From Malacoraja senta (taxonomy: Eukaryota), in the NCBI GenBank assembly GCA_038087875.1, contig CM075994.1, positions 4,838,001 through 4,902,000 on the forward strand: a stretch of DNA of 64,000 nucleotides, in the 5' to 3' direction. The position numbers were made by a program, and so were the translations under genes. Position 1 is the first letter of the stretch; each line of letters starts with the position of its first letter. The notes under the pieces are model-generated. The model searched no databases. It worked only from the letters and a program-made list of their open reading frames with translations, and was not told where the DNA came from. Shown here piece after piece: positions 1 to 64,000 of this stretch.

Positions 1-99
1 AACCGCCAGAAATGATTAATAAGGGAGGATGAATGTATTCGAGGCTCATGGATTCGTGCAGCGTGGAAACAAGATCATCGTCCCAAACTGGCCTCTCCA

Positions 100-790
100 C
101 TCGTCCCACCTGTTTACTTTTGACCCATATCCCTCTAAACCTACGTGTTTCTTAAATGTTGCGACGATACCTGACTTAAGTATCTCCACCAGCACCTCCA
201 TTCATAGACCCGCCATACTTTGTTAAAAAAAAGTAACCCCTCATTTTCCTGTTATATACCCCCTGCACCCCCCCCCCCCACTCTCACCTTAAAACGATAT
301 CCCCTGGTTCGATATTCTCCTACACTGGGTAACGACTCTGTGTGTATATCCGATCTATTCCTCTCATGATTTTGTACAACTCTGCAAAGGTAACCCGATA
401 CGAATGCACTACTAGGAGTAGTCATATCCTGCGCAACATCTCCTCTATAGCTCCGGCCCTTGAATCCTGGCAACATCCTCATATATTTTATGAGCTCCAT
501 TTTCTAGCTTGACAATATGTATCCTATCATAAGGTGCCAAAACCGATATACGGTGCACTAAATGTGATTTCACCAACCTCTTGTATAACTTCAACATGAC
601 CTCTCAACTTCCAAACTAATCACTCAGAACGACGGTGGCCATGTGCTGAAATGTTACTTGACCACATTATCCACCGACGAAGCTACTTTCAAGGGACTAT
701 GTACCTGCACTCCAGGATGACTGTCTACAACACACACCAGAACCATATGATATATCAAACAGGACTTGCACATATTAGACTTCTAAATCC
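100..790 (-). mobile_element. Degraded CR1 LINE 3' fragment
   Basis: Minus-strand translation RMLPGFKGRSYR resembles the CR1 ORF2 C-terminus seen in better copies (62555-62986); heavily mutated. Confidence 0.6.
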
Positions 791-2279
791 TAATTCATAT
801 TGTTCTATATCTCCCTCGAATTCATAATCCTTTACTTTTCCAATTAGTCGCCATTTTTTGCATTTTCTGATAATTACCAAAGTATTCCCACGAACTTTTT
901 CCAAAGAAAATATTAGGTCTGGCGATGCAATAATCAACACTCCATGACATTCTCACTTTGAAAACAATAAGGTGACTGCAATATCAGTCATCCGGCCATG
1001 AAACCTCATGTAAATGTGTGGAGAAAACATGGTTCCTCGTGCTTCCATTCTCTGGCTTCATTCGTTTGACAAAGAATCGACTTTTCTATCTGGATATGAT
1101 TTATCCACCATGACATTTACTGCTAATAACTTTAATATATCTTCAATCCAGCTATTATCTAATCAAATTATTCAATCGGCCCCTCAGATGTATGGTTTCT
1201 TTCTGATCGCTGTTCTGTGGAAAGACATTTCTCTTTATTTGGAGCATTGGATTGCAGTTGTGACTTTTGAAATGGTCACGGTTGAATAAGTACAGTAAAT
1301 ATAGCTGTTACATTTTTACTTGCAGCCATAAAAACAAAGCTAGATATTTATCACGGCTTACAGCTCAACAAAATATATATCTCTGAAAACAGAACATTTA
1401 ATCATACAAATTCATGCTATCTGTACAATGGTTCCACATATAATCCATAACATCTACACGCATGGTGGAGCGTTGCCCCATTTACTCTAATTTCAATAAA
1501 TGTCTTTTTAGGAGGTTCATCAGTTGGTAAAAAAAATCGACTACGCAGAATGAAGTATATGGCACAAAGGACAAAGAAGCATAATCACCATTATATTCAG
1601 ACGAACGTCCCCAAAAACTAGCTTCATAACAGCCTTCCGAAATGGTCGACATTCCCCGTTTGAAACTATTCTTTTTTGTTTACCTTTGCCTTGCAAGACT
1701 TCTTTAAGTAGCCCTAATTCTAAAGAATAAGGGGAAGAGTGTCGTTTCTTTTAAATTAAATGTATTCATTCGATATCACTTGCTTACCTTTTATCTCCGT
1801 TACATTATAATTATCTACTTAATCTTTCAGAGTATGGTTTGCAAGCATCGTTAAAAAGGCAATATATAGCATAGCATTTGCGGGGAATATCAATTAAGGA
1901 AACGTATCAAGATTAGCTACATGATATAGATTACAAATTTACGATGTAATCCCAATAATAAATATTGAGAACAGGCTGCTGAAGTAAGCACATTTGTATT
2001 TCCATATCATTTGAATTGTGTTTAACATTGAAGGTGATCATTTCGGACAACAATGACGTATAACATGTTGGTGGATACCAACTTACCTTTATCTTTTCGG
2101 GCCAAGTTTTGTACTATAAAGGAAAACGTTAATCTTAATACACGAGCTTTGAAATAGAAAACTGCTTCGGTACGCAACGTATGTAGCCGTGCCCAACAGT
2201 GCATCCATCAGTGCCACCACAATTGTAAGTTTCAAAACCATCAGATCAATCCTTAAGTCGGTATCGATTGTGATGTGAA

Positions 2280-3170
2280 ACGGTCCGTAAGGCTTCATTG
2301 GAGCTATGTGGCGAGTAGTGTACCTCAGAGATCAGTACCCAGTCCATTGCTTGTATTCAATATCGAGGATTTCGATGAGTCACGATAAGTAAATTCGCGG
2401 ATGAAGATACAAATGTGACATTGTAGAGAGGGCATGGTATTTTCAAGAATGACAGCGATCTTGATCAGCAAGTGGACCGACGAATGGCAAAAGGGATGTT
2501 TAATTTAGATGATTAGGGACTTTTGCTTTTGGAAATTCTAACAAGTGTGATAACTTTATGGAGAACAGTAGGGGACTGGAGAGTGATATAGAACAGTGCG
2601 ATCTCTGAGTGTAAGCAGTTACCTTCGTGATAGTGGCATTGAGAGTAAACGGAGTGCATGAAAAAAGGCGCGTTGGATTGCATCAATCAGGGATTTGAGG
2701 AGAGAAGTTAGAACGTTAAGACATTGTTTTACATTATGTTGGTGAGGCAGCATTTGGTGTTACATTTAGTTTTGGTCACACTGCTGTAGGAAATATGTCC
2801 ATAAGCTTCAAAGATGCCGAAAATATTTTCGAGGAGGTTCCCAGGATTCAACGGACTGAGCTACAGTATTCAACAACCAGAGCGATTGCCCAGCTAGAGT
2901 TTCATTGTTTAGAGAGCGGGTGATTGGGCGATGAACTCACAGAGGTGCATAACAGTTTGAAGTGCAACGATGGTTTGATGTCTACAGCCTTGTCCCAGGA
3001 TAGATACATCGGGTAAGTAAATCATTATGTAGGAATTTGAACGATAGCATTTTCTCACATAAGTTGGAGGGTATTTAGAATGAGCTGCCAGGTCGTAGTT
3101 TCGGCTGATGCACTAACATTTTAAATTTAAAACACATTTGTTGAGGTACATGGATAGGGAGTATTTTCGA
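2280..3170 (+). mobile_element. Degraded CR1 LINE fragment (RT C-terminal half to 3' region)
   Basis: Recognisable CR1 blocks (ttggtgaggcagcatttgg, tttggtcacactgctgtaggaa, aatgagctgccagg) parallel to the CR1 copies at 9862-10645 and 62162-63702. Confidence 0.6.
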
Positions 3171-3821
3171 CGAGTTGATAAACATTTCGATCCAATTCTC
3201 AATTTCTATGCTAAAGATTGTTTAAGTTACTTACTGGCTTCGTCAAATTGTTTCTTTAGTTCCAGCGATCCTAAGAGCAAAGTAAAAAGCACACGTTAAG
3301 ACACTTATCCGACTGACTATTACAGGGGACTTGAAGTAAATGGTAAATACCGGCTCAACTAGATGCAGATATTCAATGTACATAACCACCAGCAAGCGTA
3401 TCAAAGGTGGGCTCAAACTTGTATTGGCACGCTTGTCCTACCATCTATGTTTTCATGATATGCGAAATTATTGCACATACTTCCAAATAAATAGTTCCAT
3501 CTATAATTCAGAAAAAATAAGATGTCACTAATTAAAACCTTCATTGAACGAGTTCCTGAAAATCAAAAGTCATTGACAGACGGGGTCATCCATTCCCACA
3601 TATTTCGAGGTCACACTAATCTGCTACCGCAGCCAACCGCAACATTTACTCTATCCAGGTTCCATAAATCTAAGTGGTCTGCAAATGAAACCAAGGGATA
3701 GCAGTGTGAACATGACGCCCCAGCCTGGACCTTAATCTTGATCCCATGATAAATTTCCTGATCACAAAGGAATATTCACGATGCGAAAATGGATTTCAAA
3801 TAGAATCCTGACGAAATCGGT

Positions 3822-4100
3822 CGGCTAGGTGGCGGTGCGGTAGAGTTGCCGCCCTTCAGCGCCAAAGACGTGGGTTTGTTCCTGAGTGTGTGTGCTGACT
3901 ACGAAATTTGCACTTACTCCCTGTGACCACGTAGGGTTCTCAAGGTGCTTCGGTTTAGTCCCACACATCCAAAGGCATGCAGCTTTGTATATGAATTGGC
4001 TTCTGTAAATTGTAAATTGTCACCAGTGTGTATGATAGTGCCAGGTCGGCGCAGAATCTGTGGGTCAAAGGGCCTGTTTCCGGGCTGAATCTCGAAAGTA
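3822..4100 (+). mobile_element. tRNA-derived SINE (HE1/V-SINE type)
   Basis: tRNA-like head ggtggcggtgcggtagagttgccgccct, central V-domain-like block (tttgcac..ctccctgtgaccacgt..ggtt..cccaca..ccaaag) and 3' aagggcctgtttcc; homologous copies at 21850, 37640 and 54105. Confidence 0.75.
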
Positions 4101-4494
4101 GAGAATAGAGATTGTATTATTTATAATAAATTCATATAACATACACAAACATTAAGAAATTTCTAAAATAACCCAATGCGGCGAAAGTTTCAGGAGAACA
4201 CACCCCTCCATCGCATATCGATTCACACTGCCCTATTCACTCCGAATAATAGTCCCTCAAATGCAGGCCACAATTGACGCAGATAATGCACTAAGTAACA
4301 AGTAGTAAGTGTGGATACAAGACACTGCAAATGCTTTAATGTCGAGCAAGAAAAGCTGCGAGGAGAATCAGTTTATGCGTCGTCTACCTATTTTCCTCAC
4401 TGGTTTGACGAAGCGACCCGCATCGGCAAGGTTGCTGTCCATTCCCCTTGTCGGAAATTGGCTTGAGATGTTACGGACATTTTCAACCTCTCAC

Positions 4495-6298
4495 TTCTGC
4501 GCATCCCACTGCAATTGGATTCTCGACTTCCTCATTCTGAGACCACAGTCTGTTCGTGTTGGAGGAAATGTGTCAGACTCGATAACAATCAGCACAGGGG
4601 CATCTAAAGGCTGCGTGCTCAGCCCCCTCCTGTACTCACTCTATACTCATGACTGCGTAGCCGGTCATAGTGCGAACTCCATCATCAAGTTCGTTGACGA
4701 CACCAATGTTGTGGGACGTATCACTGATGGGGATGAGTCAGAATATAGAAGAGAGATCGAGCAACTGTCCATATGGTGCCAGCACAACAACCTGGCCCGC
4801 AACACCAGCAAAACCAAGGAACTGATTGTGGACTTTGGAAGGAGTAGGATGGCGACCCACAGTCCCGTTTATATCAACGGGTCGATGGTTGAAAGGGTCA
4901 AGAGTTTCAAATTCCTAGGCGTGCACATCTCTGAAGATCTTTCCTGGTCCGAGAACACTGATGCAATTATTAAGAAAGCACATCAGCGCCTCTACTTCCT
5001 GAGAAGTTTACGGAGAGTCGATTTGACAAGGAGGACTCTCTCTAACTTCTACAGGTGCACAGTATAGAGCATGCTGACCGGTTGCATCGTGGGTTGGTTC
5101 GGCAATTTGAGCGCCCTAGAGAGGAAAATAATACAAGTCCATCATCGGCTCTGACCTCCCTTCCATCGAAGGGATCTATCGCCGTCGCTGCCTCAAAAAG
5201 GCTGGCATTATCATCAAGGATCCACACCAGCCTGGCCACACACTCATCTCCCTGCTACCTTCAGGTAGAATTTACAGGAGGCTGAAGACTGCAACGACCA
5301 GGTTCAGGAATAGCTACTTCCCTACAGCCATCAGACTATTAAACTTGGCACGGACAAAATATTTGTATGTGTGGGGGGTGAAGGGAGAAACTGCTTTTCG
5401 AGTCCTTACCTGGTCGGAGCGGTTGCCTTCCTCCGAGCAGCGCCTTCGACCTGTCCTTGCGGCCTACCAGCGGGTCCTGGAGCGACGTTTCCCTGAGGGG
5501 ACCTGGCCAGAACATCGGCTTTGGCGGCGGCGCAGAACATCGGCTTTGGCGGCGGTGCAGCGCTGGAGCGCTGTCGTGGAGCGGGCGATGCCTTTCCTGG
5601 GTCGCCGCGCTGGAACTCCAGTATACTGGGACCGCCGATGAGAACATCGTGGACCAGCGGTTCTGTGGAACGGCCAGCTGCGACGCTGAACGGTAGATCC
5701 CGGAGCCTGGGATCTCTTGCTGAGATTGCCAGTGTGTGGAGCTCCGTCCAGCGCGGTCTGTTGGCTTGGAAGCCGCGGTATTCGGTGGGAAGGTGGTCGT
5801 TCCTGGTACCCCAAGCCGCTGGGGGTTCTCCCGATGCCGGAGTACCGTCACCCGGCGAGAACATCGGGCGCCGTGGCGGCGACTGTGGAGGCCTCAGTGG
5901 GCCCGACTCTGGGTGGACAAGAGGATGGGGACTGGACTTTGTGCCTTCCCATGTTGGGAACCACTGTGGGGATGTTTTGGTGTTGGACTTATTTTTAATA
6001 CAATGTTGTATTTTATTAGTGTGCTGCAAGGACATCGGAATTTCCCCTGAATAAGGGGAATTATAAAGTCTAATTCAATTCAATTCAAAACTCTGAACAT
6101 TAATAGCCCATTATCTGTTATTTGCACTTGATCAGTTTATTTATTCATGTGTGTACATATTTATATAAAGGTATATGGACACACTGATATGTTTTGAAGT
6201 CAATGCCTACTATGTTCTGTTGTGCTGAAGCAAAGCAAGAATTTCAATGTCCTATCAGGGACACATGACAATAAACTCACTTGAACTTGAACTTGAAC
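4495..6298 (+). mobile_element. 5'-truncated Rex1/Babar LINE, interrupted by an insertion at 5360-6085
   Basis: RT motifs [50 protein letters not shown]; the 3' UTR resumes at about 6091 and ends in aataaa plus (cttgaa)n. Confidence 0.85.
5360..6085 (+). mobile_element. GC/CpG-rich non-autonomous retroposon with (aattc)n tail
   Basis: Flanked by caaaa (5355-5359 and 6086-6090) inside the Rex1 copy; internal direct repeat cagaacatcggctttggcggcgg; LINE-like 3' end aatttcccc..ggggaattataaag; no convincing ORF. Confidence 0.6.
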
Positions 6299-6409
6299 AT
6301 TCCCCTCGTCAGATAATGGTATATCTCCTAAATACCTCCAACAATTTGCTTTTTGTTACCTGAATGCGAAATGTATTTGGCCTCTCAGCCTTTCGTCATT
6401 GTTCATACG

Positions 6410-7355
6410 GTCATAACTTAATAGGGAATAGGAATAGAATTATGCCATTCGACCCATCAAGTCAACTCCGCCATTAAATCGTTAGTGATCTATAGTCCCT
6501 CCTAAACCCGTCCCCTGCTATAACATCTGACACCTGTACTAATCAAGAATCTATCTAGCTTTGTCTCAACAAGATCCAATGACAGCCTTTGCAGCATTCT
6601 GTGGTAAACAATTCCACAGATTCGCCACCCTCTGACTAAAGACCTTGCTCTTCGTCTCCTTCTTAAAATAACGTTCTTTAATTCTAAGTCTGACTGAGTC
6701 TAGTTCTAGACTATCCCAATGATGAAAGTATCCTCTACACACACACTCTATTCAAGCCTAACATTATTCTGTATATTTCAAGGAGGTGTCCAGTGCCGAC
6801 AAACGCTCATCGCAAGTTATTCTACTCATCCCTGGGATCATTCTTGTAAACCTCATCTGAACCCACTCAAGAGACAGCACATCCTCAGATTTTGTGGCCA
6901 AAATTGCACACAATATTCCAAATGAGGCCTCACCAGTGCCTTCTAGAGCCTCAACATGGAATTCCATTTTTATAGAACGCCTCGTGAAATAATGCTAGAA
7001 TTGTGTTTGCATTCTTTACCCCCAATTCGACTTGCAGAATTACTTTTCTGGAATCCAGCACCAGCACTCCCCTTGCATCTCTTATTTCTGGATTATTACC
7101 CCATTTAGAAAATTGTCTAGGCCCTTATTCCAAATGCCAAATACCAAATGCCAAAATACTTGACTCCACACGTTGATGCACTATATTTAATCTGCCATTT
7201 ATCTGCCCACTCTCCCAATCTGTCCACGTTTTGCTGCAGAGTCCCTGCTTTCTCTGTGCTACCTGCCCCTCCACTTATTTTTATATCATCTACAAACTTT
7301 GCAACAAATAATTCAATCCCCTCGTTATAATGTACAACGTGAAAAGTAGCGGCCC
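6410..7355 (-). mobile_element. Degraded CR1 LINE, 3' part (continues at 15712 after the ERV insertion)
   Basis: Minus-strand LEWVQMRFTRMIPGM; the CR1 sequence ...gtagcggccc resumes as ..cagcaccgacc at about 15716. Confidence 0.75.
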
Positions 7356-8159
7356 TGTAAATAAGCTCTTCTAAAGCTTACCTCCCTAGTCTAGTCCAGT
7401 AAAAAACACTGAATCAAGCACTGGTAAAAGTAAACTTTATTTTTAGATTGAACAGCAAATTCCCCTCTACGAAACCTAAACCACCGCAAGTTCGATCCTT
7501 GTCTTTGCCTGGCCAAGCCCTTCAGCCTCGTGCAAGAAGTCATACTTCGACAGTTCACGCAGTCCCAAGTGCTCTTCGAGAAATTCGACAACGGACAACA
7601 TGGGGGCTACCTTTTATAGGTCCACGAGCCTTGAGGGGCCGAACTACATAGGGGTGATCTATTTACAGTCCAATCAAAAATATTAATTTCATCAGTACAG
7701 TGTTGACAGTTCCCCAAATTAATTACAGAGTCTTCCATACATTGTTTCTTGGAGAAGCTTCGGGAAGGAAGCTAACTTAACTGAATAATGCAACATCTAC
7801 CCTGCAACTCAAAACAATTCTGCCAGGTCTTAACACTTTGGCCAATCAACAAATGGCAATGTAACTGTCTTGCAAAATTATTTACATTATTTACAATTAT
7901 TTTGCAGCAATCCAACGAACTTCATGCATTTACATTCTGTGGAGGTCCTCTGCAAGAATCTCATTCATACTGACAATGGAAGCGTTACTCATTCGTATCT
8001 TATCTGCGACATTGATCTGGGACCTAGACTCCCTGGCACCATTCAACAGCTTATCTTTTTATATGGAGAAACACAGACTTGACCAAAATGGCCTTGCAAT
8101 GCATGAATCTTCTGCTAAATGTTGCTTCTATACCTGCTCCCATTTGGCCAGAATGTACA
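7356..8159 (-). repeat. 3' LTR of ERV
   Basis: Homologous to 14934-15711; minus strand starts TGTACA right after the PPT; TATA-like TATAAAA near 7612-7618 and AATAAA near 7436-7441. Confidence 0.9.
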
Positions 8160-8171
8160 TTCCTCCCTTTT
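8160..8171 (-). promoter_or_regulatory. Polypurine tract of ERV
   Basis: Minus strand AAAAGGGAGGAA directly abuts the TG of the 3' LTR. Confidence 0.85.
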
Positions 8172-8484
8172 ATAATATGATATCAATCATATATGATAAA
8201 TATGTTTGCACAGGTAACTATTACATTCTATCAAACATATTAACGACGAAATGTTGATGTATCTTCTCAGAATATCATCATGCTTTCCGAGGTTTCGTGG
8301 ACGTAGCTTCATGATACCCATCTGACCAGTCTTCATCTCCAGAGTATTCGTGGGCGCGAATACCCTCAATCCATGTTGCCAATTCATCAGTGCTTGATCC
8401 ATATGTTCAAGAGTTCTTACAATAATCTGGGATAAAGTAAGTTAGCTGTCCATAATTCCACTAATACTCGTACAGTGGTGGAAA

Positions 8485-9085
8485 TATACCCATGCATTCC
8501 TTTCATCCACTTTGAACAGAAGGCCTCTCTCTGTACACTGCTCCTACTCTACGATATAATCCTTCCCACACTATGATCCCAATCCCAGCTAGAATGTGTT
8601 CAGTTATTTACTTAGCTACAAGGTGAGAAATACTTTATTTCCAATTTACTCTTACTGAAGGTTCATCATATGAATTTAATCTGGGTTCAGTCCAGATTTC
8701 CCTACAGGCGTGACCATTATTTAACATAACTATGAGTAATGCATCAACACAGCCAAATCCAGTCTCAGCCTTTAATTTTAAATAATGTGAGTTTCAGGGC
8801 CTGTCTTACCGCTTTTCAATCCACAACATGTAGTGGATCAGCACAATTCAATTGCTGTGGAATTCCCAGCTGTCTATATAATCTTCATCAATTTATTTCA
8901 ATATGTGGTGGACCAATATTCAAACCAAGCCAAATAGGGATGCCGTATGTTGGGACAATTTCGCTTACACCTTGATAATAATAGCCGCTTTATTATCAAG
9001 GGTTGGATACATTTCGATGCACCGGTGAAATACATCGACTCTGACAACAAGTACCCACTCCCCTGGTACTTCCTCCAAACCAATA
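8485..9085 (-). pseudogene. pol: Retroviral integrase relic (DDE core and C-terminus)
   Basis: Manual minus-strand translation across frameshifts: LVVRVDVFHRCIEMYPTLDNKA, EIVPTYGIPIWLGLNIGP, RQLGIPQQLNCADP, FKVDERNAWVYFHHC. Confidence 0.8.
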
Positions 9086-9861
9086 TAACTCGTTTTTTCT
9101 TGTATGTTGAACAGTCTCACAGATAATATGGACTCTTCCTTATAACTAATCTCCTCCTATCATGGAGTAACTCTCTGGATGGTTGGTATCGATCTCTCCG
9201 ATTGGAACTCGTCATTTAAACTTTCAGTCCACCTCATCATTCTACACCACCACCTTACGTTCCCAGGTTATTTCCGTCACTGTTAAATCCACACCGTAAT
9301 TTCTGATATTTAGTAGTGTCTGTCCTTTTCTTGATAGTCACTAAACAGTCCCGACCCATCTCCGATTGTTCTCCTATGCGTGAGACAAGAAAAAAACATC
9401 AAGTCAACAATCAAACATCCCAATTATATTTTAGACAAAATCCCATAGGCTATTTTCAAATACCGAATTTTTAAAGTCCTTCCAATACATTACTCTACTG
9501 CCGGAGCGATCTAATTTAGAACTGGTCAATTTATTATATATCGTAATCACAATTTAGGCGCAATATAGGTGTCCCCGAACCACAAAGGAGTGTTCATTCC
9601 TAGGTTTCCATAGATAGCTCGTTTAAGTTGGAGCTTGCCTCAATGGCCTCTAGAGGCTCTCTCTATTTCTTCAGGTTCCTGAGCCGTTGTTCTTTCATTT
9701 CACTGGTGCCCAGTATTATGTTCCTATGTTGGTAAGTTTGCACACTAGTTTATTGGCAGGGTATATAGATCTTCCTCTTGATGTTAAATTTGCAGGAATA
9801 TGGACATCACCATGAGGAGCAACCTTCCTTGTATATTGCCCTTTCCCAGAATGTAAATGTT

Positions 9862-10645
9862 AAAGGGACAGAACAGTATTATTTCTAAATGGTGGCCGAT
9901 TAGCAAAAGGGGAGATGCAACGAGACCTGGGTGTCATGGTACACCAGTCATTGAAAGTAGGCATGCAGGTGCAGCAGGCAGTGAAGAAAGCGAATGGTAT
10001 GTTAGCATTCATAGCAAAAGGATTTGAGTATAGGAGCAGGGAGGTTCTACTTCAGTTGTACATGGTCTTGGTGAGACCACACCTGCAGTATTGCGTACAT
10101 TTTTGGTCTCCAAATCTGAGGAAATACATTCTTGCCATGGAGGGAGTACAGAGAAGGTTCACCAGACTGATTCCTGGGATGTCAGGACTTTCATATGAAG
10201 AAAGACTGGATAGACTCGGTTTGTACTCGCTAGAATTTAGAAGATTGAGGGGGAATCTTATAGAAACTTACAAAATTCTTAAGGGGTTGGACAGCCAAAT
10301 GCAGTAAGATTGTTCCCGATGTTGGGTAAGTCCAGGACAAGGGGTCGCAGTTTAAGGATAAATGGGAAATCTTTTAGGACCGAGATGAGAAAAACATTTT
10401 TCACACAGAGTGTGGTGAATCTTTGGAACTCTCTGCCACAAAGGTAGTTGCGGCTAGTTCATTGGCTATATTTAAGAGGGAGTTAGATGTGGCCCTTGTG
10501 GCTATAGGGATCAGGGGGTATGGAGATAAGGCAGGTACAGGTTATTGAGTTAGATGATCAGCCATGATCATATTGAATGGCGGTGCAGGCTCGAAGGGCC
10601 GAATGGCCTACTCCTGCACCTATTTTCTATGTTTCTATGTTTCTC
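9862..10645 (+). mobile_element. 5'-truncated CR1 LINE inserted in the ERV
   Basis: ORF QRDLGVMVHQSLK..VRPHLQYCVHFWSP..LEFRRLRGNLIE; tail ctcctgcacctatttt(ctatgttt)n. Confidence 0.9.
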
Positions 10646-11355
10646 TCCGGGGAGCTACTTGGGTGGAAATGATGGTTACACATCCTACCCGAGCTTTGTC
10701 TTCTGTCCGTTCATGAGGGTCCACATGCTATTTTACCTCACTCCCCACATAATGGTGTGTTATAGGCAACAATTACCTGAAGGCACTACAACTCAACAAC
10801 AGGTTATTAAACGAGTTCCTATTCTTCACTCCTACAACTCCTGCGCAATAGATTCCTTCTCTTCCCTCCCTAGTGCCAATCTGAGTTCCTTTAAGTTATT
10901 TTTCTTTATCGTTTGACACCAGCTACTTTGTCTCGTTTCTTATTTTCTTTAATACTTTTATGCTCCATTCTATCGGTGGGCTTTTCTTGGTCTCAATCCG
11001 ATACAAATAAGGCAGTTTCTTGGAATTGCTTCCTGTTATTTATACTTCCTTCCAGCTATTTGTAAAACATTTTTTATCGTTCTTTATTTCTGGATAGTTG
11101 TTTTTATTCTATCCGCTGCACCATATCAGTGTTATGAGGAGGGTATTATATATTCACTCAGATTTAATTTATGGATTTAAAGGCAGATGTCAGGTTACTC
11201 CGTAGACTCTCTGGACTGGCTGGCAGATCGAGACTACAGAAATTGATTTGATTGCGATAATGTGCTTGGCTTCTCGCCCCCTGATATTATGGCCAGTGTC
11301 CTCTAGGTCACCTTTAATTTTCAGGGTCCCAAGTATCCCTATAGCCCCCAGGGAT

Positions 11356-12890
11356 TCACAGACGTCTTGGACCTCGTGACCCTCTCCATCGACCACATCC
11401 TTTTTTTCGTCCTCTCATGGGGCAAGCTTTTATCCCATTCCCCGTCTCTCCACAGACATAACATTCATCTGGTCTAACCGTTCTGTAACTTATCCAGTAG
11501 AACTGAGGAGAAACAGGCTCCCGAACAGGCATATCCAAAAGATAATCTGGTGGGATCCAATCCTCAAACTCGTCCTCTTCTTTTGATTTCATTTGCAATT
11601 TTTGTATCAATTCCACTGGAAGGAATTTAAAAGGGCAGTATGAACAGTCGTTTCTTTGGCACATTCTTTGCTACACCCCTCATTAAGGCTTCGTACGTAG
11701 GGTACCCCCAAATTGTCAAAATGTTAGCGTATTCCATCGGGGTGATTAATCGTTTCACTGCCTCCCATAAGCTTCGAGAGTCAGTATCATGACGTACAGG
11801 TTGAGTTTCAAACACTCACCCGATGAAGCAGGTACATATTTCATGTCTGGGATTTTATTTATGCCCGTTGTCGAACTGGGCTTCGCTGGATGGGGGCGTC
11901 TGTAGCCCAGGGATGGTCTGCACCAACTGCACTAACCTAATCGAAAGTAGGAGTATGGAATTCCCTAACAGGGAATTCCCTACGTGTAATTCGTTCTACT
12001 TTCATAATACGGACAATATCAGGATCGGCTGTCTTACGGCCCGATATTGTTTCACTCTCAGAAGCACTGGTATCTTCGCTAAAGGGATCCCTATATTTTG
12101 TAAATTATTATTTAACTCTCTTGCTGCCCTTTTAAGTTGTACTGGTACCGGCTTACAACGAACCTTCCTCATACCTCCCTGACTCATTACGTTGCCAGTG
12201 AAGCAAACGGAGTCAGAGTATCCTTTCAAATGTCTCCGCTACGGGTTTGAATTGAACGGGATGAGTCAAAGATGCCGTTGACTCCACTCGAGTGCCTTGT
12301 TCACAAGCTGCATATGGTACCTTAGGACTAGAAACGTGAGAGGACTGAAAGGAAGGCTGTGAATCTACACCCATAAAGCTTGTCCATCGTTTTAAATACT
12401 GGGCATCCTTCCCTTCAAGGACGACACTAACCATCGCGCTCTTGCAGTTAATTGTCGTCGGGGTCAAATCCCCTTTAAGAGTCTTCGTTCTTCCGGACTC
12501 CTGCTTTTGTTCATTAATATCGTTCTCATTCTCCTTCGAAATACCCATAGAAGGACCAGCTCTCAGTTCCTTCAGCTCTATCCCAAGCCTTCGGATTGAC
12601 TTCCTCTAATCCGTCAGTCTAACAAATTATTTGTTCACCTTCCCCTTCGTATAATAAAATCTCCATATTTCTATAAGTTCATTACCTTATTCACTATTTC
12701 TACACTGCCAGATAATTTTCCCTTTGTACTTTATCCCCTTTACTAACTTCAGGCCACCTTTCAGCCATAATTTGCTTCCTAACTATTTATTTAACGCTCC
12801 TGAGATATGTCGTACCTTCTCGGCTTTCTGAGTGAATTCATAACATTTTTATTGTAATGTGCTTCCAGAATACGCCAGGCTATTCCCTAT
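11356..12890 (-). pseudogene. gag: ERV gag relic
   Basis: Degenerate CCHC knuckle CYVCGETGNGIKAC followed by basic RGRKK; putative mutated start ATA-GGG-AAT-AGC ([M]GNS, myristoylation-like) at 12890; several stops and frameshifts. Confidence 0.65.
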
Positions 12891-14914
12891 GTATTTGCAG
12901 AATGGAAACAATAGAGACAACACTCTGAATCACACACCTCTTCAATTAGTCACTCATCCCTTTCAATCTCCGAGGCTACCAAGGTCGCTCCCGAACAATG
13001 GCCAACGGCTCCGTAGCGCCTGTAGCTGGGCATCTTTCTCATACAATCGCGCAATCTTTCCAATCTAACATTCAATCGCTCTATTCAATCGCACTATTCA
13101 ATCGGGCACCCGAATCTTTTATCAGTTTCATCTCATTCACAACCACTCATCCAACTCCCAGCCTGTAAACAGCTTCGGAAGAATTCAGTCTCCAGACTAA
13201 GGTGCATCAATTATACATTTTAGTAGGAATCTCTCCCACTCAAAATACTTCAATTTAACATAGACAAATAAACCCAAACCATGGAAGCAAAACTATACCC
13301 AAGCAAGAAACTATAACACCTATTATATGTAAACAGAAACACACTTCAATGGAAACTACAAGCATTCGATTACTATCACAAGTAAATCACAAACTACTTT
13401 AATTCCTCCTCGTGCTGTGCTCGATCAACGGAACAATCCCAACCAAACCATTTTTTAAATATTCTAACATTCAAAATCATTAAACAATTTACTATCAATA
13501 CAATGAAACAATTTACAATCTAATCACCTCACGAATGTATCTTACAAGGAAAAAATATGTATACACAATTTAAATCTGAAAAATAAATCTGTACACTTGG
13601 ACGTTACAAAATTCTATTTCAGGTAATGCAACAGACGATAAGCACAATACTATAATGACAATCATTCATTCATTAACTGTACATTTCCAAAAGCAAATCA
13701 CAATATTTTAATCCCGCGTCGCGCTGCTACCAAGCAGGGAACCTCTCCCTCCGATAGAGAAAACTTTCCCCTCCTAGGGTACTCTGTGCTGAGTGGTACT
13801 CTTTTTTCATTAGATAATCTTTAGGTACTTTTTCCTCACACCAAATGCTTAGACTTAGGGGGTACGTTAATCGTCAGGTTACTCTTTACTAAAAAACATT
13901 TTTCACTTCTCAGTTACTCTTCGCTATCAGGTACTATTCAACAATCAATCAGAGGGGTTACGAACTCCAGCTTGATCAGCCACGATTCGGAATCATTCCT
14001 GCACATTATTTATACGAACTTCGAAGTTTTATTATAATACACAGATTACGCCGTTAAGGAATATGCGCACGTTATAGTCCAGCACCTCAATGTGAGATTC
14101 TGAATATTATTGACTTTAAATCGAAGAATTTCAACTCGCCCTGCTCTGACCAATTAGCTTTTTGATGCGTAACTCGACGTACACAAATTCCAATTACAAT
14201 TTAGTTCGGATATAGAATTCTCGAATGTATTATAGTTTTTTCAACCAATCTATACTCTAATCACCGAGTGCCCGATACCTTCACGATACTCCACCCCCGT
14301 CCTTTCAGAGATCTATATATTTTCACACAGGCCTGTACTTTAACCAACATAGGCTCACCCTTTCAAAAAAGGCTTCCTCACATCCATCTGCTTGGCACCG
14401 GGAGTCCGCACGTAAAATCTTGATGCTGGCAGTCGATGCCGATTTTTGGAGCGCGTGTCCGATCTACGCCCTAGGAACGACGCAGTGTTTAGCCGCTTAG
14501 CACTGTTACACCCAGCTCGTCCTTAAATATCCAGTCAATTAGCGACCCGATCTGAGCAGGGCCTCGAACCTATAGGGTTTTTTTCGGAACATAGTCTGTG
14601 TTTTTTTTTATCAGCAGCTGCATCTGCTGACTATTACGAAGTTTCATGGGTCATTAACCCAAAGGAAAGGGCCTTTAACCCAACCCTAGCAGACCTACTA
14701 ACCCTCAAAGGTACATTTGACCACAGTGCTTGCTAGACTCTGTTCTACGATCTCATTGGGACCTTTTCTCAAGCCCGCGAATGATCAATCTGCTCCGACA
14801 AGCGAAGTGATGAAAACCGATGCGAAAACCGCACCGTGGCGCCGATTTCTGCACTCGCGATCGGGAGCAGCGCAACATCCTTAATCGCAAGCTTGTGTTT
14901 GGGGGTCCTTTGAG

Positions 14915-14932
14915 ATCCCGGACGAGCCACCA
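14915..14932 (-). promoter_or_regulatory. Primer binding site, tRNA-Pro
   Basis: Minus strand TGGTGGCTCGTCCGGGAT just inside the 5' LTR; 17/18 match to the canonical Pro PBS TGGGGGCTCGTCCGGGAT. Confidence 0.9.
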
Positions 14933-14933
14933 A

Positions 14934-15711
14934 TGTAAATACGCTCTTCTAAAGCTTATCACCCTAGTCTACTTCAGTAAAAAACTGGAACAACTAAACT
15001 TTATATTTAGATTGAACAGCAAAGTCCCTAATACGATACATAAAACACCGCGTGTTCGATCCTTGTCTCTGCCTGGGCAAGCTCTTCAGCCTCGTGCAAG
15101 TAGACACACTACAAAAGGCCAAGCGCTCCTCCTGCAGATCGAGAACGGAGCTATTGGGGGTTGCCTATTATAGGTCCACGTCTCTTGAGGGACCGAACAA
15201 CATAGTGGTGGTCTCTTTACAGTCCAATCAAACATATTACTTACATCAATACATTATTGACGGATCCCCAAACGAATTTTACAGAGTCTTCCATGCATTG
15301 ATTCTTGGAGATGCTTCTGGAAGGAAGCTAACTCAACTGAATAATGCAATATTTACCATGGAACCCAGAACAACCGTTTCAGGGCTTAAGAATTTGGCCA
15401 ACCAACAAACAGCAGGGTAACTGTCTTGCAACATTACTTACATTATTTACAATTATTTTGCAGCAATCCAATAAATTTCATGCATTTAAAATTATTTGGA
15501 GGTCTTCTGCAAGAATCTCATTCATACTAACAATGGAAGATACACTCATACATTTCTTATCTGCGACATTCATCTGTGTCCTAGACATCCTGGCACCATT
15601 GAGCAGTATTTCTTTTTATATACAGAAACCCAGACCTTACCAAAATGTCCTTGCAATGTATGAATCCTAATTTTTGGTTCTATTCCTGCTCCTTTCTGGC
15701 CAGGACTTACA
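14934..15711 (-). repeat. 5' LTR of ERV
   Basis: Colinear homology with 7356-8159 (e.g. gttcgatccttgtct, cttcagcctcgtgcaag, tgcaagaatctcattcatact); visibly diverged. Confidence 0.9.
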
Positions 15712-15935
15712 CTCTCAGCACCGACCGTTGCGGAACTCTACCGGTCACTGTCGGGCAATATAAAATAAACTTTTCATTGCCACACTTTGTCTTCAACCAT
15801 CCAGCCAACCTGTTATCCATGCTAGCATAACCTTTTGATATCGTGCGCTCTCAGATTCCAATGTAGCCCCGTGTGGCGCCTATCAAAGGCTTTCGGAAAA
15901 TCTAACATCGGAACATCTACTCACTCTCGTTTGTG
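15712..15935 (-). mobile_element. CR1 fragment, continuation of 6410-7355
   Basis: cagcaccgacc..., tatcaaaggctttcggaaaatcta matches the CR1 RT region. Confidence 0.65.
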
Positions 15936-16658
15936 GAATCAAATCGTAGATTCAGCAACAGGCTGAGCACCCCAACATTAGGTCCCCTGGCCTCAAATGC
16001 TCTCTTTGACTTCCGCATTCTAAACAATAGTGGAGAAGCTCAGAAACCTTGGTGATCATTCCTCATATATCATATGGCTCCGTCAACGAGCACCCAGGTT
16101 GCTTCCCAAGAAACATCACTAGAAGTTGTTATTGCTTTGCTAAATGTTCAGAGTCTCCTATATTTCTGGAGCGAGCCAGCATTATCAGATTGTTGAGCGA
16201 ATTATTACCGGTAAGTAAATTTCAGATTTTGTGAACAATGTTCGGAAATTATATTTGTATCGCGAATTAGTACATTATTCTGCTTGCCAATAACACTTTT
16301 TTGGAATCTAGATGGTTGATGGCTCTTTTCCATGTAACCCATTTATCGATAGTTGTTGAGTAATAGAAGTATACTTTTTTTAATGATAAAGCTATTGTTG
16401 CTACGGAGAGAAGATGACTTGAAAAGCAATCTTTTCTGTTGCTGGTAACCAACGTGTCAAGCCTAAATTTCAGATTAGGATATATTACAATTTCTATCGC
16501 AATATTAATGCTCACCGACATCTTTGCGAAGATCCTCGTTCTCTATCCAATGCATGAAAAATGAAAAATTATATTCACAAAATTAACGAATCTTTGTAAT
16601 ATTTCATCATTGAGAAACGAACTGTTCTTTAAATGTTTGAATCGCCTAAAACGTAGAG

Positions 16659-16887
16659 TGTAGCGGCACCAGTGGTTAAGCTATGTTATGCTGATCCCTC
16701 GTCAGAAGTCGGGGCTATCACGTGACAGGGTTTTTCGAGGGTCTGTTAGTTTGGAGGTGTGTTCAGTTAGCCAGTGCTCTTTGCAACGACAAGAACTACA
16801 AACCGTTTCTCTCGACTAAGTGCACGTGTATTTGAAATGCTTTTATGAAAATAAAACTATTTGCTCTACCAGCTTGGTCTCGTCACA
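16659..16887 (+). repeat. 5' LTR of Gypsy element
   Basis: Direct repeat of 21409-21620 starting tgtagcggcacc. Confidence 0.9.
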
Positions 16888-19800
16888 ATTGGTGACCCAG
16901 TCGATCCAAAAAGTTTATTTTGGATGGTATTCTGGACTAACCAGTTTACTTCGATGTCAATCTAGCCCAGCAGAACGCAGTTTCGCAAAACCTGCCGTTT
17001 TCTGTACGGCAGAATCTGACTTATGGTTTCAACACATTGAAGCTCAATTCCATGTTCGCCACATTATCGTCATTTTCAACAACCACCTGCCGAGAGCAAG
17101 TACGAGGGCCTTAAGACATTTCTATTGCGTACTTTTGGGCTCAGCCGCCGCGAAAGGGCCTCCAGGAACCTGCACCTGGATGGCCTTAGTGACCGAAACC
17201 CCTCTCTAAAGATGATCGAAATGCTCTCACGAATGGACGGTCATCGGCCTTGCCTTCTCTTTGAGAAGGCGTTCCTCGAACAGATGTCGGACGACATCCG
17301 ACTGTTCCTCGCCTCTAGTGATTTCAACGACCGCCAGCATTTAGCCGAAAGAGCGGACGTGCTGTGGCTAGCTACGTAGCAGGATTATGCTTCCATCCGT
17401 CGGACGTCTGCAGCTCCGCGTCGTCCTCGACGGCAGTTTCCAACTTCCACCGACAGCAGCGCGCAGCAAACGGCAACAGCGGATACCGGTAAGCGTTCGT
17501 GGTGTTGTTACCACCATCACTGAGATGCTGATGGCGGCCGATGCCTTTCTCCTTGCCAGCAACCGAGAATAGCTGCGGCCTATCGCCAGTAGAGGCTATC
17601 GCGGTCGGCCAGAATAATCGTCTCAGATCTGGGACCGTCGTTCCGGGCTCCGGTTCCTTGCGACACGGGAACAGAGATCAGCATATTACCTCCGTCCGGA
17701 GTGGACACCCGTTCAGGTAAGCATGACCCTAACCGCCGTCAATGGCAGCACCATCCGGACAGAAAGAGTCCGCACATTTCCGCTTATTTCCGTCTCCTGA
17801 CATTTCACGTGGCCGTTCACCTTCGCCGACGTCTGCCAACAGTGTCTACTCTCTGTTCGTAGAAGATAAGGGGCAACGTCTCGAACAATCGGAGACCCTC
17901 CAATCAAACTAATTGCGGCCTGCGGTGCCGAACTCCCTACACCGCGATTCGGTGTCGTGAGATGACAATGTATATGCACAAAATCCGGCCGATTTCTCCG
18001 ACATCCTGTCTCATCAGTACAATTCGGCTAAACACAAACACGGCGTCGGCACCACATTCCCAGCACCGGCCGACGGCAGCACGCAAGGGCACGCAATCTC
18101 CCGTCTGACAAGCTGCAGCTTACCAAGGAGGAATTCCAGCAAATGGAAGAGATGGGTATTGTGCGGCCCTCCGCATACCATGGGCCTACGCACCACATTT
18201 GGTCCCCATAGCGTCCGGCGGCTGCAGACATGCGGGGAATCCCGCCGCCTCACCAAATACACGACAACCGACCGCTACCCTGCCCCTCACATACAAAAGT
18301 GCACGGCCCATATGTACGGGGCGAAATACTTTTCCAAAATTGATCTAGTGCGCGGCTACCACGAGATCCCTGTCCACCCGGATGGCGTGCCCAAACCGCC
18401 ATTATCACCACTCTCGAACTATTTGAATTTCTGCAAATGCCTTTTGGCCTCAATAAACGCCGCCCAATCTTTTCGGCGGCTTATGGACATGGCCGGCCGG
18501 GTGTTATATTTTTATTCATCTACCTCGATGACCATCTTGTCGCCAGGCGATCTCTTCAAGCGTGCTGTGCGCACCACCGCTTACTTTGCCAGCGCCTCAA
18601 TGACCATGGCCTCGCCATTAATCCAGCCCACTGTCAGTTTGGCCTTATCTCGCTTACCTTTCTCGGTCATCATGCCACCGTACATGGACCAATCCCGCTC
18701 CCCGCCAAGGTGGGACCATTCGACAGTTTCTCGGCCAGCCACATTGAAGGTTCTCCAGGAGTTCGTTGGTATGATAAACTTGTACCGTCGTTTCCTACCT
18801 GCGGCGGCCGGATTATTCGAACATAGTTTAAGTGTCTGGCAGGCAAGCAGCGGGATGTGGTGTGGGATGTCGAAACCAAGGCCGCGTTTGACAGCGCGAA
18901 GAGCAATGCAAGAGCGGTAGGGACATTGGCCTTTGCAAGCTTGTGCATCCGCGGGCCAATGTCCCTACCGCTCTCACAATGGACGCTTCTGACACTGGAG
19001 TTGTGGGAGGGGGTGACCTCCAACGACTGATTGACTATCGCTTGCAGCCACTTGCCTTTTTCAGCCGACGCCTGCGACTTCCAGAGAGAAAATACAGCGC
19101 GCTCGATCGTGAGCTCCTATGCTTCTAACTGCTGTCCGTCATTTCCCTTATTTCGCCTTACCTTCGCCTTCGTTAAAGTGTCCGATCCCTGGTCCGCATG
19201 GCAACAGCGACAATAGAAGTCCATTTACGGTATCCAACACGTGGCGGATAAGAACACCTTAGTTGCTGACGCCTTGTCCTGTACTGCCTTCAATGCCCTT
19301 CTGTATTTAGCTCCGGTAATCAACTATTCAAGCCTGGCCACCGTACAACGGGACGACGACGTGATGCTATCATGTCGCACTGGCATTTCAGGTTTGATTC
19401 TGGAGGACATCCCGCTTGGATCCACTGACATCGCCGTCCTCTGCGATGTCTCCATTGGGCAACCGCGACCCATTGTCACTAAAGCTTGGCGACGTCGTAT
19501 TTTTGATTCAGTACACGGGTGAGCCCATGCTTCTATCCGGGCAACTATAGCGCTGATGGCGGACAAATCTGTGGCACGGGTACGTAAGCAACTCGGTTCC
19601 TGGGCCAGCGCCTGCGTCCACTGCCAAACATCCAAAGTCCAACGTCACGTAAGAGCGCCTCTGCAGGATGTTGCCCTCCCACAATACCGTTTCGACTACA
19701 TCCACATCGATCTACTGCGCCCCCTGCCGCCGTACCGCGATGTCACCCACCTGCTCACTATTGCGGAGCGGTTTAAACGACGACCCGATGCCGTTCCACT

Positions 19801-20015
19801 CGCAGATACCTCAGCAGCAACATATGCACGTGCACTCACAGTCCACTGGGTTGCTCGTTTCCGTGTTCCAGCGGCCATCCCGTTTAACGGGGCTGCCCAG
19901 TTCACCTCTGCACTGTGGTCGGCATGGCCCAACTGCTCGGCGCTCAGCGGCACAACAAAACGGCAGACCACACTCAGTCCTACGGTATGGTGGAACGGTT
20001 GCACCGGCTCCTGAA

Positions 20016-20782
20016 GTAAAGTCGTCAAGTCAAGTCACTTTTATTTGTATAGCACATTTAAAAAAACAACTCTCGTTGACCAAAGTGCTTTACATTGGAG
20101 GAGGTACTAACGTTATACAACAGAGGTTCATATATTTACTACATAAATAAATACATACATATAGCCCTCCTTCAGAGGACGTCAATAAAGGCTTTAGAGT
20201 AAAGATGAGTTTTAAGTCTCGACTTAAAATAGTCGATGGAGGGGGCAGTTCTGACGAGAAGATGGATGCTGTTCCACAGTCTAGCAGCTGCAACCGCAAA
20301 GGCCCTGTCGCCCCTGAGCATATGCCTAGACCGCGGGATGTTCAGTAACCCCAAGTCGGACGATCTGAGGGACCTGGAGGTGGTGTGGTGGGTAAGCAGA
20401 CTTTTGATGTAGGTGGGGGCAAGCCCGTTAAGGGCTTTGTAAACATAAAGAAGGATTTGGAAATGTATTCGGAACCGCAAAAGGAGCCAGTGGAGAGAGG
20501 CCAGAATCGGGGTGATGTGGTCCCTTTTTCGGGTGCCCGTCAGGAGTCTCGCTGCGGCGTTTTGGAGCAATTGCAGGCGGGACAGAGAAGATTGACTGAT
20601 GCCAGTGCAAACGGAATGCAGTAAACGAGGCGGGAGGAGATAAATGTGTGGATGATATTTACGAGGTCGTAAAATTGGAGGATTTGTTTTATTTTAGCTA
20701 TCGTCCGACGCTGGAAGAAGCTAGCTTTACCACGGCATTGACATGTTTGTCAATTTCAATGCTGAGTCAAATATCACGCTAA
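20016..20782 (-). mobile_element. L2 LINE 3' fragment inserted in the Gypsy integrase
   Basis: ORF LQNAAARLLTG..DHITPILASLHWL..FKSRLKTHL; (gactt)n tail on the minus strand; same family as 58120-59146. Confidence 0.9.
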
Positions 20783-21408
20783 GTCGTCCTCGAAGTCATG
20801 ACTCACGGGCCCCCATTGGTTGGATGAATTGCCGTGGGTTTTGCTGGGGATCCGCCCTCCCCTAAAGAGGATTTGGCTACTTCATCCGTTGCGTTAGTGT
20901 ATGCTTCCCCGGTAAAGCTACCCGGCGCTTTCATTCCAGCGACACGTGGGCAGCATGTACCCACTTTATCTGTGCTCGTGCGCTTTTGCCAGCAGGTCAG
21001 CAAGCTTGGCCCTGTCTCGAACTCTCGCCACGGATTTGCTGCTCCCCATGTCCCGCCTGCTCTCAAGGACTTTCAATTTGGTATTATTCGCAAGGATACG
21101 CAGCGGACCCCGCTGCAGCGCTCTTATAAGAGTCCCTTACGGGTTTTGCAACCTGGCATCGCGACATATGTTCTGCACATCCGGACCCGCATGACGTCGT
21201 TTCGCTGGCCATCTTAAGGCTAATCATCTCGATGTCGATCTCCCGGTTCTGGTGGCCCAGGCCCGAAGTAGAGGTCGTCCGCCGTCCCTCCAGCACCCAC
21301 CTTTGCCTACGCCAGAACGCCTTTGGTCACTGGTCCTGTGTTCTCGCGGTCCGGCCGCCATATTCTGAGTGCCGCCCGTTTTCATTCCTCTGTTTCTAGG
21401 CGACGTCA

Positions 21409-21620
21409 TGTAGCGGCACCCTGTGTTAAGCCTACGTTATGTCGGGGCTCTAATGTGATAGGGTTTTTCGCAGAGGTTCTGAGTTAGGAGGTGTGTTCAG
21501 TTAGCTAATGCTCTTTGCACCGACAAGGAATAAAAACCCTTCTCTCGTCTAAGTGCACGTGTATTTCAAATGCCGTTTTGTTAGTTAAACTATTTGCTCT
21601 ACCCGCTTGGTCTAGCTACA
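21409..21620 (+). repeat. 3' LTR of Gypsy element
   Basis: Direct repeat of 16659-16887. Confidence 0.9.
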
Positions 21621-21849
21621 AGATTACAATTACTTATATTTCATAGTTGACCATTTGCTGTTAGATTTTATTCCTCTTTGTTTTTGTTTATTTCAGTTTC
21701 AAGTTTGATAGCATAAACTGATTTGTGGAAAACCTATCGCTTATTCCAGCGGAATATTACAGCAACCTAAGTAAAAAATAGATATTTATCGTCAGCAGTG
21801 TAAATAGTCAAAATTCTCTTTAAGCTACTTAATAAGTGCAAATGGGAAA

Positions 21850-22125
21850 AGTGGCGTAGCGGTAGAATTGCAAAATTACAGCACCAGAGATCCGGGTTCC
21901 ATCCTGACTATGGGTGTTGTCTGTACGGATTTTGCATGTCTTCCCTGTGACCACGTGGGATTTATCTGGATACTGCGGTTTACTCCGGCATTCAAAAGGC
22001 GTAAAGGTTTGTAGATTAATTGGCTTTGGAAAGTGTCTCGTGTACGACAGAACTGGTGTACAACTTATCGTTGGTCGGCGCGGACTCGATGAACCGAACG
22101 GCCTGTTACCACGTTGCTACTCAAG
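21850..22125 (+). mobile_element. HE1/V-SINE
   Basis: gtggcgtagcggtagaattg..ccgggttccatcctgact head and V-domain-like block. Confidence 0.75.
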
Positions 22126-23181
22126 TTCAAGTTCGAATTTATTGTCGCATGAAACAACTGAGGTAGAGTGATATTTGAGTTGCTAAAACTAAAGCTGAAA
22201 CCTAGTAAATTTGAGAAGCGTGTCCGCGACACGTTAAAAATACGAATTGGGTTCATCGTCGTCTATTGTGGAAATACAGTTGGTCATTGTTAAATTTGAA
22301 TGCAGGGCACCGTGAATATCAAAACAAACGAAGCACCAGATTGTGCGTGCCTTCATTCTCTGGAAATCTGTGTCGACGAAAATGTAATGTATCATGTTTA
22401 CCCAATACTGAATTGACTTTTAGATCTCTGTTCTTTGAGAGCAAATAATTTGGTAAAATTAAATGTGTATAAAATGTATAAATGTATAAAACAATTCATG
22501 GGAATGTTTACTTCATGTGATTTCTATAGTTTCATCCCGATGCATCAAAAATGCTTTCGGATAATTCGTCCCTACATTCACGTATTTGAACTAGGTCTTC
22601 TCTAATTATAGTCACATGTGATTCCTGTCCTTGTTTACCCGCACTTATCCGCCCGCAACATTAAGATAACGTAAGAGCTGACACAATGCCACAAACTTTT
22701 CCGCAATTGATTGGCGTATGTAAAGATGCACATACATATATTTGGCATGTCATCGCATAATAGTGAAACATCTAATATTGCAAAATGTATTTTGTTTTAC
22801 ATACTTAATTGAAGATGGAGCACGAGTATGACAGTCCATTTGAAATAATTTTAAATGTAATGAAGACAAGTGACAACACCCACATGCGCTTTAACATTAC
22901 CTTTTGTTTTTGTACGCAGTAGAAGTTCTTATAATCGGAAAAACGAAGAAAATGCATTTGTTAATTATACGAATGTCAGGCCACTGCCAAAAAGCATGCG
23001 AATGCGGATAACTGCCAACCTTGTTCTCAATATTCGTAAAAACACGGAACCTCGACCTTCCTCTTCCAATGTCTACAATCCGTTCGTTACTTTACTAACA
23101 CTGAGAACAAGGTTGTTGTTATGGTATCATTTAGATCCATCGATCTCCCTACTATACCCTGACTCATCTCCATTTGTTAAT

Positions 23182-24242
23182 TTTAAGAAAGAACTGCTGG
23201 TGCTGGAAAACAATCGAAGGTGGACAAAAATGCTGGAGAAACACAGCGGGGAGGCAGCATCTATGGAGCGAAGGAATATGTGACGTTTGGGGTCTAGACC
23301 CTTCTTCAGACAGATGTGGGAATCGGGGTTGCGGGAAGATGAAATAAATAGGCGGAGAGAGTGGGATTGGGACAGTTCCAATGATGGGCGAGACCGGAAC
23401 CAGGGGCCACAGTCTTAGAATTAAGACTGGGGTGAGAAACAACTTTTTCACCCTGAGAGTTGTGAATTTGTGGAATTCCCTGCCACAGAGGGCCGTGGAG
23501 GCCATGTCACTGAATGGATTTAAGAGAGAGTTAGATAGAGATCTAAGGGCTAGTCGAATCAAGGGATGTGGGTAGAAGGCAGGCACGGGTTATTATAACC
23601 ATATAACCATATAACCATTACAGCACGGAAACAGGCCATTTCGGCCTTTCAAGTCCGTGCCGAACCCTTTTTTTAATTCATTTATTTATTTATTTATTTA
23701 TTTATTTATATTTTTATTTTTATTACTTCCCCCTAGTCCCATCTACCTGCACTCAGACCATAAAGTTATTGGGGACGATAAGCCTCGTTCACAATGAATT
23801 GCGGTGCTGGCTTGAATGGGCGAATGGCCTCCTCCTGCACCTATTTTCTATGTTTCTATGTTTCTATGATGTGGGAGAGTTGCGAAGGGGAGTGAAAAGA
23901 AGGAGAAAGAAGGGACTTCCTGAAATAGGGGAAATCAATTTTCATACCGCTGCGGTGTAAACTACCCAAGCGAAATATGAGGTGTTGTTCCTCCAATATA
24001 CGGTGGGCATCACTCTGGCCATGGAGGAGGCCTAGGACAGAGAGGTCGGATTCGCAATGGGAGGGCGGTTTGAAGTGCTGAGCCACCGCAAGATCAGGTT
24101 TGTTATTGCGATCCGAGCGGAGGGTTGGGCGTAGCGATCGCCAAGGCTACGCTTGGTCTCACCGATGTAGAGCAGCTGACAACCAGAGCAGCGGATGCAA
24201 CAGATGAGGTTGGAGGAGGTGCAGGCGAACATCTGCGGCACA
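23182..24242 (-). mobile_element. Penelope-like element fragment (GIY-YIG endonuclease plus terminal region), interrupted by CR1 pieces at 23370-23868
   Basis: Minus ORF FACTSSNLICCIRCSGCQLLYIGETKRSLGDR and RILEEQHLIFRLGSLH; terminal block homologous to 29345-29425. Confidence 0.85.
23370..23868 (+). mobile_element. CR1 3' end, itself interrupted by an antisense CR1 tail at about 23595-23764
   Basis: TRGHSLRI..FFTLRVVNLWNSLP and (ctatgttt)n tail; the inner piece starts with (ataaccat)n like 55274 and 62162. Confidence 0.8.
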
Positions 24243-25119
24243 TTAGTTTCGATTAGCATGTCCTATATTCCGACACTTACACTTTGGTAAGGAAATCTCA
24301 ACCACAGTCAGTACTTTTCGTTTCCATTAGAAAGTAAATATAGACAATAGACAATAGACTAAAGGTGCAGGAGTAGGCCAGTCGGCCCTTCGTACTTGTG
24401 AAGTCGTTTGAGGAACTAACGATCGCCGGTCGATCTCAGTTTACAGAATTCCAAGATTTAATCAACGTACACGCAGATCGCACCAAGTATTATGTTTCAA
24501 TCAGATTACAAAGAGGAAGGGATATTTCTGGCAATGGAAAACAATGTCGCATATACTCAGTACAGTTTACGATTCCGCTAACAGGAAGACATTACATATC
24601 ACTCTGCATGACGCAAATAAAACGTCGATTCTTCTCACAAACATATATGTGGAATCACTATGCAAAAATAATGCACTGTTCCTGTATCTATCCAGAACTT
24701 CTCATAATTTACGGAAAGCAGGCAATGAATCAACCGTATTTTGGGGGCACGCGCCCCCTAGAGAGAATACAGCTTTGCAGAGATTACCTATTTTAAGACA
24801 TGATCAAGACTAAATTGATGCCAGCCATCCGATGATCATTCTTCAATTGTCCGTTTGCTAGCTGTTTACCTTCATTAAAACTAACACATTATATAGTTTT
24901 TTTGTTCTCGTCTAAATATAACTGACATTAATGGGGAGTCTCGATCTTGCAAGAAAGGGCTGGACTGTTTTTACCTTCTTCATTTTTCGACGATACACCA
25001 GCATTTAGGCGTGCTATGCTGATCAGGCTATTACACATTATAACGTCTAACTAGCTCCCAACTACAAAGACATCTGGAGATTGTTGTCTTTGGACTGTTA
25101 TTAGATATATATGCGGTGC

Positions 25120-25810
25120 TGTAATGGCGCCGACCCCTGCAGTTCGCCTATCCTTTTTAAAATGTTGTCCCGTTTGCTGTGTTTTTTATATTATTTTTAA
25201 CTGTATATATTTGGGGGAAACATTTACATCTCTTCCCTGCACGGGAGACCCGACTTTTTCCCGGTCGGGTCTCCGTTGTCGTTGGGGCCTTGCACCGAGG
25301 AGCGGCCTCCAGCCGGAACGACCTGGAGACTCCAGTCGCGGAGCTGCGGATTTGTCATCGTGGGCGGGCCGACCTCGGAGCGTGGGGAGCTGAGGTGGCG
25401 CGCGGCTGCGACCAGACTTCGGGGTTTCGGGTGCTCCAGCTGCAGGCCTTTGGGCGGTGACATCTGGAGCTCGCGGATCCCTGGTTGGAGACCGCTGTTC
25501 GGAGCTCCCGCGGCGGCAGCTTATCCCGCCCGAGTTGCGACGCGGAAAACAGCCCAGAACGGGGCCTGACATCGCCCGGCGCTGCTTTAACGACCGGGGG
25601 ACATGCCATCGCCCGCCGGGGGCTCCAACATTAAGACACGGAGCAGGGCCTTACATCGCCGGCACGGCTTTAGAGGCCGCGGGGCTTACCCTCGCCCGGT
25701 CAGGAGGAGACTCACTGTGATGGATGACTGTTTGAATTGAGTTGGTTGTGTGTCTTGCATAATTGTTTCTTTTTGTTGTATGGCTGCAGAAACAAAAGTA
25801 TTGTATGCCT
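25120..25810 (+). mobile_element. GC/CpG-rich non-autonomous repeat, same family as 56055-56872
   Basis: Shared blocks atggcg.., ggagacccgac..gtcgggtctcc hairpin, gagcggcctcca.ccggaacgacctgg, and 3' gaggaga.tcactgtgatggatg..tgtatg.ctgcagaaa. Confidence 0.75.
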
Positions 25811-25819
25811 TCCCCAGCA

Positions 25820-27353
25820 TTGGACTTAAAAAATCCAATTGCTCTTTTACAAATGCAACACCAATTCACCCTCCCCTCCTGTCCTACCAGGAGCTGAAGT
25901 AACTGTAATATGATGGCAACATTGTTTCGAATGTCGGGTGGAGGATTGTGACATCCCCAAATGTGAAAAGTCGTTGGAATCACAGTTTTCCTGTATTGCA
26001 ACTTTGTTTGTTGGAAGCTGGCACGAAGGATTTTAACAGAAAACATATTCTGAAATCTTCGGATGTCCTTGCTAACGGCACCGCCCCCTCCCCGCACTCG
26101 ATTAAAGCAGATGCTCTCAACGCGCAGGCGCACTTTCCACCACCCTCCCCCCCCCATAGTCATTTTTTCACCTCCCGCTGTGCTGCGGACCAAAGATTTA
26201 GAGGGAGTAATGGCCGCTAGGGCCCCGCGCGACTATAACGGATGCTGCCGACCGGCTCTCCTGCACTACCCCCCCCCCCCCGTCCCGGCTCTGTCACGCT
26301 GGCGGAAGCCACGATCGGTAGGTCTTCGCCGCTGCTTTTCACCGTCCTCAGACCGTTCCGTGCCACGCTGGCGTTCCGTAGGCTCACTCGGGACCACGCC
26401 CACACGCCCCCTCCACCCTCGCCCCCCTCTCCCCGTACTCGGGGTCTGAAGCGTTCGGGAATCCGTCCTCTGTGACGACCCGGAGATAACCGGCTGGCTC
26501 CGGAGGTTCAGCGAGGATGCGCCGAGGATGCGAGGCCATGAAGCCTAGGCTGACCATGAGGCCGACGGCTGCTGGGCGGCCATATGCCTCTCCTGCCTCC
26601 CTTCTTTCCCCATCCCTTCTCCCCACCTCCCCCCCACTCCCCCCTCCCTCTCGCCCCCTCCACCTCTCCCCCCTCCCCCTCTCATCCTCCCCTCTCTCCC
26701 CCCTCCCCTCTCTCCCCTCTCTCTCCCCCTCTCTCTCCCTCCGTCTCACTCTCTCCCCCTCTCTGTCCCCACTCTCGCTCCCCCTCACCCCCTCTCTCTC
26801 CACCTCTCTCTCTCCCCTCCCTCTCTCCTACCCCCTGCCCTTCCTCCCCTAAACACCCTCCACCCCTCTCACTCTCTCCCCCTCTCTGTCCCCACTCTCG
26901 CTCCCCCTCACCCCCTCTCTCTCCACCTCTCTCTCTCCCCTCCCTCTCTCCTACCCCCTGCCCTTCCTCCCCTAAACACCCTCCACCCCTCCCCTACCCC
27001 CCGTCGCAGCCTCCCCTCCCTCCTCCCCACTCTCCTCCCATCTCTCTCTCCCCCCACCCTCCGTCTCCTCCTCCCCACCACCACCCTCTCCCTCTGTCTC
27101 TTGCCCTCTGTCTCTGCCCCTCTCTCTCTGTCGCTCCCCATTCTCTCCCTCTGCCCATTCTCTCTCTGCCCTCATCGTCTACCCGCCCCCTGCCTCTCTT
27201 AATAATATTAATATAATATCAAAGGGGGGTAGTTAGCGTGTGTGTTGGGGTGGTTAGTGCATGTGACGCCGCATGCCGCCCCCCAGCCCCCCACCCCCCA
27301 CCCCCCACCGCAACGGGGCGTTGGAGGAACAGACCCAACGGGTTTCCACTTGG

Positions 27354-27356
<3 letters not shown>
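25820..27356 (+). mobile_element. Possible non-autonomous Helitron-like element
   Basis: Subterminal hairpin ACCCAACGGGT about 12 nt before the end, abutting a (TA)n tract; terminal CTAG not intact; 5' boundary uncertain. Confidence 0.35.
26590..27200. repeat. Polypyrimidine (C/T) low-complexity tract with a ~123 bp tandem duplication
   Basis: The unit tctcactctctccccctctctgtccccactctcg...cctaaacaccctccacccc occurs at about 26744 and 26867. Confidence 0.9.
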
Positions 27357-27424
<68 letters not shown>

Positions 27425-27430
27425 CGTGTG

Positions 27431-27484
<54 letters not shown>
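27357..27484. repeat. (TA)n-(TG)n-(TA)n microsatellite
   Basis: Directly visible. Confidence 0.98.
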
Positions 27485-27488
<4 letters not shown>

Positions 27489-28811
27489 TATATTGAACTT
27501 CCTTTCGCTGTGTGTCATGGTGCTTGCATAATCCTGTCTTCACTTATCTGTTGTACTGCTGCAAATAAGAATTGATTAGTTACGTTTTAGCACATAAAGC
27601 ACTATTGACTTGAATTCATTACTAGTTTTCCAACACATCAAAGATTTCAAATAAACGTGGTTTTACAAATTTGATTATATTTTACCTGCACCAGATAGAG
27701 AAGGGAGACGCCAACGAAAAATAATAATAGCGTGAAAATGAACGCACGTATGCCAAAATATAATTCTTACCGAGGTCTTGGCGAATAGTTTGCAATGTCT
27801 GATGTTCTACGAAAAAAATAACATGTTGATTACTTCCAAATCCTTTAAACATAAAAGTATACAGTTGGTCAAATGTAATGTTTCGATTGTGCGTCTACTG
27901 TTTCAGCGGGTTATAACTAATCTCTGCTTGCCAACCAGAATATGGAATATTCCGATTGATATAATAAAGACCGGTATCATGCAGATATCACATTTTACGT
28001 GTCCATTATAGAAAACAAGTAGGCATTGTCAGTTGAAATTACTGAACGCACTTTTACGTTTTGAAAATATCAACATATACATTTTCTATTCAGGGCTATA
28101 ATAAAAGAAAATCGAAAATATATCTCGGTTTTAGATGAGAAAAAAAACGCACTGCTGGCAGGGATGCTCTGCTGCTGCTGAACTTTATATTCCTTATGGC
28201 GCGAACCAAAACCAAGTGGTTAAGATTGAAATGTACGAAACCAAGATGACATCTGACGTCTGTGAATGATCAACTAACTGAGCCCGTTCAATGACGCGCC
28301 CGTAAAAAAACGTATATCAACGAAAACTAATCGGAACAATAAAATAAACAAAACCTGCTGCAAAGGATTATTTTGAATGTATGAATTAGAATTAGGCTGG
28401 TCGTGTTGCAAAATAACCATTATTTCATCTTGAAAATTAGTTCGACAATAAATGTATAGCCATGCTTTGAAATGAATGATTTTCCAAATGTTCTCTCCAT
28501 CCGAATTAAATGACAGGTTTAACAGCAACAAGAGCATTAAGTGTATTACATTGCTGAACAATGTATGATTTTGCTGAGCAACATATAGTGATTACAACAG
28601 CAGAGAGAACTGCATGGAGACATATCAGGAAACGCGATATCCTGCAGCTTTTGTGTCAGTAACTTGGAACAAATCTTAGAAATAATGCAAATTCCGGAAA
28701 AATCGACCGACGGTGCTGAGAAATATTAGTTGTTGTAAGTAATTAAAATAAACTGCCTTTTCTCATGTTTCTGAAATTTATTTCCAACCGAACACTATCA
28801 AATTAGGCCCT

Positions 28812-29425
28812 GCTCAATTCGTTAATTCCCACCCAAACCAGCGCTCTCCTGGTACTTCCCTTGCAACCGCAGGAAATGCAACACTTGTCGCTTTACCTTC
28901 CCCTTCGATTCCATCCAAGGACCCAGACAGTATTTCAAGATAAGACAGAGGTTCGCCTGCACCTCCTCCAACGTCATCTATAGCATCCGCTGTTCCAGGT
29001 GTCAACAGCTCTACATCGGTGAGGCCAAGCGCAGGCTTGGCTATCGCTTCGCCAACACTTCCGTTTAGTTCACAATAACCAAGCTGATCTCTCGGTGGCT
29101 TAGCACTACAATTCCAACTCCCATTCCGAATCCGCCCTTTGTTTCTTGGGTTTCGTCCATGGCCTGAGTGAGTCGCACCTCAAATTGGAGGAAAACCACC
29201 TCATATTTCGATTCTCACCCCAACGATATGAACATTGACCACCAATTTCAGGTAGTCCTTGCTTTTTCACTCCATCCCCTCCCCTTCCCAGCTGTCCTAC
29301 AGCCTACTGTCTCCGCCTCTTCTTTTCTATTTCCCGCCCCCCACATAAGTCTGTAGAAGCGTCTCAACCCGAAATGTCGCCTATTCCTTCGCTCCACATA
29401 TGCTGCCTTACCCGTTGAGTTTCCC
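28812..29425 (+). mobile_element. Penelope-like element fragment (GIY-YIG region plus terminal region), resuming at 35875-35940
   Basis: ttcgcctgcacctcctccaacgtcatctatagcatccgctgttcc..ctctacatcggtgaggccaagcgc (FACTSSNVIYSIRCS..LYIGEAKR); split by the L1 insertion. Confidence 0.85.
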
Positions 29426-29902
29426 TTTTTTTCATATTCTTATTGTATCTTGTATAATTGGGTTTTTCTTATATATTGTATTGTTCATTTTTTTCGGGGA
29501 GAAGAGGATTGTTCCTATATTACAAGGATAACAATCCTCTTTCTCCATTTTTATCCATTCTGTCTGTTGAGTTGAACTATCCAACCAGTAAATTATATAT
29601 TTTTTAAATATTTTTATTTTATTAGAAGTAAGTACAATTGTATACATTCATATTTTCATAATACCTTTTATGTACAGCTTCTTATTTTTAAATTTTTTTG
29701 GAATAAAGACGAAAAAGAAAAAAAGTTAGATAATGAAAAATAGAAAAATGTGAGATATATAGTGTGTGAACAAGAAAAATAAAGAATGAAAAAAGAAAGT
29801 TGAGACATAGAAAATAGAAGAAAGAGAACAAAAGAAGAGAAGTGAAGAAAAGAAGAAGGAGATCATTTATAATCTTGACCATCCGCGATCACGGATTAGC
29901 TT

Positions 29903-32900
29903 TTACACCTGTTTTGCACCATATGTTTCCAAAAAGACGACAAATGGAGACCAACTCGTTATGAATTGATCAAATGTATCTATTAGGAGGAATCGCATTT
30001 CCTCAAGATGTGCGGTATCCAACATACTTGCAATCCACATTTTGAGCGTTGGTATTGGTGTATTTTTCCAAAATTTCAATATTAATTTTTTTGCTATTAT
30101 TAAACCATAATTAACAATTGACTTTTGAGTTGAGCTCAATTTGTTCCCGTCTTCCATTACCCCAAATATAATCAATTCATTATTGGGTTCCATTTTTGTC
30201 TTAAATAGTTTTGTAAATATTTCGAAAATATCACTCCAAAATCCATGAAGTTTTATACAAGAAACAAATGAGTGTGTTATAGTTGCGTCTTGGGTTAAAC
30301 ATTTATCGCAAATGGGCGATATATTTGGATACAATTTATTTAATCTAGTTTTTGAGTAATATAATCTATGTAAAATTTTAAATTGGATTAGGTTATGTCT
30401 TGCGTTAATCGAAAACTTGTGAATGTATGTCAAATACTTTTCCCATGTAGCCTTCGTAATTTTTATCAATAATTCCCGTTCCAACTCTTCTCTAATTACC
30501 TCGGTCACAGGTAAATCTATATTTAAGATACTATTATATAAATATGATATTAATTTTTGTGTATCAGCTTTTATATTCATTACTTCTTCTAGTAAATCAG
30601 GAGTTATTTTTTGATATCCCTGTATGTATGTCTTCAAAAAATTACAAATCTGAAAATATTTAAAATAATGAGTGTTTTTCAGTTTAAATTTTAATTGTAA
30701 TTTTTGAAATGATAATAAATCTCCAATTTCATACATGTCCCCGATCCTTTTAATTCCTAAACTTTCCCATTGATTATATATTTTATCCATCATAGATGGT
30801 TTAAATAAAGGATTATTCGCTATCGGTGTGAACAATGATAGGTTTCTTAATTTTAAGGATAATTTTATTTGTTTCCATATTCTTATTGTATCTTGTGTAA
30901 ATTGGGTTTTTCTTATATATTGTATTGTTCATTTTTTTCGGGGAGAAGAGGATTGTTCCTATATTACAAGGATAACAATCCTCTTTCTACATTTTTATCC
31001 ATTCTGTCTGTTGAGTTGAACTATCCAACCAGTAAATTATATTCTTAATATGTATTGCCCAATAGTAATACAAAAAATTAGGGAGTGAAAGTCCCCCGAT
31101 ATCTTTTGGTTCACATAAGTGTTCTTTTTTAATTCTATGTGATTTATAATCCCAAACAAAATTAGTAATATTAGCGTTCAGTTTAGAAAAAAATATTTTG
31201 GTACATATACTGGTATAGATTGAAATAGGTATAATAACTGTGGTAGGAAGCTCATTTTAATAGCATTTTTATTCTGCCTATTAATGATAAAGGGAGTGTT
31301 TTCCAAAATGTTATCATTATATTACGTTTATTTATTAAGGGTATAAAATTGCCATTGAATAAAGCTTTATGTTTTCTAGTAATCTGAATACCCAAATATT
31401 TGAATTTTTCTGTTGCTATTTTAAAGGGGAATTTCAATAAGTGTGTGGATTCTTGAGGTGTTAACGTCATGATTTCACTTTTGTTCCAGTTTATTCTATA
31501 TCCAGAAAAGGACCCAAATTCCTCTATTACATTTAATAAATTTGGTATGCTCGTTTGTGAATTTGTTATATATAACAAAATATCGTCTGCATACAATGAA
31601 ATTTTATTATTTGAGTCCCTAGTATTATAACCCTGAATATTCGGATGGCTTCTTATACTTTCAGCCAGAGGTTCTATCATAAGGGCAAATAGCAGGGGTG
31701 ATAAAGCACATCCCTGCTTATTAGCCCTTGATAATTGAATTTTTTGTGATAACATGCTGTTAGCTAATATTCTTGCCATCGGTTTATCATATAATAATTT
31801 CACCCATGCAATAAAATTCTCTCCCAAATTAAATTTTTGTAATACTTTGTATAAATACTGTCATTCTACCTGATCAAATGCTTTCTCTGCGTCCAAAGAA
31901 ATAATTGCTAAGTCTTTTTCCTCCACTTTATGTTAGTACATTATATTAAACAGGCGTCTCAAATTATTAAATGAATATCTTTTGGCTATAAACCCCGTTT
32001 GATCAGGGTTTATCAATTTACTAATATATTTGCTTAGTCTTCTAGCTAAAGTCTTTGCTAGAATTTTCTGGTCTGTATTTAAAAGTGATATAGCTCTATA
32101 TGAGCCCGGTTCCTCTAGATCTTTATCTTTCTTTGGAATAAGCGTAATAGTCGATTCTGCTAATGTTTCAGGTTGTTTATTTTCTTTAAAAACGTAAGTA
32201 TATAAATTAAATAGATAGGGGGTCGTTATCTCATGAAACCTTTTATAAAATTCATTACTAAAACCATCTGGTCCCGGTGTCTTACCATTTTTCAGCGATT
32301 TTATTGTTTCACCTATTTCTTCGATTGTAATTTGCGCTCCTAGTTCTTCTTGTTCCAAAAGGTCAAGTTTTGGTAGACTACATTTATCTAAAAAGTTTGT
32401 AATTTTACTATCTTCTGTTTTGGTTTTTGATGTGTATAAATTTTGAAAAAATTGAACAAATCTTTTATTGATATCTTTAGGTAGTGTTAGTAATTCACCA
32501 TTCTCGGATTTAATTTTATTTATAGTATTTTCATTTTCCTGTTTTTTCAATTGACGCGCCAACAGCTTATGTGGTTTGTCACCAAACTCAAAATGTTCCT
32601 GTTTTGTAATTTGGAATAATCTTATTACTCTTGCCGAGAGAATTCGGTTAAGTTTAAATTTCAGTAGTATTATCTTATTATGTTTATCTATAGTGGGATC
32701 TTTAGCATTATCTAACTCTAACTGTCTTATTTCTTGTTCTAACAGCATCTGTTCTGTTTTATTCTTCTTATTTTGAAAAATTTCATGTGAAATTATAATT
32801 CCTCTAATAAATGCTTTAAAAGTTTCCCATATTAAAGAAGGTGAGGTACCTGGTGTATCATTTATCTCAAAAAATGATATAAATTGTTGTTTCAAATATT

Positions 32901-33713
32901 GATAACCCTGTAAGTCATTTAATATATATGTGTTAAACCTCCAAAAAAAATTATTTCCCGGCATTCCTTCAAATTTTACTAAAAAAGACAATGGAGAGTG
33001 ATCAGAAATACTTCTGATATGGTAAGTTGGGTTAATTATGTATGGCATTAATTTCCTATCCACTAAAAAATAATAAATTATTGAGTATGTTTTATGTACC
33101 GAAGATAAAACGAGTATTCCCTTCCTGCTGGGTTAGCAGATCTCCATACATCTGTTATGTTAGTATTTTTTATATATGTATTTAGAAATTCACTAGTCTT
33201 AGATTTTATATTATTCCCTCTTTGTTTTGCTGATTTGTCTAAGTATGGATCTAAAACACAGTTGAAATCCCCTCCTATTATGACATTTTGATAATTAAAC
33301 TCCAGTATTATATCTATAATTTTCTCAAAGAATTGAGGGTTATCAAAATTCGGAGCGTAAATATTTACCATAGTTATTGGGGTAGCATAAATTTCTCCCG
33401 AAACAATGATATACCTTCCCTCTTTATCTGATATAGTATTCTTTAATTTGAACGGTATACGTTTTCGAATAAGAATAGCCGTACCTCTAGATTTAGAAGT
33501 AAATGACGAATAATATGTTTGGCCTATCCACTTCGCCTTTAATCTAATTTGTGTTTCCTGTTTCATGAGAGTTTCTTGCAAGTAAATTATGTCGCTTTTC
33601 AAAGATTTTAGGTGAGCAAAAATGTTACCCCTCTTTATTGGTTCATTGGCACCCCTTATATTCCAACTACAGGATGTGATTCCTCCATTCTCTATTTGCC
33701 TATCGTCTTGCAT
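29903..33713 (-). pseudogene. L1 ORF2 (APE endonuclease, RT, C-terminal cysteine-rich domain), frameshifted
   Basis: SWNIRG, LQET, IIGGDFN, SDH, KTPGPDGF, YRAISLLNTDQKILAK, QGCALSPLLF, YADD, FKYLGI, CDKC..H..C; split over at least four ORFs. Confidence 0.95.
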
Positions 33714-34672
33714 TGTATATCAAAGTGATATTCTTGAAACATATGGTGCAAACAAATACCTCCGTGTTCTGGACGTTGGGTGGTCATTCCAAATTTTTAA
33801 GTTTACATTACATCTCCTTCTCCAAAAGTGCCTTAGATAAAGCAAGAAAAGTTGTGATTTACAATTAATTAAACACAAGCTAAGTTAATACAAATTTGTA
33901 TAGTGATTTAAAAAAAAAGTGAAATTAAGGTATCTAAAAGCAGGTACCTTAAAGACAAATAGCCACCTAAGGTGGCGTAAGAATTATAGACTTCCGTTGA
34001 TGTTATTTTACAGTGAGCCCCAATCGCTTATTAACACCTCGTAAAAAAACTACAAACCGTCTCATATCTTGTTTATTCTTGTATAACTTTATCAAACTAG
34101 CGTTAGTAAAATGCCCCCCCCCCAAAAAAAAAAAATTATAATTATAATAACAAACATACGCAAAGATAAAATATTGAAAAGTTTAAAAAAAAAATAATGT
34201 AATTAAACCCCAAATCGAAATATAAACCACAACCTATTCTCATTTCTATAAGTATTTGTACCGTACCAATTTATCTAACCAGCTACCCTACAAGCAGGTA
34301 CCGAGGGGTTAACCTCATTCCTGGATTTTTTCCAAGTTTATGTTGCGTTCCCACTCAAAAAGAAAGAAAACATGTTAGTAATGTTATAGACATTTTGGTT
34401 AATTACAATTTATAAGCAATGGTTTATTCATGATTATTCATATTTACTACACACACTCACAAGTCATTAGTTTTGTTAAAGTTAGTTAGTTAATTGTAAT
34501 TAGCATATAATAGTTAAATATTAATGTTATCTCGTTCTTTGTACAAGAGCTTTTCATTCAAGGTTAAGCAATGTTCTGAAATACATTCCATACAGATAAG
34601 CTCCGCAACTGTATGAAAAATCCGCCAGTTCCAGCTCCATCTTAAAAATTAAAAAGTTCCTTGTTCTTTCCT

Positions 34673-35696
34673 TTAGTCGTCTTCTTCCGATGTTTCCGAT
34701 GCTTTCCTCATGATATCTTCTGCATATTTAAATGCTTTTTCTGGGTCCGTAAATGAGCGCGCATTTCCCTTATAAGTAATTTTCATTTTTGCTGGGAAAA
34801 CAACTCCATATCTGATTTTAGAAATACCCCTCAATATGTTTCTTGTCGGTGTAAACAAGTTCATTCTCTGGACAATCTCTGGAGGATAATCACGGAAAAA
34901 TCGGATCTTTTCCCCACGATATATCAAATTTTCACCATGAACAATCTTCTTCAGTATAGATTCCACTGAAGAAATATCAAGAAATTTCACAATTATCTGT
35001 CGGAGCAGCATTTATGCCTCTTGAGACACGTCCAACTCGTTGAACAGTATCTATTCTTAGTTCTTCCGGCAGTTTAAAAACCTCTTTGAGTAATTCAGTA
35101 ACGAAAGTACGTGTTTGAGATACATGTTCTTCTCGTACTTCTCTTACGCCAACGATTCTCAAATTCTGCCTTCTCGCTCTCGCTTCCAAGTCCAAACATT
35201 TGTCAGTCATTCTTGCCAGCTTTTCTGCTTCATCTTTCTTTGATTTTTTCAGACTGTTTACTTCCATGATCATCTCTTTCATATAACTTTCCATCTCTTC
35301 CATTCTCTCGTCAATGTTGTCCATCTTAGCATTTACACCAACAAGGTTCTTATTATAATCCTTTTCAACTCTAACAATTTCTGAGTTAAGTTTTTTATCA
35401 AACTCATTATGTTGCTTCTTCAGCTCCTTTAACTCATCACAGGCACCATCAATTTTATGAGAGAATATTTCCATATTATTCTCCATACTCTTAATTGTCG
35501 TAGTAATTTCTACAAACATTTCCTTTACCTCTAGTTCTTTCTTTCCTCCTTTTGTAGCCATTTCCAGCACAACTCCTTGGCTATCGGACTCCTCCTCGGA
35601 GCCTTCTTCAGTTGTTTGCAGACTATCCAAATCACTTTTCAGCTTGAGGCTTATAGCGGCTTTTTTTGGTGCGCGTGAACAAGTCCTCTTGCTCAT
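34673..35696 (-). pseudogene. L1 ORF1 (coiled coil, RRM, CTD), one frameshift near 35000
   Basis: Coiled coil followed by LEARARRQNLRIVGVRE, RQIIVKFL, KIRFFRDYP, FPAKMKITY. Confidence 0.92.
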
Positions 35697-36229
35697 TTAA
35701 AAGTCCCGATTTATACCGCGATTTTGCCGCGATTTAACGTCGTTATCTTATGATGTTTTCCTTATGCAAACCAAGCAGCTCCGTTGAGATATTTTCAACT
35801 TTAAAACGGCTTTTTGATATTTTTTACGGGAGTAGGGCTCACTGCAGCGTCCTCAATGTTCCATGACGCTACCGGAGTTTCCCCAGCAATTTTGTCTACC
35901 TTCGATTTTTCCGGCATCTGCAGATCTTTTTAAAATACTATAATAACTATAAAATAAAAGTTGATTGACAATTTTACCTGCTTTCCATTCACGTAATATT
36001 TCTTCTGTAAGGTCATATATCAAAAGCAATAGGGGTTTAAATTGTATAAAATAAATGCAATTGTTTTAGCAGCATGTTCGCTGTTTAAATCATTATTCTG
36101 AAGCGGCTCACCAACATATTCTGCAACACCTACAACATAACCTCCCAACTCCCATAATCATTGCTCTATCTGATTAAGGTTATCATGTCAAACGCAACCT
36201 TCACTACCCGTCCATTAGCGACACCATGT

Positions 36230-36960
36230 GCATGGAGCTAAGTATTTGTCTACATTGGTCCCTTCGCTATCCAACACCTCCCAGGGCACTGACGTTCACT
36301 GTGATGGTCCCGCCATGGGTTGCCTTACCACAATACATCACCCCATTCTTGCATAGAACGAAAAGTACTACAATAACTCATCGGGTGAGGAAACATATTA
36401 ACTGTAAAAGTACAACTAGGCCTTGTGATCTAATCTTCCATATTATTGTACCATGTGGCCCTTCTCGAATAACTCGATGTTCACACAGACCTCCATCCCC
36501 AACTTCCAAAAGAACAAAACTTCCCCGGTCCCATTCCCCATCATCTCCTATCCGCAACAACAACAAATCCTCTTTGCACACTGTCGTTAAATGCTCCATC
36601 ATCACCAAGGCAATCCACTGCTCTATCCGCAGTTCGGCTATCACGCTTTCAAAACCTCAACCTTTGTCACGCCTACAGCTGTTCAGCCGCAACTGGCTCA
36701 GTAATGTTTCCGTTCCGAATATCACAGTACCATGAGGCAAATCACACCATTAGATTTGCCGCCTTACATGTTGCACTTGCGCTGAAATTAATTTAATTAT
36801 AAAGTCTTCCCTCCACCTTCGCCGTGCCGTTGGCTCTCCTGGGTACTGAACGTTTCATCTTGAAAACAGTATTCCCCTCAACTATATATCTACAACTTCT
36901 CCGCACTTTAAGACATGCGCCCATCTACATTAAACCCTCACGATTTGCAACAGCAAATCT
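36230..36960 (-). mobile_element. Highly decayed LINE (CR1-like) fragments
   Basis: ccctcccagggcactgacgttcactgtg..tgggttgccttacca matches the CR1 minus strand; the remainder resembles an endonuclease-region relic only weakly. Confidence 0.35.
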
Positions 36961-37639
36961 CCCTTCAATTACATATGTCTCCGTGTAATTCAAATGCAAA
37001 AACTCACTCTTGTAATAGGTCATCAGACGCCTAAAATGATTTACAAAAAGTGTTTCCCGATACATGCACCAGTTCCTCAGCGAAGCATTCTACTGCGTTA
37101 TCCTTCCATTTCTTTCTTCGCGAGGAGTAATGCACAGATTGCTACCAATGTAGTGCTGCTTATTCTCCCTTATCATAAACTCTCTCCATTTCCATTCTAT
37201 TGGACCCCGTTCTTCCTGTCTGTGTCAGATGGAAAGAAAGAATGGACATCGTTTTGTTATGATTATCAGCAACATATCGTAACTCACCATCAAATTGCCA
37301 ATGCTTCTTCAAATCTGTTATGAAATATATTTAGGTACGCCAATTACATATGGCATCGGAAATATGGAACAGCATTACATCGTTTTAAAATTAAATATAT
37401 GAGAAATACAAAACCGCGAACGAACACTCATCAACATATCAGAAGATAATATTACTTAGATTAAAAGTTACCTATTTCTTGATGTTGTAGTTCCTCATCT
37501 GTGAAATGAAAATTTGTGCATTTAAATGAAGGCTATTGCACCAAATCGGAGAGGGCATGCAAAGGCTAATGAGAAGCTGGACGACTCTACCTGAACAATT
37601 GGTGAACAATTGATCATTATTGTATTCAAAGATAATACA

Positions 37640-37995
37640 AGGCGCAGCGGTAGACCGGTAGAGCTGCTGCCTTACAGCGATTGCCGTGCCAGAGTTTGAA
37701 CGCGACTACGGGTGCTGTATTTTTGTTGGTTCTCCCCGTGACCGCGTGGATTTTCGATATCTTCAGTTTCTTCCCACACTCCAAAGGCGTACAGTTTATA
37801 GGTTGCAGATAGACAGAAAATGCTGGAGTAACTCAGCGGGACAGACAGCATCTCTGGACAGAAGGAATGGTCGACGTTTCGGGTCAAGGCCCTTGTTCAG
37901 GTTTATAGGTTAATTGTCTTGGGTGTGGAGACTTGGTTAAAGTAGAATTGTCCCGAGTGTGTGAAAGCTTGTGTTAATGTGCGGGGATTGCTATG
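37640..37995 (+). mobile_element. HE1/V-SINE interrupted by a short Penelope terminal fragment (37808-37900)
   Basis: ggcgcagcggtaga..gctgctgccttacagcg head; the insert gacagaaaatgctggagtaactcagcggg.. is flanked by duplicated ggtttataggtt-like sequence. Confidence 0.75.
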
Positions 37996-38994
37996 GATTT
38001 AGAGACTTCTCTAACTTCGAATAGCCCTTGCTTTCCCATCCCACTCCATCTCTTCCCCTTCGCAGTTTTCCCACCTGTCTTAATGTCTCCGAGTACATTC
38101 TATCTCTGTCCTGCCCACTCACCTGACCTCAGTATAAATAAGGTTCTCGACTGGTAACATCACCCATTCCTCTCTCCATAGATGCTGCCTGTCGCACTAT
38201 AAATTTAATTTGTTTGACTTTATCTTGAGACTTTAGAAATAGTGCGTGGAAACAAGCCCTTTCAGGCATCGACTGCGCACCGACCTGATTTTTAGGTTGC
38301 CAAACGACAGTTTAGCTGGTCACTTAAGACTGTTTGCATGCCGCGTGCGAATTGGTGCTCGGATGAAGTGCGTAATTACCAGTCGGAATTATGCTCAGTG
38401 AGCATTCACATATTATTTCTGCTTCTTATAAAATCACAAACTAAACATATTCACCAATCAAGACATGATATATACCACAATGACATGCAGCAAACTTATA
38501 ATACAATATCTGAACTCGTTTTACACATTGCAATTAATGCAATTTCTATTAGTTCTTTCCACTTCCAAACAGAAATGTGGTTGGATGATTCAGCGTATGA
38601 TCAACCTGTGTCAATAAATCCTGGACCATGGTAACATATATGCTTAACCTTGCACACTACAGATTGATTCAAGCATGTTTTCTGTGAAGGTCCGAACACT
38701 ACCATACAGAAACACTCTCGCTTCCCACATATTTTTTTCATAACAAAATATACAGGTTGCAAGGACATTTCTAAAGGCATTTTATGACAATAGCTGTTAA
38801 AACCGACTATACCCATGTGACAGGCTAAACATTACACTAACTGAAAAGAGATGGCCAAAGGGCATAACTGAAGCAAATTAAATATTAAAAGTGTCAAAAC
38901 GCCAACTTACCGGACATTCAGATTAGATGTACGTGTTGTGAACAGCAATGAAGTTATCCAGTTTGTGCGCACCAGATTTAAAAAAAAATATTGA

Positions 38995-39899
38995 TGTAGG
39001 GGTTGATTTCCCTTCACTTCGGGCCCAACTGCCCGAAAAAGGGGTTCCCCTAGGTTCTAGACCTCGGAATTATGGTGGGATATGATAAGAGGTTGACTTG
39101 ACCAGAGCGTGCTGATGAGAGAAAACAGAAACCAAGACGGACTCAAAGCAAGTCTAAAATTTACAGGCTTTATTAAACAATAAGAAATCGAATCTTACCA
39201 ACACTACATAATATGTGACTAAACTTATGCTTTAAACTAAAACTATGGAAAGAAAATTATCGGGCACGTCGTAAAACTTACTTTGACAATATTTTACTCC
39301 CCTTTCCCTTTAGTTACTCAACCTCCTATCCCATTTCGGGAATTTCTCCAGGTCACCAGGATACTCACAGCTAAGTCGATGCAGGCTCACGAGCTGTCCA
39401 GTAGAGCAAAAAGAGAGCAAGAAGGGCAGGAAGAGCGGAAAAGAACAGAGAGCGAGTTCTGGCTGGACTCCTGTTTTATACCTGAGATTCCTTTGAAACC
39501 CCCAGGTGGTCCTCTGTATAAAAGGGGTTATTTTGATGTTTCCCAGTTTCGATCTGGCATGAACAATATGCTTCCGATGATAAGGGGTTTGCTAATGTCA
39601 TGATCCCTCAGCCTGATCGTTATCATCCTCGATGGTGATAGTGCTCTGCTGGCCAGTTTACCACCGTCTGCTGCGGCTTGGTTCCTTCCTTTGTGTATCG
39701 AAGTAAATCTCGTTATCTCCGTCTCAGCCTTACCTTTTCACACCGTTGTGTGATGTCCAAGCCCACAGGCCAGACGGGTTGATTCTTTCTGTGGATTGCG
39801 GGTCTTTCCGTTGCAGCCAGCAAATCTGTCTTTTTAAAATGTCCATGACCTTATCCAAGTTCTTCCATAATTTTGGAGGATTTGCCCCAATAACTTACA
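38995..39899 (-). repeat. 3' LTR (~905 bp)
   Basis: TG..CA termini; purine-rich TAGGGGCA directly upstream on the minus strand; TATAAAA near 39474-39480; AATAAA near 39168-39173; 39738-39899 is repeated at 46756-46917. Confidence 0.9.
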
Positions 39900-40184
39900 T
39901 GCCCCTACGACACGTCCAGGTTTGCACGGACCGTATCGATTGACAAAGTTAGTGGGCAATCCTCCAGCCTCAAGAGCTGTAAACACTCCTGGTGAGAAGG
40001 TTAAATTATGTACCCCGAAAGCCCCCTTAATCACTAAACTAGGCCCTCGAAGCACATTAACTTACACTATATACCTTTTACTTTACATCAATCCCACAAA
40101 CCATACAGTACCCTCACGACCATTCCCTGAAAATGCAGGGATTACAACATATGTACAAAACTATTGCACTAGAGTACAGCCATT

Positions 40185-41830
40185 TTACAGTGATGGGGCG
40201 TCGTTACGGTGACGTCGGGCGGCTCGATTTACGAGCTGTTGTAATTTGGCCATACTCCTCCGCCTTTTAAATTTGCAATTAATGCATAGCAAATACAGCA
40301 CAATTGGTCGTGCCGAGGTTCCCATCACAGCGATTCTTACGACCACTCCCATTATGGTGTGATTGGATTTTCCGCAATCCACCGGTACCGGGTAGGCCTC
40401 GGAGGCCACACGAAGCTGACAAGGACTCAACGTGCTGTTATAAGGGTGTAGCGCTGCTAGGTGCTGGTTTCTTATCCAGGAGGGGACCCGACCTTGCCTC
40501 AGGTCTTCCAGGTTGCTCCTCCCCTCCCCCAACAACCACGCACCACACAGCCCACACACCTCATTCTTTGCAGCCTGATCGGACGCATTCCGGTCCTCTT
40601 TAATCAAAGCGTTTATCGTTTTTGCATGTGTCTCCAATTGTGCTACGATTTCCTTTAGATGTAGAGTCATTGCCACCTCTTCATGCAGTCCCGATCCTAC
40701 CACCGCATTTTCCTCCCCCAGAACCTTTCGTAACTGGCCCTTCAACTGATTGATCTGCAGGGCCAGTTCTACGTTGTCCATGCTATTAGTAATAGACGTC
40801 CCCGTGTTAAATGCTGTAAACCCGTCGTTAACCTCCCCTCGTCATTGCCTACCGGACCCCAAACTGAAATCCCCTCCCCCGCGGTACATCTCTTCTATGT
40901 CTATGTCCCCAAAATCCAGGTTGTGGAATTTCTGGAACATGTCTTTTAGCAGGGCCTGATATAATAATTCCGTCTCGCGGGGGCACCATGCAGGTAACCG
41001 CACTTCAGTCAAATTTAATACTACTGAGGCCATAGCGTAATGCACTCCCTCGTACAGCACCCTTTTGGTTGGGACATGTGCTAACCCATTCTCCGGCCCT
41101 TTGGTGGTGGTTGGACAGTTGTGAGGGTCGATCGGTTGGGCTGTGGGTAGGGGCTTCTTCACCTGAACCAGCAATTCTGTGGCTTTTACTGTCATCCCAG
41201 CCCTGGGGGGCACAGATGCCTGCCCACTGCGGTCCCAATCTGTCCAGTTCCCGGGGTTCTGCCACACTTGACGAAAGTGATTGATGCCCCTACCGGACAC
41301 AACTTGGCAGTCCCCCATAGACATAAATAAAGCCCCTGATCATAGGCCCACCATTTGTCCCAACATACAGTGATCCCTCCCGGTGACCCCGTGATGGTCC
41401 GGTAGGTATAATTGTCCAGTCTTTCCCAGTCCGAGGATCGATCCCTCATGTCCGAGCTCAGCTTCCTGAGCCACCACCATCTCCCCAAAAGAACGTCCCC
41501 CTTACAGGTTAAACACACCCGCCTGCCCTCAGTCACCCTAACCCGGTCGGTAGCCATCTGTATCTCGGCACAGGGTATGGATGCTTCCCCGTAGGCGAAG
41601 CTCCTGTGGCTGGAGAACCTGGTCGAGTTCGACCCCAGCCATCCAGGCCATGTCCCCTCGTGGGAGTATCCGGCCTGGCTATCCGCTACCAGGTTTCCTT
41701 GCCCAGTAGACACGAGGGGTGCTATGTCCCCTGAGCACCCATATACGATGGACTCCTCCGTTTCCCCGCGACGCGCCACGCACATCCGGAGGCACATCAT
41801 TGCCATCATCTAGACGGCGGGGCTACCCAT
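40185..41830 (-). pseudogene. env: env-like glycoprotein gene (signal peptide, Ig-like domain, furin site, fusion peptide and heptad repeat), disrupted and probably internally deleted
   Basis: ATG at 41830 right after a splice acceptor; MGSPAV*MMAMMCLRMCVA; frameshift near 41325; R-Q-*-R|GEVNDGFTAFNTGTSITNSMDNVELALQINQL; several N-x-S/T sites; short hydrophobic stretch followed by KFKRRR. Confidence 0.75.
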
Positions 41831-41851
41831 CTGGAAAACAAAGCGAAAAAC
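41831..41851 (-). promoter_or_regulatory. Splice acceptor for subgenomic env mRNA
   Basis: Minus strand GTTTTTCGCTTTGTTTTCCAG|ATG directly before the env start. Confidence 0.7.
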
Positions 41852-42070
41852 CTCCTTGCCTCCACAAAGCTATCTGCCTAATAATGGCATTTGAGGCTTT
41901 GATTTGTCTGTTGTGGTCCACTTTACCACAGCTCATCCCTTCGATCCTGTACTGTCTGTCCCTGTACTCCCTTGTAGCTATACAAAACCTTATCTCTAGT
42001 TACGCTAACTACATCTACTTACACAAAAAACAATGCTATATACAACGCCACCCGTCTCCGGTTGGCCAAC

Positions 42071-45000
42071 TCATAACCGGTCCCCGTCATGCTGGGGCCA
42101 CCCCTCTGGTGGGCCCACCCGTGCAGGCCAGAACTCCTCCTGTTGAGGGGCCTGACTGCCCCTCGCCTCCCTTTGCACTACGGGGTTTTGAGTTACCCCT
42201 ACGTTCCCTGTGGAGACTGGGCTCCCTCCAGCTGCACTCCGTAGTGCCCTGTTTCGGCCGCTCACCTTCCTGGCCCTCCTGTGGCCGGCCCTAGCCCTAG
42301 GTTTAATTAGGGATGGGGACCACCTTATAGGTGGTTTAGTGACCCTGTCACTCCTACGTCTGACCGGGGGTTCCCACACCAGAGGTGATACCTCCATCTC
42401 CTCTGTTTCTGCTAGTTCTGCCGCTCTTAGGCAGTCTACGGTACCTGCCTGTGGAGGGCTGGAGTCAACCTCCTTCTCCGCTGCTTCCAGTCCTCGCCCT
42501 GGGACAAAGCCGGCTACTTCAGGCTGACTACCTGTGGACTCGCCTGGCTCCACTATGGTTTCCACATCAACCCGGGTCTGTTCTTGATCCTGTTCTCTGA
42601 CATGTACCCCTTTCTTACTTTTCCCTGCCCTTGTGGGGTCAAACAATTTGCACTGGTTGATGTGGAACCATTTGACTTTACGGGGAATCTGAATGGCATA
42701 CACCATGGGACTGGCTTTGTCCGCTATGTTGTATGGGCCCGCATACAAGGGTACAAACACCCCTACCCTAGCATATCTCCTGACCATTACCTGGTCTCCC
42801 ACTGCCCACTCGCAATGCCTGCGAGGTTCCAGCAGTAGCTTGTTTCTTTGGTGCTAGGCCCCCATGTATCTGGCTGCCTGCCAGTGAACCTGCCTAAGTT
42901 GTTCAAATAGCCTCTTGGCAAACTTGTCCCGGTTCACTTCCCTGAGCTGTCCCTCTGTTAGGGCTGGGACCATAACGTGCATAGGCGTTCTCATGACCCG
43001 GCCTGTTATAAGCTCATGGGGAGAGTACCCCGTACTCCTGGACTGGCTGGCTTGAATCCCCATAAGGACCAGGGGTAAAACCTCCACCCACCGGTTGGGT
43101 GAGTCCCCTGTTTCCTTCCTTATCCTTTCCTTTATTGTCCGGTTCAACCGCTCCACCGGACCCGAGGACTGGGGGTTGTAGGCCACATGCCACTTGGCCT
43201 TGATGCCCAGTATTCTAAGGGTGGACTGCATGACCTATCCTGTGAAATGGCTCCCCTGATCTGACTCCACACACTGTGGGAGTCCCTACCTGGTGAACAC
43301 CTCGCTCACCAGGATTTTTGCCGTACCCATTGCGGTGGCTGCTCTGCAAGGGAAGGCCTCTACCCATTTTGAGAACACATCCACAAGGACTAAGTAGTAC
43401 TTGTAACCCCCTTGTGCGGTTGGAAGGGGTCCGATGTAGTCGATTTGAATAGACTGCCATGGCACCTCCACCCTCCTGATGTGTCACTTAGAAACCTTCC
43501 TTTTCTGGGGGTCTGGATTGTTTGCTGCGCAAACCAGACAGCTTGCACTAAAGTGGCGAACATGTTCCCTGAGCCCTGGCCACCATCCTGCCATCTCTAC
43601 TCGCTGCCATGTGGTCTCTGGCCCGGGGTGACCTGCCCCTGGACCCTCATGGGCTAGTTTTAAAAATTCCCTTCTGTACAGGGAAGGCACTACCCACTTA
43701 TCTCCCTTGAATAACATGCCTTCCTTTACTGCCATGTCTTTACCCCCATACGGTCCCTCTATTTTCTCCTGCCTGCAAATGGCTGCTGAGGCAGCCTTTA
43801 AAATAGGGTCTTGTGCCTGGAGCGTGGTCAGGTCCGGAGCCAAAACCACTCCCGCACTCTCCTTTTCCCGAGGCCGCTCCCTGGCTGCAGCTACCTGTCC
43901 TTCCTCATAGGGGTCCCATGCTTTCCCACTCCTGGCTCCTTCCCTGGCCAAGCAATCCGCCCTCTGATTTCCTTTGCCCCGTGGCTCCGTTTTGGAATGG
44001 GCCTTCACCTTATGGATATATCTATCCCCACCCTTCTCTACGGCTGCTACAATCCTCTCTAATAGGGGTTTAGTGGTCAGGGGCTTCCCGTCCGATGAAG
44101 TGTACCCTCGGCGGGACCAGGTGGCCAAATATTCCGTGCAGGAATTGGATGTGAACATGCTGTCCGAACATATGGTGTATGGAGTGGGGAAACGCTCGGG
44201 ATGGGTCACCACGTACATTACCGCCGCCAGCTCGGCCTGCTGGGCGCTTAACGTATGTGGGAGTTTAAGAGCTAGGGCTATCTCTGCCTCGGGGTCCCAG
44301 ATCCCACAGCCCGTGAGCCGTATGCCCTCGGACACGAAACTGGACCCGTCCACGTATATTTCCCTACCCGTGGGATGTAACCCTGCTCAAAGCCCAAAGT
44401 CCACCTCCCATACCCCTTCCACCGAGCAATGGTGTGGCTCCCCTGGGTACACCAAATTGTCTGCGAGCTTGGGCTCACATAACCTCTCAACCCGTAAGGC
44501 CGTTTGGGAAAGGAGAAGGGTCCAGCGAGTGATCCTCGCACTGCTAACGGTCCCATCCTTAATCCGACCGTCCAGCAGCATCTGGGTTGGGGTATGGTGG
44601 GTCAGGAGGGATATGGGGGACATTCTTATGAAGACCTGTACCCTCTTCATTGCCCAGTATGTGGCTAGCAGGTGCCGCTCACTGTTTGAATAGGACCTTT
44701 CTAACTCTGTGAGGACTCTGGAGGAATACACCACTGGCCTTAACTTGCCGTGCCGTTCCTGCGCTCAGGCCATCGCTGCTTGCGGCTACCTCCAGGAAAA
44801 AATCCTCCCTGCAGTCAATGGCTCCCAGAGCTGGGGCCTTTTGCAGGTCCCGCTTCAAATAGATGAATGCCGACTCGCACTGCTCATCCCACTCCCACTA
44901 TACCCCTTTGCGTAGCAGCCGGCATAGTCCTCTATAAAGTCTCGGCAGTAGCCCGTGACTCCCAGAAATGATCTGCCCCCCCCCTCCCACGTCCGTTGGG

Positions 45001-46269
45001 ACTGTGAGTTCCTGCACTGCCTGCCTTCTTGCTGTATCGATACCCCTTTCTCCGGCCCTAAGGGTCAGTCCCAAGAACTTTACCTCTTGTAACCCTATCT
45101 GTGCCTTATTGGGATTTATTTTTAAACCGCTCTTACAGAGCAGCTCCAGCAGTTCATTTACTAGGGGCCCATGTTCCTCACTGGTGTCCGTGAATAGCAA
45201 AATATCGTCCACATACTGGACGATCTTGTGGGGCTCACTAAATTATTTTAAACATTCTGCCATACATTGGTGGAAAATACTGGGGCTATTGTGGAACCCT
45301 TGGGGAAGACAGTTCGACGTGTACTGTTGCCCCTTGAATGTGAAAACAAATTTGTACTGGTCTTCCTTCCTGACCGGGATAGACCAGAAACCGTTCGAGA
45401 TGTCTAGCACCGTAAATAGAGATGCAGACGCTGGAATTTCCGCTAATAGGTCTGCTACAGCTGCCACATTTGGTGCGCAAGCCGGAATATTCTTATTCAG
45501 GACCCTATAATCTACCGTGGCCCTCCAGGAATTGTGTGGCTTCCGTATGGGCCAGAGCGGTGAGTTCACGTGGGTGGCTATGGGCCTCAAAACGCCTTGC
45601 TTAACCAGTGAACTCAGGGCGACTTCGAAGTCAGCCTCCGCCTCTCGGGGAAATCTATACTGTTTCTGCGGTCGGGACATGGGATCCCCGTCTATCCTGA
45701 CCTCTGTTCCTGTGACCCTTCCACAGTCGTGCTTGTGAGTAGCGAATGCGGCCAAATTTCATTTAACATGGCCTCGATACTCGGTCGGGGCTGCCTCACT
45801 AGGACCTCTAGATCGTACCCCTCTCTGGGCTTCACGACACACAGAGCCCCTCTCTCTGATGCCCTCTCGATGACCATTAACTCCTTCTCTCTCTCAGCCC
45901 CTTCTCCTGCTATGCCCCACAAACAGTGGTTTCTCAGGTCCACCAGGACCTGGTGGGCCACTATAAAGTCGGCGCCTAGTATCCCCGTTCCCTCCTGCTC
46001 CCAACTCATCATCACGCATTTCCACTGCGCCTGGAGTGCTCCTAATTGAATGGACAAAACCCTGTCTTCTCGTATCCTGTAAAACCGACAGGACTATAGG
46101 GTACCCCACTAGTTAGAGGGAATGTACCGGGATTGTCCGTGTGGACAATAGTACTGGAAGCACCTGTGTCCAGCAGGTAACTCCCGACCACATCCTGGAC
46201 CTTCATCTTGACCCAGGATCTCCCACATGGGCCATACTTTAACGGGCATAGGAATGTGGGCTGTTTCAC
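42071..46269 (-). pseudogene. pol: pol: protease, RT, degenerate RNase H/tether, second RNase H, integrase with GPY/F motif and long C-terminal tail
   Basis: LLDTGASST; NSPLWPIRK..WRATVDYR..LDISNGFW..LPQGF..YVDDILL; YSSRVL..ERSYSNSERHLLA; YVDGS..SAQQAELAAV..SDS..VKAH..GNQRAD; HHCC; IDYIGPLP..VDVFSKW..SDQGSHF..PQSSGPVERLN. Confidence 0.92.
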
Positions 46270-46275
46270 TGGAGG

Positions 46276-46755
46276 TCATAAAGGGGCCGGGGGTGCGGAT
46301 ACGGGTGCGCCCTGGCCTGTTGCCATGGCTACCTGTCCGGACCCTCCCGCCTTTGACTGCAAATAGGTAATTAGATCTCTTACATCTATTGTTACTTCCG
46401 GGGCTGGGTCTGCTGTTACCGGAGTCCTATCCCCCACTGCTCTACTTGGGTTTCTGTACTCCCTCTTGTAATGCCCGGCCTTCCCACACCCGTAGCACAA
46501 CAGCCTCATCTCGGAAGATGTCTGGGTACCTTCCTGTTTCCACTGCCTCCTTTTGGGGGGTGCCGGTACTATTTCGTGCACCTTGCCCTTAAAGGGCTTC
46601 TCCTCACTTCTCTCCCCATTGCGGTATGCAAGGGTGAGCTTCCTGATCACCTCCGCCTCGTTAAGGTTTGGGTCAGCTGGGTCGAACCAGTGCTCGACCT
46701 TTGCCCTAACTCGCGGGAGGCATTTCGCCACCAGAGTCTTCAGCCAGTTATCTGT
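46276..46755 (-). pseudogene. gag: gag C-terminal remnant with zinc knuckle
   Basis: CYGCGKAGHYKREY knuckle; the N-terminal part was removed by the deletion that also took the PBS and most of the 5' LTR. Confidence 0.8.
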
Positions 46756-46917
46756 TCACACCGTTGTGTGATGTCCAAGTCCACAGGCCAGACGGGTTGA
46801 TTCTTTATGTGGATTGCGGGTCTTTCCGTTGCAGCCAGCAAATCTGTCTTTTTAAAATGTCCATGTCCTTATCCAAGTTCTTCCATAATTTTGGAGGATT
46901 TGCCCCAATAACGTACA
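46756..46917 (-). repeat. Truncated 5' LTR (outer ~160 bp of U3 only)
   Basis: Near-identical to 39738-39899 (about 4 substitutions by eye). Confidence 0.92.
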
Positions 46918-47329
46918 TTGATAAACGCTGTTTCCATCATTCGCACTTCAGAATTCACGTTAAAATGTCCAGTGAAATATCTCATGGCCAAATTTGTGAT
47001 GTATATGACGGACTGTAGAAGTAAAACCTGGATAAATCCAAAGTATAGTTGTGAATGATGCTCATTAAATAACTACAGTAATGATACTCCATATTATGAG
47101 CAATTACTTGCCGTTAAAATGAATTCTGTAATAACGTGTCAACGGTAGCAGTGACAATCGAACACTACGGTTTTAATGGTTCACGTGTTTACAATTTAAT
47201 TAATCCATCTTTATGGACTAAAACAAATAATAACATTGGGAATGAAAACACATTTGATTGCATTCCGTTATCAAACATAGTCAATGTTCGCTCTGAAGAC
47301 ATTTCGAGCACAATAGGGCCAGGGAGCGG

Positions 47330-48630
47330 GTGGTGTGAATGAGTGCGGGGTGGATAGATGGCGGGGGGGTTGAAAATGTAATCGGTGCGGAATGGATGGA
47401 TTGAGGAAGGTGAATTAGCTGGTGTCGGTTGTAGTATATAAAATTGTGAGGGGAGAGCACGGGGGATGTCAGTGGTGTTGCATGCGGGGTACAGTATGAG
47501 ATGGATGGGGGGGGGGGGGGGGTTCAGTACAGGGTGAATGGGGGATTCAGTACAGGATGAATGGAGGTAGACAAAAATGCTGGAGAAACTCACCGGGTGA
47601 AGCAGCATCTATGGAGCGAAGGAAAAATGCAACGTTTCGGGTCGAGACCTTTCTTCAGACTGTTCCCCACTTCTTGTTGAATGGGGGTTCAGTACAGGAT
47701 GGATGGGGGAATCAGCGCAGGATGAATGGAGAGATCAGTACAGGAAGAATGGGGGAGGGGCAGATCAGTGTGCATCGGACAGTCTGTGCAGGATGAATGG
47801 GGAATCACTACAGGATGAATGAAGGGATCAGTACAGGATGAGTGGCGGATCAGGACAAGATGAATGGAGGGTTCAGCACAGGATGAATAGGAGGTTCAGG
47901 ACGGGAAGAATGGGGATAGACAAAAGTGCTGGAGGAACTCAGCGGTGACGCAGCATTTATGGAGCGCAGGAAATAGGCAACGTTTCGGGACGAGACCCTT
48001 CTTCAGACTGTTCCCCCCGTTCTTCTTGAATGGGTGTGTTAGTACAGGATGGATATGGGGGGGTGGGTCAGCGCACTAGGAATGGGAGGATCTGTACATG
48101 ATGAATGGGCGGGTCGGTACAGTGTAAATCGAGGGGGTTGGGTCTGTGCAGGATGAATGTTGCATCACTACAGGATGAATGAGGGGGTTAGCACATGATG
48201 AAAGGGGATAAGTACAGGGTGAATGGGGGGGGCAGTAAAATATGAATGGGGGATCAGTAGAAGATGAATGGGGAATCAGTACAGGATGAATGAGGGGTTC
48301 AGTATAGGATCAATGGGGATCAGTACATGATGAATGAGCGGATCAGTACATGATTAATGAGAGGCTCAGTACAGGATGAATGGAGGGTTCAGTAAAAGAT
48401 GATTGGGAAGATCATTACAGGATGGGTGGGGGGATGTCGGTGCAGGGTAAATGTAGAGTGGGTCAGTACGGGATGAATGGGCGGATCAATACAGGATGGA
48501 TGGGGGGGGGCAGTGCAGGATGGATGGGGGTGGCAGGAGAATCAATGCGAGGTGTATAGGGTGATCAGCGCAGGATGAATAGATGGTGGAGGTAGATGGG
48601 GAGTGGAGCACAGGGGATGTCAGGTTGGGT
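47330..48630. repeat. G-rich minisatellite, unit about 22-25 bp (cagtacaggatgaatggggggat)
   Basis: Dozens of degenerate copies; two embedded Penelope terminal fragments. Confidence 0.9.
47629..47662 (-). ncRNA. Minimal hammerhead ribozyme-like motif in a Penelope terminal fragment
   Basis: Minus strand CUGAAGA-aaGGUC-uc-GACC-c-GAAAC-GUU; paralogues at 47977-48010, 23282-23311, 37873-37900 and 29349-29378. Confidence 0.6.
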
Positions 48631-48649
48631 AATTTACATAGCCACGCAA

Positions 48650-49770
48650 TAAGTGACCATGTTTATCTTTGAAAAACTAATTTGTCGCTTTAGCACTATG
48701 TTTGGAATCATTGTTTTGCTTCAGAATGGAACCGCCAGCAATGAGTTTTGAGGCCTTTGTATGAACTTGACCAGATAGGATGTTTCTATACACTTCAGAA
48801 TTCATTATGTAACTACAATCAGCAGTTGTATCATCAATGAATATAAGAGAGCCAGTACCTTCAGCAGCCATACATGTCTAGGCCATAACACCTTACAACC
48901 TTACTTTCGAGATAAGGTGGTATGCTTTGGATCTTGGGCAGTTCATTTCCTCCCCTAGACTTTGCTGGTGCCATCGCTCAGATAAAAGTAAATGTTCGTC
49001 TCATCGGTCCACATAACATTTTTTTTTACAGATCTGTGGTTGTTCTTTATAGTACTTCTTGGCAAAATGTTACCTGGCCATCCTATTTTTGCGTCTAACC
49101 ACAGGTTTGCATCTTGCAGTGTAGACTTGTATTTCTGTTCATGACCTCTTCTGCGGACAATTGTCTTGACAAATACACACCTGAGTCCCGAAAAGTGTTT
49201 CTGATCTGTCGGACAGATGTTTGGGTATGTTTCCTTATTATGGAGTGAATTATTCTCTAATCATATATGGAGGTCTTATTTGGCTTGCCAGTCCCTTTGC
49301 GATTAGTAAGCTCACAAGTGTTCTCTTTCTTCTTAATGATGATACAAACAGTTAATTTTTGTAAGCTTAATATTTGTCTCTTACAGTTTTATTCTTGATT
49401 CTCAGACTCACAATGGCTTCATTGACTTTCATTGTTACAACGTTGATCCTTATGTTGATAAACACAATATCATTTTCTAAATGTGATGGAAAGACGAAAG
49501 TAAAGACTAGGTGCTGAGAGCTCACTTATACCTGCATTAAGGAGGCATTTAAATACACCTGAGCAATTACAAGCACACGTTAAGCCATGTGCCCCAAACA
49601 TTATGGTGCCCTGAAATGGGGGGACTCTGTATAAACACAGCTGTATTTTCTACATGATGAAACCAAATTGTGTAAATATAACATTTAATAACATCTGACA
49701 ATGTGCACTTGAAACTCATATGATTTATTTGTATTACTAGATTGTGTTGAGAGGAAAATAAATAAATTGT
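48650..49770 (-). mobile_element. Tc1/mariner DNA transposon relic
   Basis: Minus-strand VMWTDET near 49000 and MAAEGTGSLIFID..MNSEVYRNIL..QNNDSKHSAK, matching the first two acidic motifs of a Tc1 DDE transposase. Confidence 0.85.
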
Positions 49771-49774
49771 GGGA

Positions 49775-49925
49775 CTTATGGAGGACATTCCTGGGAGTAT
49801 AGAAATAAACCGGAGCACTTAGAGAAAGCCCACGCTGTCACAGGGAGAAAGTACACCCTCCGTACAGTCAACCCCCATACTCAAGATCATACTCTGGCCT
49901 TACTCCCTGTCCATAAAGGTAGCAA
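49775..49925 (-). mobile_element. HE1/V-SINE fragment
   Basis: aaaccggagcac..gagaaagcccacgctgtcacagggagaaagtac is the reverse complement of the V-domain-like block. Confidence 0.6.
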
Positions 49926-52900
49926 TTTTACTATTGGTGGAGGAAATGTCGGTGTTTTCTAGGGGGTTATCGCTGTCAACTTCCTCAGCGAAGTACCTTC
50001 TGGCTCAAGATTGCATTTTCGACGATATTATTCTATTCGCCTCGGAATACCAGCATCGATTCCAGAGGAATTACCCGAATAATTAACGAGTTATTCGGAG
50101 AACATTCCTCATACCCATCAGTTCATCAAACCATGAACACAAATAACGGCGTTAACAGATATATGTGAACCATATTCAACTGACTGATTTCAGCAACGTG
50201 AATTAAAGCATTTAATTATTGTTGCCAACACAAATTTTCCATTGCTGTGTGAAATTGAATCCCGCGCTGAATACCTTCTGTGAAAAGCAAGCTAGTAAAA
50301 TGTATATTTCAAGTTGGTTACTTCGTTCATGTTGCTAGAATTTTCTCTTGCCATCCCTTTTGTCAAATTCAAAGTGCCATCAAAATATGCTTTCCGCCAT
50401 TTGTGCTTCCAAATGACCTTAAATGTGACTGCCTTATCTCAAAATGGTGGCGCAAGCTATATTGCTTTTAACTTCTCAATCAAAATCACTTCCGCAGTGG
50501 ACGTGCTAGCATCTTTATTCTTCTACACCTGTTGCCAAATGTTCTGATTTTGGATGGCCTATTTTACTGAACTGAATGAGTGCAAGTTGGAGCAGCTTAG
50601 ATTTGACTACACCAAAACTTCCGGGGAAGCGACAATGACATGATAAACCCCCAAGTACGCCGCCTAAATTCCGCTTTCGGTGTCGTGTGGATAATTAAAA
50701 AATAGTCAAGTGTTTATAATGTTCAATCTCTTTTGCAATATGATGAACATATATCACATAATTTCATTGCGAGCAATTAGTTCAAACAAAATAAAACACA
50801 CATATCATTGCAAGAAATAAAGTAAAGGAAACAAAGCACTGTTTTCTGTGATCATCGTTTCATAGTGAACTGCAGGTTTATGATTATTTAACAAGAAACC
50901 GAAAGTGAAGGAATTTTCTGCTCTCTTCTTGTTGTTGCCAATGGTAGTCTGACTCCCCCATCGGAAAGAGCGAATTAGTCAACACATGAGTTGATTGCAT
51001 TAAACTCGAGGTCCTCAGACATTACCCGTTTCTTTGGTGATGTACTGTGCAACCTCTTATATATAGATTTCTGTCTCTTTACAATTCTAGAACGTCATTT
51101 TTATTTAAGTTAGCTCAACTTTATCGCTCACCTTTTAACTTCAAACTTTGTTTCGCTTCAGTTAGTTCTGAAAATCAATAAAATTAGTTTATTATTTTTT
51201 CCCCGACAAAAGGCAGGCATATTAAAATTGATAGTAACAGGCATAATTTCCACGGAATTGATACACTACGTTCAAAGTTCGCAAGGGACATCTGCCACTG
51301 AAGAAATTTGCGTAGACAACAGTACAGTATACATTTTGCACTATACAATTGACATTTAATCCGATTATGTTGTAATGGTTGTTATGTCAAACCGTGGTTT
51401 ACAGTTCACTAGATAATTTACGAATTTTACGCACGTGTTTATTAAAACACGTGATCTATGACTGTGCCAAGGTTTGTGTTCCAGGCTCCCCTATTCATTA
51501 GTTTATCAATGAAGTCAACTTGTTGAACGTTAAGTAATTTGACATTAATTATACTACACATATTAGTATCAATCCAAAAATTCTTAAAATTCATATGTGA
51601 AACCGAATGTCAAATTTAGTTTAAAATGCAAATATGATATTTGATAAACCATGGTCTCCTTCATTCGCTGAGAAAATCAACTCTTGTACTCGTTCTGCTC
51701 GTCGTGCTTCTGTTATTACGATATAATCGCTTTCCAGAAAATCAACTATTACAAACTATTTTTTAAGTGGATAAATTCGCAGATATGCATATTTTAATAT
51801 AACAGCTTTGCAGAACACGTAAATGTTTCCGAAATGACGTATGTGTTGCTTCAATGGTATTGTACGTTCCTTGACCCTGGTGGCCTGTTGAAAGAGTGCA
51901 CAGCCTCTCCTTCCCGTAAACTTTCAGGCAAACGTTCATCGATGAATGCTGGGCTTTAATGACAGCGGCAGAAGAGAACATCAGTTCTAATCGGCCGCAA
52001 CAATGAGCATATAATAGAGCATCCAGTTCCAACAAGACCAGGCTGATGAAAACTCAACCAGGTTTATTACTGGGGAAATAATGAGGAAGATGGCTCAACG
52101 GGCTCATGAAGCGACTTCATTCAATTCTGGAAAAGGCAAGAGGGGAAGTTCGTATGGTGGACCCTGGAGGACAGCATTTGAAAATCTTATTGGTTGACAT
52201 TAATCATACTGGTAACAGCGTGAACTCCAGCCCTCTGGAAGCAGACATGGAAGCACACATTCACCTTTGGATGTTCGTGTCGGACAAACAGATCAAGTCT
52301 TTTGAGTTTGGACCTGCCAGAATGTATGATAAATGTGCACTGCCACCTTCCCTATGGCGATCCATTAAGTGAGTTTAGTTTCCCTGGTGAGAATTATTGC
52401 GTTCTTGCTATAAGTTAGGGTACTGGCATCTGCATTATTTTTTAGACGCGTTCATGCCTACTTTAATTGTCGTGATGAAACAAATTAAGAAGAGTCGTCC
52501 TTGCAGAGAAAACAAACGTGTGGACCAACAAGAGTTTTACCGATGCACATAGTCGGTCGACTGGTTCTTACGTTTATCTATGGCACGCAGAGCAAATGTT
52601 AAGATAGTATCCCAGTGTACATGATCTCTTGCTGTTTTGCAAATTACCAAAGAGGGACAATTTTACCTTGGATATCCCCAATTACCCGAGTCATTAAAAT
52701 TGCAAATGTTTTCAAAGCAATGAGTTGCAAAAAGTCTTCAAAAAAGTCTCAAGGTTTGATGCTTGGGATTCATTACATAAGCACTAGTCGCCACATTAAT
52801 TAGGCGGTGTTTCTGATATTTTCTCAGATAAGATTGGTCTCTAGATTCAACCCTGCTCATCCATGTCGGGGATAGTGAAATGGTGAAAGAACTGCCGGTG

Positions 52901-54104
52901 ATGATTTCGCACAACAGGGCAGATGTAGCATGGCCTGTCCTATCCAGTGGGATGATATGCAATAATTTAAATGGCTAAGTCTGACCTCACTGGAAATTTT
53001 ACTGCTTTACTTGTAATGTAAGTAATTCTGACATCGAAACACTTGAAGATATAAGGAAAAGGATGAAACGCTGTCGCATCGATGAGGACCATTTAATCAG
53101 ATACGTTTTGTCACGGCCGACTTAATAACAAGCAATATTTGTTGCAAATTATAGAGATGAGCCAATGTCCGTTGTCTGTTTTTAGGATCACTGTCAGTTT
53201 TGACTTGGGGTTCTGGGATATGCAAAGTTAATTCTGTTTATACTTCCACAGAAGATGACTGACGTGCAGAATGTTTACAGGATTATTTGGAGAGGGTTGA
53301 TATTTTGGATCATCGGCTAACTCAGAAAGTAGTATTGTGCGATTAAATGTTTCCTGTAAAGCCGCGGTGTTTGAGATATGAGCAGCCAGATTCATTCAGA
53401 TGGATAGATGTCAGCTGTTTTCAACATATTAACGTCCTCTGAATATATCTAAGGCATATGTACCAATGATGAAAGTTTAACGTTAGCGGCGAAATTAATA
53501 CATTTATTTATTATTTCACTAAATATCTGAGGAGAAAATGCCATTTGAAGCAACTAATACATATGCTAAAATGCAGGGGTACCACTCACACTAACTGATT
53601 GGCTGGATTTTTATTTTATTCTTGATATGTTTTGTAATTCGTGTATTCAAAATAGCAATGATCTTTTTAATTCGAAATTACGAACCTTTTTTATTTTCTT
53701 CCAACTGTTTTTCTGCAAAAAAACACAATTTGTCATGGTTGCAATGAGACTAGACTTGGGGAAAAATATTGTGAAAGTTGCTTCTAAGCCTGCAACTACG
53801 ACTGAACGATAACAACCCCATAAGTGCTGACATTGAGCACCGTGTACATATATATTTTGATGCACCTAATTACAACAATAACGGAGAACATGCTCTTCCC
53901 GTATTGTTAATTACACATTTCGTGACCTGTATGTGGGAGAGGGAGGTGGTTGGTTTAGACATGCTTTGGAATAAATCAAGTTTCCATAATAATCACCAAA
54001 ATGTCTCATAATATAATATGTTGGAACAAATAAAAATGACACCTGTCATCTTTAATATTTCAGATATCCCTACTCATTTGCATTCTGGACAGTAATACTT
54101 CTAA

Positions 54105-54450
54105 GAACGGCACGGCGTTTCAGCGTCAGAGTTGTTTTATTGTAGCGCCGAAGACATGGGTTCCATCGCGACTCCGGCGTTGTTGGTCAATTGGATTGGT
54201 ATCAGTGTAAAGCGTCCCTTTTGTGTGTTGGATAGATTAGTTTTAGATTTAGTTTTAGTTTTAGAGACACAGTGTGGAAACAGGCGCTTCAGCCAACCGG
54301 GTCCACGTCGACCAGCGATCCCGGCACATTGGCACTATCCTACACACATTATGGACATTTTTAACATAATAATTCGGGGATTACCGGCCGGTACGAACTC
54401 TGTGGGCCAAAGGGCCGTATTCTGCGCTGTATCTCCGTAATGTAAAACAG
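54105..54450 (+). mobile_element. Nested HE1/V-SINE fragments (antisense 3' end at about 54237-54360 inside a sense copy)
   Basis: Sense head acggcacggcg..gggttccatc and end gggccaaagggcc..tgcgctgtatctc; antisense (ttag)n gagacacagtgtggaaacagg. Confidence 0.65.
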
Positions 54451-55273
54451 AAAACTGATACAATGCACTCGCTGTACGCAGCTGCCAGGTCGTTGTTGGG
54501 CGGGGATTCACCTAGCCTCCTCTAGCGTGAGGCTGGTGGTGCTTACCTTGTGTACATACCGTGATGGCGAGCCGTTGACCATTACCTTTGTGATCGACGG
54601 CAGCTCCGCGGTAGGGTGGGAGCCGAAGGGAGTGGAGACAAGTGGCTTGGAGAGAGTTAAAGAAATTCAACGGGCGAGACGTATGCGATGGAACGTACAT
54701 CGTAAGATGGACGGTGCGCGAATTCCAGACTGTCCGCCAGCAAGGGCACTGAGTAAAGAATGGAAGGGTTGGAATGGGCCGGTGGTGCCACTGCACCAGC
54801 CTCGGGCACGAGCGGCTCAGGCGCCGCTCAAAGGGGCCAAGCTCGCGGATTGGCTGCGGCGTACAGCGGAACGAGGGAGTGGCAGACACGAACAACCTTG
54901 CTTGTCCAAAGCAACCATGAAACACTGCCAGGACAACGGGCATTTAAGGCCAAAATAAGAACTCCACTTTTACACCTAGGACTTGAAACAAGAAATGTTG
55001 CGTCAAATGTGCCAACTCAGTAAACCATCCAGAGGTACACGTGTTTAACTAAGATGGTGCGTTCGTATAATAATACATTTACTGAATTTAATGGAAACAT
55101 GGAATTCCATTCTACCTTGGTTCATGTGACAATACAGTACCATTGTTCTGTTTCGCCTTACCACATTCGCGCAACTTTTTAATGGCTGAAGAAAAGAAAG
55201 CAGAACAATATTATCAATACTTCTTTGCTACGTATACTGATTATTTGAAGGATTTTGTTAACAATATTATTTT

Positions 55274-55710
55274 ATAACCATATAACCATATAACAATTGC
55301 AGCACGGAAATAGGCAATCTCGACCCTTCTAGTCCGTGCCGAACACTTACTCTCACCTAGTCCCATCTACCTGTTCTCAGACCATAACCCTCCATTCCTT
55401 TCCCGTCCATATACTTATCCAATTTATTTTTAAATGATAAAAGCGAACCTGCCTCCACCATTTCCACTGGAAGCTCATTGCACTCAGCTACCACTCTCTG
55501 AATAAAGAAGTACCCCCTCATGTTACCCCTACATTTCTGTCCGTTAATTCTCAAATCATGTCCTCTAGTTTGAATCTTCCCTACTCTCAATGGAAAAAGC
55601 TTATCCACGCCAACTCTGTCTATCCATCTCATAATTTTAAAGACCTCTCTCAAGGCCCCCCTTAAACCTCTGCGCTCCAAAGTATAAAGACTTAACTTGT
55701 TCAACCTTTC
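55274..55710 (-). mobile_element. CR1 3' fragment
   Basis: ERLNKLSLYTLERRGLRG..TRGHDLRI; (ataaccat)n tail; same subfamily as 62162-63702. Confidence 0.9.
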
Positions 55711-56054
55711 CAAACATGAAATTACCGATTAATTGTGTAATGTTTGATTCAATTTCGTAAAATACACTTGTGTTTGTTCAGTAGGTTTGTAAAGTAGCCA
55801 TGATCCAGATTGGAATATTCAAAGTGGTTGATGTGAAGATTAGTACAAGTTATCATAGGTATACCCAAATTCAGATGCCTTCATCTTTAGTGTGCCACCG
55901 AGGGACAGAGAGTGGGAAGATGTCACTGGTTACGTGCAGATTTTCTGTCTGTATTAACCACGTTGTTTCCTGGACTTTTACCGTTAGATGGCACTTGGTA
56001 AGAATGGATGAGTTTGAATGGGCCGCTGGAGCCCCTGCACCATCCCGGGGCATC

Positions 56055-56872
56055 AAGATGGCGGAGCCTTGCGGCGGTGGCCACTGCAGTCCGTCTGTCT
56101 TTTTTATTGTTTGTCCTGTTGAATGTATAGTTTGGTTGTAGTTTATATATTGTTTCAGCTGTGAATATGTGGGGGGCGGGGGGAACTTTTAAATATCTTA
56201 CCTGTACGGAGGACCCGACCTTTTCCCTGTCGGGTCTCCTTTGTCGTTAGTGCCTAGCACCGTGGAGCGGCCTCCAACCGGAACGACCTGGGGGCTCCAG
56301 TCACGGAGCCTGCGGACTCAACATCGTGGTGCTGGCCGGCTTCGGAGCGTGGCGTGCTGCTGCGTGCCGACTTCGGTGCTTCGGAGTCTCCAGCAGCAGT
56401 CCCGGTGGACGGTGACATCGGGAGCTCGTGGGTCCATGGTGGGAGACCGCTTTTCGGAGCTCCCGCAACGGCAACTTCTCCCGCCATAATTGCGGTGTTG
56501 AAAAAGACCCGGAGCGGGGCCTTACATCGTCCGGCGCGATTTTAACGGCCGCGGGACTTGCCATCGCCGGCTGGGGCTCCTACATCAAGATCCGGAGAAG
56601 GGCCTTACATCGACGGGCGCGCCTTAACGGCCGCGGGACTTGCGTACGCCCACCGGGGGGCTTTAACAACGGGAGAAGACTGGAATACAGTGGGGAGACA
56701 ATGATTTTGCCTTCCATCACTGTGAGGAGGAGATTCACTGTGATGGATGTTTGTGCAAATTGTGTTAATTTTGTGTCTTGTTTTTTTTTCGTGTTGTATG
56801 ACTGCAGAAAATAAATTTCGTTTGAACCTCAAATGATGTTCAAATGACAATAAACGGTATTGTATTGTATTG
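56055..56872 (+). mobile_element. GC/CpG-rich non-autonomous retroposon with (tattg)n tail
   Basis: Starts caagatggcgg, ends aataaac..(tattg)n; homologous to 25120-25810; internal duplicated unit gggccttacatcg..ttaacggccgcgggacttgc. Confidence 0.75.
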
Positions 56873-58119
56873 TTACATGTCCCTAAATTTCATCCATCTT
56901 TACCCATTGAACGGAATATCAAAGACACATCGAATGATAAGGTGCTACCAGTCATTTTACTTTTAAGCAAGGATGATTAAAATTGATAGATTTCTAAAGG
57001 ACAACCACTGCGCACCGAAGACGAATTTACGTTAGATGTATCCAATGACTGAAAGATGCGGAATTAATGTGAATCAATCAAGATATTGATGTTGTGTGCA
57101 TTATTTTTTTGAAAGGAAAGGTCGCTATTATGCGGACGTTGCTGACATACACTTTTGCTTATTCGAGCAGCCCAAGATAATTGATAAAATTATTGAGAGG
57201 GAAGTACAATAACGGAGGTATGTAACGATAGGGGCCGTCACATAAACAAAATGATTTTCATAGAATAGACCTCTTCCATACCAGAACTGTTCATGCTTTT
57301 TGGGCCACCAGGCCATCCTTATCTCAAATATTGGAAATTTGAAAATCACTCTTGTGCGTACCTTCATCCTTATCAGAGATCGAAGTATCTGGAAATTAAT
57401 GAACACTGGCTGTATGAGCAATTTCCATTAATTCCTTATTCATCAAGTTTTCCGCATATACTTCCGAATTCCAATGTGCAGCATACACACGTGTTTCATA
57501 TTTCTGCAATGCAAATTTCAATATGCAGAACCAAAATACACGATTGAAACAAACCGTTTGAAATGACTAGTCGAGAAATCATTGCGGTGCAAATTTAATT
57601 GCCTAGTCAAAGAAAATAATGGCAATTATATTCTTAAAAATATTAATGATTGATAGAAAACATATTAATCGGTATATATCATCTCCGATGTTATGTCAAA
57701 CAGATTACAACGTATTCATTTTGTGTCGCATTTGAAACGAACGAAATTGCGACTAAGAATTGCTTGTTATTGAAGTCAGCGGTTCCGAATATCAATTTGC
57801 ACCTGGTCTGCGGGCACTAAGCCGTCAACGCTGGTGTGAAAATTCACATGCTATATATGAAAGCTTGTGAGTAACGTTTGTCTCCTCCCTGGGCCATTGT
57901 TGTTTGTAACCCCAACCATGATATCCCGATCTTACGGCAAAGCCACTATATTTAATCACGCAACGAAGATTAATACATTCGCATAATTTAGCATAGGGGG
58001 TAGCGATCAGCGTCTTCATTTTACGATTTCATGGTTACTTTTTATAATTTTAAATAATTCGTGTGTTTGTGTGTGCGTGGAGGGGGTGGGTCTCCGTGTG
58101 TGTTCGCGTGTGTGTGGAA

Positions 58120-59146
58120 AACACTTCTCCCTGTATATGCTCCCCTTAGGACGTCATTCAAAGGCACGGCATTTCCTTAAATTGCTATGCAGACGGTACA
58201 CAACTCTATCCCCCCTGACGCCCAGAGCCAATCTACTTAACCTTATCCACTGCCTCCAGGATATAAAGTGATGGATGGCCCATAACTTCCTCCAACTAAT
58301 CGAGAGTACGTCTGAGGTTATCCTTCCCGGCCCCTCGATGAAAACGATAGCAGGCAGCCTTGGAAGCCTTACCCCTTACTCAAACCACACGTCAAAATCT
58401 TTGGCGTGATATTTGACTCAGCGTTGAAATTTGTCAAGCCAGTCAATGTCGTGATAAAAGCTAGCTTCTTCCATCTTCGGATGATAGATAAAATAAAACA
58501 ATTCCTTCAGTTTGACGACCTCGAAAAGATTAGCCACACATTTATTTCCTCCCGCCTCGATTACAGCAACTCCCTTTACACTTGCATCAGCCAATCTTCA
58601 CGGTCCCGCCTAGATCTGCTCCAAAACGCCGCAGCGAGACTCCAAACGGGCAGCCGAAAAAGGGACGACATCATTCCGATTCTGGCCTCTCTCCACTGGC
58701 TCCCTGTGCGGCTCCGAATACATTTTAAGATCCTTCATGGGCTTGCCCCCACCTACATCAAAATTCTGCGTACCCACCAAACCACCTCCAGCTCCCTCAG
58801 ATCCGTCGACTTGGGGTTACAGTACATCCCGCGGTCTAGGCATAAGCTCAGGAGCGACCACGCCTTAGCGGTTGCAGCTCCTAGACTGTGGAACAGCGTC
58901 CCTCTTCCCATCAGAACTGCCCCCTCTATCGACTCTTTTAAGTCTAGACTTAAAACTCATCTCTACTCTCAAGCCTTTCTTGACGTCCTCTGAAGGAGGG
59001 CTCTATGTATGTATTTATGTATGTACTTAATCTATTAACCACTGTTGTATAACGTTAGTACCTCCACCAATGTAAAGAACTTTGGTCAACGAGATTTCTT
59101 TTTTAAATGTGCTATAGAAATAAAAGTGACTTGACTTGACTTGACT
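58120..59146 (+). mobile_element. L2 LINE 3' fragment
   Basis: tgctatgcagacggtacacaactc (YAD.TQL), FISSRLDYSNSL, LQNAAAR, LHWLPV, FKSRLKTHL; (gactt)n tail. Confidence 0.9.
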
Positions 59147-59490
59147 TCTAAGATCCTGAGTATACAAGCCCAGCATCTCTATTCTACCAATACATGACAT
59201 TCCTGCCATCCCAGTATTTAACGTGGTGTATCTACGCTGCACTTCTCAATAGCAAGAACGTCCTTCCTCCTATTGGGACACCAAAACTGCTCACAGTACT
59301 CCATATCTGGTCTCAGTGGGGTCTTGCACAACTGCAGAATGACCCCTTTGCTCCTGTTAACAACTCCTCTTGTTATGAGGACCAACATACCATTTGCTTT
59401 CTTCACTGCCTGCTATACATGCATGCTTACATTCATTCTGACGAACAAGGACTCCCAGATCCCGTTGTACCTCCCCTTCCCACTCAGCGA
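59147..59490 (-). mobile_element. CR1 fragment
   Basis: KKANGMLVLITRG..RPDMEYCEQFWCP. Confidence 0.8.
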
Positions 59491-61644
59491 CCCTGACATG
59501 TCAGTGAAAACAACAGCGAGGAAAATGCTACACAGATAAATCGTTGCATTGGAATCAAAATATAAAGGTTATATACGATATGCTACGAAGGAAAGTCAAA
59601 CAATTTACTGAAGTGTTTGCTTCAACTGTAGCGTTATTACTCTGCTTAGAGGTAACTACCAGAAGTAACACGGTCAACATTTATATTCTTGAACGCAACC
59701 AATCTGCCACAATTTCCCGTCATGTACGCATGATACCAGTTATATAGTTATGCAAAATTCATATGACGAGCGAATTACATCCTACATGGAACCATCTACA
59801 GTGCAGCGTAACTACAGGAGTAATAGATTTGCTTTTGTATACTCGGCCATTTTTATAAGCGAAATATAAATGATATAAGAGTCCACCTATTTCAAGTTCA
59901 ACTTCAAGTGCAAGTTCGAATTCATTGTCACATGTGCCAAATGAGGTACAGTGATATTTTATTATTCCTTTGATCATTTCATATATATGTGAGACGTGAA
60001 CTCTGGTAATGATACCAAGGATACAAATAGTGGGTATGCTGAAATCATGAGTCTCTGTTAATCGCAAATGCATCCGTTGCCCTCGACCGTTAAACTTGCT
60101 TAAACATTGTTCATCCTATATTGCAGCGTACGGAATATCAAAGAAACAATATATGATCAGAATATGTGACTGTGCTTCTTGGCATTTCACTTTGAAGCAA
60201 AGATGAATACAATTGATAGATGTCTAAAGGACAACAATACAGTACGGAGCATTAATATTTTCATTATATTGTGTCCACTGCACCAATGAAGCTGCTTTAA
60301 GGCATCTAATCAAGACACGCAGTGGTTGTGGGAAAATATTTTTTGGAACGTTAATTATAATCTGACACTCGCTGAGGTACACTGAGTACATTCCAGTGGT
60401 CAAAAGTTATTCATACGTGCATAGTAAGTGTAAGAACATTGTAAGAGGTAAGTGTAAGAAAGGAGGGATGGAACGGCCAGGGCTGTTTTTACAAAAAAAC
60501 TAATATAATGTCGAGAGTAGTCCTTTTCCACTCTAGAACTGTTCACGGAAGTAGACCAATATGATATTTTGAGTTTCATAGATTGGAAAATTCAAATTCG
60601 TGCATGTGCGTACCCGAAACTTAATCAGATTTTGGTTCATCTGGCACAACATGAAGAATAGCAGAAAGAGTAATTCCTAATTATACATTCGGCATCAAGG
60701 TACTTTGATATCTAACGTATGTACATAGTGTTGGAAATCTGCACGTTCAATGTACCTCCAATAACTGAATTCCTGATATATATGACTTGTTAAATTTCAT
60801 TGCGCGGCAAAGAAAATAATGTAATACCGCGTTTTTTCTGCGATAATATAAATGATTCATAGAAGCAAATTTATCCTTTGAGAGGAGAACATATATTGTT
60901 TTAAACTGCTTGACAAGCGCATGGCCATGCTCGAATATTGGGCTCACTCATAATTCGTAGCATTCAGCGGATCAGACAACATCTTGCTCCATCATGCATA
61001 GTCAAAATCCAGAAATGTCGTGTATTTCCTTCCGCTAATGCTTCATTATCAATTGAGTTATCTCCGCAATATTGATCATGAAGTATTTAATGTGGATGTT
61101 AGCTGGTCCGAATATCAATTTGGAGCAAGTCTGCATGCGTTACCTCTACTGTCTGCTGGGATGGATCGCAGAACGCAGCTGGGAGCCTATGTGGACACCT
61201 GTGCCACCCTGGTACATTGTTGCCTGTAAACACAACCAAAACACGCTGAACTGAAGGCAAAGCATGGGAAATAAAATTAAAATATATGTGCTTGAGATTG
61301 CGATGGAGATACAAATATACTGAAACTGAAACTTATTGTGTAGCGTCCTTACTGTGCTTTGAAGCATCTACCAATAGTAACACTCTCATTGTTATTTAAA
61401 CTTGAATGCAACAACTATGTCATATTATGCCGTCATGTTCGCGCGATACCGGTCGTTTAATTATCCAATGTTCGTATCAGACGCCAAAGTGTATCCTACG
61501 TGGGTAACATATACACTGCAAAGTAACTGCTTAAGTAATAGATTTGTTAATGAATACGCGCCTATTGCAAATATTGACATGTTTAATCCGCAAAATGCGA
61601 AGATCAGTGTAATGCTAGTAAGTCAAAATCTTAACAAATAACTT

Positions 61645-62161
61645 ATAGAAATGATATAGAAACATATAAACATATAAATAGGTGCAAGAGGAGGCCATTC
61701 GGCCCTTCGAGCCAGCCACGCCATTCATTGAGATCATGGCTGATCGTCCCCAATCAAGAACCCGTGCCTGACTTCTCCCCATATCTCTGATTCCACTACT
61801 CCCTAGAGCTCTATTTAACTATCTCTTAAATTCATCCAGTGAATTGGTCTCCACTACCCTCTGTAGCAGGGAATTCCACAAATTCACAACTTTCTGGGTG
61901 AAAACGTGTTTTCTCATCTCCGTCTTAAATGGCTTCCCCTTTATTCTAAGACTGTGGCCCCTGATTCTGGACACGCACAACATTGGTAACATTTCCTGCA
62001 TCTGGCTTGTCCAGTCCTTTTATAATTGTATATATTTCTATAAAACCCCCCTCTCCCTTCTAAACTCCGGTGAATACAAGCCTAGTCTTTTCAATCTTTC
62101 CCCATATGACAGTCCCGCCATCCCAGGTATCAATCTCGAGAAATTACGCTGCACTGCCTCC
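61645..62161 (-). mobile_element. CR1 3' fragment
   Basis: RGHSLRIKGKPFKTEMRK..VVNLWNSL; (catagaaa)-type tail. Confidence 0.85.
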
Positions 62162-63702
62162 ATATAACCATATAACCATATAACCATAACAGCACGGAAA
62201 CAGGCCATCTCGGCCCTTCAAGTCCGTGCCGAACATTTTTTTTTTTTTTTTTTTAATTAAAAATAAATACTTCCCCCTAGTCCCATCTACCTGCACTCAG
62301 ACCATAACCCTCCATTCATTTCCCGTCCATATACCCATCCAATCTATTTTAAAGGATAACATCGAACCTGCCTCCACCACTTCCACTGGAAGCTCATTCC
62401 ACACAGCTACCACTCCCTGAGTAAAGAAGTTCCCCCTAATGTTCCCCCTAAACTTCTGTCCCTTAATTCTCAAGTCATGTCCCCTTGTTTGAATCTTCCC
62501 TACTCTCAATGGGAAAAGCTTATCCACGTCCACTCTGTCTAACCCGCTCATAATTTAAAAGACCTCTATCAAGTCCCCTCTTAACCTTCTGCGCTCCAAA
62601 GAATACAGACCTAACTTGTTCAACCTTTCTCTGTAACTTAGTTGCTGAAACCCAGGCAACATTCTAGTAAATCTCCTCTGTACTCTCTCTATTTTGTTGA
62701 CATCCTTCCTATAATTAGGCGACCAAAACTGTACTCCATACTCCAGAATTGGCCTCACCAATGCCTTGTACAATTTTAACATTACATCCCAACTTCTATA
62801 TTCAATGCTCTGATTTATAAAGGCCAGCACACCAAAAGCTTTCTTTACCACCCTATCTACATGAGATTCCACCTTCAGGGAACTATGCACAGTTATTCCT
62901 AGATCCCTCTGTTCAACTGCGTTCCTCAATTCGCTACCATTTACCGTGTACGTCCTATTTTGATTTGTCCTGCCGAGATGTAGCACCTCACATTAGTCAG
63001 CATTAAACTCCATCTGCCATCTTTCAGCCCACTCTTCCAAATGGCCTAAATCTCTCTGTAGACTTTGAAAATCTACTTCATTATCCACAACACCACCTAT
63101 CTTAGTATCAACTGCATACTTACTAATCCAATTTTCCACACCATCATCCAGATCATTGATGTACATGACAAACAACAGTGGACCCAACACAGACCCCTGA
63201 GGCACCCCACTTGTCACCGGCCTCCAACCTGACAAACAGCCATCCACCATTACACTCTGGCATCTCCCATTCAGCCACTGTTGAATCCATCTTGCTACTC
63301 CACCATTAATACCCAACAATTGAATCTTCTTAACCAACCTTCCATGAGGAACCTTGTCAAAGGCCTTACTGAAGTCCATATAGACAACATCCACTGCTTT
63401 ACCCTCATCAATTTCCCTAGTAACCTCTTCGAAAAATTCAAGAAGTTTAGTCAAGCATGACCTTCCAGGCACAAATCCATGTTGACTGTTCCTAATCAGA
63501 CCCTGCTTATCCAGATGCTTATATATATTATCTTTAAGTATCCTTTCCATTAATTTGCCCACCACTGACGTCAAACTAACAGGTCTATAATTGCTAGGTT
63601 TACTCTTCGAACCCTTTTTAAACAACGGAACAACATGCGCAGTACGCCAATCCTCCGGCACTATTCCCGTTTCTAATGACATTTGAAATATTTCTGTCAT
63701 AG
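62162..63702 (-). mobile_element. Younger 5'-truncated CR1 LINE with RT domain
   Basis: NYRPVSLTSVVGK, QHGF, DFSKAFDKVPH, GVPQGSVLGP, YAVDTK, ERRRLRGDLIE; (ataaccat)n tail. Confidence 0.95.
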
Positions 63703-64000
63703 CTGTAGATCAGTGCATGTTCCTTTAACAGTGACCTCACCACTACTAACCACTCCCCATTGTCTCTCCTATAATGGTAAGGTTCCCACCTCCAGCCCTC
63801 TCTCTAGCTTCAGTGATGAACACGGACAGCTATTGCATGGTGTGTGTTAGTGATTTAATAAACCATCAGTAAAAGACTCTGTGTAGGAACCAAGTCATTT
63901 TACATGGTGTCGAAGTGGTAGACCCGCGTCTCCTGTTTATCGGTTTTTCTTTTTATTCTTTGCTTTCTCCCAGTTGTTCACGTCTCCCCCCGTTTTCATT

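Follow-up and report, generated by a model that had tools for sequence, protein, structure and literature searches.

The element on the minus strand at positions 38995..46917 of a 64,000-nucleotide stretch of the Malacoraja senta genome (contig CM075994.1; hereafter the window) raises the question of whether lokiretroviruses (Loki) occur in cartilaginous fishes. A sequence-only reading of this locus had proposed a lokiretrovirus in an elasmobranch, on the basis of dual RNase H domains and an F-type env. The host is indeed a skate, with a RAG1 97% identical to a skate protein, and the accompanying statement that the original Loki host list lacked such fishes agrees with the Loki paper, in which 0 of 6 cartilaginous fish genomes were positive. 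We conclude that the element is a dead provirus whose skate endogenous retrovirus (ERV) family probably belongs to a basal grade of canonical retroviruses, related to snakehead retrovirus (SnRV), rather than to Loki. Relatives of this grade are also present in sharks and frogs.

The window contains a defective provirus

The provirus is a defective member of a common fossil retrovirus family, with at least 150 related copies in the skate genome. Its features are as follows.

38991..38994, strand not applicable: left target-site duplication, TTGA (sequence)
38995..39899, minus: complete 3' LTR, 905 bp, TG..CA ends (LTR comparison), with TATAAA near 39480 and AATAAA near 39174
39900..39917, minus: putative PPT, a short purine tract adjoining the 3' LTR (function assigned by position)
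40185..41830, minus: env remnant with signal peptide, probable Ig-like N-terminal domain, F2-like strand, cleavage-site region, fusion peptide and heptad A (fold taken from a natural sibling env)
42074..46275, minus: pol remnant encoding protease, RT (LPQG, YVDD), tether (degenerate RNase H), RNase H and integrase, followed by a long low-complexity tail; interrupted by many stops and several frameshifts
46276..46278, minus: TGA closing gag, in frame with pol; a family feature, not damage
46279..46757, minus: 3' quarter of gag, with capsid end and one zinc knuckle (Pfam and sibling comparison)
46748..46917, minus: 5' LTR stump, 170 bp, fused to gag by a deletion of ~2.1 kb (LTR and sibling comparison)
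46918..46921, strand not applicable: right target-site duplication, TTGA (sequence)

Much of the anatomy first read from the letters was borne out. The TTGA duplication flanks an element with TG..CA ends, and the reported LTR length of ~905 bp holds for 38995..39899, but the other LTR retains only 170 bp. Pfam domains on the minus strand (zf-CCHC, protease, RVT_1, RT_RNaseH as the tether, RNase_H, Integrase_H2C2, rve, SH3) reproduce the proposed pol order of protease, RT, degenerate RNase H, second RNase H and integrase. The first RNase H lacks its first catalytic Asp, the second retains D-E-D-H-D, and the integrase has HHCC, DDE and GPY/SH3. A separate env with an R-x-x-R site, a Gly/Thr/Ala-rich peptide and a heptad helix is also present, and a full-length sibling env lacks the TM CX6CC motif.

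The env remnant carries two stops, one frameshift and a 0.7-kb internal deletion at 40305, which corresponds to about residues 514-746 of the sibling env and removes the Cys-rich domain and membrane anchor. The same deletion was found at three other loci, two of which may be duplicates. At the 5' end, the ~2.1 kb deletion has removed the remainder of the LTR together with the primer-binding site and some three quarters of gag. One sibling has LTRs 96% identical to this 3' LTR; for other siblings the identity is 75-86%. Divergence between the two LTRs is 3.6%, from only 6 differences in the 170 bp of the stump; because of this small count, and because published host rates differ tenfold (giving 8 or ~80 million years), we claim no age. 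Both flanks are high-copy repeats, and for this reason no clean empty-site joint was obtained. A polyA run from a related organism covered the LTR at depths of 9-18 and the internal region at 0-6, which is insufficient for an expression call.

The family has a canonical layout and an env under selection

Sibling copies show the canonical layout of LTR-gag-pol-env-LTR with a tRNA primer site. Target duplications of 4 bp flank seven of the eight sibling LTR pairs examined. The primer site lies within two changes of the complement of host tRNA-Arg(UCG) in all 29 copies, is exact in 3, and is overlapped by the first ATG of gag in 29/29. The family Gag is 622 aa long, with a coiled-coil N-terminus and one zinc knuckle, and ends at an in-frame TGA in 9 of 10 siblings, the tenth being out of register. 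Env, a separate gene, encodes 785 aa. Among 30 env copies, pN/pS falls from 0.66 to 0.30 as divergence rises, and shared variants have a pN/pS of 0.38 (p 1e-6 against neutrality), which shows that env is under purifying selection among family copies.

The reverse transcriptase lies on the canonical side

RT phylogeny is the defining test for Loki, and the family falls outside. Like canonical retroviruses, it carries LPQGF and QYVDD in its RT, whereas CPFGY occurs in 3/3 Loki rows; the same LPQG/CPFG split is visible in the Loki paper's own alignment (PMC7947760). In phmmer the RT scored 286-303 bits against frog and other relatives, 216 against SnRV, 183 against Loki and 143-176 against foamy, epsilon and gamma viruses. 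A tree of 37 rows separates Loki and Gypsy from the family, SnRV, foamy and orthoretroviruses with support of 100/98, and the same branch recurs at 93/98 in a 25-row tree. Grouping the family with Loki was rejected in three AU tests (p 0.040, 0.0058 and 0.040), two of these values being borderline. The trees place the RT on the canonical side, in a basal position together with SnRV or next to it; the grouping with SnRV itself has support of only 69/33 and breaks in the smaller tree. The Loki sampling comprised three rows, all of one fish type, and Odin, ERV-L, ERV3/ERV4, Ovex1, CmiERV, fish foamy-like, errantivirus and CGIN1 rows were absent. The NYNRIN paper gives no placement for the skate family's clade.

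Several known groups were considered and set aside. The family RT is not in the foamy clade, and the zinc knuckle also argues against a spumavirus; it is likewise outside the class I (gamma/epsilon) clade, and its env lacks CX6CC. Odin retrotransposons have dual RNase H, no env and an RT that is sister to Loki, whereas the family possesses an env; the trees include no Odin row.

The envelope is predicted to adopt the F fold

A structural comparison of env with paramyxovirus and pneumovirus F had been proposed as a check on the sequence-only reading, and it came out in favor of that part. The model of a natural sibling env (pLDDT 63 over the whole chain and mostly 80-96 within its beta-rich core) predicts the paramyxo/pneumovirus F fold: its best Foldseek matches are hPIV3 and RSV F (E 1.7e-9), VIA gave Z 13.1 and rmsd 13.2 over 324 aligned residues, and in an unbiased fold search the top 13 of 48,161 chains were all F or foamy Env. 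The top ESM Atlas match was Fusion_gly (0.93), and WDSV (walleye dermal sarcoma virus) and WEHV1 env were among the BFVD matches. VIA comparison with foamy 8RM0 gave Z 8.4 and rmsd 5.2 over 275 aligned residues. Folding the env core from its sequence alone gave a pLDDT of 36 and was unusable. An Ig-like domain probably precedes the F-type core, as indicated by a weak Pfam Ig_3 match (E 0.027) and an Atlas score of 0.85, with low pLDDT there; no Ig chain was among the matches listed in the wide fold search because the F domain filled that list.

At the sequence level, a profile built from family env picks up env of Loki, SnRV, WDSV and foamy viruses (8OZH at E 4e-4), with scores far above those of controls with reversed or shuffled sequences, and gives no match to gamma or delta env; the SnRV, WDSV and foamy env are about 17-19% identical. 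Single-env searches of Pfam and PDB sequences returned no match, and a direct BLAST comparison with the env of SnRV and further references yielded nothing under E 0.4. PF00523 was matched by 0 of 42 env relatives, one of which matched Baculo_F (E 0.001). Two shark species with a negative score in the Loki paper's screen contain env relatives.

Alternative origins and proposed life cycle of the family

The reading of the family as a genuine lokiretrovirus, which would be the first from a cartilaginous fish, is largely refuted and in our view very improbable, even though Loki is the best-scoring reference for tether (59-66 bits vs 12 for SnRV), integrase (208-210 vs 106-150 bits) and env (57 vs 15-24 bits), and whole-pol BLAST also favors Loki (575 bits vs 336+146). 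One integrase tree nests Loki among the family's relatives, weakly (68/86), a Loki locus also has gag and pol in frame across one stop, and the skate family is the best genome match of a Loki RT query. That match is only 38-40% identical, however, and the RT motif and all three AU tests reject Loki membership. Env identity to Loki (17-18%) is not above that to SnRV, WDSV or foamy viruses (14-20%), queries with Loki env and the Loki RT motif found no match in the skate genome, and the family's relatives occur in shark genomes scored Loki-negative. The Loki motif was found in 0 viral contigs. The tether plus second RNase H is present in the family as in all retroviruses. The family env is homologous to F and includes a basic cleavage site, a fusion peptide, a coiled coil and TM, but F-type env also occurs in foamy, SnRV and epsilon viruses; contrary to the sequence-only reading, neither trait therefore defines Loki.

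The conflict among domains, with RT closest to SnRV and tether, integrase and env closest to Loki, could instead reflect a recombinant lineage in which an SnRV-like RT was joined to the integrase and env, perhaps also the tether, of a lokiretrovirus. Domain shuffling is reported for such viruses (PMC7947760), but we regard this as unlikely. No tree supports a Loki origin of integrase or env: the integrase trees allow the family with Loki (p 0.36) as well as with canonical retroviruses (p 0.51), the value with SnRV being 0.06. A Loki member would be expected to group with Loki/CGIN1 in integrase and with Loki and foamy in RNase H; integrase, RNase H and env trees give no resolved placement of the family, and in a quick RNase H tree Loki and foamy join (90) with the family outside that pair. 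A tether swap would fall inside one protein, since the tether is fused to RT, and slow evolution in both lineages, seen as short branches, accounts for the scores without recombination. An env-carrying Ty3/Gypsy element of the errantivirus type is scarcely credible and is refuted by the RT trees. Ty3 narrowly leads the whole-protein PDB sequence matches (241.5 vs 236.1 bits), and errantiviruses also carry F-type env; yet a degenerate RNase H followed by a cellular-type second RNase H speaks against Gypsy, MuLV and foamy viruses match RT through RNase H as one stretch, and Gypsy rows form their own clade in the RT trees (100/99; no errantivirus row).

As a member of the SnRV-related grade, the family would have worked as follows. 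An LTR-driven transcript would provide Gag, translated from the ATG overlapping the primer site, and Pol by putative read-through of the single in-frame UGA. Reverse transcription would be primed by host tRNA-Arg(UCG), and integration would yield the 4-bp duplications. Env would act as a class I fusion protein, presumably cut at the basic site to free the fusion peptide, and the probable Ig-like domain ahead of the F core may bind receptor. Copies would have spread by infection, with env under purifying selection, and env-deleted genomes such as the window copy may have been carried along in trans; the 5' end of that copy was lost after insertion.

Implications for the origin of the retroviral envelope

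Wang and Han proposed that Loki and canonical retroviruses acquired env independently, because no env similarity was detectable. Our results suggest that the F-type envelope is the original retroviral one, from a single ancestral F-type env. A tentative extension, to which we give less than an even chance, makes the skate family, together with its relatives in sharks and frogs, the earliest canonical branch, distinct from SnRV. On this view the branch preserves the ancestral condition: env of the F fold, a tether that has eroded little, an integrase resembling that of Loki and, as in retrotransposons, a gag start inside the primer site. Since Loki, SnRV, epsilon and foamy env are all F-type, env would then have been gained once before the Loki/canonical split and lost in Odin, with gamma- and beta-type envelopes as later replacements, which would reverse the scenario preferred in PMC9040795.

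The window locus by itself is dead and ordinary. Since a single canonical-side profile reaches env of Loki, SnRV, WDSV and foamy viruses, the question of where the retroviral envelope came from can be tested, and sharks, skates and frogs offer an abundant, young family for this purpose, one that TM-based env surveys would miss. Furthermore, dual RNase H plus F env is unfit as a criterion for calling a lokiretrovirus. The foamy-F link was already published, so the advance is incremental, though real; our literature searches found no earlier record of an F-type env in SnRV-like shark ERVs, which are themselves known.

Comparison with known systems

According to RT, Repbase ERV3/ERV4 (PMC4299795) belong to neither class I nor class II, which is also true of the family. 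The same paper lists 5-bp duplications for both groups, with zinc finger and GPF/Y absent, whereas the family has 4-bp duplications, a zinc knuckle and GPY; this separation follows the published description, ERV3/4 having no rows in our tree. Foamy virus Env (PMC11468914) and epsilonretrovirus Env share the F-type class I fold, although the foamy receptor domain is inserted between subunits and the family's extra domain is N-terminal. Lokiretroviruses (PMC7947760; 'lokiorterviruses' in PMC9040795) resemble the family in tether plus second RNase H, in an in-frame gag-pol stop, and in an F-homologous env with a basic cleavage site and no CX6CC. The family differs from them in LPQG rather than CPFG in RT, in its zinc knuckle, and in a 240-aa N-terminal env extension that the Loki env rows compared here (568 aa) lack.

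SnRV has the nearest named RT, and SnRV-related ERVs are already known from cartilaginous fish (CmiERV lineage I of elephant shark; clade Huo; PMC4422223, PMC6001957). The pol proteins are only 31-33% identical, the gag-pol stop is UGA in the family and UAG in SnRV, the gag ATG lies inside the primer site in the family and ~250 nt downstream in SnRV, the primer sites agree at 13/18 positions, Env is 785 aa as against ~1130 aa, and the family tether is far less eroded. SnRV env matches the family env profile, and a 625-aa gag, an in-frame gag-pol stop, a 1398-aa pol and one zinc knuckle give SnRV an organization similar to that of the skate family.

Structure and decay of the provirus

The provirus lies on the minus strand, running from 46917 to 38995, with a copy of TTGA on either side and TG..CA termini. 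Scanning 15 pieces with Pfam recovered zinc knuckle, protease, RT, RT_RNaseH, RNase_H and then the zinc finger, core and SH3 domains of integrase, an order recovered cleanly in one sibling copy. The first RNase H (the tether) has lost its first catalytic Asp, and the second has the full catalytic set. The anatomy described in the sequence-only reading (TTGA, LTR, domain order, dual RNase H) was correct, but that reading missed the damage. Of the second LTR, a 170-bp stump is left, which differs from the complete LTR by 6 changes (K2P 0.036). Relative to sibling copies, a deletion of ~2.1 kb fuses this stump to the final quarter of gag, which eliminates the primer-binding site, and env lacks ~0.7 kb internally at 40305. 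Pol and env also carry many stops and several frameshifts, and this copy is inert. Siblings L002-L004 carry the same env deletion, which suggests that this env-deleted form was propagated in trans; the primer site would have been lost only after insertion.

Features of the window
38995-39899, minus strand: complete LTR of the provirus, 905 bp
29903-35696, minus strand: nearly full-length LINE of L1/Tx1 type, its endonuclease, RT and zf-RVT fragmented
34977-35696, minus strand: coiled-coil ORF1 of that LINE
17961-20150, plus strand: decayed Gypsy-type RT and integrase-like frames (RVT_1 E 5e-5)
4309-5641, 9864-10644, 58316-58993, 62555-63709: other LINE fragments, presumably CR1/L2/Rex1, with RVT_1 at 4312-5067 and 62996-63709

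The sequences flanking the provirus (38200-38994 and 46922-47330) occur in high copy number in related genomes, which makes another repeat its probable insertion site. Just past the provirus lies a GA-rich minisatellite of ~23-bp units (47490-48600).

A multicopy family in a skate genome

The single RAG1 of the genome shares 97% identity with that of a skate (Amblyraja radiata cluster), compared with 89-90% for stingray and electric ray, 87-88% for sharks and at most 81% for the other vertebrate entries in a listing of 120 rows, which bears out the proposed cartilaginous-fish host and identifies it as a skate. In the 1.94 Gb searched, the env query matched at least 151 loci and the RT query at least 152. 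The genome-wide check for intact copies yielded siblings with open pol, the window copy itself being broken. Ten copies chosen for long RT frames were fetched, and their layout is LTR, gag, one TGA, pol in the gag frame, env and LTR, encoding a gag of 622 aa from the first Met, a pol of 1402-1411 aa where open and an env of 785 aa. The gag-pol TGA is kept in nine of the ten, the remaining one being out of register. Target-site duplications measure 4 bp in 7 of 8 LTR pairs examined, and the LTR pairs are 96.9-99.9% identical in this sample, which is biased to young copies.

Family LTRs form groups at 75-96% identity, and lower-ranked genome matches include a second, more distant subfamily (env 65-67%, RT ~80% identity). 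One sibling, L005 (G000:C1, near 292.42 Mb), joins gag straight to env without pol and is a non-autonomous derivative.

RT phylogeny separates the family from lokiretroviruses

Reference viruses were taken from IMG/VR, and their gamma, foamy and delta labels are our assignment from motifs, tree grouping and genome lengths. L059 was taken as walleye dermal sarcoma virus (WDSV), whose motifs it carries, and L051 as snakehead retrovirus (SnRV), since it agrees with the RT row given for SnRV in the lokiretrovirus (Loki) paper (PMC7947760) and has the published 10,688 nt. A motif scan supplied three Loki loci (L076-L078) that closely match rows of that paper; these gag-pol-env sequences come from three metagenome contigs that are presumably of fish origin.

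The element had been proposed to be a lokiretrovirus, a group defined by RT (PMC7947760). In a 37-row RT tree (45 rows minus 8 near-duplicate gamma and foamy rows), Loki and Gypsy separated from all other rows (100/98), and the family joined its frog and other relatives (88/82), its link to SnRV being weak (69/33). A 25-row tree gave the same split (93/98) and placed the family just outside SnRV, foamy and class I, in a position without support. Constraining the family and Loki together was rejected (p 0.040, 0.0058, 0.040), which speaks against the proposed identity; the RT motifs are LPQGF and QYVDD in the family and CPFGY in Loki. Against this, Loki is the best-scoring reference for the tether, the integrase, pol as a whole and the env profile, and integrase trees reject neither a Loki nor a canonical placement. 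The best genome match to a Loki RT query, with 145 of 15,713 candidates scored, was the family itself at only 38-40% identity. Loki env and the Loki RT motif, used as queries, had no match in the skate genome.

We regard a lokiretrovirus as very improbable and conclude that the family is likely a canonical retrovirus of basal, SnRV-like grade whose env is F-type. That it forms the deepest canonical branch is a tentative suggestion, drawn from trees built without Odin, ERV-L, ERV4, Ovex1, fish foamy-like or elephant shark ERV (CmiERV) rows. Elephant shark carries SnRV-related ERVs (PMC4422223), which fall in clade Huo as defined in PMC6001957; in the available parts of PMC4299795, SnRV- and Ovex1-related ERVs are left unclassified.

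An F-type env beyond lokiretroviruses

As a single sequence, env had no match in Pfam or PDB. Modelled from a 40-row alignment, it reached a mean pLDDT of 63 (core high, N-terminal 200 residues low), and Foldseek ranked hPIV3 F and RSV F at the top (E 1.7e-9). VIA-align matched it to hPIV3 F (Z 13.1, rmsd 13.2, 324 aligned) and Langya F (Z 12.3, rmsd 6.8, 333 aligned), the first 13 rows of a 48,161-chain search were all F proteins or foamy Env, and ESM Atlas returned Fusion_gly (0.93, 206 features). The predicted fold bears out the F-type env that had been proposed. In sibling env, a basic cleavage site lies at 328 and a single TM near 725-755, and CX6CC is absent. Residues ~90-175 show an Ig-like pattern (Cys, Trp, D-x-G-x-Y-x-C), with weak matches to Ig_3 (E 0.027) and in the Atlas (0.85) and one shark relative named 'Ig-like' in UniRef.

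Selection was assessed on the 30 best-scoring of at least 151 env loci, with stop codons skipped, which biases pN/pS slightly downward. The ratio drops from 0.66 to 0.30 with rising pair divergence; it is 0.38 for shared variants (50 synonymous, 64 nonsynonymous; p 1e-6 versus neutral) and 0.58 for private ones (difference p 0.09), a pattern compatible with spread by infection.

Across 106 reading frames, the family env profile matched Loki env (E 1e-18, 5e-16), WDSV (3e-9), foamy (8e-7) and SnRV (2e-6), whereas gamma and delta env gave only E >0.08. Best-domain scores were 15-57 bits, against no more than 4.2 when the same env were reversed or block-shuffled as controls, and two gamma env scored 2-3 bits. 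A PDB profile search also recovered foamy Env, and structural matches in BFVD included WEHV1 and WDSV env (rows 23 and 30). By profile and predicted structure, WDSV, WEHV1 and SnRV env look F-type, and the start of SnRV env shows, by eye, an Ig-like Cys/Trp pattern. An F-type env is no hallmark of Loki. Family env is 14-20% identical to Loki, SnRV, WDSV and foamy env alike, and a tree of env did not resolve their order.

Independent env gains are preferred in PMC9040795. The foamy-F link was shown in PMC11468914, whose available text leaves Loki, epsilon and walleye viruses unmentioned, and a fish and amphibian survey (10.1101/2021.11.23.469661) covers, in its available part, gamma-type env only. 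Our literature search found no F-type env in SnRV-related ERVs and no Loki in cartilaginous fish; Repbase, Calcraft et al. 2024 (Cell), bioRxiv supplements and the PMC6001957 and PMC4422223 data sets may hold the lineage or the SnRV/epsilon observation.

Distribution of relatives

The earlier statement that the original Loki host list did not include cartilaginous fishes was accurate: six cartilaginous genomes were screened and none held Loki, as far as supplement Fig. S1 of PMC7947760 reports. The internal region is ~94-99% alike in contigs of two other organisms. Env has 43 relatives at E 0.001, and the 18 looked up by name include proteins from sawshark, catshark, houndshark, bamboo shark, horn shark, sevengill shark, a skate and three frogs. 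For pol, the closest relatives are one protein with 77% identity and, at 44%, 'NYNRIN-like' proteins of frogs; one frog pol model runs into an env-like start, and pol and env of the other relatives were compared as separate sequences. The frog Mantella aurantiaca holds many near-identical 677-aa env frames of the wider family (P0058 cluster, 16 members), a young amphibian expansion. Pieces of family env are joined to annotated Niban-like, cadherin-like and FBXO15-isoform host proteins (P0003, P0026, P0050), which are probably gene-model errors or, less likely, cases of exon capture.

Proposed life cycle and primer site

We propose that the family would be an infectious retrovirus of skates that makes 4-bp duplications on integration. 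Gag-Pol would arise by UGA read-through, as the conserved in-frame stop suggests; entry would use a cleaved F-type trimer, and the probable Ig-like domain would serve attachment. Reverse transcription would be primed by host tRNA-Arg. The genome contains a tRNA-Arg(UCG) gene, located by a pattern search, with a 3' end complementary to the primer site, which starts 3 bases past the LTR. Among 30 loci fetched, 29 proved to have primer sites, which match this tRNA exactly in 3, with one difference in 3 and with two in 23. In all 29, the ATG that opens gag overlaps the first primer-site bases, which makes the family almost leaderless. Packaging signals would then have to reside within the LTR or gag, and the start codon of gag would be masked once the primer has annealed. 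In SnRV, by contrast, the primer site is at 85 and the gag ATG at 338, whereas the family's ATG lies inside the primer site.
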